NCBI GenBank assembly: GCA_017473775.1
Contig: JAFUJH010000050.1
Location: 3,455-67,454 of the forward strand
Source: Ruminococcus sp.
GTDB taxonomy: Bacteria; Bacillota; Clostridia; Oscillospirales; Acutalibacteraceae
Reading direction: 5' to 3'
Length of the DNA: 64,000 nucleotides
Shown: positions 1-64,000 of the stretch, piece after piece
Numbering within the stretch: the stretch's first letter is position 1
How the letters are laid out: every line of letters starts with the position of its first letter
Position numbers and translations under genes: made by a program
The notes under the pieces: model-generated
The model's database searches: none
The model's input: only the letters and a program-made list of their open reading frames with translations
Told to the model about the DNA's origin: nothing

Positions 1-90
1 GCCAATTGCTCCTGCACTTGTAACAGGCAGTGCACAAATGAGCATTAATACTGCAATCAGCACAGACAAAAGCTTTCTGAATTTTTTCAT
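1..90 (-). CDS. 5' end of a secreted-protein gene that runs off the window edge; only the signal peptide is visible
   Basis: ATG at 88-90 (minus strand) is preceded by AAGGAGG. It translates to MKKFRKLLSVLIAVLMLICALPVTSAGAIG, a Sec-type signal peptide. There is no stop before position 1. Confidence 0.5.
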   Translation of the reverse strand, partial: MKKFRKLLSVLIAVLMLICALPVTSAGAIG

Positions 91-318
91 TGGATATACC
101 TCCTTTGTATTCTGAGAAGTCATTTAGACTTCCTACAATTGGATTATAACAAAAATATTCCATATATTCAAGAATTTTATTGTTTAATTCATTAAAAATA
201 TTGGGTATCAGGTGTAGTTAACATAACGATACAGTAATTGTGTAGGTTTGATGAAATAAAAACAGGGAGGATAACAAGTACCCTCCCTGCGGAAAATTCC
301 ATTATCGAATTATAAAAA

Positions 319-1716
319 TTATGCGAAGAATGCGGAGAATGCGCGGTATGCCATGTAGATGTCAACCTTGGAGATAAGCTCAAAGGGTGCGTGCATAGAG
401 AGCACGGGAACGCCCAGGTCAACTACATCCACATTCATATTTGCAATGTACTTTGCAATTGTACCGCCGCCGCCAAGGTCAACACGGCCAAGCTCGCCAA
501 CCTGCCAGAGAATGTTGTTGTTCTCAAGCATTGCTCGTACCTCGCCCATATACTCGGCTGAAGCGTCAGATGTGCCGCCCTTGCCGCCGTGACCTGTGTA
601 TTTGCTGATTACAACACCCTCGTTGATGTAGGAGCTGTTCTTAGCCTCGAAGCAGGATGCATAGGTGGGGTCGAAGGCTGCGTTAACATCTGCAGACAGG
701 CACTTTGACTTGGAGATTGCGTGGTGACCCTCAACGCCGTCCATCTTTGCAAGGTCGGTGATAAAGTAGCGGAGGAAGTCACTCTGCATACCTGTGTTGC
801 CGTCGGAGCCTGTTTCTTCCTTGTCACAGAGAACGGTGATTGCTGTTTTCTCAGGAGTTTTTGCATCAATTGCAGCCATGAGGGCCGGGTATGCACAGCA
901 GCGGTCATCGTGGCCGTAGCCGCCCATAAGTCCGCCGTCAAAGCCTACATCGCGGGTCTTGTAGGTGGGAACAAGGCACAGCTCTGCAGAGAGGAAGTCA
1001 TCCTCGGTAATGCCGTACTTCTTGTTGAGGATATACATAACATTAAGCTTGACAAGCTCTGACTCGTCGTCGTTTGAGTAGGGACGGGAGCCTACGATAA
1101 CATTCAGGTCCTCGCCTGAGAATGCCTTTCTCAGGGGCTTCTCAACCTGCTCGTAAGCAAGGTGGGGAAGCAGGTCGGTGATGCACAGACAGGGCTCTGA
1201 GTCATCGTCGCCGAAGCGTACCTCTACTGATGTGCCGTCCTTCTTGCATACAACGCCGTGAAGTGCCAGAGGCATTGCAAGCCACTGATACTTACGGATA
1301 CCGCCGTAGTAGTGAGTCTTGAAAAGTGCAAGGCCGTTTGCCTCGTAGAGGGGGTTGGGCTTTAAGTCGATTCTGGGTGAGTCGATGTGAGCAATTGCAA
1401 GCTGAGCACCCTCGCGGACACCCTTTGTACCGATAACTGCAAGCATAAGAGCCTTGTCGCGGTTGTTGACATATACTCTGTCGCCTGCTTTGTACTGCTT
1501 TGCAGGGTCAAACTCAACGAAACCTGCCTTCTGCGCAAGCTCGATAGAATACTTTACAGCGTCACGCTCTGTGCGTGAGTAGTCAAGGAAGGGCTTGTAG
1601 CCCTCGCAGAAAGCATCTGCGGACTTGATAACATCCTCAGAGAGCTTTGCGATACCGGGTTTGGGGTCCATTAATATCTGTTCTTTCAGTGCTTTTACAG
1701 CATTTGTTTCACTCAT
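319..1716 (-). CDS. M18-family aminopeptidase
   Basis: 465-aa ORF with the AHIDSPRIDLKP motif, HDDR and C-terminal LSMHAP motifs typical of M18 aminopeptidases. Confidence 0.8.
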   Translation of the reverse strand: MSETNAVKALKEQILMDPKPGIAKLSEDVIKSADAFCEGYKPFLDYSRTERDAVKYSIELAQKAGFVEFDPAKQYKAGDRVYVNNRDKALMLAVIGTKGVREGAQLAIAHIDSPRIDLKPNPLYEANGLALFKTHYYGGIRKYQWLAMPLALHGVVCKKDGTSVEVRFGDDDSEPCLCITDLLPHLAYEQVEKPLRKAFSGEDLNVIVGSRPYSNDDESELVKLNVMYILNKKYGITEDDFLSAELCLVPTYKTRDVGFDGGLMGGYGHDDRCCAYPALMAAIDAKTPEKTAITVLCDKEETGSDGNTGMQSDFLRYFITDLAKMDGVEGHHAISKSKCLSADVNAAFDPTYASCFEAKNSSYINEGVVISKYTGHGGKGGTSDASAEYMGEVRAMLENNNILWQVGELGRVDLGGGGTIAKYIANMNVDVVDLGVPVLSMHAPFELISKVDIYMAYRAFSAFFA

Positions 1717-1827
1717 GATTTATTCCTCCTGTTTATATATTGGACAGGTTGAGAGTATGTAAAAACCTCAGCCTATTAATTCCTATTATAATGATACCAC
1801 GGGTGGGTAAAGTTTTCAATGATTTTA

Positions 1828-2433
1828 TTATTCTTCAAAGTATAGTTTCTGATACATCTGCTCTGCATTGCGAATCTTCTCTACATACTCTGAAGTTTCG
1901 TTGTAGGGGATTGAGTAGAGGGTGATGCCGTCAACGCTGTACTGAGGGTTCGAGAGCCACTGGTCTACAATATTACCTGCGTTATATGCGGCACAGGCGG
2001 TGTAGCAATCGCCGTAATTATCGGTCAGGCGTCGCAGGTAATAACAGCCGTAGTCGATGCAGACCTCGGGGATAAACACAGCGTCAGGGGAGTAGTCCTC
2101 GTTTTTTAAGTCGCACAGCCAGCTGAATGTATCAGGCATAATCTGCATAAGTCCCTGAGCTCCCGCTGTGGACTGAGCGTCGGATTTGAAGCCGCTTTCT
2201 GTGTGGATGACTGCACAGATAAACTCAGGCTCTAAGTCATATTCTGCTGATGCTCGGAGGATTTCTTCTCTGTAATTAAGGGGATAGAGCTGCATTTCAA
2301 TTTTCTGTCTGAGTACTGTGAGCACATCGGTCAAAACCAGTATGCAGGCTATGAGTATAAGCGCAAGGGCTGTGACAAGAAAGCCTGAGCAGCCGCAGGA
2401 CTTTTTCTTTTTTCTTCCGGGATTTCGGCTCAT
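1828..2433 (-). CDS. Membrane-anchored lytic transglycosylase (SLT domain)
   Basis: N-terminal TM segment and the SLT motif HTESGF...GLMQIMPDTF. The start was chosen at the ATG that overlaps the upstream stop (ATGA coupling) rather than the ORF-track start at 2469. Confidence 0.8.
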   Translation of the reverse strand: MSRNPGRKKKKSCGCSGFLVTALALILIACILVLTDVLTVLRQKIEMQLYPLNYREEILRASAEYDLEPEFICAVIHTESGFKSDAQSTAGAQGLMQIMPDTFSWLCDLKNEDYSPDAVFIPEVCIDYGCYYLRRLTDNYGDCYTACAAYNAGNIVDQWLSNPQYSVDGITLYSIPYNETSEYVEKIRNAEQMYQKLYFEE

Positions 2434-4058
2434 AGGCAAAGCTCCCTGATTATCCGCTCTGTCTGACATTTTAAATGCTCAAGGTCACTGTCGTTTGATA
2501 TGACAAAGTCTGCCCTGCTTGTGTAGAAGTCTGAGTCCTTCTGAGCATTTATACGGGACAGAGCCTGTGCCTCGGTGATGCCGTCACGGATGAGGATTCG
2601 TGCAAGGCGAAGCTCCCTTGGAGCTGTGACAGCGATGATTTTCTGACAGAGAGTGTGACTGCCTGACTCAAAGAGAGTAGGAGCATCAAATACGATGTGC
2701 CTGTAGCCCTGAGCGAAGAGGTGCTCAAACTCCTCTTTTGCAAGGGTGAGTATCACAGGGTGGGTGATGGAGTTGAGAAGCTGTGTGCTTGCTTCATCCT
2801 TGAAGGCACAGCTTGCAAGAACTTTGCGGTTTACAGAGCCGTCGGGATTTATTATTTCTGCAGAAAAAGCATCTGTCAGCTTCACAATACATTCAGGTAC
2901 AGTGAGGGCTTTGTGAGCAATTTTGTCTGCATCTACTACAGCACAGCCTGCATCACTCAGAAGCATGCCTACTGCTCCTTTGCCTGCACCGGTGGGGCCT
3001 GTGAGTCCGATGAGGGTGTAGGAGGGTTTTTGCTCCAAGTCGATAATCTCGAAGCCTGCGGCACGGATAAGTCGGTTGAAAAGTGCCATACCTAAGCCCT
3101 TGGTATCGGGACAGCGGACGAATACAGTGGTGACACCTTCGATTTCGTCAGCTTGTCTGAGTGCCGAGAAAAGATTATGTGCCTGAGTGCCGTAGTCTGA
3201 CTTGTCTCCTAAAGAAATAGTGTGTGATGAAAGGTGAGGAATGTCCTCTGTGTAGCACAGAGCTACAGTTTCTGTGATGTTCTGTGAGTTTACATAACTG
3301 CAGAATTCATCGTCACCGCCGCGGACAAGGTAGACCTTTGCCTTGGGTGAGTAGTGCTTGTATTTCATACCCGGGGAGGCGGCTTCCTCGCCGTCTCTGA
3401 GCTTTTCAAGTACAGCGTCTGAAAGTGCAACCTCGCCTAAAACCTCACGCAAATCCTCAAGGGTGATGCCGCCGGGACGGAGTACCATTGGAGGATTTGT
3501 GCACACAGTGATAACTGTGCTCTCAAGTCCCACATCGCTTTCGCCTCCGTCAATTATGGCGTGAATTTTGCCGTCAAGGTCACTCAGTACATGCTGTGCC
3601 GTGGTGGGGCTGGGACTGCCTGACAGGTTAGCCGACGGGGCAGCAAGGGGAATGCCTGCCTCCCTTATAAGTGCACGGGCACCTGCGTGTGCAGGCAGAC
3701 GGATACCCACGGAGTTAAGTGTACCTGTGACCTCCTTGGGTATGGAATCGCCTTTGGGCATAATTATGGTGAGAGGACCCGGCCAGAAATTCTCTGCAAG
3801 GAGTTTTGCGTTCTCGGGGAATTGGCTGACAAGTCCGAATTTTTCTATGTCTTCAATTGCACTGATGTGCACAATCAGGGGGTTATCAGAGGGTCTGCCC
3901 TTGGCGGTAAAAATACCGCTGACTGCCTGACCATCCAATGCGTTGGCGGCAAGTCCGTAGACAGTCTCGGTAGGCATTCCTACAAGACCGCCGCGACGGA
4001 GTATCTGTGCGGCAGTTTTGATATCCTCCTGTTTTGTTGTGAGAAGTAGTGTTTTCAT
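2430..4058 (-). CDS. Fusion of L-threonylcarbamoyladenylate synthase (Sua5/YwlC type) with dephospho-CoA kinase (CoaE)
   Basis: The N-terminal ~346 aa carry the Sua5/YrdC motif (GGLVGMPTETVYGLAANA) plus the Sua5 C-domain. The C-terminal 196 aa begin IGLTGPTGAGKG (P-loop) and continue with VVDADKIAHK...ITHP...FDAPTLFE, a CoaE signature. It is one uninterrupted frame. Confidence 0.85.
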   Translation of the reverse strand: MKTLLLTTKQEDIKTAAQILRRGGLVGMPTETVYGLAANALDGQAVSGIFTAKGRPSDNPLIVHISAIEDIEKFGLVSQFPENAKLLAENFWPGPLTIIMPKGDSIPKEVTGTLNSVGIRLPAHAGARALIREAGIPLAAPSANLSGSPSPTTAQHVLSDLDGKIHAIIDGGESDVGLESTVITVCTNPPMVLRPGGITLEDLREVLGEVALSDAVLEKLRDGEEAASPGMKYKHYSPKAKVYLVRGGDDEFCSYVNSQNITETVALCYTEDIPHLSSHTISLGDKSDYGTQAHNLFSALRQADEIEGVTTVFVRCPDTKGLGMALFNRLIRAAGFEIIDLEQKPSYTLIGLTGPTGAGKGAVGMLLSDAGCAVVDADKIAHKALTVPECIVKLTDAFSAEIINPDGSVNRKVLASCAFKDEASTQLLNSITHPVILTLAKEEFEHLFAQGYRHIVFDAPTLFESGSHTLCQKIIAVTAPRELRLARILIRDGITEAQALSRINAQKDSDFYTSRADFVISNDSDLEHLKCQTERIIRELCL

Positions 4059-4069
4059 ATATCTGTTCC

Positions 4070-5143
4070 TTAGTTGCTTTGCTCTTTGAGCTGTTCTGCT
4101 CTGTAGGCAGTGATAAGAGGGTCAACCACCTCGTCCAGTGCACCCTCAAGGATTGTGTCCAGCTTGTAGAGGGTGAGTCCGATGCGGTGGTCGGTTACTC
4201 GGTTTTCACGATAATTATATGTTCGGATTCGCTCTGACCTGTCACCTGTGCCTACCTGAGATTTACGCTCGGCGGCAATGGCACCTGACTGCTCCTGCTG
4301 TTTTTCGCTGAGGAGTCGGGACTTGAGCACCTTCATTGCTTTGTCTTTGTTCTTGTACTGGCTTCGCTCATCCTGACACTCTACCACAGTGCCTGTGGGC
4401 AGGTGGGTGATACGGATTGCACTGGAGGTTTTGTTGATGTGCTGACCGCCTGCACCTGAGGCACGGAAGGTGTCAATCTTCAAATCGTTGGGGTTGATGT
4501 CGATTTCTACATCCTCGGCTTCGGGGAGAACTGCCACTGTGACGGTGGAGGTGTGAATCCTGCCGCCTGACTCGGTCTCGGGCACACGCTGAACGCGGTG
4601 GACTCCGCTTTCAAACTTGAGTCGGGAGTATGCACCTGTGCCCTCAATCAAAAAGGAAATTTCCTTGATACCGCCAAGTCCTGTTTCGGATATGTTGATT
4701 GTATCTGTGGTGTAGCCTCTGGAGTCGGCGTACATTGAGTACATACGGTACAGCACCGCACAGAACAGTGCCGCTTCCTCGCCGCCTGCACCTGCACGGA
4801 TTTCCACAATAACATTCTTGTCGTCGTTAGGGTCCTTGGGCAGAAGGAGAATCCTCAGCTCTCCCTCAAGGCGGATTATGTCCTCCTTGGCTTGGCTTAG
4901 CTCCTCTTGTGCTATGGCTCTCAGCTCCTCGTCTGAGTCTGCGTCGGAGAGTATGGACAGGGAATCCTCGACTCTGTCCTTTGCATCCTTGTATTCTTTA
5001 TATGTGAGCACGATGGGCTCGATAGAGTGGAGCTCCTTCATAATAGCGGTGTAGCGCTCGTTGTCACAGGCTACCGACGGGTCATAGAGCATCTTGCTGA
5101 GCTCGTCGTAACGCTTTACGAAAACCTCGATTTTATCAAACAA
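4070..5143 (-). CDS. prfA: Peptide chain release factor 1
   Basis: GGQ motif (SGAGGQHINKT) and RF1 PxT-region context. The likely start is the TTG at 5141-5143 (FDKIEVF...) behind AAAGGA. The longer ORF-track start at 5215 runs into an intergenic repeat. Confidence 0.9.
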   Translation of the reverse strand: MFDKIEVFVKRYDELSKMLYDPSVACDNERYTAIMKELHSIEPIVLTYKEYKDAKDRVEDSLSILSDADSDEELRAIAQEELSQAKEDIIRLEGELRILLLPKDPNDDKNVIVEIRAGAGGEEAALFCAVLYRMYSMYADSRGYTTDTINISETGLGGIKEISFLIEGTGAYSRLKFESGVHRVQRVPETESGGRIHTSTVTVAVLPEAEDVEIDINPNDLKIDTFRASGAGGQHINKTSSAIRITHLPTGTVVECQDERSQYKNKDKAMKVLKSRLLSEKQQEQSGAIAAERKSQVGTGDRSERIRTYNYRENRVTDHRIGLTLYKLDTILEGALDEVVDPLITAYRAEQLKEQSN

Positions 5144-5181
5144 AATATCAAATCCTTTATTGCATTTGCAGAAAAATTCTT

Positions 5182-5360
5182 GCCTCCCTCTGATGAGGGA
5201 GGTGGATTTCGGCACAGCCGAAAGACGGAAGGAGAGAAAAGTTATAGTTTACTACCCCTCAGTCGGCTTCGCCGCCAGCTTTCCTTGCAGGAACGGCAAT
5301 CCCTCTGGCACTTCGTGCCATCTCCCTTAACAAGGGAGTTTCCCGACAAGGGAAGCCATG
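5182..5360 (+). repeat. Type A modular hairpin repeat, full copy (module 1 + module 2)
   Basis: Sequence gcctccctctgatgagggaggtgg-[hairpin]-gacggaaggagag ... cccctcagtc-[hairpin]-...gggaagccatg. It has the same architecture as the copies at 28128 and 53204. Confidence 0.85.
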
Positions 5361-5399
5361 AGTTCTGATTTATCTGCGAACTAAAAACTAAATACGAAA

Positions 5400-5588
5400 T
5401 CAGGGGTTTTCTTCCCTGATGACTTTTCTGATGTTCTTTTCAACTTTTGTACGGGGGAGCATCACCTGATGGTCGCAACCCTGACAAATCATCTTGAAGT
5501 CCATGCCCACACGGGTTACAAGGAAATTTTTGCATCCGCAGGGATGGGGTTTCTTCATCTCTAATATATCTCCGACTTTAATGTTCAT
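5400..5588 (-). CDS. DUF951-family small protein
   Basis: 62 aa, MNIKVGDILEMKKPHPCGC...CQGCDH pattern. Confidence 0.65.
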   Translation of the reverse strand: MNIKVGDILEMKKPHPCGCKNFLVTRVGMDFKMICQGCDHQVMLPRTKVEKNIRKVIREENP

Positions 5589-5615
5589 AGTAAGTCCTCG
5601 TTGCTAATATGTTTT

Positions 5616-5644
5616 GCGGACGACTGATAGTCGTCCCTACGGGG
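5616..5644 (+). repeat. Type B REP-like hairpin (CTAC form)
   Basis: gcGGACGACtgatAGTCGTCCCTACgggg sits between the hflX stop and the DUF951 start. Confidence 0.8.
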
Positions 5645-6895
5645 TTAGTCCTGTGCGTAATCGCGGACGCGGTGCCAGAATTTCTCGTCAATAATCGCCT
5701 CGGCAAGTATGCCGTCAGCGGTGTATTCCTCGCTGATTAAGGTGGCACTCTTGCGGATTTCTGCAATGAGTCCTGCATCGGAGAAAGGTACGAGAATTTT
5801 TACCTTTTTGACTCTGACAGGCAGGTTATCCTCGATAGCTTTGAGGAGTTTATCTATGCCTTCGCCGCTTTTTGCACTGATTCGTACGCTGGTGCCAAGG
5901 TCGATTTCCTCTACTCTCTCTGTGAGCAGGTCGCATTTGTTGAGCACATTGATGATGGGAGTATCGCCACAGCCTAACTCCTTGAGCAAATCACGGGTGA
6001 CACTCAGGTGAAGCTGTGCTTCCTCTGAGCTTATATCGCAGACATTGAGGATGATATCAGCCTGTGCGGCCTCCTCCAGTGTGGACTTGAAAGCCTCTAC
6101 CAGATGGTGGGGCAGACGGCGTACAAAGCCTACTGTGTCAATAAGCATAACAGTGACGCCCTCGGGGAGCTTCAGTGAGCGTGAGGTAGGGTCAAGAGTA
6201 GCAAAGAGCTTATCCTCTGCAAGGACTCCTGCCTCGGTCAGGTAGTTCATCAGTGTGGACTTGCCTGCGTTGGTGTAGCCAACGATTGCAACAGTGATGA
6301 CGGAATTCTTCTCTCGTCTTCTTCTGAGCTCTGCTCTGTGGCTTTCTACATCTTTGAGCTGTGCTTTGACAGTTTCCATACGGCGTCGGATATGACGCTT
6401 GTCGGTCTCAAGCTTTGTCTCACCGGGGCCTCTGGTGCCGATACCGCCGCCAAGACGGGACAGGGCTATACCCTTACCTGTAAGTCGGGGGAGGGAGTAC
6501 TTGAGCTGTGCAAGCTCAACCTGAAGCTTGCCCTCCTTGGAGCGTGCACGCTGAGAGAAAATATCAAGGATAAGAGTTGTGCGGTCTACTACCCTCACAT
6601 CTGTCTCCTGCTCGATGTTGCGGATTTGTGTGGGAGTAAGCTCGCAGTCAAAGATGAGCAGGTCTATCTCCTCTGCCTCGCAGTATTCTTTTATTTCAAT
6701 GAGCTTGCCGCTTCCTACACAAGTGGCGGTGTCGGGTCGGTCAAGCTTCTGGCTGATAGATGCTACAGGCTCTGCACCTGCAGACTCTACAAGCTCAAAC
6801 AGCTCTGCAAGTGAGCTTTCTGCATCAAAATCTCCTGTGTCTACGGATACAAGGAGTGCTCTGTCTATTTTTTCAGTAGTTTCTATAAGTTCCAT
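5645..6895 (-). CDS. hflX: GTPase HflX
   Basis: HflX N-domain plus G1 GYTNAGKST and G3 DTVGF motifs. Confidence 0.9.
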   Translation of the reverse strand: MELIETTEKIDRALLVSVDTGDFDAESSLAELFELVESAGAEPVASISQKLDRPDTATCVGSGKLIEIKEYCEAEEIDLLIFDCELTPTQIRNIEQETDVRVVDRTTLILDIFSQRARSKEGKLQVELAQLKYSLPRLTGKGIALSRLGGGIGTRGPGETKLETDKRHIRRRMETVKAQLKDVESHRAELRRRREKNSVITVAIVGYTNAGKSTLMNYLTEAGVLAEDKLFATLDPTSRSLKLPEGVTVMLIDTVGFVRRLPHHLVEAFKSTLEEAAQADIILNVCDISSEEAQLHLSVTRDLLKELGCGDTPIINVLNKCDLLTERVEEIDLGTSVRISAKSGEGIDKLLKAIEDNLPVRVKKVKILVPFSDAGLIAEIRKSATLISEEYTADGILAEAIIDEKFWHRVRDYAQD

Positions 6896-6917
6896 AATTA
6901 CCTCATTTGGTTTTTAA

Positions 6918-7040
6918 GCCCTTCTCTTTGAGGAGGGTGGCATTTGCAAAGCAAATGACGGGAGGAGTAAATTTACAGTAAGTATTTACTCCCTCAGTCA
7001 GCCTTTGGCTGACAGCTCCCTCAAAGAGGGAGCCTACTCT
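6918..7040 (+). repeat. Type A modular hairpin repeat (variant copy)
   Basis: gaggagggtggCATTTGCaaaGCAAATGacgggaggag ... ctccctcaGTCAGCCtttgGCTGACagctccctcaaagagggagcc. Confidence 0.85.
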
Positions 7041-7147
7041 CTGTCGCTTCGTAACATCTTACTCAAAGGATGAGAATAGACATTAATATTAAAATAGATT
7101 AATATTAAAATTATAATATATCCTTGATTATTTGTAAACATTTAAGG

Positions 7148-7175
7148 TTGAAATTATCCGTCTGTGTGCTATAAT
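7148..7175 (+). promoter_or_regulatory. Sigma-A type promoter for the pyridoxal kinase gene
   Basis: TTGAAA (7148-7153), 16-nt spacer, TGcTATAAT extended -10 (7170-7175). Confidence 0.5.
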
Positions 7176-7210
7176 CTATATGGATTTTTTTAGATTATGG
7201 AGTAAAAGCT

Positions 7211-8050
7211 ATGAAACAAAAACGCGCGGTTGCTATAAACGATATATCCTGCATCGGCAAGTGCTCTCTCACTGTTGCATTGCCTATAATATCCTCTCTC
7301 GGCATTGAGTGTGCGGTATTGCCTACGGCACTGTTGTCTGCACATACTGCATTTGAGGGCTTTACCTTCTGCGACCTTACTCACCAGATACAGCCCATTG
7401 CTGACCACTGGAGTAAAAGAGGAGAGCGGTTTGATACCATCTACTCAGGGTACTTGGGCTCTATAGAGCAGATTGAGCTTGTAGAGGATTTTATTGACCG
7501 CTTCAAGGGTGACGATACTACTGTTGTAATTGACCCTGTACTGGGCGACCACGGCAGGCTGTATACAAACTTTAACGAGATATTTCCCAAGGAGATGAGA
7601 AAGCTCTGTGCAAGAGCGGATATCATCACACCCAATCTGACAGAGGCGGCGTTCCTGACAGGTAGGGAATATGTGGGTGAAGGCTACAGCGAGGAGTATA
7701 TAAAGGAGCTTCTGTGTGAGCTGTCAAAGCTTGGAGCAAAGAAGATTATACTCACAGGTGTTACCTTTGATGAGAAGCGACTGGGTGTTGCCTGCTATGA
7801 CTCATTGACAGGAGAATACACCTACTATCAGGGTGAGCGGATTGAGAGTATGTTCCACGGTACAGGTGATGTGTGGGCAAGCTCCTTTGCGGCGGCATAC
7901 ACAAAGGGCTATGAGTTTGCAAAGGCGGCTCAGATTGCAACTGACTTTACTGTTAAATGTATCAAGGCTACTGTGGACGATAAGGACGAGCACTGGTACG
8001 GAGTTAAGTTTGAATGTTGTCTGCCTGAATTTTGTAAAGAATACGCATAA
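7211..8050 (+). CDS. pdxK: Pyridoxal/pyridoxamine kinase
   Basis: 279 aa with a PfkB-like ribokinase fold signature. The N-terminus AINDISCIGKCSLTVALPI is typical of pyridoxamine kinases. Confidence 0.75.
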   Translation: MKQKRAVAINDISCIGKCSLTVALPIISSLGIECAVLPTALLSAHTAFEGFTFCDLTHQIQPIADHWSKRGERFDTIYSGYLGSIEQIELVEDFIDRFKGDDTTVVIDPVLGDHGRLYTNFNEIFPKEMRKLCARADIITPNLTEAAFLTGREYVGEGYSEEYIKELLCELSKLGAKKIILTGVTFDEKRLGVACYDSLTGEYTYYQGERIESMFHGTGDVWASSFAAAYTKGYEFAKAAQIATDFTVKCIKATVDDKDEHWYGVKFECCLPEFCKEYA

Positions 8051-8076
8051 GTGAATATCACTGTGGCAAAGCACTT

Positions 8077-8168
8077 GCGGACGAGCAATGCTTGTCCCTA
8101 TGGGAGAGAGATTTGTAAATTCTCCTCTCAGGGGGAGGTTTTCGGGCGATTCGTGAATCGCCCCTACG
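8077..8168 (+). repeat. Two type B REP-like hairpins (CTAC form) flanking a type A fragment
   Basis: gcGGACGAGCAatgCTTGTCCCTAtggg (8077-8104) and cGGGCGATTCgtgAATCGCCCCTACg (8143-8168). Confidence 0.75.
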
Positions 8169-8206
8169 ATCAGTAGAGCTTTTAAATATAACAATAATTG
8201 GATTTG

Positions 8207-8247
8207 AAGATGTGAAATATTTGGTTATTTCACATCTTTACTTTATT
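8207..8247 (+). terminator. Rho-independent terminator after pdxK
   Basis: 13-bp perfect stem AAGATGTGAAATA/TATTTCACATCTT, followed by a T-rich tail. Confidence 0.7.
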
Positions 8248-8321
8248 GCGATAAATTGGTAAAATGATAAAGTTATTTTTATGTCCGATTATGTCGGGCG
8301 AAATTCAGGAGGTTTTTTATT

Positions 8322-9158
8322 ATGAAAAAATTATTTGCTGGACTTACACTTGTTATGGTGGCAGTTATGATGTTCACAGGCTGTGCAGGCGGTGCAAATA
8401 CTGCTACAGGTGACGAGGCAGGCTCTGACCTTGCAACTATCAAGGCTGCAGGACAGATGGTTATCGGTATCACTGAGTACGACCCTATGAACTATTATGA
8501 TGAGGACGGCACACTCATCGGATTTGACACTGAGTATGCTCAGGCTGTATGCGAGAAGCTGGGCGTTGAGGCTAAGTTTCAGGTAATTAACTGGAAGACT
8601 AAAGAGGCTGAGCTTGCCGCAGGCAACATTGATGCTATCTGGAACGGTCTGACAGTTACAGAGGAAAGAAAGAATGATATGGACTTTACTGACCCTTATC
8701 TGACAAACAAGCAGTGCATTGTTATCAACAAGGATAATGCATCAGCTTACACATCTGCTGACAAGATGACTTCTGCTATTATCACTGCTGAGTCAGGCTC
8801 TGCAGGCGAGACAGCTATCCTTGCTGACGAGAGTCTTGCAAAGGCTACATTTACACCTGCTGATTCTCAGAAAAATGCACTGGTAGCACTTGCCGCAGGC
8901 AACGCTGACGCCGCTGTTATCGATATCACCCTTGCAACTGCAAGCGTAGGTCAGGGTACATACGAGAATCTGATGATTGTTGAGGGTATCGACCTTGCTG
9001 ATGAGCAGTATGCAATCGGCTTCAGAGTAGGCTCTGACCTGACTGCAGAGGTAAACAAGATTACCGACGAGCTCATCGAGTCCGGCACAATGGCAAAGCT
9101 TGCTGAGAAGTACGAGCTTACAGACCGCTTCAACGAAGCTCTGCAGATTGCCGAGTAA
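8322..9158 (+). CDS. Amino-acid ABC transporter substrate-binding lipoprotein
   Basis: Lipoprotein signal (MMFTGCAG) and a family-3 solute-binding protein pattern. It is the first gene of an SBP-permease-ATPase operon. Confidence 0.85.
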   Translation: MKKLFAGLTLVMVAVMMFTGCAGGANTATGDEAGSDLATIKAAGQMVIGITEYDPMNYYDEDGTLIGFDTEYAQAVCEKLGVEAKFQVINWKTKEAELAAGNIDAIWNGLTVTEERKNDMDFTDPYLTNKQCIVINKDNASAYTSADKMTSAIITAESGSAGETAILADESLAKATFTPADSQKNALVALAAGNADAAVIDITLATASVGQGTYENLMIVEGIDLADEQYAIGFRVGSDLTAEVNKITDELIESGTMAKLAEKYELTDRFNEALQIAE

Positions 9159-9167
9159 TTTTTGCAT

Positions 9168-9848
9168 ATGAGTTTTCTTGAAGTAACGCAGTGGTTGTTG
9201 GAGGGCTTCTCCACAACTTTACTGCTGTTTGCATTTACACTTATTTTGTCCCTGCCATTGGGGCTTGTGCTGATGTTCGGCACAACTACAAAGTTCTGGC
9301 CCGTAAAGATTCTGACCCGTGCTTTTGTGTATATTATCCGAGGTACACCCCTGATGCTTCAGCTGATGGTGGTATATTATATCCCCGGTATTGTGTTCCA
9401 TTACTCTGTGCTCAAGTGGCCTATCTTCGGCGGTAATGTGCCTTTGGCACAGTTTTGCTGTGCACTGTTTACCTTTGTGATGAACTATGCCTGCTACTTC
9501 TCTGAGATTTACAGAGGCGGCATACAGAGTATTCCCAAAGGTCAGTACGAGGCAGGTCAGGTGCTTGGAATGACAAAGAGTCAGGTGTTCTTTAAGGTTA
9601 TTCTTCTGCAGGTTGTGAAGAATATACTGGCACCTGTCAGCAACGAGACTATCACACTTGTCAAGGACACAGCGTTGGCAAATATCATTGCGGTTACAGA
9701 GATTATCTTCTTTGCGGAGCGTGCACTGAATCTGCATAATATTATCTGGCCTATGTTCTACACAGGTGTGTTCTATCTGGGATTCAATGCACTACTGACC
9801 TTTATTTTCAACAGACTTGAGCGTAAGCTGTCTTACATCAGGAGTTAA
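9168..9848 (+). CDS. Amino-acid ABC transporter permease
   Basis: Multi-TM protein with a HisM/GlnP-like EAA-loop region. ATG at 9168. Confidence 0.85.
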   Translation: MSFLEVTQWLLEGFSTTLLLFAFTLILSLPLGLVLMFGTTTKFWPVKILTRAFVYIIRGTPLMLQLMVVYYIPGIVFHYSVLKWPIFGGNVPLAQFCCALFTFVMNYACYFSEIYRGGIQSIPKGQYEAGQVLGMTKSQVFFKVILLQVVKNILAPVSNETITLVKDTALANIIAVTEIIFFAERALNLHNIIWPMFYTGVFYLGFNALLTFIFNRLERKLSYIRS

Positions 9849-9851
9849 GTT

Positions 9852-10637
9852 ATGGCGATACTTGAAGTTAAAAATATACATAAAAGCTTTGGCAAGGAGC
9901 AGGTGCTCAAGGGCATAGACCTGAGCCTTGAGAAAGGCGAGGTACTGGCTATTATCGGCTCCTCAGGCTCGGGCAAGACCACACTGCTTCGGTGTATAAA
10001 CTTCCTTGAGCGTGCAGACAAGGGTGAGATATGTGTGAATTCTCAGGTTATCTTTGATGCACAGAGAGAGAAGAAGTACACAGAGGCAGAGATAAGACGA
10101 AGCAGGCTTAACTTTGGTCTTGTTTTTCAGCAGTTTAACCTGTTCCCTCAGTATACAGTGCACCGCAACCTGACGCTGGCGGCGGAGATGTTGGAGGCAA
10201 AGGGACTCAAGGGTGAGGACAAGAAAAGGGTGCTTTCTGAGATTGCAAGCCGTGCTGATAAGTTACTTGAGCAGGTGGGACTTTCTGAGAAGAAGGGTGC
10301 ATATCCTGTGGAGCTGTCAGGCGGTCAGCAGCAGAGAGTTGCCATTGCAAGAGCTCTGATGCTTTCGCCTCAGATTCTGTGCTTTGACGAGCCTACCTCG
10401 GCACTTGACCCCGAGCTTACAGGTGAGGTGCTCCGAGTTATCGAGAATCTGAGAGGCGACGACCGTACAATGATTGTTGTTACTCACGAGATGGAGTTTG
10501 CAAGGAAGGTTGCAACCCGTGTTATATTTATGGCAGACGGAGTTATTGAGGAGGAGGGAGACCCTGAGGAGGTCTTCACAAATCCCAAGAGCGAAAAGCT
10601 CAGGAGCTTCCTCAGTTCATCGCTGGAAAAGTTCTGA
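9852..10637 (+). CDS. Amino-acid ABC transporter ATP-binding protein
   Basis: Walker A GSSGSGKTT, signature LSGGQQQR, Walker B ILCFDEPTSALD. Confidence 0.9.
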   Translation: MAILEVKNIHKSFGKEQVLKGIDLSLEKGEVLAIIGSSGSGKTTLLRCINFLERADKGEICVNSQVIFDAQREKKYTEAEIRRSRLNFGLVFQQFNLFPQYTVHRNLTLAAEMLEAKGLKGEDKKRVLSEIASRADKLLEQVGLSEKKGAYPVELSGGQQQRVAIARALMLSPQILCFDEPTSALDPELTGEVLRVIENLRGDDRTMIVVTHEMEFARKVATRVIFMADGVIEEEGDPEEVFTNPKSEKLRSFLSSSLEKF

Positions 10638-10646
10638 TAAAATATT

Positions 10647-10733
10647 GTAGGGATGAGCACTGCTCGTCCGTTAAAAGGAGCAGGAGCAATCCTGCTCCTT
10701 TTTTATGCTGTAGGGACGGGCACTGCCCGTCCG
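10647..10733 (-). repeat. Two type B REP-like hairpins (GTAG form) bracketing the ABC-operon terminator
   Basis: GTAGGGATGAGCActgCTCGTCCg (10647-10670) and GTAGGGACGGGCActgCCCGTCCg (10710-10733). Confidence 0.8.
10677..10704 (+). terminator. Rho-independent terminator of the ABC transporter operon
   Basis: GGAGCAGGA gcaa TCCTGCTCC followed by TTTTTT. Confidence 0.8.
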
Positions 10734-10787
10734 TGCTTTTTGTTTGTTAAAGGGTGATAAAAGATATTTGTAATAAGGGAAATTACA

Positions 10788-11012
10788 GGTGGAGGAATCT
10801 CTCCCTCCGTCTTTTGCCTTCGGCAAAATCCACCTCCCTCAATCAGAGGGAGGCTAAATAAGCTTCCCTCTGTGAGGGAAGTGGCATTTGCGTAGCAAAT
10901 GACGAAGGGAGTCAAAGTAAAAGCATGGTTTAACTCCCTCGGTCAAAACCTTGCGGTTTTGCCAGCTCCCTCTTGGAGGGAGCCTATTTAAGTTTCCCTT
11001 TGCGAGGGAGTG
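10788..11012. repeat. Composite type A repeat: an inverted module 1 followed by a direct full copy
   Basis: 10788-10855 is the reverse complement of module 1 and matches the 53204 copy apart from a 1-nt indel. 10861-11012 is a direct copy (agtggCATTTGCgtaGCAAATGacgaagggag ... ctccctcggtCAAAACCttgcGGTTTTGccagctccctcttggagggagcc). Confidence 0.85.
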
Positions 11013-11029
11013 TTTTTGTGCGAAAATAC

Positions 11030-11059
11030 TTGATGTATGCTATAGATGTGTGGTATAAT
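11030..11059 (+). promoter_or_regulatory. Sigma-A type promoter for proBA
   Basis: TTGATG, 18-nt spacer, TGgTATAAT. Confidence 0.45.
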
Positions 11060-11095
11060 TACTTGATTATATTTTTATAATAGGGGATGTAGTAA

Positions 11096-11878
11096 GTGAA
11101 CCTGAACAGAATAGTAGTCAAGGTGGGTACCTCCACCCTTACATATGATAACGGAAAGGTAAACCTCAGAAGAATTGACAAGCTCTGCAAGGTGCTGTCC
11201 GATTTGCACAATCAGGGCAAGGAAATTATCCTTGTTTCCTCAGGTGCTATCGGCGTTGGTGTGGGCAAGATGGGATTGCCTAAGAAGCCCGATTCCACTC
11301 CAGAGAAGCAGGCGCTTGCCGCAATAGGTCAGTGTGAGCTGATGTTTATGTATGATAAGCTTTTCGGCGAGTACAACAATATGGTGGCTCAGGTGCTTCT
11401 GACCCGCGATGCAGTGGACTCTGAGCACAAGAAGGAAAATGTGCTTAACACCTTCAACACTCTGCTTTCTATGGGTATTATTCCCATTGTAAATGAGAAT
11501 GATACAGTGGCTATTGATGAGCTGGAGGGACACAACTTCGGCGATAACGATATGCTGTCTGCGATTGTTGCAAAGCTTGTGGGTGCGGATGCACTTGTAA
11601 TACTCACTGACATTGACGGATTGTATGACTCAGACCCCAGAAAGAACAAGGATGCAAAACGCCTGGAGAGGGTTGAGAGAATTACAGAGGATATTGAGAA
11701 TATGGCAGGAGGCACAGGCTCCAACCGAGGTACAGGCGGTATGACTACCAAACTTCAAGCAGCAAAGTATGTAACTGAGTCAGGCATTGATTGCTATGTT
11801 ATCTGCGGTGACGACCCTCAGCATATTTACGATGTAACTGACGGCAAATCTGTAGGCACACTGTTCTGCAAAAACTGA
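11096..11878 (+). CDS. proB: Glutamate 5-kinase (short form without PUA domain)
   Basis: GTG start. Amino-acid kinase fold motifs (VVKVGTSTLT, VSSGAIG, NENDT), 260 aa. Confidence 0.9.
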   Translation: MNLNRIVVKVGTSTLTYDNGKVNLRRIDKLCKVLSDLHNQGKEIILVSSGAIGVGVGKMGLPKKPDSTPEKQALAAIGQCELMFMYDKLFGEYNNMVAQVLLTRDAVDSEHKKENVLNTFNTLLSMGIIPIVNENDTVAIDELEGHNFGDNDMLSAIVAKLVGADALVILTDIDGLYDSDPRKNKDAKRLERVERITEDIENMAGGTGSNRGTGGMTTKLQAAKYVTESGIDCYVICGDDPQHIYDVTDGKSVGTLFCKN

Positions 11879-11914
11879 TTTATTAACGATACTCTAAAAA
11901 GGAGACTACATATT

Positions 11915-13162
11915 ATGACTATGATTGAAATGGGAAAAAGAGCAAAGGAAGCATCCCGTGTGCTTTCCTGTGCAAAAAGTGACGAGAAGACCAAGGCACT
12001 GCTTGCTCTGGCTGATGCACTTGAAGCGCAGTGCGACTATATTCTTGCTGAAAATCAAAAGGATTTGGATGCAGGCAAGGCAAACGGAATGAGCGACGCT
12101 CTCCTTGACAGACTTGCACTGAGCGTCTCCCGTGTGTCATCAATGGCACAGGGTGCCCGTCAGGTGGCGGCATTCCCTGACCCTATCGGCACTGTGCTCA
12201 GTGGTAACACACTGCCTAACGGACTTGAGGTTACAAAGGTGAGAGTTCCTTTGGGCGTAATCGGTATTATATATGAGGCTCGTCCCAATGTTACAGCTGA
12301 TGCGGCAGCACTGTGCCTTAAATCAGGCAATGCAGTTATTCTCAGAGGCGGTAAAGAGGCTATCAACTCTAATATGGCTGTGGCTAAGGTTATGCGTAAG
12401 GCTATTGAGGAAGCAGGTTTGCCTGCTGATTGTGTACAGCTTGTAGAGGATACCTCACGCCAGAGCTCAATTGAGCTTATGGGACTGACAGATTACCTTG
12501 ATGTGCTTATTCCCCGTGGTGGTGCAGGACTTATCAAAGCAACAGTAGAGAATGCAAAGGTGCCTGTTATTGAGACAGGTGCAGGTAACTGCCATGTCTA
12601 TATTGACGAGTTTGCAGATATTCAGATGGCGGCAGATATTGTATTTAATGCAAAAACCTCTCGTCCCTCTGTGTGTAATGCTATAGAGACCGTACTTGTA
12701 CACAAGAATATTGCAGATAAAGCACTGCCTGCTATGAAGGCTGAGCTTGACAAAATGAATGTGGAAATCCGCGGATGTGACAGGACACGCGAAGTCCTCG
12801 GTGATAGTGTTGTGCCTGCAACTGAGGAGGACTACTATACCGAATATCACGATTATATCCTTGCAGTGAAGGTTGTCAGCAGTATTGACGAGGCTGTATC
12901 TCATATTGCAAAGTACTCAACAGGTCACAGCGAATGTATCGTGACAGAGAATTACAACAACGCCAATCTGTTCACCAAGCAGGTGGATTCTGCGGCAGTT
13001 TATGTTAATGCTTCTACCCGTTTTACTGACGGCGGAGAGTTCGGATTAGGTGCTGAAATCGGCATCTCAACACAAAAACTCCATGCCAGAGGCCCGATGG
13101 GTATCAACGAGCTTACCAGCATGAAGTTTATTATCAAGGGCAATGGTCAGGTCAGAGTCTGA
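11915..13162 (+). CDS. proA: Gamma-glutamyl phosphate reductase
   Basis: 415 aa with the aldehyde-dehydrogenase-like catalytic-Cys region (PSVCNAIETVLVH). Adjacent to proB. Confidence 0.9.
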   Translation: MTMIEMGKRAKEASRVLSCAKSDEKTKALLALADALEAQCDYILAENQKDLDAGKANGMSDALLDRLALSVSRVSSMAQGARQVAAFPDPIGTVLSGNTLPNGLEVTKVRVPLGVIGIIYEARPNVTADAAALCLKSGNAVILRGGKEAINSNMAVAKVMRKAIEEAGLPADCVQLVEDTSRQSSIELMGLTDYLDVLIPRGGAGLIKATVENAKVPVIETGAGNCHVYIDEFADIQMAADIVFNAKTSRPSVCNAIETVLVHKNIADKALPAMKAELDKMNVEIRGCDRTREVLGDSVVPATEEDYYTEYHDYILAVKVVSSIDEAVSHIAKYSTGHSECIVTENYNNANLFTKQVDSAAVYVNASTRFTDGGEFGLGAEIGISTQKLHARGPMGINELTSMKFIIKGNGQVRV

Positions 13163-13183
13163 GCCACTCATATAAATTGAATA

Positions 13184-13522
13184 TCAGATTATAAGATACA
13201 GCAGTGCCAGTATCAGAGACGGGTCTGAGGACTCCTCTGAGGTCAGAATCAGTATGAGTACAAGGATGAGGAGCTTTTCTTTATCTTCAAACAGTGTGCT
13301 CAGTAAGTCGGAGTTCTGAGTGCTTAAAGGTTGTGCAGGAGTAAGAGGCTGAGTTACTTTGCTGTCAGCGCTTTCTTGAGCCTGTTTGTTTGAATGAGTC
13401 GGCTCTCTTGGGGTGCTCTGACTCTGGTTTTTACCTTGTGTGGGATTGGTGCTTTTGTTTGGGCTTTGACCCCGTTGCATTTCTCTTGCACGCATCAGTG
13501 CTTCGTATTCGATTGAGTCCAC
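13184..13522 (-). CDS. Hypothetical small protein: Q/S/T/P-rich with a hydrophobic C-terminal tail
   Basis: GTG start behind AAGGAG. Low-complexity middle and a C-terminal LLILVLILILTSEESSDPSLILALLYLII tail. No family recognised. Confidence 0.4.
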   Translation of the reverse strand: MDSIEYEALMRAREMQRGQSPNKSTNPTQGKNQSQSTPREPTHSNKQAQESADSKVTQPLTPAQPLSTQNSDLLSTLFEDKEKLLILVLILILTSEESSDPSLILALLYLII

Positions 13523-13540
13523 TTAATCACTCCTTAGTAT

Positions 13541-13664
13541 AGCCTGCTCTCTGTTGAGGGAGCCTACTCCCTCAGTCAGCCTTGCGGCTGACAGCTCCCT
13601 CAAAGAGGGAGCCTACTCCCTCAGTCAGCCTTGCGGCTGACAGCTCCCTCAAAGAGGGAGCCTA
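13541..13664 (+). repeat. Type A module 2 present as a perfect 49-bp tandem duplication
   Basis: Units 13564-13612 and 13613-13661 are identical (ctactccctcagtcagccttgcggctgacagctccctcaaagagggagc). The array directly abuts the stop codon at 13662. Confidence 0.9.
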
Positions 13665-14090
13665 AAACAGACCTGTGTTTCTGAGCTTTGGCAGTATACG
13701 CATTACTCTCAGCATCTTGCCTGCTTCGTCAAGGCGACGGCGTTTGTCTCCTGACAAAAAGGGCCGCAGTGAATTCAGCAGAGCGGTTGCTTCGTCGTCG
13801 TTGTTCATACCTGACAGCAAGGGCATAATTCTGGCAAGACTCTGCATTGTGTCAGGGGATATAGAATTTGCAAGTCCCGTTTGAGGGGGATTCTGAGAGC
13901 TGTTGTTTGTTGAGCCCAGAAGCCCCGACAGTGCAGAAAGGTCAAAGGATGGTGTAGCAGGCGGTGCTTGCTTGTGAGGAGTGTTACCTGTGTTACCTGT
14001 AAGCCCCAGCTCCTGACCGAGAGAGCGAAGCTTGCTGACAGCCTCGGGGTCTGACAGCACAGAGGAGAAGATATCCTGCAGGTTATCCAT
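13662..14090 (-). CDS. Hypothetical protein, low complexity
   Basis: 142 aa. Overlaps the upstream gene by 8 nt and shares an LSDPE motif with it. No family recognised. Confidence 0.45.
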   Translation of the reverse strand: MDNLQDIFSSVLSDPEAVSKLRSLGQELGLTGNTGNTPHKQAPPATPSFDLSALSGLLGSTNNSSQNPPQTGLANSISPDTMQSLARIMPLLSGMNNDDEATALLNSLRPFLSGDKRRRLDEAGKMLRVMRILPKLRNTGLF

Positions 14091-14319
14091 TTGAGCTCAG
14101 CATCCTGATAAGTGCTTGCACCTGAGGATTCTCCATAATTTTTCGGGTTTGCTCAGGGTCTGACAGGATGGACTTCAGCTTCGTTTGCTGTTGTGGTGAC
14201 AGATTACCCGTCAAGGCGTCAATGTTGCCTGCTTGTGCAGAGCTTTTTATCTCCTCGGGGGATTTGCCAAGCTTTTGTGACAGCATTGAGAGAAACTCGT
14301 TTTGCTTATTATTTTCCAT
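14083..14319 (-). CDS. Hypothetical small protein
   Basis: ATG at 14319 behind GAGGTG (MENNKQNEF...). 78 aa, helical and charged. No family recognised. Confidence 0.45.
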   Translation of the reverse strand: MENNKQNEFLSMLSQKLGKSPEEIKSSAQAGNIDALTGNLSPQQQTKLKSILSDPEQTRKIMENPQVQALIRMLSSNG

Positions 14320-14378
14320 AGATAACACCTCACTCTACAATATGATTGTCATTTATATATTATGACAGAAAGGCGATT

Positions 14379-14849
14379 ATGCGAATTTTAGTTTTATCTG
14401 ATTCCCACGGAATGTACAGCAACATGAGACGCGTGGTTATGAAGCATAATGACGCGGAGGTTATTATTTTCTGCGGTGACGGTGCAGAGGATATCGAAGA
14501 AATCAAGAGAGAGTTTACAGACAGAATGATTATTGCTGTAAGAGGTAATTGTGATTTCTGCTGTAGCAATAAAAATGTAGAAACAATTACCCTTGAGGGT
14601 AAGAAGCTGTTTATTACCCACGGACATCTGTACGGTGTCAAGGGGGGATTGTATACCCTTGCCTGTGCCGCAAGGGAGGCAGAAGCTGACATTGCAATTT
14701 TCGGTCATACACATATGCCCACAGAAATATACGACGATGGTCTGTATCTCTTTAATCCCGGCAGTATTATGGGGTATGAGGGCTCATACGGGCTGATTGA
14801 TATTACTCCCGCAGGGATAATGACAAATACTGTGAAATTTTCAAGATGA
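14379..14849 (+). CDS. YfcE/MJ0936-family metallophosphoesterase
   Basis: MRILVLSDSHG, GDG, GNCD and HGH motifs. Confidence 0.8.
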   Translation: MRILVLSDSHGMYSNMRRVVMKHNDAEVIIFCGDGAEDIEEIKREFTDRMIIAVRGNCDFCCSNKNVETITLEGKKLFITHGHLYGVKGGLYTLACAAREAEADIAIFGHTHMPTEIYDDGLYLFNPGSIMGYEGSYGLIDITPAGIMTNTVKFSR

Positions 14850-14911
14850 TTTTTTCTGTAGAAAAATCAGATGTTTTATGATACAATACGAAAAGGTGAG
14901 GTGAGGCATAA

Positions 14912-15778
14912 GTGAATTTTCTCGGATTTGAAGGCGGAGAAGCTGTGAAGGCTCAGCTTGATTCTATGGAGAAAAGCCGCAGAATGCCTCACGCAATAAT
15001 CGTTACAGGAGGCAGTGACAGCACACGGGAGGCGTTTGCAATGCTTCTTTGCAAGTGGGCTGTGTGTGCAAGTGACGGAGAAAGACCCTGTGGCGAGTGT
15101 TCGGGGTGTCACAAGGCAGAGGGCAAAAATCATATTGATATTTACTATGCAAAGGGCTCGGGCAAGACGGACGGTATTTCTGTAGAAGAAATAAGAAATA
15201 TCACACGAGACACCGCTATAATGCCTCACGAGGCACACAGGAAGGTTTATGTGTTGTTTAATGCTGACAGGCGTATGGGTAATGAATCCATGAATGCATT
15301 CCTGAAAACTCTGGAGGAGCCTATGCAGGATATACTGTTTATCCTGACAGCAGAGAATATAAAGGCTGTGCCCCAGACCATACTCTCCAGATGCACCTGC
15401 TTGACTCTTGACAGTGTCAGTGAGGTGCCCCAAGAGATAAAGGATATTGCCCGTGAGATTTTGCTTTCAATCATAGCTTCTACAGAGCTTCCTCTATTGA
15501 AGGCTACAAGTGCTCTCAGCACCCGACAGGTTGCACTGGAAGTTCTCCCTGTTATAAGGGAGGTTCTCTGTGATGCACTGAGTGTATCAGTGGGAGCAAA
15601 GCCCTTGTTTGATGAGGAGCTTGCCGTACAGCTTCGGCAGAGACTGACTAAGAGTAAGATAATAAGGCTCATTGATGTAACAAGTGACGCCATTAATAAA
15701 ACCAACCGCAATGTAAGTCTTGTGCTTATTTCCACTTGGCTATGCGGAGAATACAGGAGGATATCATGGCAGATGTAG
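14912..15778 (+). CDS. holB: DNA polymerase III delta-prime subunit
   Basis: GTG start. PHAIIVTG, the zinc module CGECSGCHK, and the SRC motif (ILSRCT). Confidence 0.8.
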   Translation: MNFLGFEGGEAVKAQLDSMEKSRRMPHAIIVTGGSDSTREAFAMLLCKWAVCASDGERPCGECSGCHKAEGKNHIDIYYAKGSGKTDGISVEEIRNITRDTAIMPHEAHRKVYVLFNADRRMGNESMNAFLKTLEEPMQDILFILTAENIKAVPQTILSRCTCLTLDSVSEVPQEIKDIAREILLSIIASTELPLLKATSALSTRQVALEVLPVIREVLCDALSVSVGAKPLFDEELAVQLRQRLTKSKIIRLIDVTSDAINKTNRNVSLVLISTWLCGEYRRISWQM

Positions 15779-16632
15779 TAGGTGTCCGCTTCAAAGAAGT
15801 GGGCAAGATATATTATTTTGCACCCGGTGAGGAGCAGTTCTCTATTGGTGACAGAGTTATAGTTGAAACAGCCAGAGGTGTTGAGTGCGGTGTGATTGCC
15901 GCCGGCAATAAGGTTGTTCCTGATGAGGAGATTGTGCATCCTTTGAAGGATATTATCCGCAAGGCAACCGAGGCTGACCTTAAAAAGCTTGAGAACAACA
16001 AGGTGCTGGAGAAGAAGGCCTTTGACATTGCTGTGAAGAAGATTGAGCAGCACGGGCTGGAGATGAAGCTTGTTAATGTAGAGTATACCTTTGACGGAAG
16101 CAAGGTACTGTTCTACTTTACTGCTGACGGCAGAGTTGACTTCAGAGCACTGGTCAAGGATTTGGCTTCTGTGTTCAAGACAAGAATAGAGCTCAGACAG
16201 ATTGGCGTGCGCGACGAGGCTAAGATGCTGGGCGGACTTGGCGTTTGCGGTAAGCAGTTCTGCTGTTCAAGTTTTATGGGTGAGTTTGCACCTGTTTCTA
16301 TCAAAATGGCTAAGGAGCAGGGACTGTCACTTTCTCCTGTGAAGATTTCAGGCACCTGCGGACGGCTTATGTGCTGTCTTAAATATGAGCAGGATGCATA
16401 TACTGATTTGCTCAGGAATACACCTAAGTACGGAGCTATTGTCAAGACTCCTCAGGGTAAGGGTACTGTTGTTGAGGTTAGCCTGCTGACAGGTATGCTC
16501 AAGGTCAAGATGGATAACACTCCTGCAGAGGCTGCACCCCAGTCCTTCAGTGTTAAGGATGTGAGAATCATCAAGGACGGTACTATCCGTGTGGATAAGA
16601 AGGAACTTGCAGAGCTGAAGGACCTTGAATGA
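15766..16632 (+). CDS. ricT: PSP1-domain protein RicT/YaaT
   Basis: PSP1 C-terminal domain and a Cys-rich stretch (GVCGKQFCCSSF...CGRLMCCLKYE). Follows holB, as in Bacillus. Confidence 0.85.
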   Translation: MADVVGVRFKEVGKIYYFAPGEEQFSIGDRVIVETARGVECGVIAAGNKVVPDEEIVHPLKDIIRKATEADLKKLENNKVLEKKAFDIAVKKIEQHGLEMKLVNVEYTFDGSKVLFYFTADGRVDFRALVKDLASVFKTRIELRQIGVRDEAKMLGGLGVCGKQFCCSSFMGEFAPVSIKMAKEQGLSLSPVKISGTCGRLMCCLKYEQDAYTDLLRNTPKYGAIVKTPQGKGTVVEVSLLTGMLKVKMDNTPAEAAPQSFSVKDVRIIKDGTIRVDKKELAELKDLE

Positions 16633-16767
16633 TAAAAGCATAAATGCACTCCTTATGTAGAAAAATTTAGTTTTTACAGGGAATTTCAGAAAAATGCGTC
16701 AAAGTAATTGCATTTTCTGAAAAGTGTGCTACAATTATATTTAGAAATTTAAAGGAGGTGCCTTCCA

Positions 16768-16938
16768 ATGGCATATGTTATTAATGATGATTGCATTTCC
16801 TGCGGCGCATGCGCAGATGAGTGCCCCTGTGGCGCAATCTCCGAGGGCGACAGCAAGTATGTTATCGATGCAGATCTCTGCGCAGATTGCGGTGCTTGTG
16901 CTGATGCTTGCCCCGTTGGTGCTCCTAACGAGGAGTAA
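16768..16938 (+). CDS. Clostridial 2x[4Fe-4S] ferredoxin (56 aa; below the ORF-track cutoff)
   Basis: MAYVINDDCISCGACADECPCGAISEGDSKYVIDADLCADCGACADACPVGAPNEE. Two CxxCxxCxxxCP motifs and an AAGGAGG RBS. Confidence 0.85.
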   Translation: MAYVINDDCISCGACADECPCGAISEGDSKYVIDADLCADCGACADACPVGAPNEE

Positions 16939-16961
16939 TTCTCTTAAAGAGGAATGTAACT

Positions 16962-17009
16962 GCACCCCGCAGGCTTAATTTTATGCCTGTTCGGGGTGCT
17001 GTTCTTCTA
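16962..17009 (+). terminator. Terminator after the ferredoxin gene
   Basis: GCACCCCGcAGGC ... GCCTgttCGGGGTGC, followed by a T-rich tail. Confidence 0.65.
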
Positions 17010-17042
17010 TATGGACTATTTTGATTTTTGGCAGGTGCTCAG

Positions 17043-17792
17043 ATGCTTAAAGCTACAGAACACCTTGAGCCTTTGGGCTCGGGTATAGAGATTATAGTAA
17101 GCAGAGACTTTCATTTTACAACAGATACAATACTGCTTGCAGACTTTGCAAACCATAGAAAGAGTGACAAGGCGGTGGATTTGTGCACAGGCTGTGGTAC
17201 TATCCCAATGCTGTGGATGCGTAAAGATGCTCCCAAAGAGGTCTACGCGGTGGAGATTTTTGAGGAAGGCACAGATATGCTTGCAAGGACAGTAAAGCTT
17301 AACGGACTCACAGAGGTTGTAAAGCCTGTGTGTGCTGACATCAAGGAGCTCAAGGGTAAGCTCCCCTTCGGCTACTTTGACCTTGTTACCTGCAATCCTC
17401 CTTACAAGCTGTCAGGGGGAGGCATTGAAAGCGAAGAAAAGCACGAGCTTGTTGCACGGCACGAGAATATGTGCAACCTTGAGGATGTAATTGCAACAGG
17501 TGCAAAACTTCTGCAGTTTTCTGGCAGGCTGTGTATTTGTCAGCGTCCCGAGAGGCTCACGGATGCCATGGAGCTTATGCGTAAATATGATGTGGAGCCC
17601 AAGAGGCTGAGGTTTGTTCAGGGCAAAAGTCACAAGGCTCCCAAGCTGTTTTTGCTTGAGGGCAAGCGAGGCTCAAAGAAAGGCAACCTTGTGGTGCTGC
17701 CCACACTTATTGTGGAGGAGGACGCAGGGGGCTTTACTAAGGAAATGAATGAAATCTACGGCACCTACAAAGACGGTGCAGGGAGTAAGTGA
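17043..17792 (+). CDS. SAM-dependent methyltransferase, tRNA (adenine-N6) TrmN6/YabB-like
   Basis: DLCTGCG SAM-binding motif and the NPPY catalytic motif. Synteny with rsmI. Confidence 0.75.
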   Translation: MLKATEHLEPLGSGIEIIVSRDFHFTTDTILLADFANHRKSDKAVDLCTGCGTIPMLWMRKDAPKEVYAVEIFEEGTDMLARTVKLNGLTEVVKPVCADIKELKGKLPFGYFDLVTCNPPYKLSGGGIESEEKHELVARHENMCNLEDVIATGAKLLQFSGRLCICQRPERLTDAMELMRKYDVEPKRLRFVQGKSHKAPKLFLLEGKRGSKKGNLVVLPTLIVEEDAGGFTKEMNEIYGTYKDGAGSK

Positions 17793-17794
17793 GT

Positions 17795-18622
17795 ATGGAG
17801 AATACAGGAATTTTATATGTGGTAGGCACACCTATAGGTAATCTGTCGGACTTGAGTCCCAGAGCCGCACAGGTACTGGAGAGTGTGGACTTTATTGCCG
17901 CAGAGGATACCAGAGTTACAGTGAAGCTTCTGAATCACTTAGGAATAAAGAAGCCTATGATAAGCTACTTTGAGCATAACAAGCAGTTCAAGGGTGAGGT
18001 TATCTGCAAGCGAATACTTGCAGGAGAGAACTGTGCTGTGGTGACAGACGCAGGTATGCCCTGTATCTCTGACCCGGGTGAGGAGCTTATAAAGCAATGT
18101 GAAGGTTTTGGCATAAAGACCGAGGTTGTCCCCGGACCATCAGCGGTGATATCCGCTCTGTGTGTGTCGGGACTCTCCACCGGCAGGTTTACTTTTGAGG
18201 GATTTCTGTCCGTTAATAAAAAGAGCAGACGGGAGCACCTGGAGTCTCTTATGGGTGAGAAGCGTACTATGATTTTTTACGAAGCACCCCACAAGCTCAG
18301 CAACACTCTGAGGGATTTTTACGAAACCTTCGGAGACAGGAAGCTGACTATAGCAAGGGAGCTGACAAAGCTTCACGAGGAGATTATCCGTACCACCACA
18401 AAGGAGGCGTTGGAGCGTTATGGCGACGGTTCACTCAAGGGTGAGATGGTGCTTGTCCTTGAGGGTGACACTGCTGTAAAGAAGGATGAGTACACCCTTG
18501 AGGAAGCGGTGGAGATTGCAAGGAATCTCATTAATGAGGGCGAAAAGCCCACAGAGGCAGCAAAGAAAGCGGCATCTGTGACAGGTATGAAGAAAAACGA
18601 TATCTACAGGGAACTGATTTAA
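17795..18622 (+). CDS. rsmI: 16S rRNA (cytidine1402-2'-O)-methyltransferase
   Basis: LYVVGTPIGNLSD, a tetrapyrrole-methylase-fold N-terminus typical of RsmI. Confidence 0.9.
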   Translation: MENTGILYVVGTPIGNLSDLSPRAAQVLESVDFIAAEDTRVTVKLLNHLGIKKPMISYFEHNKQFKGEVICKRILAGENCAVVTDAGMPCISDPGEELIKQCEGFGIKTEVVPGPSAVISALCVSGLSTGRFTFEGFLSVNKKSRREHLESLMGEKRTMIFYEAPHKLSNTLRDFYETFGDRKLTIARELTKLHEEIIRTTTKEALERYGDGSLKGEMVLVLEGDTAVKKDEYTLEEAVEIARNLINEGEKPTEAAKKAASVTGMKKNDIYRELI

Positions 18623-19939
18623 ATGGATTATAAAGAGGCTCTGAGTAAAATTGAGGTATTAAGAGAATACGGCTCTCAGCCGGGACTTGAGCGTGTAAAG
18701 ATGCTCCTTGAGTGTATGGGCAATCCGCAAGACAAGCTCAGGTTTGTACACATAACTGGCACTAACGGCAAAGGCTCTGTGTGTGCTGTGGTGTCCTCGG
18801 TGCTGAATTGCTCAGGCTATACAACAGGACTTTTTACATCGCCCTTTATAGTTGACCTGCGCGAGCAGATTCAGGTGGATAATACTATGATTTCTGAAGA
18901 TGAGTTTGCACAGGTTGCGGACTTTGTTTTCTTATTCGTTGATAAGCTTATGGAAAAAGGCGTTATCATCACAGAGTTTGAGTTTACTATGGCGGTTGCC
19001 TTTGAATATTTCCTGAGAAAGCATTGTGATGTAGTTGTCCTTGAGGTAGGAATGGGCGGACTCCTTGACAGTACCAATGTGATAAAGAGTCCTCTGTGTG
19101 CAGTGCTCACACCTGTAAGCCTTGACCACACAGGGATGCTTGGCAGTACACTCACAGAGATTGCACAGCATAAGTGCGGTATTATCAAGGAGGGTACACA
19201 GGTTGTATCAGCTATACAGACTGCTCAGGTGCAAAGGGTGCTTGAGGAAGTATGTACTGATATAAATGTGCCCTATGTGTACGCAGATGCTGAGAGTGTA
19301 CAGGTGCTGAGTCAGGAGCTTTCAGGTACAATGGTTTTGTATAAGGGCGAGGAGTTTACTCTGCCGTTAATGGGGTTACATCAGGTGCAAAATCTGAGTA
19401 TTTCCCTTTGTGTACTTGAGGCATTGAGGAAAAAAAGTTTTGATAATATTACCGCAGACAGTATGCGAGAGGGTATAAAAAGTGCAAAGAATCCTGCTCG
19501 GTTTGAGGTGGTGGGGGAGCACCCCACGGTGATAATTGACGGAGCACATAACCCTGAGGGTATGAGGACTTTCGCAGACACACTCCACAACTTGTTCCTT
19601 GATAAAAAGGGTGTGATTGTGATGGGTATGCTCAGGGATAAGGATATCTGCACTTCCCTTGAATTTATCAACGGAATGTTTGAAAGCGTGTATACTGTGA
19701 ATATCAATAACCCCAGAGCGATGGATGCCCGTAAGCTTGCTGAAATATGCAGTGCATATTTTGATTATGCAGAGGCTTGTGAGGATGCTGAGTGTGCATT
19801 CCTGCAGGCTTATGATAAAGCAAAGGCTCAGGACACATACCTGTGTGTTTGCGGGTCGCTGTATCTTGCATCGCAAATCCGACCTTATATATTAAAAACA
19901 ATACAATCCCGAGGGGAAGATAGAATTTCCGACAACTGA
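18623..19939 (+). CDS. folC: Folylpolyglutamate synthase / dihydrofolate synthase
   Basis: Mur-ligase P-loop HITGTNGKGS and a DGAHNPEG motif. Confidence 0.85.
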   Translation: MDYKEALSKIEVLREYGSQPGLERVKMLLECMGNPQDKLRFVHITGTNGKGSVCAVVSSVLNCSGYTTGLFTSPFIVDLREQIQVDNTMISEDEFAQVADFVFLFVDKLMEKGVIITEFEFTMAVAFEYFLRKHCDVVVLEVGMGGLLDSTNVIKSPLCAVLTPVSLDHTGMLGSTLTEIAQHKCGIIKEGTQVVSAIQTAQVQRVLEEVCTDINVPYVYADAESVQVLSQELSGTMVLYKGEEFTLPLMGLHQVQNLSISLCVLEALRKKSFDNITADSMREGIKSAKNPARFEVVGEHPTVIIDGAHNPEGMRTFADTLHNLFLDKKGVIVMGMLRDKDICTSLEFINGMFESVYTVNINNPRAMDARKLAEICSAYFDYAEACEDAECAFLQAYDKAKAQDTYLCVCGSLYLASQIRPYILKTIQSRGEDRISDN

Positions 19940-19956
19940 ATAATACAGGAATTTTT

Positions 19957-19993
19957 GCCAACACTTATTACAATATAGGTGTTGGCTTTTTTT
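19957..19993 (+). terminator. Terminator after folC
   Basis: GCCAACAC ... GTGTTGGC followed by TTTTTTT. Confidence 0.7.
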
Positions 19994-19997
19994 GTTA

Positions 19998-20113
19998 GCC
20001 CTCTTCTTGGAGGAGGGTGGCACAGCGAAAGCTGTGACGGGAGGAGTGAAAAGAAGTTTTGACTCCCTCAGTCTTTGCCTACGGCAAATCCAGCTCCCTC
20101 GGGGAGGGAGCCT
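19998..20113 (+). repeat. Type A modular hairpin repeat
   Basis: ggaggagggtggCACAGCgaaaGCTGTGacgggaggag ... ctccctcagtcTTTGCCtacGGCAAAtccagctccctcggggagggagcc. It ends 16 nt before the spoIIAA start. Confidence 0.85.
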
Positions 20114-20129
20114 GTCAGGATGTGAAAAT

Positions 20130-20432
20130 ATGGTTGAAATTGAAAATAACGAGAATGTTATGACAGCCGTTCTTTCAGGTGATATTGACCATCACCGATG
20201 TGCTGTTATCAGAAAGAAGATTGATGCCCGTGCTGATAGTGAACGGCCTAAGGTACTGGTGCTTGATTTCTCCCGTGTGCAGTTTATGGACTCATCAGGA
20301 GTAGGACTTGTTATGGGCAGATACAGGCAGATGTCCCTGTTGGGAGGTCGGCTTAAAGTTATAAATGTGCCTGAGAATATAGACAAGGTGTTCCGCCTTT
20401 CAGGGCTTGAGAGATTGGGGGTAATGGAATGA
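20130..20432 (+). CDS. spoIIAA: Anti-sigma-F factor antagonist
   Basis: STAS domain with the phosphorylatable DSSG motif (MDSSGVGLV). The ORF-track extension to 19992 is repeat sequence. Confidence 0.85.
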   Translation: MVEIENNENVMTAVLSGDIDHHRCAVIRKKIDARADSERPKVLVLDFSRVQFMDSSGVGLVMGRYRQMSLLGGRLKVINVPENIDKVFRLSGLERLGVME

Positions 20433-20875
20433 ATGTTGTAAATGAGATGAATTTAAGCTTCAGTGCAAAGAGCATCAACGAGAGCTTTGCACGGTCGGCG
20501 GTGTCTGCCTTTGTGCTGAGCCTTGACCCGACGATTGCAGAGCTTTCTGATATAAAGACCGCTGTGTCCGAGGCGGTGACTAATTGCATTGTTCACGCCT
20601 ACGGATATCAGGGAGGTATTATCTACATAAATGCAAAAATCACAGACACCAACAAGGTTATCATAAAAATCCGCGACAAGGGCTGTGGTATTGAGAATGT
20701 GAGACAAGCTATGGAGCCTCTTTATACCACAGGAGGAGAGGAGCGGGCAGGACTGGGCTTTGCTGTGATGCAGAGCTTTATGGACAAGGTAAGCGTCCGC
20801 TCAACACCCTCAAAGGGGACAACTGTTACAATGGAAAAAGCTATTATCCGATGTGTGAAGAATGAAAGACCGTAA
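20429..20875 (+). CDS. spoIIAB: Anti-sigma-F factor (serine kinase)
   Basis: HATPase_c motifs (EAVTNCIVHAY, DKGCGI, GLGF). ATGA-type overlap with spoIIAA. Confidence 0.9.
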   Translation: MNVVNEMNLSFSAKSINESFARSAVSAFVLSLDPTIAELSDIKTAVSEAVTNCIVHAYGYQGGIIYINAKITDTNKVIIKIRDKGCGIENVRQAMEPLYTTGGEERAGLGFAVMQSFMDKVSVRSTPSKGTTVTMEKAIIRCVKNERP

Positions 20876-21518
20876 CAGCCTTATCAGCGAAAACACAGGG
20901 CTTGTTCATGCCTGTGCACGGAAGTTTATGGGCAGGGGTGCAGAGTACGATGACCTTTACTCCTGCGGATGCGTGGGGCTTATTAAGGCGGCGGACAACT
21001 TTGATGAGAGTCTGGGGTACAGGTTTTCTACCTATGCTGTGCCGGTAATCTTGGGCGAAATCAAGCGGTACTTCCGTGACGGAGGCAGCCTTAAAATGAG
21101 CCGCAGCCTGAAGGAATTGAGTCTGAAAATCACAAGATTCTGCGAAAAATACGAAAGGGAACAGGGCAGAGCTCCCACAGTGAAGGAGATAGCACTCTCC
21201 CTTGGAATATCCGATGAGGACGCGGCAGAAGCCTTGGAAGCTTCCCGTCTGCCTTTGTCTTTGTCTTATGAAACAGAGGAGGAGTCCCGTCAGATTGATG
21301 TAGCGCAGGAGTCTCAGGAGGAGGCTATCACAGAGAAAATGACCCTGCATACCCTGCTTGCAGGCTTGCCCCAAAGGGACAGAGAGCTGATAAATCTGCG
21401 GTACTTCAAGGGTAAGACTCAGGTGTTGACCGCAAAAGAGCTTGGTATGACTCAGGTGCAGGTAAGCAGACGGGAGAAGAAAATTTTACTCAGCCTCAGA
21501 GAAAAGATGACAGTTTAA
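20862..21518 (+). CDS. sigF: Sporulation sigma factor F
   Basis: Sigma-70 regions 2-4. Third gene of the spoIIA operon. Confidence 0.9.
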   Translation: MKDRNSLISENTGLVHACARKFMGRGAEYDDLYSCGCVGLIKAADNFDESLGYRFSTYAVPVILGEIKRYFRDGGSLKMSRSLKELSLKITRFCEKYEREQGRAPTVKEIALSLGISDEDAAEALEASRLPLSLSYETEEESRQIDVAQESQEEAITEKMTLHTLLAGLPQRDRELINLRYFKGKTQVLTAKELGMTQVQVSRREKKILLSLREKMTV

Positions 21519-21600
21519 GACTCCCTCAGGGAGGGAACCTATTCTCTCTGTCACAGAGGGAATAGGGAGCCATGCGGACGACCGATGGTCGTCCCTACGC
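21519..21600 (+). repeat. Type A fragment followed by a type B REP-like hairpin (CTAC form)
   Basis: gactccctcagggagggaacc...gggaatagggagcc, then gcGGACGACCgaTGGTCGTCCCTACgc (21574-21600). Confidence 0.8.
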
Positions 21601-21616
21601 GGTTACACAAGGGAGC

Positions 21617-21659
21617 AAAAAAGCCTGTGTACTTAATGAAAGTACACAGGCTTTGTGTT
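21617..21659. terminator. Bidirectional terminator between sigF and the convergent XRE gene
   Basis: An A-run, then GCCTGTGTAC ttaatgaaa GTACACAGGC, then a T-rich tail. Confidence 0.75.
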
Positions 21660-21676
21660 ATGTATTTATTATTCGT

Positions 21677-22498
21677 TTATTCGTTTTCTTCTGCTTCTTC
21701 TGACGCTACTGTTACATCTTCGTCGCCCTTGACTGCTTTATTGATTGCGGAGCAGACCATATAGTAAACAGGTATCAACAGAAATACTATCCATGTGGGA
21801 TGCCAGATGTGGTAGAAAAGTCCCACTGCACAGAAGAAAAGTACCGCAAGCACAGGGAATGCAAAACGCTGTGCATCCCTGTAACGGATTGCATCTATGA
21901 GTGAATAGTACAGGGGAATTGTCAGAAAGCTCATCCACGCAGTGCTCCATCCTCCTGCCTGTCCGCTGAAGCCCCACAGCAGAAAACCTGCTGTGATGAT
22001 AACAGGGAAGGGGATATACAGCAGACCGATTATCCAGGGAGTGGTGTCGCTGTGGTAGCTGGTGTTACGGTTAGGGTCATCCACATGGATTTTGCCGCCA
22101 CCGATGTGAACATGGGTGCCGTCATTGGAATCAACATGGATTCCGTCCTTGAAGCTTATATCCACCTTGTCTCCGTTTTCTGCATTGACATGTATACCGT
22201 CACGGAAGCTGACGGAGTCCTTGCCCTTTGACTCAGGCTCGGACTTTGCAGACTCGGGTTCTGAGTCAGGTATAGAAGCTTCCCTTTCCTTATCCGGATT
22301 TACATTGAGAAGCTCGTCAAGAGATACTCCGTAGACCCGTGCAAGGGTGATGAGATTATCTGTATCGGGAGAAGCCTCGGCACGCTCCCACTTGGAAACT
22401 GCCTGTCGGCTGACTCCGATTTTCTCTGCTAATTCCTCCTGAGAAAGACCGCTGTTCTTTCTGTACTGAAGAAGTCGATTTGCTGTTTCGATGTTCAT
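21677..22498 (-). CDS. XRE-family HTH protein with a C-terminal multi-TM domain
   Basis: N-terminal HTH_3 (LSQEELAEKIGVSRQAVSKWE), DGIHV repeats, then about 4 TM helices. Confidence 0.75.
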   Translation of the reverse strand: MNIETANRLLQYRKNSGLSQEELAEKIGVSRQAVSKWERAEASPDTDNLITLARVYGVSLDELLNVNPDKEREASIPDSEPESAKSEPESKGKDSVSFRDGIHVNAENGDKVDISFKDGIHVDSNDGTHVHIGGGKIHVDDPNRNTSYHSDTTPWIIGLLYIPFPVIITAGFLLWGFSGQAGGWSTAWMSFLTIPLYYSLIDAIRYRDAQRFAFPVLAVLFFCAVGLFYHIWHPTWIVFLLIPVYYMVCSAINKAVKGDEDVTVASEEAEENE

Positions 22499-22618
22499 AT
22501 TTACCTCCGAAAACCAATTGTTTGTGGTTGTTTTACTGTGGTTACATTATATCCGCAACCGCTGAAAAATACCATACATTCTGGTTTTCATACGCGCAAC
22601 CATTGGTTGCGAAGTCTC

Positions 22619-22644
22619 CAAAAATCCCATAGATATGGGATTTA
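22619..22644 (-). terminator. Terminator after the phosphohexomutase gene
   Basis: AAATCCCATA/TATGGGATTT palindrome with a T-run on the minus strand. Confidence 0.6.
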
Positions 22645-24147
22645 TCAGATGTCGAGACCTTCTGTTGTCTGCCAGAAATTATTTAGGTGAGAGAGGATAA
22701 CCTCTACGCCGCCTTCGCTGTTGCTCTCGATATTCAGGGGCATAATGGGGTCGTGAACAGACAGACGAAGCAGGAACCAGCCGTCGCCATTGTCTGCATC
22801 AAAGGATACGCGGATACCCTCACGGTTATCGGGTGCGATGTGCCAGCCTGCGTTATTCTCTGCAAAGGAGAGTAACTGAGCGATAACTCTCTCGCCGCAG
22901 GCACGGAAGTCCTCCTCTAAAATCCTGATGCGGATTTCCTTTTCTTCTTTAGCCTCCTTGAGAGTGCTGATAAGGTCAGAGATGTCCTTGCCCTCTTTTC
23001 TCAGCTGTGCAGCCTTGATAATGATTTTTGTGCACAGATATGCACCGTCATCAAGGAAGTAGTTCTCCTGCATTGCGGCGTGACCTGATGTCTCGATAGC
23101 AAGGGGGCAGGGGATGCCTTCTTTATTCAGCTCTACTGCCTTGTCGATAACATTCTTGTAGCCTCTGCGATAGCGGTAGTGCTTGCCGCCTAAAGTCTCC
23201 TCGATAAACTCACGGAGTCCGTCGGAGGTGATGGAGTCCGTGACGATAGTACCGCCTGCACAGTTTTCCAGTGCAATTGCTGATGCAAGTGCTACCAGAC
23301 GGTTTCTGTTGATTTCGCCTCCGTTGCTATCAACCACTGCACCGCGGTCAACATCAGTGTCAAAAATAACGCCTAAATCAGCCTGTGCGGTGGTAACAGC
23401 CTCAGAGATAGCCTTCATAGCTACAGGGGACTCAGGGTTGGGCACATGGTTGGGGAACATTCCGTCAGGGTCAAGGTAGCGGCTGCCTGTGGTGTCTGCA
23501 CCAAGGACTGAGAGCACCTTGTCGGCATAGAAGCCGCCTACGCCGTTGCCTGCGTCAACGCAGATTCTGAAGCCCTCAAGGGGTTTATCGTAATTCTCAG
23601 CATTAACACCCTTTTTGATGATATCGCAAAGGTGCTCTGCGTACTGAGTCATATAGTCAACTTCCTCGATAACTCCGCCTGCGGTTTCCTCGGGGAAGTT
23701 TTCATCACTTGCATTTGTAAGGATTGCAGTGATATCAGAGCCCTCAAGTCCACCCTGACGGGTAAAGAACTTGAGTCCGTTACGGTTAAAGGGGTGGTGG
23801 CTTGCAGTAATCTGCACAGCACCGTCACAGCCTAAATCAACTGTAGTCATAAACATAGAGGGAGTGGATGCAAGGTTGCAGTAGATAACCTTTACGCCAA
23901 AGCTTTTAAGAGTCTCTGTTACAACAGATGCAATTCTCTCGCCTGAAATTCTGCTGTCACGGCCTACAGATACAGTAAGACAAGTGGCATCCTTGCCTGT
24001 CTTGTCCATAAGCCAACGGCAGAAGCCGCCTGCCATATTCCTTACTGCCTCGTTGGTCATATTGAGGGGCTCACCCTCTACGCCTTCGCTTGCAATACCG
24101 CGGATATCGGTACCGCTTTTAAACTGTTTATAAAAATCGTTGAGCAT
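22645..24147 (-). CDS. Phosphoglucomutase/phosphomannomutase-family phosphohexomutase
   Basis: Active-site loop TASHHP, metal loop DTDVDRG, 500 aa. Confidence 0.85.
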   Translation of the reverse strand: MLNDFYKQFKSGTDIRGIASEGVEGEPLNMTNEAVRNMAGGFCRWLMDKTGKDATCLTVSVGRDSRISGERIASVVTETLKSFGVKVIYCNLASTPSMFMTTVDLGCDGAVQITASHHPFNRNGLKFFTRQGGLEGSDITAILTNASDENFPEETAGGVIEEVDYMTQYAEHLCDIIKKGVNAENYDKPLEGFRICVDAGNGVGGFYADKVLSVLGADTTGSRYLDPDGMFPNHVPNPESPVAMKAISEAVTTAQADLGVIFDTDVDRGAVVDSNGGEINRNRLVALASAIALENCAGGTIVTDSITSDGLREFIEETLGGKHYRYRRGYKNVIDKAVELNKEGIPCPLAIETSGHAAMQENYFLDDGAYLCTKIIIKAAQLRKEGKDISDLISTLKEAKEEKEIRIRILEEDFRACGERVIAQLLSFAENNAGWHIAPDNREGIRVSFDADNGDGWFLLRLSVHDPIMPLNIESNSEGGVEVILSHLNNFWQTTEGLDI

Positions 24148-24441
24148 AATTAATCCTCCGTTTTATATAGTACAAGCCTATTATACATTAAATATATCCC
24201 CTGTACAACCTCATTTTTGCGGTGTTTTTTATTAAAAACGGGTCAAATCCTCACTTTTGGAGATTTTATTAAATTCAGAGGCTAGTAGTTAGAAAATTCG
24301 GTATAAAGTGACCATAGCAAAGAATGAGCAGAAATTTAACACGCTAAATCTGATATACAATATGCACAAAAACAATTAACGGAAATAGTTGAAAATTATA
24401 AACGAAAAGGCATATTGCACAACTAAATTAACATTTTATTG

Positions 24442-24469
24442 TTGACAATCACGAAAAAATGAATATAAT
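24442..24469 (+). promoter_or_regulatory. Sigma-A promoter upstream of the 24601 gene
   Basis: TTGACA, 16-nt spacer, TATAAT. This would give a leader of about 125 nt. Confidence 0.55.
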
Positions 24470-24600
24470 GAAGTTGTCAGGTTAAAAGTCCACCTGATTA
24501 CTGACCATACACAATCTCAAAATCGGTCGGTATTTTTAGGAACATGCCAAATGGTAAATGGCAGCACGAAAAATTTATACTTATAAAAGGAGGAAACAGT

Positions 24601-24864
24601 ATGACTACAGTCATCAGTTTGCACAACATCGATGTTGATAAGTTCCTCACCGTGCTTGACACTTGCAAGGGCAATGTATATCTTGTAACCCGTGAGGGAG
24701 ATCACCTCAACCTTAAAAGCAAGCTTTGTCAGCTCATCGGCTTAACACAGCTGATTGAGGGCGGTAAGATCACCGAGGCTTACATTCTCTGTGACAATGT
24801 AGAGGACGAGAGTAAGCTGTTCAGATTCGGTCTGTATGGTGAGATTCAGTCAAAGACTGCATAA
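24601..24864 (+). CDS. Hypothetical 87-aa protein
   Basis: ATG behind AAAGGAGG, followed by a strong terminator. No family recognised. Confidence 0.5.
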   Translation: MTTVISLHNIDVDKFLTVLDTCKGNVYLVTREGDHLNLKSKLCQLIGLTQLIEGGKITEAYILCDNVEDESKLFRFGLYGEIQSKTA

Positions 24865-24920
24865 GCAACTTATCAAACAACGATAAATTCGTTTCACATT
24901 GATTTCAAAAACCTAAAAGC

Positions 24921-24961
24921 AAAAGCACCGCTTGGTATACAAGCGGTGTTTTTGTTTTTTT
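24921..24961 (+). terminator. Rho-independent terminator
   Basis: CACCGCTTG gtata CAAGCGGTG followed by TTTTTGTTTTTTT. Confidence 0.85.
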
Positions 24962-24983
24962 GAAAGTGCGCTCTCACCGTAGC

Positions 24984-25081
24984 CTTAAAAAATCGAGGAC
25001 GACTCCGAATTTGCCGGATAGCGAGTAAATGCTGTGCATTTGCTTGCAGGCAAATTTGGAGAGGACGACGACTTTTTTAAG
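24984..25081. repeat. Imperfect palindrome of about 98 bp (long hairpin element)
   Basis: The arms pair as cttaaaaaatcgaggacgactccgaatttgcc... with ...ggcaaatttggagaggacgacgacttttttaag. The central hairpin is AAATGC tgt GCATTT. Confidence 0.7.
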
Positions 25082-25122
25082 AGGAGCGAAGGTGAAAAAG
25101 CGCATGACAGGGAAGTGCCGTA

Positions 25123-25275
25123 GTAGGGATGGGCAATGCCCGTCCGTTGTGCTCAAGACAGTACAGGGCGAACTAAGGTTGTCCCTACATTTTTATTGCA
25201 ATGAGTAAGGGTTTGATGTATAATTAAATTCAATGCTGAGGAGAGTTTCGGACGAGCAATGCTCGTCCCTACGCG
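25123..25275. repeat. Cluster of three type B REP-like hairpins (one GTAG form, two CTAC form)
   Basis: GTAGGGATGGGCAatgCCCGTCCg (25123-25146), a degenerate copy at 25162-25189, and cGGACGAGCAatgCTCGTCCCTACgcg (25249-25275). Confidence 0.8.
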
Positions 25276-25360
25276 CACCTCGGCACTTCTATGTGTCAGT
25301 TCGCAAAATCCTGACAGAGATTAGAAATAATCTTAAATCAAAACTACGGAGGAATTCATA

Positions 25361-25888
25361 ATGAACAAATCAAGAAAGTCCGCCACACTGTATATGGTGC
25401 AGGCGGCAATCATTGCGGCATTGTATGTTGCTGTCAATTACGCTCAGGAGATGATACTGCCTACATCCTCAATCGGTCCTGTGCAGTTTCGTGTAAGCGA
25501 GGTGCTGTGCACACTGGCGGTTTTTACGCCTGCTGCAATCCCGGGGCTTACTGTGGGATGTCTGCTGTCAAACATTGTGTCTGTGGGGGTGCTGCCCCTG
25601 GATATGGTGCTGGGTACAATGGCTACACTTCTGGCGGCGGTGTGTGCGTTTTATCTCAGAAACATCAAAGTCTTTACTGTGCCTGTTTTATCCCTGCTTA
25701 TGCCTGTATTGTTCAACGCAGTGATAATCGGTCTGGAGCTGGAAATCTTCTATATAGAGGGTGGCTTTACATTTGCAGGCTTTTTACTTCAGGGAGCGTT
25801 TGTTGCACTGGGTGAGTTTGGTGTATGTATCGTGTTGGGTGTGCCCTTTTACCTGATGCTGAGAAAACTGCCAATGTTCAAGGGCTGA
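25361..25888 (+). CDS. queT: QueT-type queuosine-precursor transporter (ECF S-component-like)
   Basis: 175 aa, 5-6 TM helices. The N-terminus (YMVQAAIIAALYVAVNY) and overall pattern resemble COG4708/QueT. Confidence 0.65.
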   Translation: MNKSRKSATLYMVQAAIIAALYVAVNYAQEMILPTSSIGPVQFRVSEVLCTLAVFTPAAIPGLTVGCLLSNIVSVGVLPLDMVLGTMATLLAAVCAFYLRNIKVFTVPVLSLLMPVLFNAVIIGLELEIFYIEGGFTFAGFLLQGAFVALGEFGVCIVLGVPFYLMLRKLPMFKG

Positions 25889-26018
25889 TAATATAATTAC
25901 TGATTTTGCACAAGGAGCACTATATGTACTGTTTTGTATATGTAGTGCTTTTTATTTACCAATATTTCTTGAAATAATCAGCAGGCTTGTTATAATAAAA
26001 ATAAGGAGGTTATAGAAT

Positions 26019-27707
26019 ATGAAATGTTTACTTAACTTTAAAAAGCCTTTGGCGTTAATCATGGTGCTTTGTGTGCTGTGTGCCTTTATGATGCCTGTCA
26101 GTGCACAAGAGAGCCTGAGCCTCAACTGCGACAAGGCAGAAATTTTTGTACTTGATGAGAATTACAAAGAGGTTATCGGAGAGATTCCCACAGAGTATCC
26201 TGCGTCTGTACAGCTTGAGGTAAATACCGACTCTGACTCGGTGTACTGGTATGTATCTGAGGGTGAGTCTGTTACAGTTGACCAAAGCGGCCTTGTAACT
26301 CCCTGCACAGAAACCTGGTACTGGTACAACGGGTTCGGCACAACCTACCCCTTGGATGGACAGGAGCCTACCAGTATAGAGGTAAGCTACATTACAGGTG
26401 AAAGCACAGTTGTCTGCGTTGCAGACGGAGAAAGAGTAAGTGCGGTTATAAATGTGCTTGATTATTCCGATGCATTTGTGGATGAGAAAATACAGAAGTA
26501 TATTGATGCCAATATCACAGATAGCATGACCGACTATGAAAAGCTTGATAAGGTTTGTCAGTATGCAGCAAATTTTGAGTACAGTGTGTATTACTCAGGC
26601 TACAAGTCTATGGTGATATTCGGCGGCGGTGACTGTTGGGCAAGTACTACCCTTATCACCTATATGTGCAACGAATTTCTCGGAATTGATGCTTCTGTCA
26701 GATACGGAGTAAATGACCCCGGTGCAGGCAGCGGCCACAGAAATGCCGTGGTGTATATTGACGGCAAATATTACGAGGCAGAGGCAGGCTTCTCGGCGCC
26801 TGCTCCCAGACCATATTACATCAGTGAGCTTGAGGGTGGTTTTTCATTCAAATCCAATCAGGACGGATATGTAATGTATCAGTATGACGGAATGGAAAAT
26901 GAGGTTATCATCCCCGATACTTACAATGATACACCTGTTACTGAAATTGGCGAAGCTGTTTTCTTTTATAACAAATGGGACAGCTTTGCACCTGTGAGCG
27001 TTACCATTCCTGCTTCTGTGAAAACCATAGACAAGTTTTCTTTCAGTAATATCGGAACACTGGAGAATTTCTATGTTGACGAGGATAACATGGTGTACTG
27101 TTCTGCAGACGGAGTGATTTACTCAGAGGATAAGACCACGCTCTTTGCATATCCCTCAGGTAAAGAGGGAGTGTTCATTGTGCCTGAGGGTACAGTAAGT
27201 ATAGGGGACTACTCTGTATACTATGCAAATGAGCTTACTGAGGTAGTTATCCCCGAAGGTGTTACCCATATTGGAGAGGGTGCATTCGGTGATTGTAAGA
27301 TGCTCAGTAAGGTTTCTCTGCCTGATACATTGCAGTCTATAGATGAGTTTGCTTTTTATAATGACAGCAATTTGACAGAAATATACATCCCTGCAAGCGT
27401 TACTCAGATGAGCGACAATGTGTTCTCAAGCACCGATAAACTTACCATTTACGGTGAGGAGGGCTCCTATGCACAGGAATTTGCACTGAGCAAGGGTATC
27501 AACTTTTCGGCGAAAACAACAGACGGTGATGTAAATCAGGACGAAAAGGTTGACATCAAGGATGCAACTGCTATTCAGAAGTACCTTGCAGAGATAATCA
27601 GCCTCAGCTCTGTGCAGGAGGATGCGGCTGACTTTGACCATAACGGTAAGGTTACCATTGCAGATGCAACGGCAATTCAGAAAATGCTGGCTGGACTTGA
27701 GTATTGA
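26019..27707 (+). CDS. Secreted dockerin-bearing protein with a transglutaminase-like core and BspA-type leucine-rich repeats
   Basis: Signal peptide; GGGDCWAS...GHRNAV (Cys/His of a transglutaminase-like core); repeated IP..V..I...AF LRR units; C-terminal dockerin (GDVNQDEKVDIKDATAIQKYLA / DFDHNGKVTIADATAIQKMLA). Confidence 0.8.
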   Translation: MKCLLNFKKPLALIMVLCVLCAFMMPVSAQESLSLNCDKAEIFVLDENYKEVIGEIPTEYPASVQLEVNTDSDSVYWYVSEGESVTVDQSGLVTPCTETWYWYNGFGTTYPLDGQEPTSIEVSYITGESTVVCVADGERVSAVINVLDYSDAFVDEKIQKYIDANITDSMTDYEKLDKVCQYAANFEYSVYYSGYKSMVIFGGGDCWASTTLITYMCNEFLGIDASVRYGVNDPGAGSGHRNAVVYIDGKYYEAEAGFSAPAPRPYYISELEGGFSFKSNQDGYVMYQYDGMENEVIIPDTYNDTPVTEIGEAVFFYNKWDSFAPVSVTIPASVKTIDKFSFSNIGTLENFYVDEDNMVYCSADGVIYSEDKTTLFAYPSGKEGVFIVPEGTVSIGDYSVYYANELTEVVIPEGVTHIGEGAFGDCKMLSKVSLPDTLQSIDEFAFYNDSNLTEIYIPASVTQMSDNVFSSTDKLTIYGEEGSYAQEFALSKGINFSAKTTDGDVNQDEKVDIKDATAIQKYLAEIISLSSVQEDAADFDHNGKVTIADATAIQKMLAGLEY

Positions 27708-27723
27708 TAAGCTGAAATAAAAC

Positions 27724-27770
27724 AAAAACAGGAGATGCAGAAATCACTCTGCATCTCCTGTTGTGCTTTG
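27724..27770. terminator. Bidirectional terminator between convergent genes
   Basis: 14-bp stem ACAGGAGATGCAGA/TCTGCATCTCCTGT, flanked by an A-run and a T-rich run. Confidence 0.8.
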
Positions 27771-27787
27771 TAGGATTGATTTGAGCA

Positions 27788-28087
27788 TTACTCGAAGTTG
27801 AACTCGTCCTTCCACTTGTCCTTGAACAGCTCAAAGAGAGTGTTAAGAAGCTCCTCATCCTCGATACCCTCGAAGGACTCTGTCTCGTCGTCGATGGAGG
27901 TTATCTTGAGGATAACTACCTCGTCGCCGTCCTCCTCGTTTGCAGGGAGAAGGTAAAGGTACTCAACGCCCTCGTACTCGATAACATCGAGGTATTCAAA
28001 TTCTACCTCGTTGCCAAGGTCGTCCTCAAGAACGATGATGCTTGCTTCTTCCTCCTCGGGAACATTTACTTTGATATCGTCTGCCAT
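27788..28087 (-). CDS. DUF1292-family acidic protein
   Basis: 99 aa, highly acidic, with the LEDDLGNEVEFEYLDVIEYEGVEYLYLLP pattern. Confidence 0.7.
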   Translation of the reverse strand: MADDIKVNVPEEEEASIIVLEDDLGNEVEFEYLDVIEYEGVEYLYLLPANEEDGDEVVILKITSIDDETESFEGIEDEELLNTLFELFKDKWKDEFNFE

Positions 28088-28127
28088 ATTATGACCTCCT
28101 TTGGATAGTTGTTAGTAAAACTATCAT

Positions 28128-28247
28128 GCCTCCCTCTGATGATGGAGGTGGCAAATCCGTAGGATTTGACGGAGGGAGAGACTGTTTTGACTACCCCTCA
28201 GTCATTGAGTGTTACTCAATGCCAGCTCCCCTGACAAGGGGAGCCAT
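28128..28247 (+). repeat. Type A modular hairpin repeat, full copy
   Basis: gcctccctctgatgatggaggtggCAAATCCgtaGGATTTGacggagggagag ... cccctcagtcATTGAGTgttACTCAATgccagctcccctgacaaggggagccatgg. Confidence 0.9.
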
Positions 28248-28268
28248 GGTATGAACATTGAAATATTA

Positions 28269-29708
28269 TTAATATTGCTTACCCCAGTATACCATATGCT
28301 TTGCATGCTTGCCGCAGCATACGCATACATCAGAGAGCTGCTCTTCCTCAAAGGGGATGCAGCGGGACTTAACGCCGCCTGTTTCTTCTTTGATTTTTTC
28401 CTCGCACTCTACATCTCCGCACCACATAGCCTTGATGAAGCCGGGTGTCTCCTTAGCTGTTGTGAGGAACTCTTCATAGGTGCGAGCCTCAAAGGTCTTT
28501 GTCTTCATATTCTCAAGTGCACGGTTGTACATATCCTCGTGGATAATATCAAGAAGCTTTGCAACCTCCTCGGCTACATTGTCAAGGGAAACAAAAATCT
28601 TCTCTCTTGTGTCACGGCGGACAAGTACGCATTGGTTGTTCTCGATATCCTTGGGACCGAGCTCAAGACGGAGGGGAACACCCTGCATCTCGTACTGGCT
28701 GAACTTCCAGCCGGGGGAGTTGTCGGATGCATCAAGCTTAACTCTGAACTGCTTTTTCAGTGAGTCTGCAACCTCCTGTGCTTTATCGAGAACGCCTGCT
28801 TTGTGCATAGCGATAGGCACGATTGCAAGCTGAATGGGAGCAACTCTGGGAGGCAGGATAAGTCCGTCATCGTCACCGTGTACCATGATGATTGCACCAA
28901 TCATACGGGTGGATACACCCCATGATGTCTGGTGGGGGTAGTGTAACTTGTTATCTCTGCCCTGATAGGTGATACCGAAGCTCTCAGCAAAGCCGTCACC
29001 GAAGTAGTGGGAAGTACCGCCCTGAAGTGCTACGCCGTTGTGCATCATAGGCTCGATTGTGTAGGTAGCGATTGCACCTGCGAATTTTTCTTTCTCGGTC
29101 TTTTTGCCTACTACTGCAGGAATAGCCAGAGTCTCGCGGTAGAAGTCCTCGTAAACCTTGAGCATCTGCAGTGTCTCTGCCTCTGCTTCCTCTGCTGTTT
29201 CGTGCATTGTGTGGCCTTCCTGCCAGAGAAATTCGGAAGTACGCAGGAAAGGACGGGTTGTCTTTTCCCAACGGACAACGGAGCACCACTGATTGTACAG
29301 CTTAGGCAGGTCACGGTAGGTATTGATAATCTTTGCGTAATGCTCGCAGAAAAGAGTCTCGGAAGTAGGACGGATAGCCAGACGCTCTGTGAGCTTGTCA
29401 CTGCCGCCAACTGTTACCCATGCACACTCGGGAGCAAAGCCTTCAACATGGTCCTTCTCCTTCTGGAGAAGGCTCTCAGGAATAAACATAGGCATATATA
29501 CATTCTCGTGGCCTGTTTCCTTAAAGCGTCTGTCAAGGTCACGCTGGATATTCTCCCAGATAGCATAGCCATAGGGACGGATAACCATACAACCCTTAAC
29601 GCCACTGTAGTCAACAAGCTCAGCCTTTTTGACTATGTCGGTATACCATTTTGCAAAATCCTCGTCTCGGCTGGTGATAGCCTCAACCATCTTTTTATTG
29701 TCTGCCAT
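28269..29708 (-). CDS. proS: Proline--tRNA ligase (archaeal/eukaryote-like type, no editing insertion)
   Basis: 479 aa with class II motifs, the C-terminal Zn-binding-domain cysteines, and an ending of ...YWGKQY. Confidence 0.9.
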
Positions 29709-29744
29709 ATTAACACCCCTTCAGGATAATAAACATATAAAGTT

Positions 29745-29773
29745 ATTATACATATAAATACAGATTATTTCAA
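29745..29773 (-). promoter_or_regulatory. Sigma-A promoter for proS
   Basis: On the minus strand: TTGAAA, 17 nt, TGTATAAT. The leader is short (about 35 nt), leaving no room for a T-box. Confidence 0.6.
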
Positions 29774-29811
29774 GTGTTTTTGGATTATTTTAGGGGTTAC
29801 TTATGCAGCTT

Positions 29812-29940
29812 GGCAGGGATGACTACCGGCGGTCCGTTTTATGTATGATTTTTCGGACGAGCAGTGCTCGTACTTACGCGAGGGAGTCCTACCTTTACAC
29901 AAGGGAGCCTTTCGGGTCGTCGTGGGCGCCGACTTCTACG
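29812..29940. repeat. Cluster of degenerate type B REP-like hairpins plus type A fragments
   Basis: cGGACGAGCAgtgCTCGTACTTACgcg (29854-29880), with weaker copies on either side. Confidence 0.6.
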
Positions 29941-29978
29941 AAAAAACCGACTGAGCGGAAAACTCAGTCGGTGGTTTT
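29941..29978 (-). terminator. Terminator after acpP
   Basis: CCGACTGAG cggaaaa CTCAGTCGG with a T-run on the minus strand (aaaaaa on plus). Confidence 0.8.
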
Positions 29979-30000
29979 GAAAGTTTCAGTTAAACTTTGA

Positions 30001-30228
30001 TTATGCGTTTGCCTCGATGTAAGAAACAAGCTCGCCAAGAGTTCTGATGTTCTCGATTTCCTCGTCGGGAATCTCAACCTCGAACTCGTCCTCGATGGAC
30101 ATAAGCAGGTCTACAACATCCAGAGAATCTGCACCCAGGTCCTCCTGAAGGTCTGTCTCAACTGTGAGAGTATCCTCCTCGATGTCGAACTGTTCTGCAA
30201 GAATAGCCTTTACTTTCTCTAAAACCAT
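30001..30228 (-). CDS. acpP: Acyl carrier protein
   Basis: 75 aa with the DLGADSLD phosphopantetheine-attachment motif. Confidence 0.9.
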   Translation of the reverse strand: MVLEKVKAILAEQFDIEEDTLTVETDLQEDLGADSLDVVDLLMSIEDEFEVEIPDEEIENIRTLGELVSYIEANA

Positions 30229-30404
30229 GATAAAATGCCTCCTGTGGATTCTTTGTGCTGACGATTAATTTTATTTGGCAGCACCTTTTATGCCAAGTAA
30301 AGCTAAAGATAGTATAGAATTTTGCCCCTTGGCGTGATTGGTACAGAGAAAACACGGCTATATACTCAGGGCACATAGTACTGTGTATCTCTGATACTAA
30401 AAAC

Positions 30405-30433
30405 ATATTATTGATAAATGCCTTTAATGTCAA
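30405..30433 (-). promoter_or_regulatory. Sigma-A promoter upstream of acpP
   Basis: On the minus strand: TTGACA, 17 nt, TAATAT. This implies a leader of about 170 nt. Confidence 0.5.
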
Positions 30434-30637
30434 TAGTTTTTTGAAAAATAGACAATTTTGTAACTAACTGCAGGGCAATATTCCAGAATGAACCTGCAAA
30501 TATTATCCCTCAGGATAAAAAAAGCAAAAATATCAGCCGCCAACAGTCAGGGCACCCTCCAAAAGGAAGGTGCCCTGATGATATCCGTTTTATTCAAAAA
30601 GGGTGATATATGCCTTACGGCATATAAGAGAGTTTGA

Positions 30638-31852
30638 TTAAACCTCGGGGAAGAACTTATCGTGGAGGATGCGAACTGCCTTGTCTGCGTACTCCTTGCG
30701 GATAAGAACGGAAATTTTGATTTCGCTTGTGGAGATCATATGGATGTTGATGTTAGCATCGTACAGAGCCTCGAACATATCTGTTGCAACGCCTGCGTGG
30801 CTCTCCATACCTGAGCCTACGATGGAAACCTTGGCTACATTGTCGTTCATAGAGATGCTTACGCCCTCGTGACGGCTTACGAACTTCTCTGTGAGCAGGT
30901 CAACAGCAACCTGACCGTTGTCCTTGTTAACTGTAAAGGAGATATCCTTTGTTTTGTCTCTGCCAATGGACTGGAGAATGATATCAACATTGATGTTCTT
31001 TGCAGAGAGAATAGAGAACAGCTTGAATGCAAGACCGGGCTCATCGGGAATGTTGGTTACAGAAATGCGGACAATATCGTCATCCTTGGCAACGCCTGAA
31101 ATAAGTAATTTTTCCATTTTAGTATGCTCCTTTACAATAGTACCTGGTTTGTTGGTAAGGCTTGAGAGTACCTCAAGCTCGATGCCGTATTTTTTAGCAA
31201 GCTCAACAGAGCGGTTGTTGAGCACCTGTGCGCCCAGAGTTGCAAGCTCCAGCATTTCGTCGTAGGAAATCTCTGAAAGTTTGATAGCGCCGGGAACCTT
31301 TCTGGGGTCTGCTGTGTAAACACCCTCAACATCGGTGTAAATCTGGCACAGGTCAGCGTGCATTGCTGCGGCAATAGCAACAGCACTTGTATCAGAGCCG
31401 CCGCGTCCCAGAGTAGTTACATCGTCGTGCTTGTCGATACCTTGGAAGCCTGCAACAACAACGATGTTCTTCTTTGCAATTTCGTTTCTGATTCTTGTGG
31501 GATCTACCTTCTTGATACGGGCAGTTGTGTGGGAGGAGGAGGTTCTGAAGCCTGCCTGCCAGCCAAGGAGAGAGATTGCAGGGCAACCCATGCTCTGGAT
31601 AGCCATTGCAAGGAGAGAGATGGAAATCTGCTCACCCGCGGCAAGGAGCATATCACGCTCACGCTCGGAAGCATTGGGGTCAATCTCCTTGTACTTTTCA
31701 ATGAGGTCGTCTGTTGTATCGCCCTGAGCGGATACTACAACTACAACATCATTGCCTTTTTTATAGGTCTCGGTTACGATTCGTGCAACATTGCGGACGC
31801 GGTCTGCATCAGCAACAGAGGAACCACCGAATTTCTGTACGATTAAGCTCAT
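30638..31852 (-). CDS. lysC: Aspartate kinase
   Basis: IVQKFGGSSV N-terminus and two C-terminal ACT domains. Confidence 0.9.
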   Translation of the reverse strand: MSLIVQKFGGSSVADADRVRNVARIVTETYKKGNDVVVVVSAQGDTTDDLIEKYKEIDPNASERERDMLLAAGEQISISLLAMAIQSMGCPAISLLGWQAGFRTSSSHTTARIKKVDPTRIRNEIAKKNIVVVAGFQGIDKHDDVTTLGRGGSDTSAVAIAAAMHADLCQIYTDVEGVYTADPRKVPGAIKLSEISYDEMLELATLGAQVLNNRSVELAKKYGIELEVLSSLTNKPGTIVKEHTKMEKLLISGVAKDDDIVRISVTNIPDEPGLAFKLFSILSAKNINVDIILQSIGRDKTKDISFTVNKDNGQVAVDLLTEKFVSRHEGVSISMNDNVAKVSIVGSGMESHAGVATDMFEALYDANINIHMISTSEIKISVLIRKEYADKAVRILHDKFFPEV

Positions 31853-31873
31853 GTGTTTCAGTACCTTTCTGTA

Positions 31874-33121
31874 TTATAAATTGCCGATTCTGATAGCTGA
31901 AGCTACCTTGATACCTGCTTGCTCAAGATTCTCCACAGCCTCAAGGATGTTGCCGTAGGGCATATCCTCGTTTGTTACGAAGGCAAACTCGCCAGTGGGA
32001 GCGGAAGCTCTCTCAAGACGGGTGATGTCGCCGAAGATATCCTGTGCTTTATTATATGCGGTGTCGGCATCCTCTGCCAGACAGCGCATATATACTTTAG
32101 TAAGTGACTCGGTGTAGGGAGCAATGCAGTTGTCGGTTGTGTCAACCCAGAAGAGATTCTTGCGGGTTTTCAGGTGTTTGCAGCAATCTACTGTGTCAGC
32201 AACAACAGCAGAAGCAGTGGGGAGCTTACCTGCGCCCTTGCCGTAGAATACTACATCGCCTGTGCAGTCGCCTCGTACCATAATACCGTTGAATACATCG
32301 TTGATGTTTGCAAGCTGGCTTGTGCAAGGCACAAACATAGGTGCAACCACAATATCCATAAGACCTGAGGGAAGAAGCTTGCATTTGCCGATGAGCTTGA
32401 TTACACCGCCCCAGACGGCTGCATATTCTACATCCTCAAGTGCGATTTTGGTGATGCCCTCGGTATGTACATTGTCGGGATAGATGTGCTTGCCGTATGC
32501 AAGGGATGCAAGGATGCAAATCTTGCGGCAGGCATCGTGACCCTCAACATCAGCCTCGGGATTACGCTCTGCATAGCCTAAGTCCTGAGCAAGCTTAAGA
32601 GCTTCGTCAAAAGGCATATTTTCGTCAATCATCTTGGTGAGGATGAAGTTTGTGGTGCCGTTGAGGATACCTGCAATCTCGTCAACCTCGTTGGCAACGA
32701 GACACTGGTTGATAGGACGCAGTATAGGAATACCGCCGCCGACGCTTGCCTCAAACAGGTAGTTTGCGTTGTTGTCCTTGGCAAGTTGCAGAAGCTCTGC
32801 TCCGTGGCGAGCAACCAGCTCTTTGTTGGAGGTTACTACGCTTTTGCCGACTCCCAGACAACGCTTGGTGAACTCATAGGCAGGGTTTATGCCGCCCATG
32901 GTCTCGATAACTACACGCACCTCACGGTCAGAGATAATGTCCTCGAAGTCCTTGGTGAATCGGTCACACAGGGGACTGTCGGGGAAATCCCTTAAATCCA
33001 GAATGTGCTTCAGATAAATCTCCTCTCCAACAGAGGAAAAGAGCTTCTGTTTATGGGTTGTGAGAATCTCGGCTACGCCTGAGCCTACAACACCATGTCC
33101 CATTAATGCTACTGAAATCAT
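31874..33121 (-). CDS. hom: Homoserine dehydrogenase
   Basis: ALMGHGVVGSGV Rossmann motif and a C-terminal ACT-like domain. The ATG at 33121 follows AAAGGGG. It lies 21 nt upstream of lysC. Confidence 0.9.
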   Translation of the reverse strand: MISVALMGHGVVGSGVAEILTTHKQKLFSSVGEEIYLKHILDLRDFPDSPLCDRFTKDFEDIISDREVRVVIETMGGINPAYEFTKRCLGVGKSVVTSNKELVARHGAELLQLAKDNNANYLFEASVGGGIPILRPINQCLVANEVDEIAGILNGTTNFILTKMIDENMPFDEALKLAQDLGYAERNPEADVEGHDACRKICILASLAYGKHIYPDNVHTEGITKIALEDVEYAAVWGGVIKLIGKCKLLPSGLMDIVVAPMFVPCTSQLANINDVFNGIMVRGDCTGDVVFYGKGAGKLPTASAVVADTVDCCKHLKTRKNLFWVDTTDNCIAPYTESLTKVYMRCLAEDADTAYNKAQDIFGDITRLERASAPTGEFAFVTNEDMPYGNILEAVENLEQAGIKVASAIRIGNL

Positions 33122-33243
33122 GTTTGTATACCCCTTTATATAGCATTTAATTTTTAGTGAATTTATATTGAGAGGGTGGGTGAGAGCACACACCCTCTGC
33201 TTGGTTAAAATAGTAAGGTGATTACTGCCTGACAGCAGAAGAG

Positions 33244-35529
33244 TTATTCCTCTGCAGGGTCGGTAGCAGTTGCTCCCTGTGTGGGAGCAGTGGGCTCAAC
33301 CAGATCGATGGAAACTGTACCCTCGGTGAAAGTAGCCTCAGTTGCCTCGGTGGTTGCTGCTGTTGTATCGTCCTCGTCAGCACTGATGTTTACACCTGAA
33401 TGAGAGGTACAGTTGCCGGGCTTGTTATCTGATGTGTACCAGCCCTTGCGTGTATCCTTGCAGATAGAGGTTGCAAGCTTGCCTGTGTGGGTACAGAACT
33501 CGAGATATTCGATACCCTCGTCAAGGTCAAACTCCTTGTACTCCTTGTCCTCCAGATAACGGGACATAACATTGGAGAAAGTCTGTGCCGCTACAGCGGT
33601 GCCGGGGGAGTAGATTCGATGAGGGTCATCAAAGCCTGTCCATACAGCAAGTGTTGCATAGGGTGAGCCGCCGCAGAACCAGCTGTCCTTATCTTCGTTG
33701 GTGGTACCTGTCTTACCTGCAATCTCCCAGCCGTATACATTTGCGTATGCGGCGGAGGTGTGAGCACAGTTATTCACATTATAATGAAGGAGTCTGTTCA
33801 TAATTGAAGCAGTCTCTGAGGAATAAGCCTGAATGGGGATGTTGTTACGATTATCAAGAATAACCTTATCGTTTCTGTCGGTTACATAGTAGTAGGTGTA
33901 GGGCTCGTAGTACATACCGCCGTTGCCGATGTAGGCGTAAGCCGCCGCCATCTCGCGGACTGTTACACCGCCGTTCATACCGCCCAGAGAGAATGCGGCA
34001 GTGTTGAACATATCTTCCTCACGGTTCAGGTTATCAAAGCCCAAGTAGTTGACAGCGTGTTCGTAGGCAATATCGGGGCCGCCGATGGTCATTACTGTGT
34101 TTGCGGCACAGGCGTTTGAGGACCACTCAATTGCATCTACAAGAAACAGGCCGTTTTTGTGGTTATAGCCATACCAGTTGTTGGGGCCCTTTGTGCCGTC
34201 GGAGTAAATCCATGTGTCCAGAGGCTGGTCGGAAATTACAGAGGACCAGTTGATAAGCCCCTCGTCTACAGCCTTTGCATAAGCAACCACAGGCTTGATG
34301 GATGAACCGGGCTGAAGAATTGACATGGAAGCACGGTCAAAGAGAAGGTTTGCGTCCTTTTCGTTGGATGAGCCTACTGTGGCGATAACCCTGCCTGTGT
34401 AGTCCATCATTGTCATGCCTATTTCAAGATCGGGGTTGTTGGATTTGTTGATATTGAGGGCTTCTTCCTCGATTATCTTCTGTGCTTCAACATCCATTGC
34501 ACAGTAGATTTTCAGTCCTTCGCTGTATATCTTATCAAGAGCGGCATCCTCGCTGATGTTGTAAACCTTGGCAAGGTCACGGCTAAGGTCGAATACCAGC
34601 TCGTCAAAATACCAGTTCTGGATTGTGATGGGAGTATCGTTATCTTCTTCGTCGCCTGAATAATCACGGAAGGTCATATTCTCTGACTCTTCCATAGCTG
34701 CCTGATACTCCTCGTCGGTAAGGTAGCCGTATGAGTGCATAGCAAAGAGTACATCCTCACGGCGGATGTAGTTGTTCTCAGGATAAACCAGAGGGTCCCA
34801 CTTGGAGGGATTCTGGGTGATGCCTGCGATAGCGGCACACTCGGCAACAGAGCAGTCTGTGATGTCCTTGCCGAAGTAACGCTGAGCGGCAGCCTGTACA
34901 CCCTGACAGCTTCCGCCGAAGTTTACAACATTCAGGTAAGCCTCGATTATTTCGTCCTTGGTATATTCTTTTTCAACCTTTAAAGCCTTGATGATTTCGC
35001 GGATTTTACGGTTGATGCTGACCTCGTCATCCTCGGTCAGATTCTTGATAAGCTGCTGGGTGATGGTGGACGCACCGAAGGAGTCGTCACCGCCTGCAAG
35101 GTTGAGCATAGCCTCGCCTGTTCTGAGCCAGTCTACGCCTTTGTGTTCATAGAAGCGCTTATCCTCAATGGCAATCTGAGCGTTAATCATTGCCTGGGGT
35201 ATTTCGTTATAATCAACCCATACACGGTTTTCTGTTCCGTAGAGGGTCTCGTACTCGTAGAACTCGCCTGTCTCTTCGTCCTGAACATATACGAAGCTGG
35301 ACAGATTCAGTGAACGGGCATCAAGGTCGATACCCGAGGGCTGAGCAGAGAGCTCCATAAGGTAGAAGAATATGTTGAAGCAGACGATCACACCTGCAAT
35401 GAAGAACACCAGCATCAGTGTGAGCAGGGTTTTGAGCACGCCTGAGAGGACGGCTTTCACCGCAGGGGGAAGTCCCTTCTTATCAGAGTCTGATTTTGCT
35501 TTGTAGTTGCTTATGTCTGTTTTACGCAC
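33244..35529 (-). CDS. Bifunctional penicillin-binding protein 1A (glycosyltransferase + transpeptidase)
   Basis: N-terminal TM anchor, GT51 motifs (EDKRFYEHKGVD, GASTITQQL), transpeptidase motifs SxxK (SSIKP) and KTGTT. Confidence 0.9.
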   Translation of the reverse strand: MRKTDISNYKAKSDSDKKGLPPAVKAVLSGVLKTLLTLMLVFFIAGVIVCFNIFFYLMELSAQPSGIDLDARSLNLSSFVYVQDEETGEFYEYETLYGTENRVWVDYNEIPQAMINAQIAIEDKRFYEHKGVDWLRTGEAMLNLAGGDDSFGASTITQQLIKNLTEDDEVSINRKIREIIKALKVEKEYTKDEIIEAYLNVVNFGGSCQGVQAAAQRYFGKDITDCSVAECAAIAGITQNPSKWDPLVYPENNYIRREDVLFAMHSYGYLTDEEYQAAMEESENMTFRDYSGDEEDNDTPITIQNWYFDELVFDLSRDLAKVYNISEDAALDKIYSEGLKIYCAMDVEAQKIIEEEALNINKSNNPDLEIGMTMMDYTGRVIATVGSSNEKDANLLFDRASMSILQPGSSIKPVVAYAKAVDEGLINWSSVISDQPLDTWIYSDGTKGPNNWYGYNHKNGLFLVDAIEWSSNACAANTVMTIGGPDIAYEHAVNYLGFDNLNREEDMFNTAAFSLGGMNGGVTVREMAAAYAYIGNGGMYYEPYTYYYVTDRNDKVILDNRNNIPIQAYSSETASIMNRLLHYNVNNCAHTSAAYANVYGWEIAGKTGTTNEDKDSWFCGGSPYATLAVWTGFDDPHRIYSPGTAVAAQTFSNVMSRYLEDKEYKEFDLDEGIEYLEFCTHTGKLATSICKDTRKGWYTSDNKPGNCTSHSGVNISADEDDTTAATTEATEATFTEGTVSIDLVEPTAPTQGATATDPAEE

Positions 35530-35771
35530 AAGGCATCCTCCTTTTATTCTGAGGTGGCGGACATAGTATAGCGCCGTATTTGCTTGATAAGTTTATAATA
35601 TCATTGTTGTACAATACGGCTGATTATAATCATATGTTGATTATTATACCACCAAATCCTGCAAAATTAAAGTTTTTTTACTATGTATTATATATTTTCT
35701 TATAATATGTCAGTATGCAATGTGAATATTCGCTGTTTTTTGTGAAAAAATAACTGGGAAGGTGTGGTTAT

Positions 35772-36113
35772 ATGAATTATAAGAATATTAAATTAACTAA
35801 GGTCTTTTATATTACGGCGGTGATAGTGGTTGCCTGTGTTATTGCATCGGCGATTATTGCACCGATAACAACGGAAACCGTGAAGCCTCAAAACGGTGAC
35901 TCAGGGGAGGAAACTGACACAGGCAGGGTATATGTGCTGACCTGTGACGAGGACAGGTTGGTTGCTTATGTAAAGGGAGCAGACAGACCATATATAGAGA
36001 CCACAACTGCAGTGAGCTCTTTGCCCTATGATGTGCAGGCAAGACTAAAAGCAGGGATTGAGTTTGATAATGAAGAAAAACTCAGGGACGCCATCAACGA
36101 ATACTGCAGTTGA
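35772..36113 (+). CDS. Hypothetical membrane-anchored small protein
   Basis: 113 aa with an N-terminal TM helix. No family recognised. Confidence 0.45.
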   Translation: MNYKNIKLTKVFYITAVIVVACVIASAIIAPITTETVKPQNGDSGEETDTGRVYVLTCDEDRLVAYVKGADRPYIETTTAVSSLPYDVQARLKAGIEFDNEEKLRDAINEYCS

Positions 36114-36203
36114 GATTATATGGAAAGTACACGGGGTGGGGCTTGCTCCACCCGAAGGTATCTGTTATAATATAAATACAACTTGTTAATCAGGGGTGAA
36201 GTT

Positions 36204-37139
36204 ATGAGAATTGTTGCAGTAAATAATAAAAATGAAGCTGTCAGAAAGAACAGTTCCTCAGGAGGAATCTTTTACCTGCTTGCAGAATATGTAATTTCCG
36301 AAGGCGGAGTTGTTTTTGGTGCAGGCTTTGACGAAAACTTTCAGGTTTGCCACAGCTATGCGGACAATATGGAAGGAGTCAGAGCTTTTATGCAGAGCAA
36401 GTATGTGCAGTCACACATAGGCACTGCATACTCAGACGCCAAGGCTTTCCTTGATGAAGGCAGACTTGTACTTTTTAGCGGTACACCATGTCAGATTTCT
36501 GCATTGAAAAGCTTCCTGCAAAATGACTATCCCAACCTGATTACCGCAGACTTTATATGTCACGGTGTGCCAAGCCGAAGAGTCTGGCGTGAATACATAG
36601 ATGAACTGTCCGCAGGCAGGAAAATCAAAAGTATTAACTTCAGAGACAAAACACAAGGCTGGAGGGTATTTTCACTTAAAGTTGAATTTGAGGACTCAAG
36701 TGTGTACAGAAAGAATCTTGATGAGGATATTTTTGTTAAGGGCTTTCTGCAGAATCTGTACCTGAGACCCTCTTGCTATGAATGTAGACACAGAGGCTTT
36801 GACCGACCTGCAGATGTTACGATGGCAGATTTCTGGGGAGTACAGAATGTTCTGCCTGAGCTATTTGATGATAAGGGTACAAGCGTACTCATAATCAGAA
36901 ACCATGTTGTTGAGAAAATCCTTGAGGGGTATTCAGAGCAACTTATAATCAGAGAAATTTCTGAGGATACAGTGAGAAAGACAAACAGTGCAATAGAGCA
37001 CTCCTGCACTGCTCACCCGAAAAGGGAAGATTTCTTCGGCAGTGAATACAAAAGTGTTACAAAGACTATCCGCAGGATTGTAAAAGACCCTGTGAAAATT
37101 GCAGTGAAAAAGAAGCTTTACAAGCTTCTCAGGGGGTAA
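36204..37139 (+). CDS. Coenzyme F420 hydrogenase/dehydrogenase beta-subunit-like protein (FrhB/FdhB family), lacking the usual N-terminal ferredoxin domain
   Basis: SSSGG motif near the N-terminus and GTPCQI. The likely start is ATG 36204 (MRIVAV). Confidence 0.7.
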   Translation: MRIVAVNNKNEAVRKNSSSGGIFYLLAEYVISEGGVVFGAGFDENFQVCHSYADNMEGVRAFMQSKYVQSHIGTAYSDAKAFLDEGRLVLFSGTPCQISALKSFLQNDYPNLITADFICHGVPSRRVWREYIDELSAGRKIKSINFRDKTQGWRVFSLKVEFEDSSVYRKNLDEDIFVKGFLQNLYLRPSCYECRHRGFDRPADVTMADFWGVQNVLPELFDDKGTSVLIIRNHVVEKILEGYSEQLIIREISEDTVRKTNSAIEHSCTAHPKREDFFGSEYKSVTKTIRRIVKDPVKIAVKKKLYKLLRG

Positions 37140-37142
37140 GCT

Positions 37143-37325
37143 ATGAAAAAGTTACCGATTTTATATAAGAGTAAATCAGAGTGTTCAGGTTGCAGTGCCT
37201 GCTTTAACATCTGTCCTGCAGAGGCTATTGCGATGCAGGAGGATAGCGAGGGTTTTGAGTACCCTGTTATTGATGATAATAAGTGCATCAGATGTTATAA
37301 ATGTATCGGTGTATGTACAAAGTGA
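37143..37325 (+). CDS. Stand-alone 2x[4Fe-4S] ferredoxin-domain protein
   Basis: 60 aa with CSGCSACFNICP and CIRCYKCIGVC motifs. It starts 3 nt after the FrhB-like stop. Confidence 0.6.
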   Translation: MKKLPILYKSKSECSGCSACFNICPAEAIAMQEDSEGFEYPVIDDNKCIRCYKCIGVCTK

Positions 37326-37407
37326 ATCGAGTGTGCATCGTGGAATATAACTGCTTTTGATTCTGTTTGCTGAGAAGTAACAATAAAATACCGGTGATAA
37401 ATCAAAA

Positions 37408-37440
37408 CCCTGATGCTATTGCGTCAGGGCTATTTGTTTG
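37408..37440 (+). terminator. Terminator after the FrhB/ferredoxin pair
   Basis: CCCTGATGC tatt GCGTCAGGG, followed by a T-rich tail. Confidence 0.6.
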
Positions 37441-37554
37441 CAAAATTTGCATATTATATATCATCGGCGATTTCACATAATAACTTTGCGATGAAAATCA
37501 GTAATCGCAAGAAATGATTTTGAAATAAACTTTTGAGAAAAGGAGTAAGTAAAA

Positions 37555-37746
37555 ATGTCTAAGAACAACATCGTAGTTCCTGAGGCTAAGGATGCACTGG
37601 AGCGTTTTAAGATGGAAGCTGCTGCAGAAGTAGGCGTTAACCTCAAGCAGGGCTACAACGGTGACCTGACATCCCGTCAGGCAGGTTCTGTCGGCGGACA
37701 GATGGTCAAGAAAATGATCGAGTCCTACGAGAGAGGCTTAAAGTAA
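37555..37746 (+). CDS. Alpha/beta-type small acid-soluble spore protein
   Basis: 63 aa with the EAKDALERFKMEAAAEVGV...GDLTSRQAGSVGGQMVKKMIE signature. Confidence 0.9.
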   Translation: MSKNNIVVPEAKDALERFKMEAAAEVGVNLKQGYNGDLTSRQAGSVGGQMVKKMIESYERGLK

Positions 37747-37867
37747 GAAAAATCCTGATAATACAGGACTGTAAAGCACTACTGCTTTTATAAAAAGACC
37801 GTCGGCTACTCAGAAGGTAACCGACGGTTTGTTCGTTTAATTGGAATATGTACTCTGCAAGGATTTA

Positions 37868-38356
37868 TCAGTAGCCCTTTACTGCGTTGAGGGACTCATC
37901 GTTGTCTATCCATTCCTCTACATACAGAGCGGTGAATTGATCCTTGGTGTTGCGGATGACAACACGGGAGATACCTGCGTTGATAATCATACGCTTGCAC
38001 ATGGCACAGGCGCTGGCGTTTTCAACATATGCACCTGTTACTGCATCCTTGCCTACGAGGTAGAGTGTGGAGCCTATCATACGCTCGCGGGATGCGTGGA
38101 TGATGGCGTTCTGCTCAGCGTGTACACTGCGGCACAGCTCGTATCTTTCACCTCTGGGTACATTGTTTGCCTCTCTGACACAGTGGCCCAAGTCGATGCA
38201 GTTCTTCCGTCCTCTGGGAGCACCAACATAACCTGTGGATACAATCTGGTCGTTGTTGACAATGATTGCACCATAGTTACGGCGCAGGCAGGTGCCGCGT
38301 TCCAGCACGGTTTCTGCAATATCCAGATAGTAGTTTTCCTTGTCTATACGGTACAT
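37868..38356 (-). CDS. comEB: dCMP deaminase (ComEB type)
   Basis: HAEQNAI and PCAMCKRMI zinc motifs. ATG 38356 follows AAGGAGG. Confidence 0.85.
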   Translation of the reverse strand: MYRIDKENYYLDIAETVLERGTCLRRNYGAIIVNNDQIVSTGYVGAPRGRKNCIDLGHCVREANNVPRGERYELCRSVHAEQNAIIHASRERMIGSTLYLVGKDAVTGAYVENASACAMCKRMIINAGISRVVIRNTKDQFTALYVEEWIDNDESLNAVKGY

Positions 38357-38462
38357 AGTAAAACCTCCTTGTAATTTATAATTCCGTATCATAAATCCAC
38401 TTCTATAATGATATATTTAACTGAGGTTGTCAAGGTAAATTTTTTGACAAGGGGTTTTATGA

Positions 38463-38705
38463 TTATTTTGCCATAAGCTTCTGCAGGCAGGAGGCACAGA
38501 TGAATTTGTCCATATGCTCTGTCAGCTCCTCGTCGCTGTGGCAGAAGGTACAGCAGGAGCCGTACTTGCGGATAACCAGCGTGTTGTCCTCTGTAAACAG
38601 CTCCAGACAGGCACCCTTGTCAAAATCAAGGGCCCGTCTGACACGGACGGGGATAACGATTCTTCCTAATTCATCTACTCGTACAAGATAACCTGCTGCT
38701 TTCAT
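38463..38705 (-). CDS. abrB: AbrB-family transition-state regulator with a Cys-rich C-terminus
   Basis: SpoVT/AbrB swapped-hairpin motif VRVDELGRIVIPVRVRRAL. The C-terminus carries CCTFC...CASC. Confidence 0.75.
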   Translation of the reverse strand: MKAAGYLVRVDELGRIVIPVRVRRALDFDKGACLELFTEDNTLVIRKYGSCCTFCHSDEELTEHMDKFICASCLQKLMAK

Positions 38706-38832
38706 ATTTAATTACCACCCTTTTGAATTATTTTCACATATATCGTACCAATAAATACCAAAAAAGTCAATAGATTACGATATGGAACACAAGGTTGATT
38801 TTATCGACAAAAATAGACAGGAGCTGAAATCT

Positions 38833-39429
38833 ATGATGAATTACATATGGGCAGGGATGATAATAATAAGTCTGGTCTTTGCATTGATTACAGGAAACAC
38901 AGCACAACTGTCTGATGCATTGATATCCGGTGCTGATGATGCAATACAGCTGTTACTTGGAATACTGGGGATAATGTGTTTCTGGTTGGGGCTTATGGAG
39001 ATTGCAAAGAGGGCAGGGCTCACGGATTTGCTGGCGAAGATGTTCTCGCCAATACTCAGACCGCTGTTTCCCAATGTGCCGAAAAACTCTGAGGCAATGC
39101 GGTATATGAGTCTTAATCTGAGTGCAAATCTGTTAGGACTCGGTAACGCGGCAACTCCCTTCGGACTTGAGGCGATGAAGGAGCTTCAAAAGCTCAATCC
39201 CATAAGGGACAGGGCAACAGATGCACAGCTTATGTTTGTGGTGCTTAACACGGCATCAATTCAGCTTTTGCCTACGACCTTGTGTGCATACAGGGCAACC
39301 TACGGCAGTGAGCGGCCCTTTGAGATAATCCACTGTGTGTGGATAACCTCAGTTATAGCTCTTTTGGCAGGAATCATAGTTGCAAAGGTGTTCTGTGCAG
39401 GCAAAGAAAAAGAGCAGTTAAGGAGGTAG
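38833..39429 (+). CDS. spmA: Spore maturation protein A (nucleoside-recognition-domain membrane protein)
   Basis: MMNYIWAGMIIISLVFA N-terminus, Gate-domain pattern, paired with spmB. Confidence 0.8.
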   Translation: MMNYIWAGMIIISLVFALITGNTAQLSDALISGADDAIQLLLGILGIMCFWLGLMEIAKRAGLTDLLAKMFSPILRPLFPNVPKNSEAMRYMSLNLSANLLGLGNAATPFGLEAMKELQKLNPIRDRATDAQLMFVVLNTASIQLLPTTLCAYRATYGSERPFEIIHCVWITSVIALLAGIIVAKVFCAGKEKEQLRR

Positions 39430-39432
39430 TCT

Positions 39433-39942
39433 GTGGAAATTATAGTACCCTTGGTGGCAGTGGTGTTTATAGTGTTCGGACTTGTGAAGAAGGTAGGTGT
39501 CTTTGATGCTTTTCTCTCAGGTGCAAAGGAGGGACTTCACACAGCGTATATGATAGCACCCACCCTTGTGGGACTTATCACTGCAGTGACAATGCTCAGA
39601 GCAAGCGGAGCCATAGATATGCTGACACAGCTTATTACTCCTGTAGCCGAGAGGCTGGGATTCCCTGCGGAGATTGTGCCTGTGGCGGTGCTAAGACCTA
39701 TATCGGGAGGCGGCTCCACCGCCTTGCTTGTGGGAATACTTGAGAAGTTCGGCCCTGACAGCTTTGCAGGAAGAATCGTGTCTGTGATGGCAGGGTCAAC
39801 GGAGACCACCTTCTATGCAATAGCGGTGTATTACGGCAGTGTAGGCATAAAGAAAACACGGCACACACTCCTTGCAGGACTATGTGCCGATTTTACAGCG
39901 GTGGTGTTTTCGGTGCTGACTGTGAGATTGTTTTTTACATAG
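39433..39942 (+). CDS. spmB: Spore maturation protein B
   Basis: GTG start, 169-aa membrane protein immediately after spmA. Confidence 0.8.
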   Translation: MEIIVPLVAVVFIVFGLVKKVGVFDAFLSGAKEGLHTAYMIAPTLVGLITAVTMLRASGAIDMLTQLITPVAERLGFPAEIVPVAVLRPISGGGSTALLVGILEKFGPDSFAGRIVSVMAGSTETTFYAIAVYYGSVGIKKTRHTLLAGLCADFTAVVFSVLTVRLFFT

Positions 39943-39995
39943 AAGTGTAAGCCTGACGGGGCGTCGAGGCACTGTCCCCTACGAAATATGATAGA

Positions 39996-41384
39996 TTATC
40001 TGAGTCTCAGCACCTTATTGATAAAGGCTTTGCCATTAAAGGGAATAAGGGGATAGAGGTAGCTTTTGCCTGATACGGTTTTGTTAGTGAGCAGGAGCAC
40101 TGCTGTGATAACAACACCTGCGATAAATCCCCAGAGGTTAAACAGGGATGTGAGTATCAACAGCATTATTCGGATGAACTTGACGCAGTAGCCCAGCTCG
40201 TAGTTTGGCTGTGTGAAGCTTGCAAGGGTTGCAAATGCCATATATAGAATTGCGTGGGTTGAAAACCAGCCCACATCAATGGAGAACTCTGACAGTGCAA
40301 TTGCACCGATGATGCCCATTGTACCCGATAGGGTTGTGGGTGTGTTGAGGGAGGCAAGCCGCAGTCCGTCAATGGCAAGCTCCAGTATTATAAGCTGCCA
40401 GAAGAAGGAGATGTTTTGCTCCTCGGCTACAACCACAAAGCGGAAGTAGTCGGGGACGAGGTTCGGGTTTTGCTGTGCAAGGAGCCACAGGGGAGTTATG
40501 AACACAGAACTTAATAGGATGAGGAATCTTGCAATGCGCAGGTATGAGCCTGTGAAGGGCGGAAAGTAGTAATCGTCTGCCTCCTCGGTTACATCGAAAA
40601 TCGAGGTCGGCAGTATCAGTGCTGAGGGGGAGTTGTCCACCAGTATGATAATGTTACCCTTTATGGCGTTGGCGGCGGCTGAGTCGGGACGCTCTGTGTA
40701 TTTTATTTTTGGGAACGGATTGAACCATTTTCGCGGATAGATTGCTTCTACGAGGCTCTGTTGATTCATGGCAAGTGAATCTACCTTGACATTTTCTATT
40801 CGCTGTGTGATGGATTTGAGCAGTTTGTGGTCAACCTTGTCCTCCATATAGCACAGCACCACATCTGCTTTTGAGGTGCGGCTGACAGAGAAGGGTTTGA
40901 CCGTGAAGTTTACATCTCTGATTCGTCGTCTCATCAGGGCAATGTTGCTGATGATGGTCTCTACAAAGCCGTCCTTACTGCCACGCATAACCTTGTCGGT
41001 ATCAGGCTCGCTGGTCTGACGCTGAGGATAGGTACGGGTGTCCATCATAATTGCACAGTCAAAGCCGTCAATGAACAGAGCACTGATTCCGCTTAAAATG
41101 TTCTGGGTAATTATATTTATGTCTTTCTCTGTGTTGACCTCGATGTAGGGTACACAGGTTTTTGAGAAGGTGTCTGCGTCCTTCATTACGCTTTCGTCCT
41201 TGAGCCCGTAGAAGAAAATCATCAGCTTGCCCATAAAGGTGTCCTTTACAAGGCCGTCTATGGAGTAGATTCGGGCTTCCTTGTTGCATATTACGATGTC
41301 ACGGCGGATGATGTCAAAGCTTTCATCGGCACGGAGCACCTTGTCTATTATTTCTTTGTTTTTAGTTAGATCTTTACTGAGCAT
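39996..41384 (-). CDS. GerA-family spore germination protein (SpoVAF/GerAA-like)
   Basis: 462 aa with a soluble N-domain and a C-terminal 4-5 TM region. Contains motifs typical of the GerA family (PQRQTSEPDTDKVMRGSKDGFVE..., NSPSALILP). Confidence 0.8.
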   Translation of the reverse strand: MLSKDLTKNKEIIDKVLRADESFDIIRRDIVICNKEARIYSIDGLVKDTFMGKLMIFFYGLKDESVMKDADTFSKTCVPYIEVNTEKDINIITQNILSGISALFIDGFDCAIMMDTRTYPQRQTSEPDTDKVMRGSKDGFVETIISNIALMRRRIRDVNFTVKPFSVSRTSKADVVLCYMEDKVDHKLLKSITQRIENVKVDSLAMNQQSLVEAIYPRKWFNPFPKIKYTERPDSAAANAIKGNIIILVDNSPSALILPTSIFDVTEEADDYYFPPFTGSYLRIARFLILLSSVFITPLWLLAQQNPNLVPDYFRFVVVAEEQNISFFWQLIILELAIDGLRLASLNTPTTLSGTMGIIGAIALSEFSIDVGWFSTHAILYMAFATLASFTQPNYELGYCVKFIRIMLLILTSLFNLWGFIAGVVITAVLLLTNKTVSGKSYLYPLIPFNGKAFINKVLRLR

Positions 41385-41444
41385 ATTTTCACCCCGTGGT
41401 ATTTTATCCCGAATAAGTAAGAATATGTAAATGAATTTAAATTT

Positions 41445-41525
41445 GTAGGGAACGGCATTGCCGGTCCGTGGTTTCCTAAATATGGTGACTTAGAAGTTTC
41501 GGACGACCATTGGTCGTCCCTACGC
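41445..41525. repeat. Inverted doublet of type B REP-like hairpins (REPIN-like)
   Basis: GTAGGGAACGGCAttGCCGGTCCg (41445-41468) and cGGACGACCAtTGGTCGTCCCTACgc (41500-41525) face each other across a 31-nt spacer. Confidence 0.8.
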
Positions 41526-41600
41526 TATTTTCAGGGAGCCTGTTTTCAGGGAGTCTTATAGGGATTGAAAATAGAAAAAATTTAAAAAATTATTTGAAAG

Positions 41601-41630
41601 TTGCATAGAAATATGCAATTTTTTTGTTTT
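41601..41630 (+). promoter_or_regulatory. Palindrome / weak terminator-like hairpin just upstream of the terminase genes
   Basis: TTGCATA gaaa TATGCAA followed by TTTTTTTGTTTT. No plus-strand gene lies upstream. Confidence 0.4.
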
Positions 41631-41675
41631 TATGGGGTTATGTCGGAGCACTTAACAAGAACAGGAGGAGATTGA

Positions 41676-42170
41676 GTGAGAAAAAAAGGACTGACTCCAA
41701 GAGAAAGAGAATTCTGCAGGCAGTATATCTGTCTGGGTGATTCAAAGACAGCGGCGGCTTCTGCAGGCTACAGCAAAAACCCCGAGGGTAAGGGGGAGGA
41801 GCTTCTGTGCCGTGAGGATATTATGGCAGAGCTTGGCAGGCTGTGTCAGCTTAAAAAGCAGACTGCGGCTGAGCTTGCGCGGACAGGGTATCGTCGGCTT
41901 GCCTTTGGCAGTATTGCTGATGCGGTGTCCCTGCTTTATATGGACAGCCCCTCGTCGGAGCAGCTTAAAAAGATGGATCTTTTTTCTGTGGCGGAAATAA
42001 AACGCCCCAAGGACGGGTCTATGGAGATTAAGTTCTTTGACAGGCTGAAGGCTCTTGAAAAGCTGACGGAGGGAGTGCTTGAGGACAGGGAGATTTCCCC
42101 TGTGTACGAGGCTATCCGTCAGGGTGCGTTGGCACTTGGAAGCAGTGAGGTCGGGTCCGATGAAACTTAA
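41676..42170 (+). CDS. Terminase small subunit
   Basis: GTG start behind AGGAGGA. LTPREREFCRQYI...GDSKTAAASAGYS is typical of the Terminase_2 family. Confidence 0.75.
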   Translation: MRKKGLTPREREFCRQYICLGDSKTAAASAGYSKNPEGKGEELLCREDIMAELGRLCQLKKQTAAELARTGYRRLAFGSIADAVSLLYMDSPSSEQLKKMDLFSVAEIKRPKDGSMEIKFFDRLKALEKLTEGVLEDREISPVYEAIRQGALALGSSEVGSDET

Positions 42171-43434
42171 AGCTTTCTCCAAAAAACAGATGCTTGCACT
42201 TACTTGGTGGGAGGCGGAGTCAAGGTATAAGGATTGTGACGGAGTGATATGCGACGGAGCGGTAAGGTCGGGTAAGACCTTCTGTATGGGGCTGTCATTT
42301 ATTATATGGGCGTTTTACCGATTTTCAGATGCTTCCTTTGCCATATGCTCCAAGACAATTCGTTCTGTCAGACGAAATGTGACGACTCCTATACTGCCGG
42401 TACTGAAGGAAATGGGATTTTCGGTAAAAGAGAATGTATCGTCCAATTACCTGCAAATTGCCTTTGAGGGCAGAGAAAACAGATTCTACCTTTTCGGAGG
42501 CAAGGACGAGTCCTCTCAGTCGCTTATTCAGGGAATGACCCTGTCAGGTGTACTCCTTGATGAGGTGGCGCTGATGCCCCGTTCCTTTGTGGAGCAGGCA
42601 CTTGCCAGATGTTCTGTTGACGGCTCCAAGTTCTGGTTTAACTGTAACCCTGAGCATCCTGCTCACTGGTTTTACAGAGAGTGGATAAAGAAGAAAAAGG
42701 AGAAGAATGTTCTGTACATTCATTTCCTTATGGACGACAATCCGTCCCTGTCCCATGATATACGCAAAAGGTATGAGAGCTTGTATTCGGGGAGCTTTTA
42801 CAGAAGATTCGTAAAGGGTGAATGGACGGCGGTGTCGGGAGCGGTGTACCCCTTTATGGATAAGGAGGAGGCATTCTGCGTGGTGCCTGAGCCTCCTTTT
42901 GAGGATTACGCCGTGTCCTGTGATTACGGAACAGTGAATCCTGCTTCCTTTGGCTTATGGGGACTTAAATCAGATGTGTGGTACAGAATTGACGAATACT
43001 ACTACGATTCCAGAAAGGAGGGTCAACAGCGGACTGACGAGGAGCATTACAAGGCTCTTTGTGAGCTTGCAGGGGGTAGGAAGCTCTCCCGTGTAGTTGT
43101 TGACCCTTCTGCCGCAAGCTTCATTCAGGTGATAAAGCGACACGGAGAGTACGAGGTGAAGCCTGCCAAAAACTCGGTGACAGACGGCATACGAAGTGTG
43201 ACCTGTGCGCTTAAAGAGGGCAGGATAAAAATCTGCAGAGGCTGTGCGGACTCGGTAAGGGAGTTTTCGCTTTATCGATGGGATGAGCGTGAGGGCGTGG
43301 AGTCACCCGTCAAGGAGAATGACCACGCAATGGACGATATAAGATATTTCGTCACAACAATTTTAGAAGACGGCGGTGAGGAGTTCTTTGCCTTTGCCGC
43401 TGACAGGAGGAAAAGCTGTGAAGTTATTTTCTAA
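42160..43434 (+). CDS. Terminase large subunit (PBSX family)
   Basis: Walker A GAVRSGKT, Walker B LLDEV, and a C-terminal nuclease region. Overlaps terS by 11 nt. Confidence 0.85.
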   Translation: MKLKAFSKKQMLALTWWEAESRYKDCDGVICDGAVRSGKTFCMGLSFIIWAFYRFSDASFAICSKTIRSVRRNVTTPILPVLKEMGFSVKENVSSNYLQIAFEGRENRFYLFGGKDESSQSLIQGMTLSGVLLDEVALMPRSFVEQALARCSVDGSKFWFNCNPEHPAHWFYREWIKKKKEKNVLYIHFLMDDNPSLSHDIRKRYESLYSGSFYRRFVKGEWTAVSGAVYPFMDKEEAFCVVPEPPFEDYAVSCDYGTVNPASFGLWGLKSDVWYRIDEYYYDSRKEGQQRTDEEHYKALCELAGGRKLSRVVVDPSAASFIQVIKRHGEYEVKPAKNSVTDGIRSVTCALKEGRIKICRGCADSVREFSLYRWDEREGVESPVKENDHAMDDIRYFVTTILEDGGEEFFAFAADRRKSCEVIF

Positions 43435-44563
43435 GAAAAGCAGAGCACAGCAGGCAGGTGTACAGACAGCAGTGAAAGGTACTGTAGGTGTGCACCCCTT
43501 CACAAGCCTTGACAGGTATTCTCCGAAATCTTACGCGGAGCTGGAGCTTTACTCCACGCTCAGGGAGGCTGTGCCTGTAATTGATGCGGCGGTATGCAAG
43601 CTTGTACGACTTGTGGGAGGCTTTGAGCTAAAGGCTGAGGATATGAGATTCCAGAAGCCTCTGGAGCAGTTTGCACAGAGTGTAAGGGTAGGAGCAGGCG
43701 GAGTATCACTTAACTGCTTTGTAAACCGATACCTTGACCAGCTTCTCACCTACGGTTGTGCTATAGGTGAGATAGTGCCCAAAAGCGATATGCGTGGAAT
43801 AGAGGCACTTTACAATGCATCCCTTGAGGATGTGGCGATTGTAAGCGGTGATAATCCCCTTGAAACGCTGGTGTGCCGCAGGGATATCAACAACACTGTG
43901 CTTCAGAATCAGGGGCTGATACTTTCCAGTTTGCTTAATCCCGAGGCAGGCAGTGTACAGGGTAATTCCCTGCTGAAGGGCCTGCCCTTTGTAAGCTCCA
44001 TACTGCTGAAGATTTTAGGCTGCATGGGCAACAACTTTGACCGTGCAGGCAACATCCGCTATGCGGTTACATATAAGCCCTCGGATTCATCGGGTGTAAA
44101 TGCCAGACACAGGGCAGAGGAGATTGCAAGAGAGTGGTCAAGGGCTATGAGGGATGATTCAAGAGTCTGTGACTTTGTAGCTGTGGGTGATGTGTCCGTT
44201 AAGGTTATCGGCGGTGATGCCCAGATTCTTGACTATGATATCCCCATGAGGCATATCCTTGAGCAGATTGTGTCCAAGCTGTGTATTCCGCCGTTTTTGC
44301 TGGGACTTTCCTGGTCGAGCACAGAGCGGATGAGCACTGTGCAGGCAGATATACTCACCAGCGAGCTTGAGTATTTCAGAACACTTCTGACACCTGTAAT
44401 CAGGCAGATTGCACAGACTCAGCTCAGGTTTCTGGGCAGTGACTGCGGTGTTGAGGTTATTTGGAATAACATATCGCTTCAGGATGAGACCGAGCTTGCA
44501 AATGCGAGACTTATGAACGCCAGAGCACAGGAGATTGAGAATGCGTTGGAGGTGACACATTGA
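43418..44563 (+). CDS. Portal protein
   Basis: Call rests on position after terL, size (381 aa from the GTG behind AGGAGG) and general portal-like composition. Confidence 0.65.
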   Translation: MKLFSKKSRAQQAGVQTAVKGTVGVHPFTSLDRYSPKSYAELELYSTLREAVPVIDAAVCKLVRLVGGFELKAEDMRFQKPLEQFAQSVRVGAGGVSLNCFVNRYLDQLLTYGCAIGEIVPKSDMRGIEALYNASLEDVAIVSGDNPLETLVCRRDINNTVLQNQGLILSSLLNPEAGSVQGNSLLKGLPFVSSILLKILGCMGNNFDRAGNIRYAVTYKPSDSSGVNARHRAEEIAREWSRAMRDDSRVCDFVAVGDVSVKVIGGDAQILDYDIPMRHILEQIVSKLCIPPFLLGLSWSSTERMSTVQADILTSELEYFRTLLTPVIRQIAQTQLRFLGSDCGVEVIWNNISLQDETELANARLMNARAQEIENALEVTH

Positions 44564-45537
44564 GGTCAGGAGAGATTATCAAAGCTAAGAATACTGCAGT
44601 GACACCGCAGGAGCTGGAGCTTATCAACAGCTACACACGCCGACCCTTTACTGAGGATGAGGTGTATGTGTTCACTGTGGTACTGTGCGACAACGATGTG
44701 GACAGGGACTTTGAGCGGTTTACCGTGGAGGCTCTGTTCCAGATGGAGAAGCTCTTTGTGGGCAGGACGGGTATTTACGACCACAGCCCCAGAGCTAACA
44801 ATCAGACCGCGAGAATCTTCAATTGTGCGGTGGAGGCTGTGCAGGGCAGAAAAACCGCCACAGGGGATGACTACTTCCGACTAGTGGCAAGAGCATATAT
44901 GCCCAGATGCAAGTCTACCGAGGATGTGATTATGCAGATTGAAAGCGGTATCAGAAAAGAGGTCAGTGTAGGCATCAGTGCAAGCCGCAGTGTGTGCTCT
45001 GTGTGCGGAGGTGAAAGACACTCTGCTCCCTGCGGACACATCAAGGGTCAGGTGTACAATGGAGAGGTTTGTTACTTTGAGCTTTGCGATGTAAGTGATG
45101 CATACGAGTGGAGCTTTGTTGCAGTGCCTGCACAGCGAGAAGCAGGGGTTATCAAGTCCTTTGGCAATACCCCGAAAAAGGAGTTTGGAAATATGGAAGA
45201 AATTATGAAAAGTCTTTCTCAGGGCGAGAGCGTTACCCTGTGCGTCAGTGACGCCAAGCGTCTGTATGAGCACATTACAGGTCTTGAGAAAAGAGCTATG
45301 GCGGGTGACGAGTACAGAAAGGAGCTGGAGGGTGAGGTGCTGAGACTCTCTGCCCTTGCACAGACAGGTATCTCCGGAGATACCATGGCAAGTGCTATGA
45401 AGGGCTTATCACTTGCTCAGCTCAGAGAGTTTGCGTCTGCGTATAAAAAGAAGGCAGAGGAGGCCTTTATGCCTCAGACAAAGGCTCCGCAAAAATCCTG
45501 CACATCCGTTGCAGGTAATAAAGAATTCAGAATCTGA
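44560..45537 (+). CDS. Prohead protease/scaffold-like protein (XkdF position)
   Basis: TTG start overlapping the portal stop. N-terminal globular domain with a CxxC...C.H cluster and a C-terminal coiled-coil, scaffold-like region. Confidence 0.5.
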   Translation: MRSGEIIKAKNTAVTPQELELINSYTRRPFTEDEVYVFTVVLCDNDVDRDFERFTVEALFQMEKLFVGRTGIYDHSPRANNQTARIFNCAVEAVQGRKTATGDDYFRLVARAYMPRCKSTEDVIMQIESGIRKEVSVGISASRSVCSVCGGERHSAPCGHIKGQVYNGEVCYFELCDVSDAYEWSFVAVPAQREAGVIKSFGNTPKKEFGNMEEIMKSLSQGESVTLCVSDAKRLYEHITGLEKRAMAGDEYRKELEGEVLRLSALAQTGISGDTMASAMKGLSLAQLREFASAYKKKAEEAFMPQTKAPQKSCTSVAGNKEFRI

Positions 45538-45548
45538 CGGAGGTTAAT

Positions 45549-45881
45549 ATGAATATCAGTTTTAATGGTTTTATGGAAAACACAGTTACCTTTCAGTGTG
45601 ATGAAAGTGTCAAGGCAGGTGCACCTGTAAGCATCTGCCAAAGCGGTATGGTAACAGCCTGTGCAGATGGCGACAAAATCTGCGGTGTGTGCCTGAGTGT
45701 ACGCGAGGGCTACGCGGCGGTCCAGCTCAAGGGCTTTGTTGAGTTACCTGTAAGCGGTGAGGTGGCTACAGGCTATGTGAGCATTGCATCCGATGCTGAC
45801 GGTAAGGTGAAGGTAAGCGACAGCGGTGTGCAGGTGCTGTGTGTAAGCACAGAGGGCGACACTGCAGGCTTTATTCTTTAA
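45549..45881 (+). CDS. Small head-associated protein (DUF2190-like, decoration/cement candidate)
   Basis: 110 aa, Gly/Val-rich beta protein located between the scaffold and capsid genes. Confidence 0.45.
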   Translation: MNISFNGFMENTVTFQCDESVKAGAPVSICQSGMVTACADGDKICGVCLSVREGYAAVQLKGFVELPVSGEVATGYVSIASDADGKVKVSDSGVQVLCVSTEGDTAGFIL

Positions 45882-45901
45882 TGTAAAGGAGAAGATATAG
45901 A

Positions 45902-46912
45902 ATGGCTAATTATGAAAAAATCTCTCTGGAGAGAGGTATGTATTCCTACAGCGGCAAGAGTATGACAGATATCTTAGAGGAGCTTGACCCCTCTGCTAAT
46001 TATGCAGGCAGTGAGCTTGAGGGTCTGGATGCATTCTCCCGTCAGCTCAAGCGTTTTGACATCAGAGTAAGCGGTGCAAAGTCTGACCCTGTGGAGAAGT
46101 TCTTTGCTACTACTGATTCTGCGGCACTGTTCCCTGAATATGTGTGCCGTGCAGTAAGACAGGGTATGGAGCAGGCAGATGTTCTGTCCGATATTATTGC
46201 GGCTAAGACTACAATCAACGGTATGGACTACAGAAGCATCACATCAACTCCCACTGATGACGAGAAGTCACTGGTAAGGGTATCTGAGGGTGCGTATATT
46301 CCTCAGACAAAGGTATCTACACAGGAGAATCTGGTGAAGCTTCACAAGCGAGGCAGAATGCTTGTAACCTCTTACGAGGCGTTGCGTTTTCAGCGACTTG
46401 ACCTGTTCACAGTGACACTGAAGCAGATTGGTGCTTACATTGCCCGTGCACAGCTCAAGGATGCAATTGATGTGCTTATCAACGGCGACGGTAACGGTAA
46501 TCCCTGCAAGGGTATCACAGCAGTGAACACAGGCGATATCTCTTACAGCGACCTTGTGTCTCTTTGGGCTGAGCTTTCTCCCTATGAGATGACAACAATC
46601 CTTGCTCCTACAGATGCTATGGTGAAGCTCCTGTCTGTGTCAGAGCTGAAGGATGCAACAGCTTCTCAGGACTTCCACGGCTCGGGCAAGATGGTGACAC
46701 CTCTGGGTGCAAAGCTTATCCATACTACTGCAATGCCTGAGGGTACTATCATTGCTATTGATAAAAACTGTGCACTGGAGATGGTACAGGCAGGTGAGAT
46801 TATCACTGACTATGACAAGCTTATCGACAGACAGCTTGAGCGTGCTACTATCAGCTGTATCTCAGGCTTTGCTAAAATCTTCACCGATGCAGGTGTGAAG
46901 CTCACCTACTGA
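45902..46912 (+). CDS. Major capsid protein (HK97-fold family)
   Basis: 336 aa. Position and sequence pattern are typical of PBSX/XkdG-like capsid proteins. Confidence 0.75.
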   Translation: MANYEKISLERGMYSYSGKSMTDILEELDPSANYAGSELEGLDAFSRQLKRFDIRVSGAKSDPVEKFFATTDSAALFPEYVCRAVRQGMEQADVLSDIIAAKTTINGMDYRSITSTPTDDEKSLVRVSEGAYIPQTKVSTQENLVKLHKRGRMLVTSYEALRFQRLDLFTVTLKQIGAYIARAQLKDAIDVLINGDGNGNPCKGITAVNTGDISYSDLVSLWAELSPYEMTTILAPTDAMVKLLSVSELKDATASQDFHGSGKMVTPLGAKLIHTTAMPEGTIIAIDKNCALEMVQAGEIITDYDKLIDRQLERATISCISGFAKIFTDAGVKLTY

Positions 46913-46927
46913 TAAGGAGGTTTAGGC

Positions 46928-47296
46928 TTGAGACTGAACGAGGTTATTAACAGGTTTGCGCTTGTGTCGGGTCTTGAGCCCGGTGAGGTTACAAGATGGA
47001 CTCCTGTTTGCATTGATGCGATGAACGAGTTAAAGAGCAAGCTCCTGCCTGATGCACTGAGCAGTGAGGAAAACATCCTGAGGCTGTCTGCCTGTGCAGG
47101 AGTGCTTGCCTACTACAGATACTGCCTGTATAAATCGGGCAGTGAGCCTAAGTCCTTTACTGCAGGAGCAGTGAGCGTTACTGTGTCTGAGCTTGATGTG
47201 GAGAAGGCGTACAAGCTCTGGGAGTTTGAGAAAAAGTCTGTGGAGAATCTGCTTGCATCCTCTGAGGATTTCTGCTTTAAGAGGGTGAAGGTATGA
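46928..47296 (+). CDS. Head-tail connector protein
   Basis: TTG start behind AAGGAGG, 122 aa, XkdH position. Confidence 0.5.
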   Translation: MRLNEVINRFALVSGLEPGEVTRWTPVCIDAMNELKSKLLPDALSSEENILRLSACAGVLAYYRYCLYKSGSEPKSFTAGAVSVTVSELDVEKAYKLWEFEKKSVENLLASSEDFCFKRVKV

Positions 47297-47652
47297 GTGT
47301 GTATAAATGCATCGATGATATGATTTATAAGTACGGCTGTGATGTAACTGTTAAGGATAAGTTCGGCTCCTTTGACGGTAAGGCGATAATCCAGCCGCTG
47401 ATGTATAAAAACAAGATGTACCTTGGCGGAGAATACCTGCCTGCCGGTTACTATGATGCAGGGCACTACCTGATGATTGCACCCTGTGACGGATTTATCC
47501 GCGACTACAGAAGCACCCTTATTATTCAGGGCGATGTGACCTATACCGTAAAACGCAGTGAGAGAGTCAGTGCAGATAACACAGACCTGTACATATGGGC
47601 AGTGCTGACTCTCTACTCTGCACCGTCGGAGGATGATTATGCTCAGACCTGA
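47293..47652 (+). CDS. Head-closure / neck protein
   Basis: ATGA overlap with the upstream gene, 119 aa, XkdI position. Confidence 0.45.
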   Translation: MSVYKCIDDMIYKYGCDVTVKDKFGSFDGKAIIQPLMYKNKMYLGGEYLPAGYYDAGHYLMIAPCDGFIRDYRSTLIIQGDVTYTVKRSERVSADNTDLYIWAVLTLYSAPSEDDYAQT

Positions 47653-48421
47653 GAATGAATTGGATTTATTTGTAAGAGGACTCAAAAAGCTTGAGTCCTT
47701 CAAGGGTGTCAGGTTTATCCACGCCAGAAAACCCATAATGCCTGAAAAGCCTGTGGAGAGCTTCTTCGTTGCCTGCTCGGTAGGTACAGTGCATAAGGAA
47801 AAGAATACAGCAGGCAACAGAAGGTTTGAGGCACAGCTTGAGTTTAATATCTATGCTCCCTATACAAAGGGTGCAAGGGAGCTCGGAGTGCTTGCGGTGA
47901 GCCTAATGGACGGGCTTGACAGACTTGACTCTGAGGGTAAGCTTTCGGACATAAAAATATCTGACCCTGCATATGACAAAAACCTTTGTACTCAGTACCA
48001 GAAGGTGGAGGCAACGCTTTTGTGGGAGATAGTACCTGAGACTCCTGAGGAGTTGCCGCTGAGCAGTACAATGCCCATTACTGTCAACGGGGTACAGGTA
48101 CAGGCGGTGTCTGCCGTATATCAGGCGAGCGAGGATGTGTATGTGCTCAGAGAGCTCCTTGCAGGAGAAACAGACAGGTACATATCCAAGGGGAAGGCTT
48201 ATAAGCTGAGCATCACCGTGGAATCGGTGAGGGACCCCTTCAGGGATATGGGAACCTTTGATATTTCCTATGCTTTGGCAGGCACGGTGCGTAGCTTTGC
48301 AGGATGCAGAGTGACTAAAATAACAGAGAGCAGAAATTCAGACAATGTGCCTGTGAGGGAGTATGAGTTCTTCACAAGGCAGAGTGATTTCAGAGAGGAG
48401 AGCGGTGAGCAGAATGAATGA
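47633..48421 (+). CDS. Neck/tail-completion-like protein with an extra C-terminal domain of about 120 aa
   Basis: 262 aa (alternative ATG at 47639 behind GGAGGA). The N-terminal half resembles tail-completion proteins. The C-terminal half has no assigned family. Confidence 0.45.
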   Translation: MIMLRPENELDLFVRGLKKLESFKGVRFIHARKPIMPEKPVESFFVACSVGTVHKEKNTAGNRRFEAQLEFNIYAPYTKGARELGVLAVSLMDGLDRLDSEGKLSDIKISDPAYDKNLCTQYQKVEATLLWEIVPETPEELPLSSTMPITVNGVQVQAVSAVYQASEDVYVLRELLAGETDRYISKGKAYKLSITVESVRDPFRDMGTFDISYALAGTVRSFAGCRVTKITESRNSDNVPVREYEFFTRQSDFREESGEQNE

Positions 48422-48542
48422 ATATTTTTCAGATGTGGCATATATGCAGGAGTCAGCAGAGGAGCTGAGCCTTGCTTTTGAGCGTGACTCAAGACGCTAC
48501 AGCCGCTTTATTTCTGAGGATGAGGAGGATGCACAGTGGTAA
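48414..48542 (+). CDS. 42-aa acidic ORF occupying the slot where sheath/tube/tape-measure genes normally lie
   Basis: MNEYFSDVAYMQESAEELSLAFERDSRRYSRFISEDEEDAQW. Its ATG overlaps the upstream stop (ATGAATGA). Not in the ORF track because it is under 60 aa. Confidence 0.35.
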   Translation: MNEYFSDVAYMQESAEELSLAFERDSRRYSRFISEDEEDAQW

Positions 48543-48550
48543 TCTCAAAT

Positions 48551-49054
48551 ATGCGGTTTGATTCCTTTGAGTGGGCTCACAATCCCCTCACGGTTCAGGT
48601 TACACACAAACGGAGAATGACTCAGCAGAATATGGCAGGAGGCGGCAGCTTTGTAAGCAATGCAGGCTGTGAGCTGAAGGTTATAAAGGGCAAAGGTGAG
48701 CTTGCAGGAGAGAACTGCACACAGGAGTTTCAGCGGCTTTGCGATTTGTTTGAAAGAGGAAAAAGAGGACTCCTGACTCTGCCCTTTATGGCTCCTTTTT
48801 ATGCATACTTTACGGATTTGTCGCTGACAGGTGAGCCTACCCCTGAGCTTATTACTTATACCTTTGAGTTTACCCAGGCAGAGAACTCAGAGTATGCCCT
48901 CACAGCTGACGGAGAGGCTGTTGTTAAGGAGTCAGAGACTCTGTTTGATATAGCTTACAGATGCGGTGTGGATGTAGAGGAGCTTGTAAGGCTCAATCCG
49001 CAGATAAAGCGTCCTGATGAATTAACTGCAGGAGAGGTGGTGAGGCTGTGCTGA
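48551..49054 (+). CDS. LysM-domain baseplate/tail protein (XkdP / P2 gpX-like)
   Basis: C-terminal LysM (TLFDIAYRCGVDVEELVRLNPQIKRPDELTAGEVVRL). Confidence 0.65.
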   Translation: MRFDSFEWAHNPLTVQVTHKRRMTQQNMAGGGSFVSNAGCELKVIKGKGELAGENCTQEFQRLCDLFERGKRGLLTLPFMAPFYAYFTDLSLTGEPTPELITYTFEFTQAENSEYALTADGEAVVKESETLFDIAYRCGVDVEELVRLNPQIKRPDELTAGEVVRLC

Positions 49055-49983
49055 CCTTTATGGGAGTAAACACAAGGGGAGAGAGGCTCAGCCTCCCTTC
49101 CCCTGTGGAGGCGGTGCTGTGTCGGGATGCAGGTACTCCTGCAGACAGCCTGACAGCAGTGTTCCCCTGTGTTATTTACGATGAACTTTGCTATATAGCC
49201 GTGTATAAAGACGGCAAAGAAATTTTCAGCGGTATTGTGGACGAGCAGATTACAGTCTCGGGAGAGAATGTAAAGACTAAGCTTGTATGCAGAAGTATGG
49301 CGGCACTGCTTGTTGACAACGAGGCACAGCCTTGTACCTTCAGGGATGTGTCGGCTTCTCTAATCTTCAGCAGATATGTAAAGCCCTTGGGGTTTGCAAG
49401 CTTTACAGGTGAGGACAAAACTCTCAGGGGTGAGTTCAGGGTAGCAAAGGGTGAGTCCTGCTGGCAGGTGCTTGAGGATTTCTGCAGTAAAGCCTATGGT
49501 GTGTTTCCCGTTGTGGAAGGCAACAGGGTGTATATGCAGGGCACAGAGGGTAACAAAGAATGTCTTGTGTTCTCAGATAAAGGTGACGGTATTGCCTACA
49601 GCAACCTTGAGCACAACCTGCTTCGTTGCAAGCTTATATCCTGTGTCAGGTGCAAGGTGACACAGGGAGAGGATTATACCTCATATATCTGCAATGAGGA
49701 TGCACAGGCAAGAGGTGTGCTCAGAGAGAGGTACTTAAATGCCGATGAACTGTCAGGCAAGAGCCTTGCTGATGCAGACAAGCTTATAGTATCAGCAAGA
49801 GCCAAAGCAGAGAAGTTTACATTGCTTGTGCCTCAATGTATGACGGATATACCGGGTGCACAGGCGGTTGTGTGTGACAGTGCTGTGGGTGAACACAGGG
49901 GGCTTTATGTGACAGGTATAAGGTACAGCCTGAACAGTACGGGAGAGACAACAAGACTTACATTGATGAGAAAGGAGAACTGA
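49048..49983 (+). CDS. Baseplate hub protein (XkdQ / late-control gpD-like)
   Basis: 311 aa. Overlaps the LysM gene and follows it as in PBSX/P2. Confidence 0.55.
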   Translation: MLTFMGVNTRGERLSLPSPVEAVLCRDAGTPADSLTAVFPCVIYDELCYIAVYKDGKEIFSGIVDEQITVSGENVKTKLVCRSMAALLVDNEAQPCTFRDVSASLIFSRYVKPLGFASFTGEDKTLRGEFRVAKGESCWQVLEDFCSKAYGVFPVVEGNRVYMQGTEGNKECLVFSDKGDGIAYSNLEHNLLRCKLISCVRCKVTQGEDYTSYICNEDAQARGVLRERYLNADELSGKSLADADKLIVSARAKAEKFTLLVPQCMTDIPGAQAVVCDSAVGEHRGLYVTGIRYSLNSTGETTRLTLMRKEN

Positions 49984-49984
49984 T

Positions 49985-50329
49985 ATGTGGCTTACATCCT
50001 TTATGGCAAAAAATATTAAAGATAAAAAGGCAGTGTCCGCAGGAAGCGTCACAGCGACTCGGGACGGTAGGGTTGAGGTTGACTCAGCCTCCCGTCATCT
50101 TAATTTGCCTGTGGTTGCACCCTACGGAGTTGTGTATGTGCCCCCTGTAGGAGAGCAGGCGGTGCTGGTGTCTACATCCATGGGAGATGCCTGTGTAGGA
50201 GTTGTGAATCAGAAAGCACAGGGCCTCAGTCCCGGTGAGCTTATGCTGTGCTCTGCAGGAGGAGCTTCTATAGTTCTCAGAAACGACGGCACTGTGCTTA
50301 TTAACGGAACGGAATTCGGAGGTGCATAA
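49985..50329 (+). CDS. Baseplate spike/plug protein (gpV/Gp45-like, XkdR position)
   Basis: 114 aa with the pattern GDACVGVVN...PGELMLCSAGGASIVLRNDGTVLING. Confidence 0.55.
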   Translation: MWLTSFMAKNIKDKKAVSAGSVTATRDGRVEVDSASRHLNLPVVAPYGVVYVPPVGEQAVLVSTSMGDACVGVVNQKAQGLSPGELMLCSAGGASIVLRNDGTVLINGTEFGGA

Positions 50330-50670
50330 TGGATATAAAAATCAAAGACGGAGATATAGTGCTTGACAGCACAGGAGAAGCAGTTGAGATTCAGGGGGAT
50401 GAAGCTGTGCTGCAGCAGGTTATTATGTGCATTACCGCAGAAAAAGGCGGTTTTATATATAACAAGGATATGGGTGTGCCGCCTGTGACGGATGTATCGG
50501 GCGAGCGTGAGTGCAAACGCCTTGAGGCGTTGCTTCGTGAAGCAGTAAGCTCTGTGGAGGGTGCAAGGTTGTACCTTGACGAGGTGGAGCAGCTTGTAGA
50601 CGGCAGAAGCCTTGCAAGCATTACAGTGACCTATAAGGATAGCATTATGCCTGTGGAGGTGATTATCTGA
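50329..50670 (+). CDS. Baseplate wedge protein (gpW/gp25-like, XkdS position)
   Basis: 113 aa with a TAATG overlap. Sits immediately before the baseplate J gene. Confidence 0.55.
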   Translation: MDIKIKDGDIVLDSTGEAVEIQGDEAVLQQVIMCITAEKGGFIYNKDMGVPPVTDVSGERECKRLEALLREAVSSVEGARLYLDEVEQLVDGRSLASITVTYKDSIMPVEVII

Positions 50671-51737
50671 TGGAAAGCTACAACAGCATCCTCAGCAGGA
50701 TGAAGAATAAATACGCAGAGCTGTCGGGTAATACCCCCTCGGATAATTCTGATATATCTGTGAGGCTTTCTGTGCTTGCAGGAGAGATATACTCATCCCT
50801 TGTGAATATGGAGTGGCTCAAGCGTCAGATGTTTGCATCCACTGCACAGGGGGAGTACCTTGACCTTCACGCACAGGAAAGAGGTCTTGTGAGGCGTCAG
50901 CCATCCTGTGCGGTGGGCAGTGTAATCTTCTCTGTTTCAGAGCCTGCAGTTGCGGATATTAATATCCCTGCAGGTACAGTGGTGGCTACACAGGAGGAGA
51001 CACCACTCAGGTTTGAAACCACGCAAGCGGTGGTTATCCCTGTGGGAGCAACCTCTGCTCACGCACAGATAAAAGCAACGGACACAGGCAGAAAATACAA
51101 TGTATCCGCAGGCAAGATTACGGTTATGGTTACACCTCCTGCTTCTGTGGAGTCGGTCACAAACCCTGACCCGTGTATATCGGGTACGGATACAGAAGGT
51201 GACGAAAGCCTCAGAGCAAGGATAATCGAAAGCTACAAATTTGCATCCAACGGCACAAACTGCGCTTATTACAAGACAGAAGCCTTACAGGTTGAGGGGG
51301 TTGCAGGTGCAGGGGTTGTGCCCAGAGGCAGAGGTGCAGGCACTGTGGATGTGTATATCTCAGGCGAAGGCACAGAAGTGTCTGAGGAGGTTATTGCACA
51401 GGTGCAGGAGAAGCTTCAGCTGTTGCGTGAGGTTAATGTGGATGTTATGGTGTACTCAGCAGAGAGCGAGAGCGTTAATATGCTCATTTATCTTGATGTA
51501 GAGGACGGCTACGAGTTTGACGAGGTAAAGGATAACTGTACTGATGCCATTACGGAGTACATAGGCAGTCGGGGAGTAGGCGGCTCGGTGCTTCTCAATC
51601 AGATTGTGGATTTACTGTTTCACCTTGAGGGTGTCAGGGATTTCTATATCCCCTCAGGCTCAAACTATAACATCAGATGTGCCGAGAACAAATTCCCTGT
51701 GGCAGGTAGTATCAGATTTGTAGAGGGTGTTGAATAA
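50670..51737 (+). CDS. Baseplate J-like protein (XkdT)
   Basis: 355 aa with a Baseplate_J pattern (GEYLDLHAQERGL...). TGATG overlap. Confidence 0.7.
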   Translation: MESYNSILSRMKNKYAELSGNTPSDNSDISVRLSVLAGEIYSSLVNMEWLKRQMFASTAQGEYLDLHAQERGLVRRQPSCAVGSVIFSVSEPAVADINIPAGTVVATQEETPLRFETTQAVVIPVGATSAHAQIKATDTGRKYNVSAGKITVMVTPPASVESVTNPDPCISGTDTEGDESLRARIIESYKFASNGTNCAYYKTEALQVEGVAGAGVVPRGRGAGTVDVYISGEGTEVSEEVIAQVQEKLQLLREVNVDVMVYSAESESVNMLIYLDVEDGYEFDEVKDNCTDAITEYIGSRGVGGSVLLNQIVDLLFHLEGVRDFYIPSGSNYNIRCAENKFPVAGSIRFVEGVE

Positions 51738-52306
51738 TGAGCGTACTGGATTCATTGATTCTAAGGCATCAGCCCTTACGGATATATAATATAACCGAGG
51801 ACAGCAACCTTCATCGCGAGCTTGAGTGCTACGCCGAGGGGCTTACACTGTTAAGGCAGGAGCTTGGTACTATGCTCACAGAGTGTTTCTATGCAACAGC
51901 CGAGAGCTACGGGCTTGAAAATGCAGAGCGGATGTGGGGTAGGGTGAGAGATGACCTGAGCCTTCAAAAACGCCGACAGATGCTTATAGACAGAAGCTCC
52001 TTCGGATATGATGATTTTACTTTGCAGGGTATACAGAAGCTGATGAGCTTTCTGGGTATAGACGGAATTGTGTATGAGTATCCCATGGCTTTGAGAATGG
52101 TGATAGATACCAAGAGTAAGGATTACACTCAGGGTCAGAAGAACTGGATATATGCACAGCTTGCCGCTCTGCTTCCTGCTCATTTGGAGATTGATGTGCT
52201 GTGGGGAGACTTCTGCTTTAATGATATAGAGAATAAAAATCTTACCTTTGACCTGATGGATGCAAAGGGGCTCATCTGGTCAGAGATTGATGTATACGAG
52301 GAATAA
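51737..52306 (+). CDS. Tail/baseplate protein, DUF2313 (XkdU / YmfQ / gpI-like)
   Basis: 189 aa with TAATG overlap and an N-terminal pattern typical of YmfQ-like proteins. Confidence 0.6.
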   Translation: MSVLDSLILRHQPLRIYNITEDSNLHRELECYAEGLTLLRQELGTMLTECFYATAESYGLENAERMWGRVRDDLSLQKRRQMLIDRSSFGYDDFTLQGIQKLMSFLGIDGIVYEYPMALRMVIDTKSKDYTQGQKNWIYAQLAALLPAHLEIDVLWGDFCFNDIENKNLTFDLMDAKGLIWSEIDVYEE

Positions 52307-52317
52307 GGAGAGTAAAT

Positions 52318-52788
52318 ATGCCATCAGCAAACAAAACGGAACGGTTGGGGCTTAACCTGTGGGAAGGCACAGACAGACCCCAGAGAAACGACTTCAACAG
52401 TGATAACGCCATCATTGAGCAGGTGCTTGGTGACCATATGGAGGATACGGATATCCACCTGACCTCTGATGAAAAAACCAGAGTCAAAAGACCTATGGTG
52501 ACAGTGTCGTACCTTGGTGACGGGGAGGCAGAGCGTGTAGTTACACTGCCTGCTGTGGTCACATCGGTGATTATCTTTTGCGACAGCACTCCCTGTGCGG
52601 TTATGGATTCTGCCACAGATTGTGTCAGAAACTATATGGGCTTTTCTATGTACGGGGCAGGGTCATCTGCAGGTGTGGACTTTACACTCAGTTCACTTAC
52701 GGTGACTCAGGATGCAGAGGCAACAAACGGAGCCATGACCTGTCTTAACGAGGACTCAAAGACCTACAGGGTAATCGGCTTCAGATAA
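52318..52788 (+). CDS. Very short tail-fibre-like protein
   Basis: 156 aa. The N-terminus KTERLGLNLWEGTDRPQRNDFNSDNAIIEQVL resembles the conserved N-terminal adaptor of Firmicute phage fibres. Last gene of the cluster. Confidence 0.45.
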   Translation: MPSANKTERLGLNLWEGTDRPQRNDFNSDNAIIEQVLGDHMEDTDIHLTSDEKTRVKRPMVTVSYLGDGEAERVVTLPAVVTSVIIFCDSTPCAVMDSATDCVRNYMGFSMYGAGSSAGVDFTLSSLTVTQDAEATNGAMTCLNEDSKTYRVIGFR

Positions 52789-52813
52789 AACAATATAACA
52801 AATTGGGGATTGT

Positions 52814-52850
52814 TCGCCGTCTTGTGTATCAAGGCGGCGATTGTTTATGT
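52814..52850 (+). terminator. Terminator ending the phage-like operon
   Basis: TCGCCGTCTTG tgtat CAAGGCGGCGA, followed by a T-rich tail. Confidence 0.65.
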
Positions 52851-53203
52851 GTAAATCCTTGTGCAGAAAATATGCGTGAAGAAACCCACCTACCATTCGA
52901 GGGGCTTTTTTGTGGTGATTGGCATTATTTGCACAGATTATGGCAGTCAATTGACGAGTTCTACAAAAGATTTAGGATATTTTTGGTAGGTTTGATGTTT
53001 ACAATTTTGTTGTAAATTTTACAATCCATGATATAATTATATGTATAAAATAGCAAAATTATCTAAACTGGTATCATAATGTTTGCTATTTTTATTAAGT
53101 TTTTCCTCTCAGAGCCGATTTTCACTGAGATTTGGCTTTTTACATAAATCGTCACGGTTTTACTGTGGCTATACATTATTATGTGGCTGTGGAAAATATC
53201 CGT

Positions 53204-53337
53204 GCCTCCCTCTGATGAGGGAGGTGGATTTTGCCGAAGGCAAAAGACGGAGGGAGAGAAAAATGCAGATGCATTATGAAGTTTTAACTACCCCTCAGTC
53301 ACCTGAGGTGACAGCTCCCCTGACAAGGGGAGCCATG
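53204..53337 (+). repeat. Type A modular hairpin repeat, full copy
   Basis: gcctccctctgatgagggaggtggATTTTGCCgaaGGCAAAAgacggagggagag ... cccctcaGTCACCtgaGGTGACagctcccctgacaaggggagccatggg. Confidence 0.9.
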
Positions 53338-53571
53338 GGTGCCACTTTATAGACAAACTAAAATATAGGTAGATAATGCCGAGGCTTTATCTGGCAGCCT
53401 GTATAATGTGCGAAGTATGGATATTCACTGTGCTTCGCAAGGAGTACACCGTACTTTGCGTATTGTATAGGTTGTCCGAAACCTCCGGTGGTCAGACGGC
53501 AGGCAAAGACTAATGGCATTTCGCAAATAACAAAAAACAAAACTTAAAATCTTTAAGGAGGAAAAATTCTT

Positions 53572-56500
53572 ATGAGAATTTCTAAAATTTCTGCAAGACT
53601 TCTCTCTGTAGTTCTGGCAGTTATGATGCTGTTCTCTCTGGTTACAGTTGGCTTCACAAGCGCATCTGCAGCTAAGGTAGAAGTTGCTGAGACAGGCGCT
53701 ACAATCCCTGAAGGCACAGTTCTTTACCTCAAGCCCAACTCTAACTGGGTACAGTCCAGTGCATGGTTCGCTATGTACACATGGGGCACAGATGCAGCAA
53801 CATGGGTTAAAATGGAAAAGGTTGACGATTCCAGCACAACTGTTTATAAGGCAACCATGCCCGCAGGTACACGCGACAAGGTTATCTTTTGCCGAATGAA
53901 TCCCAGCGCAACTGCTCTTGATTGGGCCAGCAAGTGGGATCAGTCTGTTGATCTTACTTACGATGGCACAAACAACTGCTGGGCACCTGCTTCAGGTCAG
54001 TGGAATAACGCATCCGGTTCCTGGAGCGTTTATTACGAGCCCCAGCCCGCAACTGCTCCTGCAACTCCCGAGGCACCTACAGTTACATTCAACAATACCC
54101 TCGGCGGTACAGGTACAGAGGCTGACCCCTATCTGGTAACTCCCGAAGAGAAGACCAGCATGATCGTTTCCGGTACACTGGGTGAGGCAACAGGTCTTGC
54201 TTACAATGTAAACTACACAGCTTCCAAGGTTGACTGGGCAGCAGGTTCAACTTCTATTCTTTATGAAGACCTTTCTGCTCCTGCTCTTGACGCAACTTTA
54301 GCAGTTAATGTGTACCTCTGGGCATACAACGCAACTGCAACAGATAAGGCTTACTCCGCAGAGTATGCTACAACAACTGTTTACATCAAGGGTTATGTTC
54401 CTGCAGAGTCTTCTGAGGATGAGCCCGTTGTTGACAACACATACGCAATTCCTTACGAGGTAACTGACGGTCTCTATGCTTATGCAGGCACAGAGGTTGC
54501 AGGTACAAACGCATGGCAGAGATGGCACGAGGCTGACGGCATCCGTCACTTCTTCCTGCCCACATCTGCTTCCGCAACAGAAGTAATCGTTCTTAACACA
54601 TACGATGCTGCTGTTCTTCTTAACGGCGTTATGATTCCTGCACATGAGTATGCAACCGTTCCTTATGTTGACGGCACAACATACACTTGCTCCGGTGCAA
54701 CAACACAGCAGGTTTACATTGCTAAGACTGACGCTGAGGGTACACTGTTTGTAAACTCCGCTGACGGTATGACTACTATTAACGATGACGACGCTAAGAC
54801 AGAGACAGAGGTTAATGCAACCTACGACCTCTACGCTTTCCTTACAGGCGGCTCAAAGAACCGCGAGGTTAAGGGTGCATCAGGTGCTGTTGCTTCTGAG
54901 GAGAACGGCATCAACGAAGAGGCTTCCATCAAGAAGATGAAGGGTCGCGGTAATACCACATGGTCCGAGACCAAGAAGCCTTTTAATATCACATACGATA
55001 GCAATATCCAGCTTGACGGCATGAAGGGTAAGAAGTGGTCACTCCTTGCAAACGCAAAGGATGGCTCTCTCCTCAGAAACCGCCTTGTTTTCGATATGGC
55101 TAACGAAATTGGCATGACCTATGCTTGTGATTCCCGTTTTGTTGACTTCTTTGTAAACGGCTATTACAAGGGTTCCTACCAGCTCACTCAGAAGATTGAG
55201 ATGGGTAAGAACACTGTAATGCCCGACCTTACTGAGCCTGAGGTAGAGGATGTAATAGAGGACGACGGTACTATCACAGAGTATCCCAAGTCTGACTTCG
55301 ACTTCATCCTCGAACTCGACACAGAGGAGAACGCAGCAAATGCTGGCGACAAGGGCTTCAACACAACTGAGGGTCAGTGGATGACCTACAAGACTCCCGA
55401 CTCTCCTGCTGCAGAGCAGATTGAGTTCATCAAGGCTAAATATCAGGCACTTGAGGACGCTCTCTACGGCAACGATATGGCAGCACTCGAGCAGATTCTT
55501 GATCTTGACGACTTCGCAAAGGCATACCTTATCAACGAAATTTCCAAGAACATCGACTCCGGTGTTACAAGCTGCTATTTTACATATAACAGCACAACCG
55601 GTATGTTCTACGCATCACCTGTTTGGGACTATGATAACTCTATCGGTAACCTCCCTGACAACAGTGCAAGAACTGATATGAGCGGCAACACTCTTGACCT
55701 TGACGGCCCTGCAGGCTGGTATGCAAGAGAGCTCAAGCACTATGCAAGAAACGCACGCAGCGTATTCTCTCAGGCATGGTACAACACATCCACAACAGCT
55801 GACGGCAAGACCTTCGAGGACATCGTTCTTGAGGTTTGGAACTCCGAGTTTGCTGACATCGTTGATATCCTCAACGGCGAAGCAACTGCTAACGGCAGAC
55901 TCCAGTCCTACGAGGCATACATGGCTAATCTGTCAAAGACAGGTACATGGAACCAGAAGGCAGACGGCGCTTATGTAACTGCTGACTGGAAGGCAAACAA
56001 GACTTCCCTTACAATGTATAGCTTCGATGCAGAGGCTAACACCTACACAACAACTGCTAAGTCATACGATGCTACCTTTGAGGGCGAGACTCAGTATGCT
56101 ACAGACTGGACAATCTCCAGAATCAATTGGATGGCTGCTCAGTATGCAGGCGCAAGCATGGAAGTTCCCGATGGTTATGTTACAATCTACTTCGAGAACA
56201 ACTGGGCATGGCCTGATGCTAAGATTTACTACTGGGGCAGCACCATCGGTACTAACCCCGAGTGGAACGGTATCGCACTTACAAATATTGTAGGTCAGAA
56301 TGATCAGGGATTTGACATCTATGAGATCGTTATCCCTGCTGATATCACAGGTATGCTCTTCAACGGTACAGGTGAGTACGGTGCTGAGCAGTCTGCTGAC
56401 ATCAAGGATAGCAGTTGGGTAGACGGCGGCATCTGCTACTATATGACATACGATGCAGCCACAGATACCAAGCCCTGCGGCACTTATCCTTATACTCCTG

Positions 56501-59500
56501 TAGTTGAGGAGACAACAGCTCCCGCAGAGACAGTTCCTGCAGAGACAACTACAACTGTAGTTGAGGAGACAACAACAGCTGCAACAGCTGACGAGACAAT
56601 TCCTGCAGAGACAACAACTGCTGCTCCCGTAGTTGAAGAGTACATCACAATCTACTTCTCCAACTCATGGGCATGGACAGATGTTCGCGTTCACACATTC
56701 GGCAGTGCTTACGAGGCTGACACAACTTGGCCCGGTAAAGCAATGACACTCCTTTACACCAATGATTACGGCCAGGAAGTTTACTCAGCAACAATTGCTG
56801 CTGACGTAACAGGTATCAACTTCACAGGTCTTGACAATGGTACACTCAAGCAGTCCGCTGACATCGTTCCTGAGGACGGCTACGGCTACTACATGGATTG
56901 GTCAGAGGAAGAGGGCAACCATACAGATAAGTATCTCTATGAGGAGCCCACAGTTGAGACTACAACATCTGCTGCAACAGCAGACGAGACAACTACAGCT
57001 CCTGCAGAGGAGACAACAACCGACGCTGAGGTTTCCGAGCCTGAAACACCTACATATATCACTGTTTATGTTGTTAACTCCGCAAACTGGGCAGAACTTT
57101 ATGCTCATGTATGGGGTGCAACAAGTGCTGCAGATACAACATGGCCCGGCCTTGAAATGACAAAGACAGAAGAGACTGTTAACGGTTTCGAAGTTTACAC
57201 AATCACACTTGAGGCTGATTACACAGGCATTGTATTCAATAACAACAACAATGGTTCACAGACTGCTGACCTCACAATCGAGGATGGTAAGTACTATGAC
57301 ATCAAGAGCAAGGCATGGTACGCTTCTGCTGAAGAAGTTCCTGTACCCGATGATACAGTTGCATCAAATGTATATCTGGCAGGTACAATGAACAGCTGGA
57401 GCACAGTAGCTGACGAGTTTATGTACGCAGGCGAAGGCGAGACAGTTGCTACTCTCACACTGACTCTTGAGGCTAATACAACTTATGAATTCAAGGTTGT
57501 TAAGTCCGGTGCATGGCTTGGTAACGATGGTACAATCACTGAGTCTGTTGAAGGCTGGACAATGAAGGAAGCAGGCGACTGTACACTGACAACTGCAGCT
57601 GCCGGTGAGTATGTATTCGCATTCGACACAGCAACTGACAAGCTTTCTGTTACATATCCTGAATCCACAGATGATCCTGTGGATTCCACAACACCTGATG
57701 AGGAAGAGCCCGAGGATGTTACATATTACATCCACGCTAACTTCAACCTTGACGGTGCAGAGTGGAACGATGTAACTCTCGAAGGCGAAGGCACAGTTAT
57801 TACAGCAACTGTAGAACTTCCTGCTGGCGAGTACAAGTTCAAGATTGCTGATTCCAACGATGTTTGGTACGGCAACAACGGCACATTCACAGACACATGT
57901 GAAGGCTGGACAATGAAGGTTGAGGAAGGCGACTGCACATTCATCGCAACAGGCGGTACTTACACCTTCACATTTGATACAGAGACTAAGAAGGTTTCTG
58001 TTGACGGTGACTACTATGGTATTCACTACGCAGCAACTTGGGACGAGGCTGACATCTTCACAGTTGTAACAGATATGGATGCAACTGCAATTAAGGAGAA
58101 CACAGACTTCACATTTACAGTTGAAGTTCCCGAGGGTTACATCGTAGCAGGCGTTATCGCTAACATGGAGACAATCTATGCTGACGAGAACGGCGTTTAC
58201 ACAATCACAATGACAGAGGATGTTGCAATCCTTGTTGTTACTGCAGAGGAAGTTGTTGTTCCTGAGACAAAGAAGACATTCACTGTAATGTTCGTTGATT
58301 ACGACAACACAATCCTTGCAGTAGCTAAGGTAGAAGAGGGTACAAACCTTCCCACACCTGACGCTCCCACAAGAGATGGTTACGAGTTCACTGGTTGGAG
58401 CCAGACAACTGACAATGTAACTAAGGATATGATCGTAGTTGCACAGTACAAGAAGATCGTAACACCCGTAGAGCCCGCAACAGAGGGAACTCTGAGAATT
58501 GAGGTAGCAGGCGGCACAGGCTTCACAATTGCTATTGGCGAAGGCAACGCAAGACCTCAGGGTACATCCTACATGAACACCAAGGCACCTATCGGCGCAA
58601 CAGTAACAGTAGTTGCAAACGCATCTGAGAATACATTCCTTGGATGGGTTAATGCAAATGGCCTTATCGTTTCCACAGATGCAACATACAGCTTCACAAC
58701 AACAGGTGACGACTATCTGAAGGCAATGTATCAGACAGATATCGCAGAGGCAACTCTCGTAATCTTCAAGAATGACAAGGCTAACCAGATTCTTGATATG
58801 CAGTACTATGTAGCAGGCGACGAGATTACATTCCCTGCATATCCCACTAACGCATCTTACCTTGCAACAGGCTGGACAATGAGTGCTGAAGAAATTGCAG
58901 CAGCAGTAGCAGCAGGTGAGGCAGTAGTAGTAACACCCGTATGGGAGAGAATTCTTGTATACGTTAACGTAACAGTTAACGGCGGTACTGCAACAGGTAT
59001 CACAGACGGCAAGGCTCTCAAATATAGTCAGGTTATAGCCACAGCAGAGGCAGCACCTGCAGGCCAGAAGTTTGCATACTGGGCAGACGAGAACGGTAAC
59101 ATACTCAGCTATCTTGCAACATACACATTCTATCCCGGTGAGGATATTACAGTAACATCAGTTTATGTTGCTGAGGATGCAGAGATTGAGTATGAGATTA
59201 TCCTTAACTTTGTTATGGATACATCAGCTGAAAGCCCCGACACTAACCCCTTGATGCTTTCATGGGAAGTAATCGAGTCCGATACAGTTAAGTTTGTACA
59301 GGCAGGTGCACTTGTTGTAGAGAGTTCCAAGTACAACGAGACAACATTCGTTAAGGGTACAACTGATACAAACGTAACCAAGTGGACACCCGGTGCAGCA
59401 AACCAGATTCCTGTTAAGACTATTTCAGCTAACAAGAAGGGTGTTGCAAACGGAAGTACATGGATTGGTCAGGGTTGGATCACTGTTGAAATCAATGGTG

Positions 59501-59547
59501 AACAGAAGACAATCTACACAGATCTTATGTACTTCGAAAAACTTTAA
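53572..59547 (+). CDS. Giant secreted CotH-domain protein with several starch-binding-like (CBM25/26-type) modules and Listeria/Bacteroides-type B-repeats
   Basis: - Signal peptide (..FTSASA/AK).
- CotH-like core at about aa 430-860 (KKPFNITY...KKWSLLANAKDGSLLRNRLVFDMA...VDFFVNGYYKGSYQLTQKIE).
- Three Y[IV]T[IV]Y..N...W......W-type modules at aa ~869, ~1024 and ~1162, separated by T/E/A-rich linkers.
- Two further beta-sandwich repeats at aa ~1265-1480.
- B-repeat units (DGYEFTGW). Confidence 0.8.
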   Translation: MRISKISARLLSVVLAVMMLFSLVTVGFTSASAAKVEVAETGATIPEGTVLYLKPNSNWVQSSAWFAMYTWGTDAATWVKMEKVDDSSTTVYKATMPAGTRDKVIFCRMNPSATALDWASKWDQSVDLTYDGTNNCWAPASGQWNNASGSWSVYYEPQPATAPATPEAPTVTFNNTLGGTGTEADPYLVTPEEKTSMIVSGTLGEATGLAYNVNYTASKVDWAAGSTSILYEDLSAPALDATLAVNVYLWAYNATATDKAYSAEYATTTVYIKGYVPAESSEDEPVVDNTYAIPYEVTDGLYAYAGTEVAGTNAWQRWHEADGIRHFFLPTSASATEVIVLNTYDAAVLLNGVMIPAHEYATVPYVDGTTYTCSGATTQQVYIAKTDAEGTLFVNSADGMTTINDDDAKTETEVNATYDLYAFLTGGSKNREVKGASGAVASEENGINEEASIKKMKGRGNTTWSETKKPFNITYDSNIQLDGMKGKKWSLLANAKDGSLLRNRLVFDMANEIGMTYACDSRFVDFFVNGYYKGSYQLTQKIEMGKNTVMPDLTEPEVEDVIEDDGTITEYPKSDFDFILELDTEENAANAGDKGFNTTEGQWMTYKTPDSPAAEQIEFIKAKYQALEDALYGNDMAALEQILDLDDFAKAYLINEISKNIDSGVTSCYFTYNSTTGMFYASPVWDYDNSIGNLPDNSARTDMSGNTLDLDGPAGWYARELKHYARNARSVFSQAWYNTSTTADGKTFEDIVLEVWNSEFADIVDILNGEATANGRLQSYEAYMANLSKTGTWNQKADGAYVTADWKANKTSLTMYSFDAEANTYTTTAKSYDATFEGETQYATDWTISRINWMAAQYAGASMEVPDGYVTIYFENNWAWPDAKIYYWGSTIGTNPEWNGIALTNIVGQNDQGFDIYEIVIPADITGMLFNGTGEYGAEQSADIKDSSWVDGGICYYMTYDAATDTKPCGTYPYTPVVEETTAPAETVPAETTTTVVEETTTAATADETIPAETTTAAPVVEEYITIYFSNSWAWTDVRVHTFGSAYEADTTWPGKAMTLLYTNDYGQEVYSATIAADVTGINFTGLDNGTLKQSADIVPEDGYGYYMDWSEEEGNHTDKYLYEEPTVETTTSAATADETTTAPAEETTTDAEVSEPETPTYITVYVVNSANWAELYAHVWGATSAADTTWPGLEMTKTEETVNGFEVYTITLEADYTGIVFNNNNNGSQTADLTIEDGKYYDIKSKAWYASAEEVPVPDDTVASNVYLAGTMNSWSTVADEFMYAGEGETVATLTLTLEANTTYEFKVVKSGAWLGNDGTITESVEGWTMKEAGDCTLTTAAAGEYVFAFDTATDKLSVTYPESTDDPVDSTTPDEEEPEDVTYYIHANFNLDGAEWNDVTLEGEGTVITATVELPAGEYKFKIADSNDVWYGNNGTFTDTCEGWTMKVEEGDCTFIATGGTYTFTFDTETKKVSVDGDYYGIHYAATWDEADIFTVVTDMDATAIKENTDFTFTVEVPEGYIVAGVIANMETIYADENGVYTITMTEDVAILVVTAEEVVVPETKKTFTVMFVDYDNTILAVAKVEEGTNLPTPDAPTRDGYEFTGWSQTTDNVTKDMIVVAQYKKIVTPVEPATEGTLRIEVAGGTGFTIAIGEGNARPQGTSYMNTKAPIGATVTVVANASENTFLGWVNANGLIVSTDATYSFTTTGDDYLKAMYQTDIAEATLVIFKNDKANQILDMQYYVAGDEITFPAYPTNASYLATGWTMSAEEIAAAVAAGEAVVVTPVWERILVYVNVTVNGGTATGITDGKALKYSQVIATAEAAPAGQKFAYWADENGNILSYLATYTFYPGEDITVTSVYVAEDAEIEYEIILNFVMDTSAESPDTNPLMLSWEVIESDTVKFVQAGALVVESSKYNETTFVKGTTDTNVTKWTPGAANQIPVKTISANKKGVANGSTWIGQGWITVEINGEQKTIYTDLMYFEKL

Positions 59548-59606
59548 TTGACCTACATAGAGTCGTATCTTAAAGTTTAAGACGTCAGAGATAATCTGAC
59601 GATATG

Positions 59607-59650
59607 AAAATCCCCCGACAGATTTCTGTCGGGGGATTGAATTGTTTCAA
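59607..59650 (+). terminator. Terminator after the giant gene
   Basis: 13-bp stem ATCCCCCGACAGA/TCTGTCGGGGGAT. Confidence 0.75.
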
Positions 59651-59751
59651 TACATTAATGCTCAAAGAATTGCGTAAATGATTTGTTTTTCTTCTTTCAT
59701 GACAAAGTGTACATAGGGATACAAAACTATATTATGATGTAATATAAAAGC

Positions 59752-59789
59752 AAAAAAAGAAGAGGCGATAAACGCCTCTTTCTTTTTTA
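59752..59789. terminator. Bidirectional terminator (ends the minus-strand peptide gene)
   Basis: An A-run, then AAGAGGCG ataaa CGCCTCTT, then TCTTTTTT. Confidence 0.75.
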
Positions 59790-59805
59790 ATGTTAAATTA
59801 AGAGA

Positions 59806-59940
59806 TTAGAGATCGCCCTCGGAATCAACACCAGGTGCCTCTGTTACAACAGGTGCCTGTGTGGGCTCAACAGTAGAAGCAACGATAACATCCTCAGCCT
59901 CGAACATTACGATCTCCATCTCAGGTGCTACATATTTCAT
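59806..59940 (-). CDS. 44-aa small acidic peptide, paralog 1 (unlisted ORF)
   Basis: MKYVAPEMEIVMFEAEDVIVASTVEPTQAPVVTEAPGVDSEGDL, with an AAGGAGGTG RBS, its own promoter and a terminator. Confidence 0.7.
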   Translation of the reverse strand: MKYVAPEMEIVMFEAEDVIVASTVEPTQAPVVTEAPGVDSEGDL

Positions 59941-59971
59941 TCTAAATTCACCTCCTTATATTAATATAATA

Positions 59972-60000
59972 ATAGTACAACAATTGAATGGTATTGTCAA
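59972..60000 (-). promoter_or_regulatory. Near-consensus sigma-A promoter for peptide paralog 1
   Basis: On the minus strand: TTGACA, 17 nt, TGTACTAT. Confidence 0.65.
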
Positions 60001-60370
60001 TATTTTTGTAAATATTTTTACATAAATTTCTGCAATTGATTTTAATTATGTTATGATTTAAAAAGTGCTTTAAAGTCGTCCGATAAAATTCGGATATGTA
60101 CTGCATAAAGCTGTGTTTTGTTGTGGCTTTAAGCTTGGAAGCTCTGTCTGCTCTGAGTATATTTTATAATCACTTTTGTATTTAAATGAGTAGTTTTTAC
60201 TACCCGCATAAGTAAACGGATAGTAAAAGTGATTATCGTTTGTTACAGAATTGTATAACAGACGAGAGGCTATATGTACGATGTAATTCTTAAACACAAT
60301 ATATTGGTGCTTTGCTGATCATTCAATCACAAAATATCTTTATAATTTTTTAAAATTTTCTAAATAGTAG

Positions 60371-60399
60371 TTGAAAAATAGATATTATTATTGTATAAT
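60371..60399 (+). promoter_or_regulatory. Near-consensus sigma-A promoter for peptide paralog 2
   Basis: TTGAAA, 17 nt, TGTATAAT. Confidence 0.7.
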
Positions 60400-60434
60400 A
60401 ATAAAAAATATAACTATAGGTGGTGAATTGAATA

Positions 60435-60557
60435 ATGAAATACACAGCACCCGAAATGAAGTTTGTTATGTTCGAGGCTGAGGAGGTTATCGTTGCTTCT
60501 GCTGTTGTTGAGACTACTACAACTGAGGAAGAAGTAATCGGCGGCGTTACAGACTAA
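60435..60557 (+). CDS. 40-aa small acidic peptide, paralog 2 (unlisted ORF)
   Basis: MKYTAPEMKFVMFEAEEVIVASAVVETTTTEEEVIGGVTD, with a GGTGGTG RBS. 18 of the first 22 residues are identical to paralog 1. Confidence 0.7.
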   Translation: MKYTAPEMKFVMFEAEEVIVASAVVETTTTEEEVIGGVTD

Positions 60558-60579
60558 TTTTTTACAGTTAAAAAGGCAT

Positions 60580-60613
60580 GCACAGGCGGTATTAATCGCC
60601 TGTGCCTTTTTTA
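60580..60613 (+). terminator. Terminator after peptide paralog 2
   Basis: GCACAGGCG gtattaat CGCCTGTGC followed by CTTTTTT. Confidence 0.8.
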
Positions 60614-60743
60614 TATAGATTTTTTTCAGCTCCTGGTATTCTGACTTTAATTTTTGTATTGAAAAAAACGAGCCTTTGATGTATGATAATATTACTACTA
60701 TAAATTGAGTGAATTGAGAAAGAATTTAAGGAGAAGATATAAT

Positions 60744-61601
60744 ATGAAAAGATTATTAGTACAGCTTTTACTTGTTATTATGTGCGTGTGCCTTGTACTA
60801 ACCAGCACAGCTTGCAACGGCTCTGGGGATAATGATACAACCACCACAGGGGTACAGAACACAACTGCATCAGAGAATACTCAGGAGGGTGATTCTACTG
60901 TTGCTGCAGGAGCTACCGAGCAGCCTGCAAGTCCTTCTGAGAGGGGTGACGCAGATACAGCCGCTGTTGTTCCTGAATCAGCCAAGGTGTCTGCAGATTA
61001 TTTTGATAATACAGCCTTTGTTGGCGACTCTGTCAGCCTCAAGCTCAGCTATTATGCGGCGGCTACAGGTGCACTCGGTAAGGCTCAGTTCTTCACAGCA
61101 GGCTCTCTGGGCTGTGCAAATGCACTGTGGGAGGTTTCTGATGAGTCTGTACATCCCTCATATCAGGGCACAAAGATGTTGGTTGAGGATTGCGTTGCTG
61201 CCTCCGGTGCAGATACACTCTACATTATGCTTGGTATGAACGATATCGGTCTTTATGGCATTGATGATACTATCGAGAACTACAAGACACTTTTGGGCAA
61301 AATAACAGCAAAGTCACCCCAGATTAAGATTGTTGTTCAGTCGATGACTCCTATGACAGAGACCAGCACCATTCTGGGTGATAGCCTCAACAACGAGAAC
61401 ATCAAGATATACAACAGCTGTCTCAGTCAGATGTGCTCTGACAATGGTTGGGCTTTTGTAGATGTGGCATCTGTGATGTATGACGCACAGGGAGTAAATC
61501 TTAACCGTGACTTCTGCAGTGACCCTGACGGCTTAGGTGTACACTTCACCGAAGCAGGCTGTGAGAAGTGGGTAGAGTACCTCTCTACTCATACACCCTG
61601 A
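60744..61601 (+). CDS. SGNH/GDSL-family hydrolase lipoprotein
   Basis: Lipoprotein-like signal (LVLTSTAC), GDS block (FVGDSVS), GxND block (LGMNDIG) and a C-terminal H block. Confidence 0.75.
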   Translation: MKRLLVQLLLVIMCVCLVLTSTACNGSGDNDTTTTGVQNTTASENTQEGDSTVAAGATEQPASPSERGDADTAAVVPESAKVSADYFDNTAFVGDSVSLKLSYYAAATGALGKAQFFTAGSLGCANALWEVSDESVHPSYQGTKMLVEDCVAASGADTLYIMLGMNDIGLYGIDDTIENYKTLLGKITAKSPQIKIVVQSMTPMTETSTILGDSLNNENIKIYNSCLSQMCSDNGWAFVDVASVMYDAQGVNLNRDFCSDPDGLGVHFTEAGCEKWVEYLSTHTP

Positions 61602-61623
61602 GATAATAGGGGAGGATATTAAT

Positions 61624-62109
61624 ATGAAAAGACTTATCGGTGCAGTGCTTGCACTTATGATGATATTTGCACTTTGCGCTTGTTCAGACAGCAATGATAA
61701 CACCGCCGTGGATATTGCATCTGTAAAAGCAGAGATTATCTCTGAGCTTAAAATGGATGGCACAATGGATATCGACTCCTCCAGACTCCTTGACCTTTAC
61801 GGTATTGAGGAGGCTTGGATTGCGGATTCTCAGTGCTTTGTCACAATGGACGGAGTTTTCCCTGACGAGGTAATTATGGTCAGAGCTGCTGATAAATCTG
61901 CAGTGTCAAAGATTGAAGAAAAGCTTGAGGCAAGACTCAGCGAGGTTAAGGTACAGTCCCAGAGCTACGACCCCGAGAACTACGCCATTGCACAGGAGTG
62001 CGAGGTTATTACCCACGGCACAGTGGTAGCACTTTTCCTTTCTCCCGACCATCAGGTAATGGAGAAAATCTTCGAGACAACCCCCGATGTAGAAATCACA
62101 CAGGGATAA
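61624..62109 (+). CDS. DUF4358-family lipoprotein
   Basis: Lipobox ALCACS, 161 aa. It is the common partner of SGNH hydrolases in Clostridia. Confidence 0.65.
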   Translation: MKRLIGAVLALMMIFALCACSDSNDNTAVDIASVKAEIISELKMDGTMDIDSSRLLDLYGIEEAWIADSQCFVTMDGVFPDEVIMVRAADKSAVSKIEEKLEARLSEVKVQSQSYDPENYAIAQECEVITHGTVVALFLSPDHQVMEKIFETTPDVEITQG

Positions 62110-62127
62110 AATTGACAGAATAAACGC

Positions 62128-62162
62128 AAAGACCGCCTGTTTTAACGACAGGCGGTTTTCGT
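62128..62162. terminator. Bidirectional terminator
   Basis: ACCGCCTGT tttaacg ACAGGCGGT followed by TTTT. Confidence 0.8.
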
Positions 62163-62194
62163 GTATATATTTAGTTTTCTGTGATTTCTGATGT

Positions 62195-62623
62195 TCAATC
62201 GGTCAGCAGTCTGATGGCTTGTTTGTATTTTTCAACACGTTGCAGGGCTTTTTCATCAACGGTATCAAGTCTGCTCAGGTCGCTGTTGTGCCTTAAATCC
62301 GCAAGTTTGACTGCCCTTGCAATGGGGTTTGTTTTGATTTTCGCCACATAATCCATATAGGGCACTTCGGGTGAGTGAGTCATCAGCGCGATAGCCTCAA
62401 GTATATCCTCGTTGAAGCCCTGCTCTCTTAGGTGTTCAATGGTCAGGTCTGTGTCCTCGATGGTGTCGTGGAGCAGTGCAACTACTGTAGTGGTTTCGTC
62501 CTCCATCTGCTCAGCAAGATGAAAAGGGTGAAACACATAGGGCAGACCGCTTTTGTCCCTTTGCTCTTTGTGTGCATCAAAACAAATGCACAAGGCTTTC
62601 TTTGTCATTTCAGTGTATATCAT
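62195..62623 (-). CDS. HD-domain protein resembling small (p)ppGpp hydrolases (RelA/SpoT hydrolase domain only)
   Basis: 142 aa with the motifs H..H(FHPFH), ALLHDTIEDT and KLADLRHN. Confidence 0.7.
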   Translation of the reverse strand: MIYTEMTKKALCICFDAHKEQRDKSGLPYVFHPFHLAEQMEDETTTVVALLHDTIEDTDLTIEHLREQGFNEDILEAIALMTHSPEVPYMDYVAKIKTNPIARAVKLADLRHNSDLSRLDTVDEKALQRVEKYKQAIRLLTD

Positions 62624-62714
62624 TTTACCACCTCAGATATACTATAACATATTTACACAAATAAGCAAGTCCGCTGTTTTTCTCACCTGCGGACTTTTGG
62701 TTTTAGTTGACTTA

Positions 62715-63275
62715 TTATACTATGGTTGCGTTTTGCAGTTGCTCTATGATGTATGCGTGGACATCAGGACTTATGTATCTGTCTTTGCCGAAGATAGTGT
62801 TGTGTGCCATGCCTGTAGGGTCCTCAAGTATCTCCCAATATTCTTCGTTTGTGGGGTAGATGTATGATGTAAACTCTTCATCATCAATCACACCTTCGTA
62901 ATGAGGGGCGGCTTTGCTGGCAGGCCAGTAGTAGTTTTTGCCGTTTGTAAGTCCCTCGGTTTGGTTTGTATCGGGACCGATATACCTGAGCACAGACCAG
63001 TCCTCTTTTATATTCATCGCCATAACCTGATTCAGATACTCTGTAAAAAGGTCGTATATATAAGGCTGTGTGATGAACCTGTCTGCGATTTCCCTGACTT
63101 TTCTGTAGTATTCCTCATAACTGTCATATCCGTAGGGTATAAGACATTCGTTGTCAGAGGTGTATTTGTTTACTATGTCGAGCAATTGTGAGGGATAACT
63201 GAATACCTCACCGCCGTGTTCACTGCAGTAGGGGAGCAGGTTGTATTTTCTGTGGGAATCGGGAATATATGCCAT
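62715..63275 (-). CDS. Hypothetical protein
   Basis: ATG 63275 behind GGAGGTG, 186 aa, Tyr/Glu-rich. No family recognised. Confidence 0.5.
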   Translation of the reverse strand: MAYIPDSHRKYNLLPYCSEHGGEVFSYPSQLLDIVNKYTSDNECLIPYGYDSYEEYYRKVREIADRFITQPYIYDLFTEYLNQVMAMNIKEDWSVLRYIGPDTNQTEGLTNGKNYYWPASKAAPHYEGVIDDEEFTSYIYPTNEEYWEILEDPTGMAHNTIFGKDRYISPDVHAYIIEQLQNATIV

Positions 63276-63351
63276 TGTAACACCTCCGTTTGTTCTGTCT
63301 ATAGAATACCATAACCTGTGTACCATAAACAGGACAGTGGTTAAAGGGACG

Positions 63352-63380
63352 AAAAAACTCCTGCAGATTAGGGCAGGAGT
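63352..63380 (-). terminator. Terminator after the 63438-63854 gene
   Basis: On the minus strand: CTCCTGC ... GCAGGAG followed by TTTTTT. Confidence 0.65.
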
Positions 63381-63437
63381 AGGGTTTGCGTATGTGTTAA
63401 TGTGGGAGAGTAAAGATTATTGTCAGGGATTGGTTGG

Positions 63438-63854
63438 TTAATTGCGGTGGTCGGGGGTGAGCAGGGATACCTCGTATTCGGAGACCCAGGTTTCGCTCCA
63501 GCGGTCGTGCTCGCCGTCGCAGTTGGGGTAGTGGTCAACATAGTGTGTATGGCCGAACTGAACACGGATTGAATCCTCTTCCCAGATAAAACGGATTTCC
63601 TTGAAACACTTTTCGGTTTTCTCAGTGTGGAGTGCAATGCTGTCATCAGTGTCGTAAATAACAACTTCGCCTTCGTTGGAAACGATAATTGTGCAACCCT
63701 CAAAAGAGGTTTTTCTCAGAATTTCGTTGCCGATTTTAATTGAAAAATCGTGGGGTTCTACAATCAATTTGAGTTCTGATTCACCTGCAAAAGCAGTGCT
63801 GTCCTCAGTTGTGTATGCTCCCAAAGTGTTGTATTTATACAAAATCTCTCTCAT
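63438..63854 (-). CDS. Hypothetical protein
   Basis: 138 aa with a GAGGTAAG RBS. No family recognised. Confidence 0.5.
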   Translation of the reverse strand: MREILYKYNTLGAYTTEDSTAFAGESELKLIVEPHDFSIKIGNEILRKTSFEGCTIIVSNEGEVVIYDTDDSIALHTEKTEKCFKEIRFIWEEDSIRVQFGHTHYVDHYPNCDGEHDRWSETWVSEYEVSLLTPDHRN

Positions 63855-64000
63855 GGCACTTACCTCTGTCTCTCAGATTATACTGTTATTATATAGTGTT
63901 TTTGGTGGGAACACAATAAGCACGAGTATTTTTTCAGTGATATTTTAAATCAGATGCTTGACAATTGAAATGTGCTGTGGTAACATAATCGTACAAATTA

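Follow-up and report, generated by a model that had tools for sequence, protein, structure and literature searches.

A sheathless PBSX-lineage gene cluster in Ruminococcus as a candidate gene transfer agent with a miniaturised tail

An 11-kb cluster of 17 ORFs on a contig of a gut Ruminococcus (41676-52788, in one orientation and ordered head, neck, Mu/P2-type baseplate; Table 1) is best explained, with moderate confidence, as a chromosomally fixed, vertically inherited locus of PBSX-lineage, myovirus-like ancestry that encodes a domesticated particle with a non-contractile tail about one ring long. Judged from its genes, this particle is probably a gene transfer agent (GTA). Within the 64-kb window, the whole stretch of DNA that was analysed, the sheath and tail chaperone have been lost, the tube survives in a fusion protein and the tape measure as a 42-aa peptide, while the LysM tube initiator, gp44-like hub, gp45-like spike and gp25/J/I wedge set are intact. 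One of the two options in the original prediction was a domesticated particle with a contractile-type baseplate on its neck and a minimal tail or none. The minimal tail stands; an absent tail does not, since the tube, the LysM initiator and a 42-aa tape-measure (TMP) remnant are kept. No published description of a sheathless, mini-tailed cluster was found.

Gene content of the cluster

All 17 co-oriented ORFs of the original prediction are present, with the overlapping junctions it described (coupling is also seen at both sides of the 42-aa ORF) and with a GC content close to that of the flanks. Each member of its head module (terS, terL, portal, scaffold/protease-like protein, 110-aa head protein and major capsid protein, MCP) is matched by profiles. 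TerL scores 199.6 bits against TIGR01547 (cutoff 105), and the first 11 nt of its gene lie within terS; the MCP has no match to the N4-gp56 family. The scaffold/protease-like protein, kept in all relatives, probably functions in head assembly, as its position indicates. The two neck proteins are presumed from their positions to be the head-tail adaptor and the head-closure/stopper protein; the first has no match in Pfam, PHROG or PDB sequences, and the second has no family match.

The baseplate module likewise holds the predicted LysM, hub, spike, gp25-like, Baseplate_J, gpI/Mu gp48-like and 156-aa proteins. An AF2 model of the LysM protein (pLDDT 78; moderate confidence) matches in Foldseek a needle/baseplate LysM-type chain of phiCD508 (9g8s_S, 6e-9), whose sister chain T is named 'Tail tube initiator', and further matches are baseplate chains of AFP (Afp7), PVC (Pvc7) and phage Mu. 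The hub profile matches 3d37 (Mu gp44-like, 1.2e-8), 3cdd (1.4e-5) and Mu gp44 (1wru, 1.8e-3). A profile match to the Mu 'baseplate puncturing device gp45' (9ki1_V, 1.1e-3, residues 26-109) tentatively makes the spike Mu gp45-like, consistent with its position. The PF10934 match of the gp25-like protein lies under the gathering score and covers the N-terminal half only; the PF10076 match of the gpI-like protein is also under cutoff, and its orthologue in a related locus (L092) has PF10076. The terminal protein (p156), conserved as the final gene among relatives, matches with its N-terminal 43 aa the N-terminus of the 998-aa phrog_33092 and has no PDB match; from its position it is presumed to be a short fibre or receptor-binding protein.

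As had been claimed, no sheath or chaperone occurs in the six frames of the window (family-specific HMM and tblastn; all matches E > 0.1). The reported lack of integrase and lysis domains was borne out in the flanking ORFs of the window and extends to the flanks of two related loci (L091, L092) and a sheathed relative (L090). No pair of direct repeats encloses the cluster, in agreement with the claim of no att-like repeats; no replication genes flank it in the window, and a tRNA search detected no tRNA genes.

Table 1. Features of the cluster and its borders, in coordinates of the 64-kb window
Feature	Coordinates	Strand	Support
Conserved stem-loop GTTGCATA-GAAA-TATGCAAT (41600-41619)	41600..41633	+	A-tract beside, T-tract after
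Conserved box GGGGTTATGTCGGAGC (family consensus ~ TATAAGTGAGAGC)	41635..41649	+	conserved columns, alignment A3
Small terminase subunit terS, 164 aa	41676..42170	+	PF03592 (Terminase_2) 1.3e-12; phrog_51, phrog_2606
Large terminase subunit terL, PBSX family, 424 aa	42160..43434	+	TIGR01547 equivalog 1.1e-58; phrog_2 6.7e-52
Portal protein, 381 aa	43418..44563	+	phrog_30703 1.7e-117
Scaffold/protease-like head assembly protein, XkdF position, 325 aa	44560..45537	+	phrog_16951 6.6e-97
Small head protein, 110 aa	45549..45881	+	phrog_4588 'virion structural protein' 1e-16; phrog_673
MCP, HK97 fold, 336 aa	45902..46912	+	PF25209 4.7e-16; phrog_3922 5e-100
Neck protein 1, 122 aa	46928..47296	+	position and sequence conserved in relatives
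Neck protein 2, 119 aa	47293..47652	+	conserved in relatives
Tail terminator (gpU-like), N-terminal domain of 260/262-aa fusion	47639..48031	+	AF2/Foldseek and hhalign
Tail tube protein, C-terminal domain of same fusion	48071..48421	+	hhalign
Miniature tape-measure protein, 42 aa	48414..48542	+	conserved motif ERDSRRY; hhalign
Tail-tube initiator with C-terminal LysM domain (XkdP / Mu gp43 / Afp7-like), 172 aa	48536..49054	+	LysM 1.2e-8
Baseplate hub (Mu gp44 / P2 gpD-like), 311 aa	49048..49983	+	phrog_177 3.9e-14; PDB profile matches
Central spike (Mu gp45-like), 114 aa	49985..50329	+	profile match; phrog_25991
gp25-like wedge protein ('sheath initiator' family), 113 aa	50329..50670	+	PF10934 9.7e-6; phrog_120 1.7e-9
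Baseplate_J wedge protein, 355 aa	50670..51737	+	PF04865 1.5e-47; phrog_6 1.7e-68
gpI / Mu gp48-like wedge protein, 189 aa	51737..52306	+	PF10076 3e-4; phrog_521
Terminal protein (p156), 156 aa, last operon gene	52318..52788	+	phrog_33092 N-terminus
Intrinsic terminator ending operon	52814..52850	+	11-bp stem, 7 GC pairs, then T-rich tail

Tube and tape measure, both thought missing in the original prediction, are present in altered form. In ORF 47633-48421 a tail terminator (N half) is joined to a tail tube protein (C half). An AF2 model of the terminator domain (pLDDT 73; moderate confidence) matches lambda gpU (3fz2, 1.7e-5) and the phage 812 neck (8q01, 1.1e-5) in Foldseek, and hhalign pairs the domain with the gene 5' of the sheath in sheathed relatives (Prob 99.5, E 5e-23). 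The tube domain aligns with the tube genes 3' of the sheath in such relatives (Prob 98.7, E 4e-16, 117 columns) and has tube and Hcp folds among its Foldseek matches; a negative control, tube against terminator, gave Prob 0.1. The terminator is a gene of its own (~145 aa) in 34 sheathless loci, as is the tube (~120 aa) in split loci, and at 50% identity the fusion family has 62 representatives, some of them fused and others N-only or C-only.

The 42-aa ORF is a shrunken tape-measure protein that bears the family's C-terminal ERDSRRY motif. It has a Shine-Dalgarno sequence and overlaps both neighbours, with its ATG at the stop of the fusion gene and its own stop at the start of the LysM gene. 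Its match to the TMPs of sheathed relatives (95-183 aa; hhalign Prob 96.7, E 4e-10) lies at their C-terminus and is confined to a 27-column motif, and ORFs of 39-73 aa with ERDSRRY stand at the same position in 33 loci. The 130-bp interval said to separate the two modules is thus occupied by a coding gene that is translationally coupled to both neighbours. The original prediction had set tube or TMP homologues inside the cluster against its own reading; those found here do not overturn the domestication reading but make it more precise.

Distribution, chromosomal site and selection

The portal family spans at least 579 loci in a one-genome-per-species collection (all Oscillospirales among the matches listed), at least 7471 clusters at 90% identity and 361 IMG/VR contigs. 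A census of 74 informative species-level loci yielded 56 without a sheath, 9 that retain the sheath, tube and chaperone together with a TMP of 95-183 aa, and 9 with the head operon only. Head-only operons are seen in Ca. Fimenecus as well. The terminator and tube are fused in 22 sheathless loci and split in the other 34, where the free tube protein could polymerise past one ring. The relatives form a reduction series, from a sheath with a 95-183-aa TMP, through a sheath with a 54-aa TMP and the sheathless split form, to the sheathless fused form. IMG/VR prophage calls from isolate genomes have borders exactly at terS and p156 (10-12 kb).

In more than 20 genomes the cluster lies at one shared chromosomal site, next to spmA/spmB and a GerA-family gene; the flanks (AbrB-like, spmA, spmB and GerA-family genes) are shared by L004-L007, L010, L013, L016, L018, L021-24, L029, L043, L056, L091 and L092. 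Portal identity among same-site genomes falls as low as ~50%, protein identities of flanks and cluster co-vary (Spearman 0.4-0.8), and dS of the cluster is close to that of its flanks. All cluster genes are under purifying selection, with dN/dS of 0.03-0.27 in all gene pairs except one, the 42-aa ORF included (0.05-0.09). The most strongly constrained genes are terminase, portal and capsid (0.03-0.14; terL 0.07-0.11, MCP 0.03-0.09), and the baseplate, spike and LysM protein are well conserved.

These observations bear out the earlier view that the cluster is not decayed, and they contradict the option, offered alongside it, of a prophage remnant left by a clean internal deletion. Such a remnant, stripped of its sheath-to-TMP region and drifting towards loss, would fit the absence of sheath, chaperone, lysis, integrase and regulatory genes from the cluster, and some IMG/VR relatives (L161, L145, L089) do look frameshifted or further reduced. 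It is nonetheless very improbable given the recurrent layout, the site shared across such divergence and the selection on every gene, as well as a tube and TMP remodelled rather than deleted and junctions that are all coupled.

We also regard as unlikely that the cluster is one module of a larger phage or satellite system, whose sheath, lysis genes, regulators and perhaps replicating genome would lie elsewhere or come from a helper phage, the particle propagating a specific mobile genome. Split layouts such as the head-only operons are consistent with this, as are the two operons, 125 kb apart, of FpGTA of Faecalibacterium; searches for a sheath, lysis cassette or regulator covered the 64-kb window. 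Against it, locus and synteny are fixed among deeply diverged genomes and diverge in step with host genes, integrase, replication and attachment features were not found, and sheathed relatives too are without lysogeny genes nearby. The terminator-tube fusion is also hard to square with a sheath-bearing, multi-ring tail.

Proposed particle and its function

In the domesticated particle that we favour, the cluster would still build a DNA-filled head, on a miniaturised, non-contractile tail. Fusion to the terminator would fix a 1:1 stoichiometry and so limit the tube to one hexameric ring, with the neck (portal, adaptor, stopper) on one side, the baseplate initiator ring on the other and the 42-aa peptide (~6 nm if extended) spanning its lumen. 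The outcome would be a podovirus-like particle with a tail about one ring long, which may attach to cells by way of the 156-aa fibre and the LysM domain, and may open by spike release instead of sheath contraction. That the tube domain or protein forms a short siphovirus-like tube, with the 42-aa ORF as an assembly factor and not a length ruler, appears quite unlikely. The tube is a free protein in 34 of the 56 sheathless loci, and the likeness of the miniature TMP to its relatives is restricted to the C-terminal motif, both of which such a tube would accommodate; however, close relatives show a mixture of fused and split forms, which suggests equal stoichiometry, TMP-homologue length tracks the presence of sheath and chaperone across relatives, and the chaperone is absent in the window.

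For the one-ring particle, the most likely function would be that of a GTA packaging host DNA, as terminase, portal and capsid are present and integration, replication, lysogeny and lysis genes are absent; the host would supply control and release. A hallmark of GTAs is a head too small for their own gene cluster, which here measures 11 kb. FpGTA is analogous, with a capsid protein from a different family than that of this cluster. GTA-like packaging of 4.6-8.9-kb host DNA fragments has been reported in Ruminococcaceae/Oscillospiraceae, with no gene cluster identified for packaging in R. callidus, CAG-115 and Gemmiger (PMC12946183). The cluster is a candidate source of unexplained DNA-packaging particles in gut Clostridia.

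A smaller share of our confidence goes to a domesticated particle with another role, to which the packaging of DNA would be incidental: it might kill or adhere to cells as a capsid-bearing device, or be a structure tied to sporulation. The nearest named relative, PBSX, is noted for killing more than for productive transfer; the conserved baseplate, spike and LysM protein and the location among sporulation genes point the same way. Yet the strongest constraint falls on terminase, portal and capsid, which argues that DNA-filled heads matter, and the cluster, unlike tailocins, has no sheath for contractile puncturing.

Operon borders

A stem-loop ~55 nt 5' of terS is common to 43 related loci (alignment A3). 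Across that alignment 91% of cells are paired, compared with 30-48% in slid controls, and double-sided changes number 46 against 17.8 in shuffles, with 0/500 shuffles reaching 46; the RNA folds with an MFE of -17.7 kcal/mol (z = -2.4). The element resembles an intrinsic terminator and would act as a leader attenuator or insulator; a conserved terminator-like hairpin at this position suggests tight transcriptional gating. The conserved box, which lies 3' of the hairpin and ahead of the terS ribosome-binding site, possibly corresponds to the -10/start region of the promoter that drives the operon. At the other end, the intrinsic terminator begins 26 nt past the stop codon of the p156 gene.

Gene content and boundaries of the cluster

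The cluster at 41676-52788 consists of 17 closely spaced ORFs, all on the forward strand, in which a head and packaging module is followed by a baseplate module. The original prediction is borne out here by ORF calls and profile searches, and the overlapping junctions that it listed are correct. The large terminase subunit scores well beyond the curated cutoff of its PBSX-family equivalog model (105.05 bits). Based on the Mu gp44-type hub and weak Mu gp45 spike profile matches, the baseplate is assigned to the Mu/P2-type "simple" class, in canonical gene order. The conserved core of contractile and myovirus baseplates (gp25-like protein, gp6/Baseplate_J, hub, spike and LysM tube initiator) is present, with weak assignments for the gp25-like protein and the spike; the contraction-capable sheath of injection systems and myoviruses is not shared. 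Profile searches returned no usable PDB match for p122, p119 (neck proteins 1 and 2) or p156 (the last ORF), and their candidate roles follow from position.

Features of the cluster and its surroundings, with the supporting matches
Feature	Position	Strand	Evidence or content
BspA-type LRR protein	26019-27707		with type I dockerin
AbrB/SpoVT-like gene, spmA, spmB, GerA-family gene	38463-41384		host genes
Palindrome and tandem repeat	41503-41554		divergent GerA-terS intergenic region
Leader stem-loop	41600-41633		about 55 nt upstream of terS
Leader stem-loop and conserved box	41600-41649		box 3' of the stem-loop
terS	head/packaging module	+	PF03592 profile match
terL	head/packaging module	+	TIGR01547 (NCBIfam PBSX-family equivalog), 199.6 bits, E 1.1e-58
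Portal	43418-44563	+	phrog_30703, 1.7e-117
325-aa protein, XkdF position	head module	+	phrog_16951
110-aa head protein	head module	+	profile searches
Major capsid protein (MCP), HK97-type	head module	+	PF25209; phrog_3922, 5e-100
Terminator-tube fusion	47633-48421	+	profile-profile and structure comparison
Mini-TMP, 42 aa	48414-48542	+	own Shine-Dalgarno, coupled to both neighbours
LysM protein	baseplate module	+	profile search
Hub	baseplate module	+	phrog_177; orthologue profile vs PDB, 3d37 at 1.2e-8, also 3cdd, 1wru (Mu gp44-type)
Spike, 114 aa	baseplate module	+	orthologue profile vs PDB, weak Mu gp45 spike match, 1.1e-3
gp25-like protein	baseplate module	+	PF10934, sub-threshold
Baseplate_J protein	baseplate module	+	1.5e-47
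gpI/Mu-gp48-like protein	baseplate module	+	profile search, sub-threshold
p156	last ORF	+	candidate role from position
Operon terminator, strong	about 52814-52840	+	directly after p156
CotH/CBM26 protein, 1991 aa	53572-59547		CotH kinase domain, CBM26 starch-binding modules, Listeria-Bacteroides repeat

Several parts expected of a contractile phage are missing, as originally described. Neither a sheath nor a chaperone was found in six frames of the 64-kb window by tblastn and a sheath HMM built from ten relatives; no cluster ORF has a Pfam or PHROG sheath match, and 46912-48536 leaves too little room for a sheath gene between the neck and baseplate modules. No lysis cassette or xre/xpf-type regulator was found in the cluster or the flanking ORFs scanned, where the phage-like structural and packaging genes also stand without replication, integration or lysogeny genes. 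The GC content is like that of the flanks, no direct repeats bracket the cluster, and no tRNA genes were found in the window. Its boundaries are alike in the related loci L091 and L092 and in IMG/VR prophage calls.

Upstream, the host neighbours are genes for a dCMP deaminase and an AbrB-like protein, spmA, spmB and a GerA-family gene; downstream lies the CotH/CBM26 protein, and the rest of the window holds housekeeping genes. Two ORFs of 70 and 89 aa 3' of p156 (52803-53352) are not considered genes, as they overlap or lie just beyond the operon terminator and are uncalled in relatives. The CotH/CBM26 protein, separated from the cluster by a 780-bp intergenic region with many promoter-like sites, was rejected as part of the element, being conserved in the closest genomes only. 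Elsewhere in the window, the LRR protein with a type I dockerin indicates a host Ruminococcus bearing a cellulosome or amylosome.

A fused tail tube and a 42-residue tape measure

The original prediction also held that the tube and the tape-measure protein (TMP) were absent, and in this it does not stand. ORF 47633-48421 (260/262 aa, p262) has no Pfam or PHROG match, and its AF2 model (pLDDT 73) has two domains rich in beta structure with a disordered linker between them. Foldseek matches this model to tail terminators (lambda gpU, 1.7e-5; phage 812 neck, 1.1e-5; T5 p142) and to tube/Hcp folds and two-domain tube-fold proteins, while BFVD returns "tail completion" and "tail tube" proteins. Many relatives encode the two halves separately, in genes of ~145 aa and ~120 aa. 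Profile-profile comparison (hhalign) settles their orthology: the N half corresponds to the terminator, matching the gene that precedes the sheath in sheathed relatives (Prob 99.5, E 5e-23), and the C half to the tube, matching the tube gene that follows the sheath (Prob 98.7, E 4e-16, 117 columns). As a control, the tube and terminator profiles compared with each other gave Prob 0.1. At 50% identity the family has 62 representatives, which include fused, N-only and C-only forms.

What had been taken for a 130-bp interval is a 42-aa gene. Its product matches the C-terminus of the proteins that sheathed relatives have at the TMP position (Prob 96.7, E 4e-10), so that a homologue of the TMP C-terminus is all that remains of the long TMP. 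In 33 loci the same position has an ORF (39-73 aa) containing the ERDSRRY motif.

The LysM protein is read from its AF2 model (pLDDT 78) as a probable tube initiator of the Afp7/Pvc7/Mu gp43 class. Foldseek pairs it with the phiCD508 needle/baseplate LysM-type chain S (9g8s_S, 6e-9), whose sister chain 9g8s_T bears the PDB name "Tail tube initiator", and with baseplate chains of AFP, PVC, phage Mu and the Anabaena, Streptomyces and Algoriphagus contractile injection systems. Chains of a gene transfer agent (GTA) neck and tube (6toa, 6tba) are among the matches as well. This fold link came from AF2 and Foldseek only; hhalign of the LysM N-domain against tube or terminator profiles gave no signal.

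Conserved locus, leader region and related loci

Two explanations had been offered for the missing middle of the tail: a prophage remnant left by a clean internal deletion, and a domesticated particle with a minimal tail. The remnant reading accords with the absence of a sheath and is rejected because the layout recurs in relatives, at a fixed locus and under purifying selection; the domesticated particle is supported and made specific by the hidden tube and the orthology of the mini-TMP. The related locus L004 carries the identical 17 genes within the same flanks at 62-93% protein identity, and the flanks are common to more than 20 genomes. In the window and in 21 of the related loci compared, whose portal identities go down to ~50%, a divergent GerA-family gene precedes terS at a distance of 120-420 bp. 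In L091 (Acutalibacteraceae) and L092 (Ruminococcus), the AbrB-like gene, spmA and spmB lie upstream and the same 155-156-aa gene comes last, with different downstream neighbours. Flank and cluster protein identities co-vary (Spearman 0.4-0.8). In isolate genomes, the IMG/VR prophage calls have their ends exactly at terS and p156 (10-12 kb), and nothing else phage-like adjoins the cluster.

Against a close relative (L085/L086, dS 0.19-0.57), dN/dS is 0.03-0.23 for every gene, with 0.03 for the MCP, 0.15 for the fusion protein and 0.07 for the mini-TMP. Where dS can be estimated, the values against L004 and L005 are 0.05-0.29, and the dS of the cluster is similar to that of the flanks; overall, all gene pairs but one fall at 0.03-0.27, and constraint is strongest on terminase, portal and capsid. 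Judged from these comparisons, the cluster has the vertical inheritance at a fixed locus under purifying selection that is seen in GTAs. It is a lineage and not an accident.

The insertion site is conserved deeply, across Ruminococcus and Acutalibacteraceae. Syntenic loci share the AbrB/SpoVT-like gene, spmA and spmB, sometimes together with a solitary GerA-family (SpoVAF-like) gene, and a SASP gene lies nearby in L004 and L092. This conserved position among sporulation genes raises the question of a link to sporulation.

The leader of terS contains a stem-loop, GTTGCATA-GAAA-TATGCAAT, with an A-tract and a T-tract on its sides. Across 43 loci, 91% of cells in the stem are paired, compared with 30-48% in slid controls, and 46 cells are compensatory, compared with 17.8 in shuffles (0/500 shuffles reach 46); the stem variants are CAT/ATG, CAC/GTG, ACC/GGT and CCC/GGG. 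No Rfam family matches the window at gathering thresholds, and the hairpin is therefore not a known family. It is not the terminator of the upstream gene, since that gene is divergent. The element may act as an attenuator or insulator. Alternatively, the palindrome, centred near -41, could be an activator site or operator; we favor the hairpin/terminator reading, given the tolerance of G-U pairs and the different hairpins, followed by T-tracts, that sheathed relatives carry in the same place. Neither inspection by eye nor a consensus scan gave a convincing promoter of the sporulation-sigma or sigma-70 type in the stretch from the hairpin to terS. Farther upstream stands a 19-nt perfect palindrome, GGACGACCATTGGTCGTCC, with a tandem direct repeat of 15 nt (CTATTTTCAGGGAGC / CTGTTTTCAGGGAGT) after it; the palindrome's right arm, GGTCGTCC, also occurs in the part read of L004's upstream region.

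The portal family is encoded at no fewer than 579 loci in an alignment-based scan of one genome per species, and the 80 loci kept all belong to Ruminococcus, Acutalibacteraceae or Oscillospiraceae. Clustered at 90% identity, the portal proteins of a protein database form at least 7471 groups, and an alignment-based scan of IMG/VR gave 361 contigs; searching IMG/VR with one protein at a time, the portal or p262, gave no matches, the patterns being too specific. Across the Oscillospirales of gut and rumen, the element is fixed in hundreds of species. Among 84 loci (the 80 species genomes, three virome records and L004), 74 were informative. Terminator and tube are separate genes in 34 of these and fused in 22, both without a sheath; nine loci carry sheath, tube, chaperone and a short TMP, and another nine have only a head operon that ends after the terminator. 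The MCP-to-LysM distance is ~1.4-2.0 kb in sheathless loci except in the intermediate L031 (2.35 kb), which lacks a sheath and encodes a tube, a 148-aa protein and a 56-aa TMP. A second intermediate, L034, lacks the chaperone but keeps a sheath, a tube and a TMP of 54 aa.

Some variants (L145, L160, L161) are reduced still further. In L160 (IMGVR_UViG_2585428093_000001), the LysM gene comes immediately after that of a 134-aa terminator, the tube and mini-TMP ORFs being absent, and Baseplate_J is shortened; L161 looks frameshifted. The head-only operon (terS to tail terminator, 8 genes), followed by host genes, occurs in L087/L088 from Ca. Fimenecus sp., which is very prevalent in the human gut, and in L049, L059, L065, L068, L078, L081, L082 and L084. 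Their tail and baseplate genes would be elsewhere or absent, a layout that recalls the two-operon GTA of Faecalibacterium prausnitzii (FpGTA).

The sheathed sisters (L090, L025, L036, L040, L052, L063, L076, L077 and L003) have unusually short TMP candidates of 95-183 aa, which implies very short contractile tails. Compared through L090, L025, L036 and L077, they share orthologous head, neck and baseplate genes with the cluster (46-62% identity for portal, TerL and MCP) and are likewise chromosomal with no integrase nearby; L090, for example, sits among housekeeping genes of the RecG/DHFR/ThyA type. They differ in having a sheath of ~350 aa, a free tube of ~128 aa and a chaperone of ~130 aa, in occupying other chromosomal sites and in lacking the TTGCAT..ATGCAA leader hairpin sequence, with other hairpin/T-tract arrangements in the few read by eye. 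Another sheathed relative, L089 (1.2-Mb contig), was left out of inference because it is riddled with frameshifts.

Proposed particle and comparison with known systems

The terminator-tube fusion would impose one tube subunit per terminator subunit, and the tube would then be a single hexameric ring with the neck on one side and the initiator ring on the other. Tape measures span roughly 0.15 nm per residue, so the 42-residue TMP would span only about 6 nm, and the resulting particle would be podovirus-like in look and non-contractile. The gp25-like protein may be retained for wedge architecture and not for sheath nucleation, and regulation and release would be supplied by the host. With terminase, portal and capsid under the strongest constraint and no genes for replication, integration or lysis, GTA-like packaging of host DNA is the most likely function.

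We interpret the cluster as a probable PBSX-lineage, GTA-like element with an unprecedented reduced tail. PBSX, a GTA-like defective prophage of Bacillus subtilis, packages host DNA in 13.4-kb pieces. It spans about 28 kb and encodes the sheath XkdK, the free tube XkdM, the chaperone XkdN, the 1332-aa TMP XkdO, holin/endolysin and xre/xpf regulators. Besides the TerL family, the cluster shares with PBSX the head order (terS, terL, portal, XkdF-position protein, MCP, three neck genes, then tail) and the distal order (XkdP-like LysM protein, XkdQ-like hub, small spike, gp25-like protein, Baseplate_J, gpI-like protein, fibre); both are chromosomal and non-infectious, as far as the cluster's genes tell. 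In contrast to PBSX and PBSX-like contractile prophages, the cluster lacks sheath, chaperone and long TMP, retains the tube as a fusion to the terminator, has no adjacent lysis or regulatory genes and measures 11.1 kb. The baseplate order is also that of Mu gp43-gp48 (LysM/DNA_circ_N-type initiator, gp44-like hub, gp45-like spike, gp46/gp25-like, gp47/Baseplate_J, gp48). Whereas the Mu/P2 baseplate nucleates a long tube and contractile sheath, that of the cluster would bear one tube ring and no sheath.

The RcGTA-type elements of Alphaproteobacteria are ~15-kb head-tail structural clusters without replication or integration genes, inherited vertically under purifying selection, with a short tail and with regulation and lysis encoded elsewhere. 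They differ from the cluster in their siphovirus-type tail, distal tip, unrelated lineage and host phylum, and their packaging and transfer are demonstrated, whereas the cluster is known from its genes. FpGTA shares the gut Oscillospirales origin; its particles have small heads, no visible tail and a "podovirus-like" look, contain baseplate and fibre proteins and package ~8.5 kb of host DNA, and its two operons encode holin and endolysin (PMC12946183). Membership of the cluster in FpGTA was rejected on capsid family, in a comparison limited to the MCP: that of FpGTA (RCH50849.1) is N4-gp56 family by annotation, and that of the cluster matches PF25209/PF05065 and TIGR01554 only (HK97-type), with no N4-gp56 model.

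In a long-read virome study, GTA-like packaging of 4.6-8.9 kb was reported as abundant among Ruminococcaceae and Oscillospiraceae, with the responsible genes identified for Faecalibacterium only (PMC12946183). The cluster is a concrete candidate for such genes outside Faecalibacterium. We consider it unlikely that the family is the missing genetic basis of this packaging in gut Ruminococcaceae/Oscillospiraceae and at the same time a sporulation-coupled GTA, whose one-ring sheathless particles would be made late in the sporulating mother cell and freed by its programmed lysis. Sporulation coupling would explain the missing holin/endolysin, a gated leader hairpin and the conserved spmA/spmB and GerA-family neighbourhood.

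A literature search found no description of this particle family. If particles are made, they would be the first example found of a Mu/P2 contractile-type baseplate hung from the neck by a single fused terminator-tube ring, with a tape measure of 42 residues in a tailed-phage-type particle. The extant intermediates suggest a natural series in which a myovirus tail collapses into a podovirus-like one, bearing on the evolution of tail length and tail type and on the role of a conserved baseplate core without a sheath.

Annotation obscures the element. The portal family, including the portal of the window and P0007, P0053, P0060, P0084, P0099 and other homologues, is named 'serine/threonine protein phosphatase' by NCBI/PGAP, a systematic error through which the element goes unseen in genome records, and virus databases routinely label the cluster a 10-12-kb "prophage" or "Bacteriophage sp." Three such virome records, L001-L003 (GenBank MT835508, MT835952 and MT835769), are bacterial chromosomal fragments that carry the element together with host genes, consistent with either host DNA inside VLPs or contamination; L002 carries a GerA-family gene, and L001 matches the Ca. 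Fimenecus chromosome of L087.
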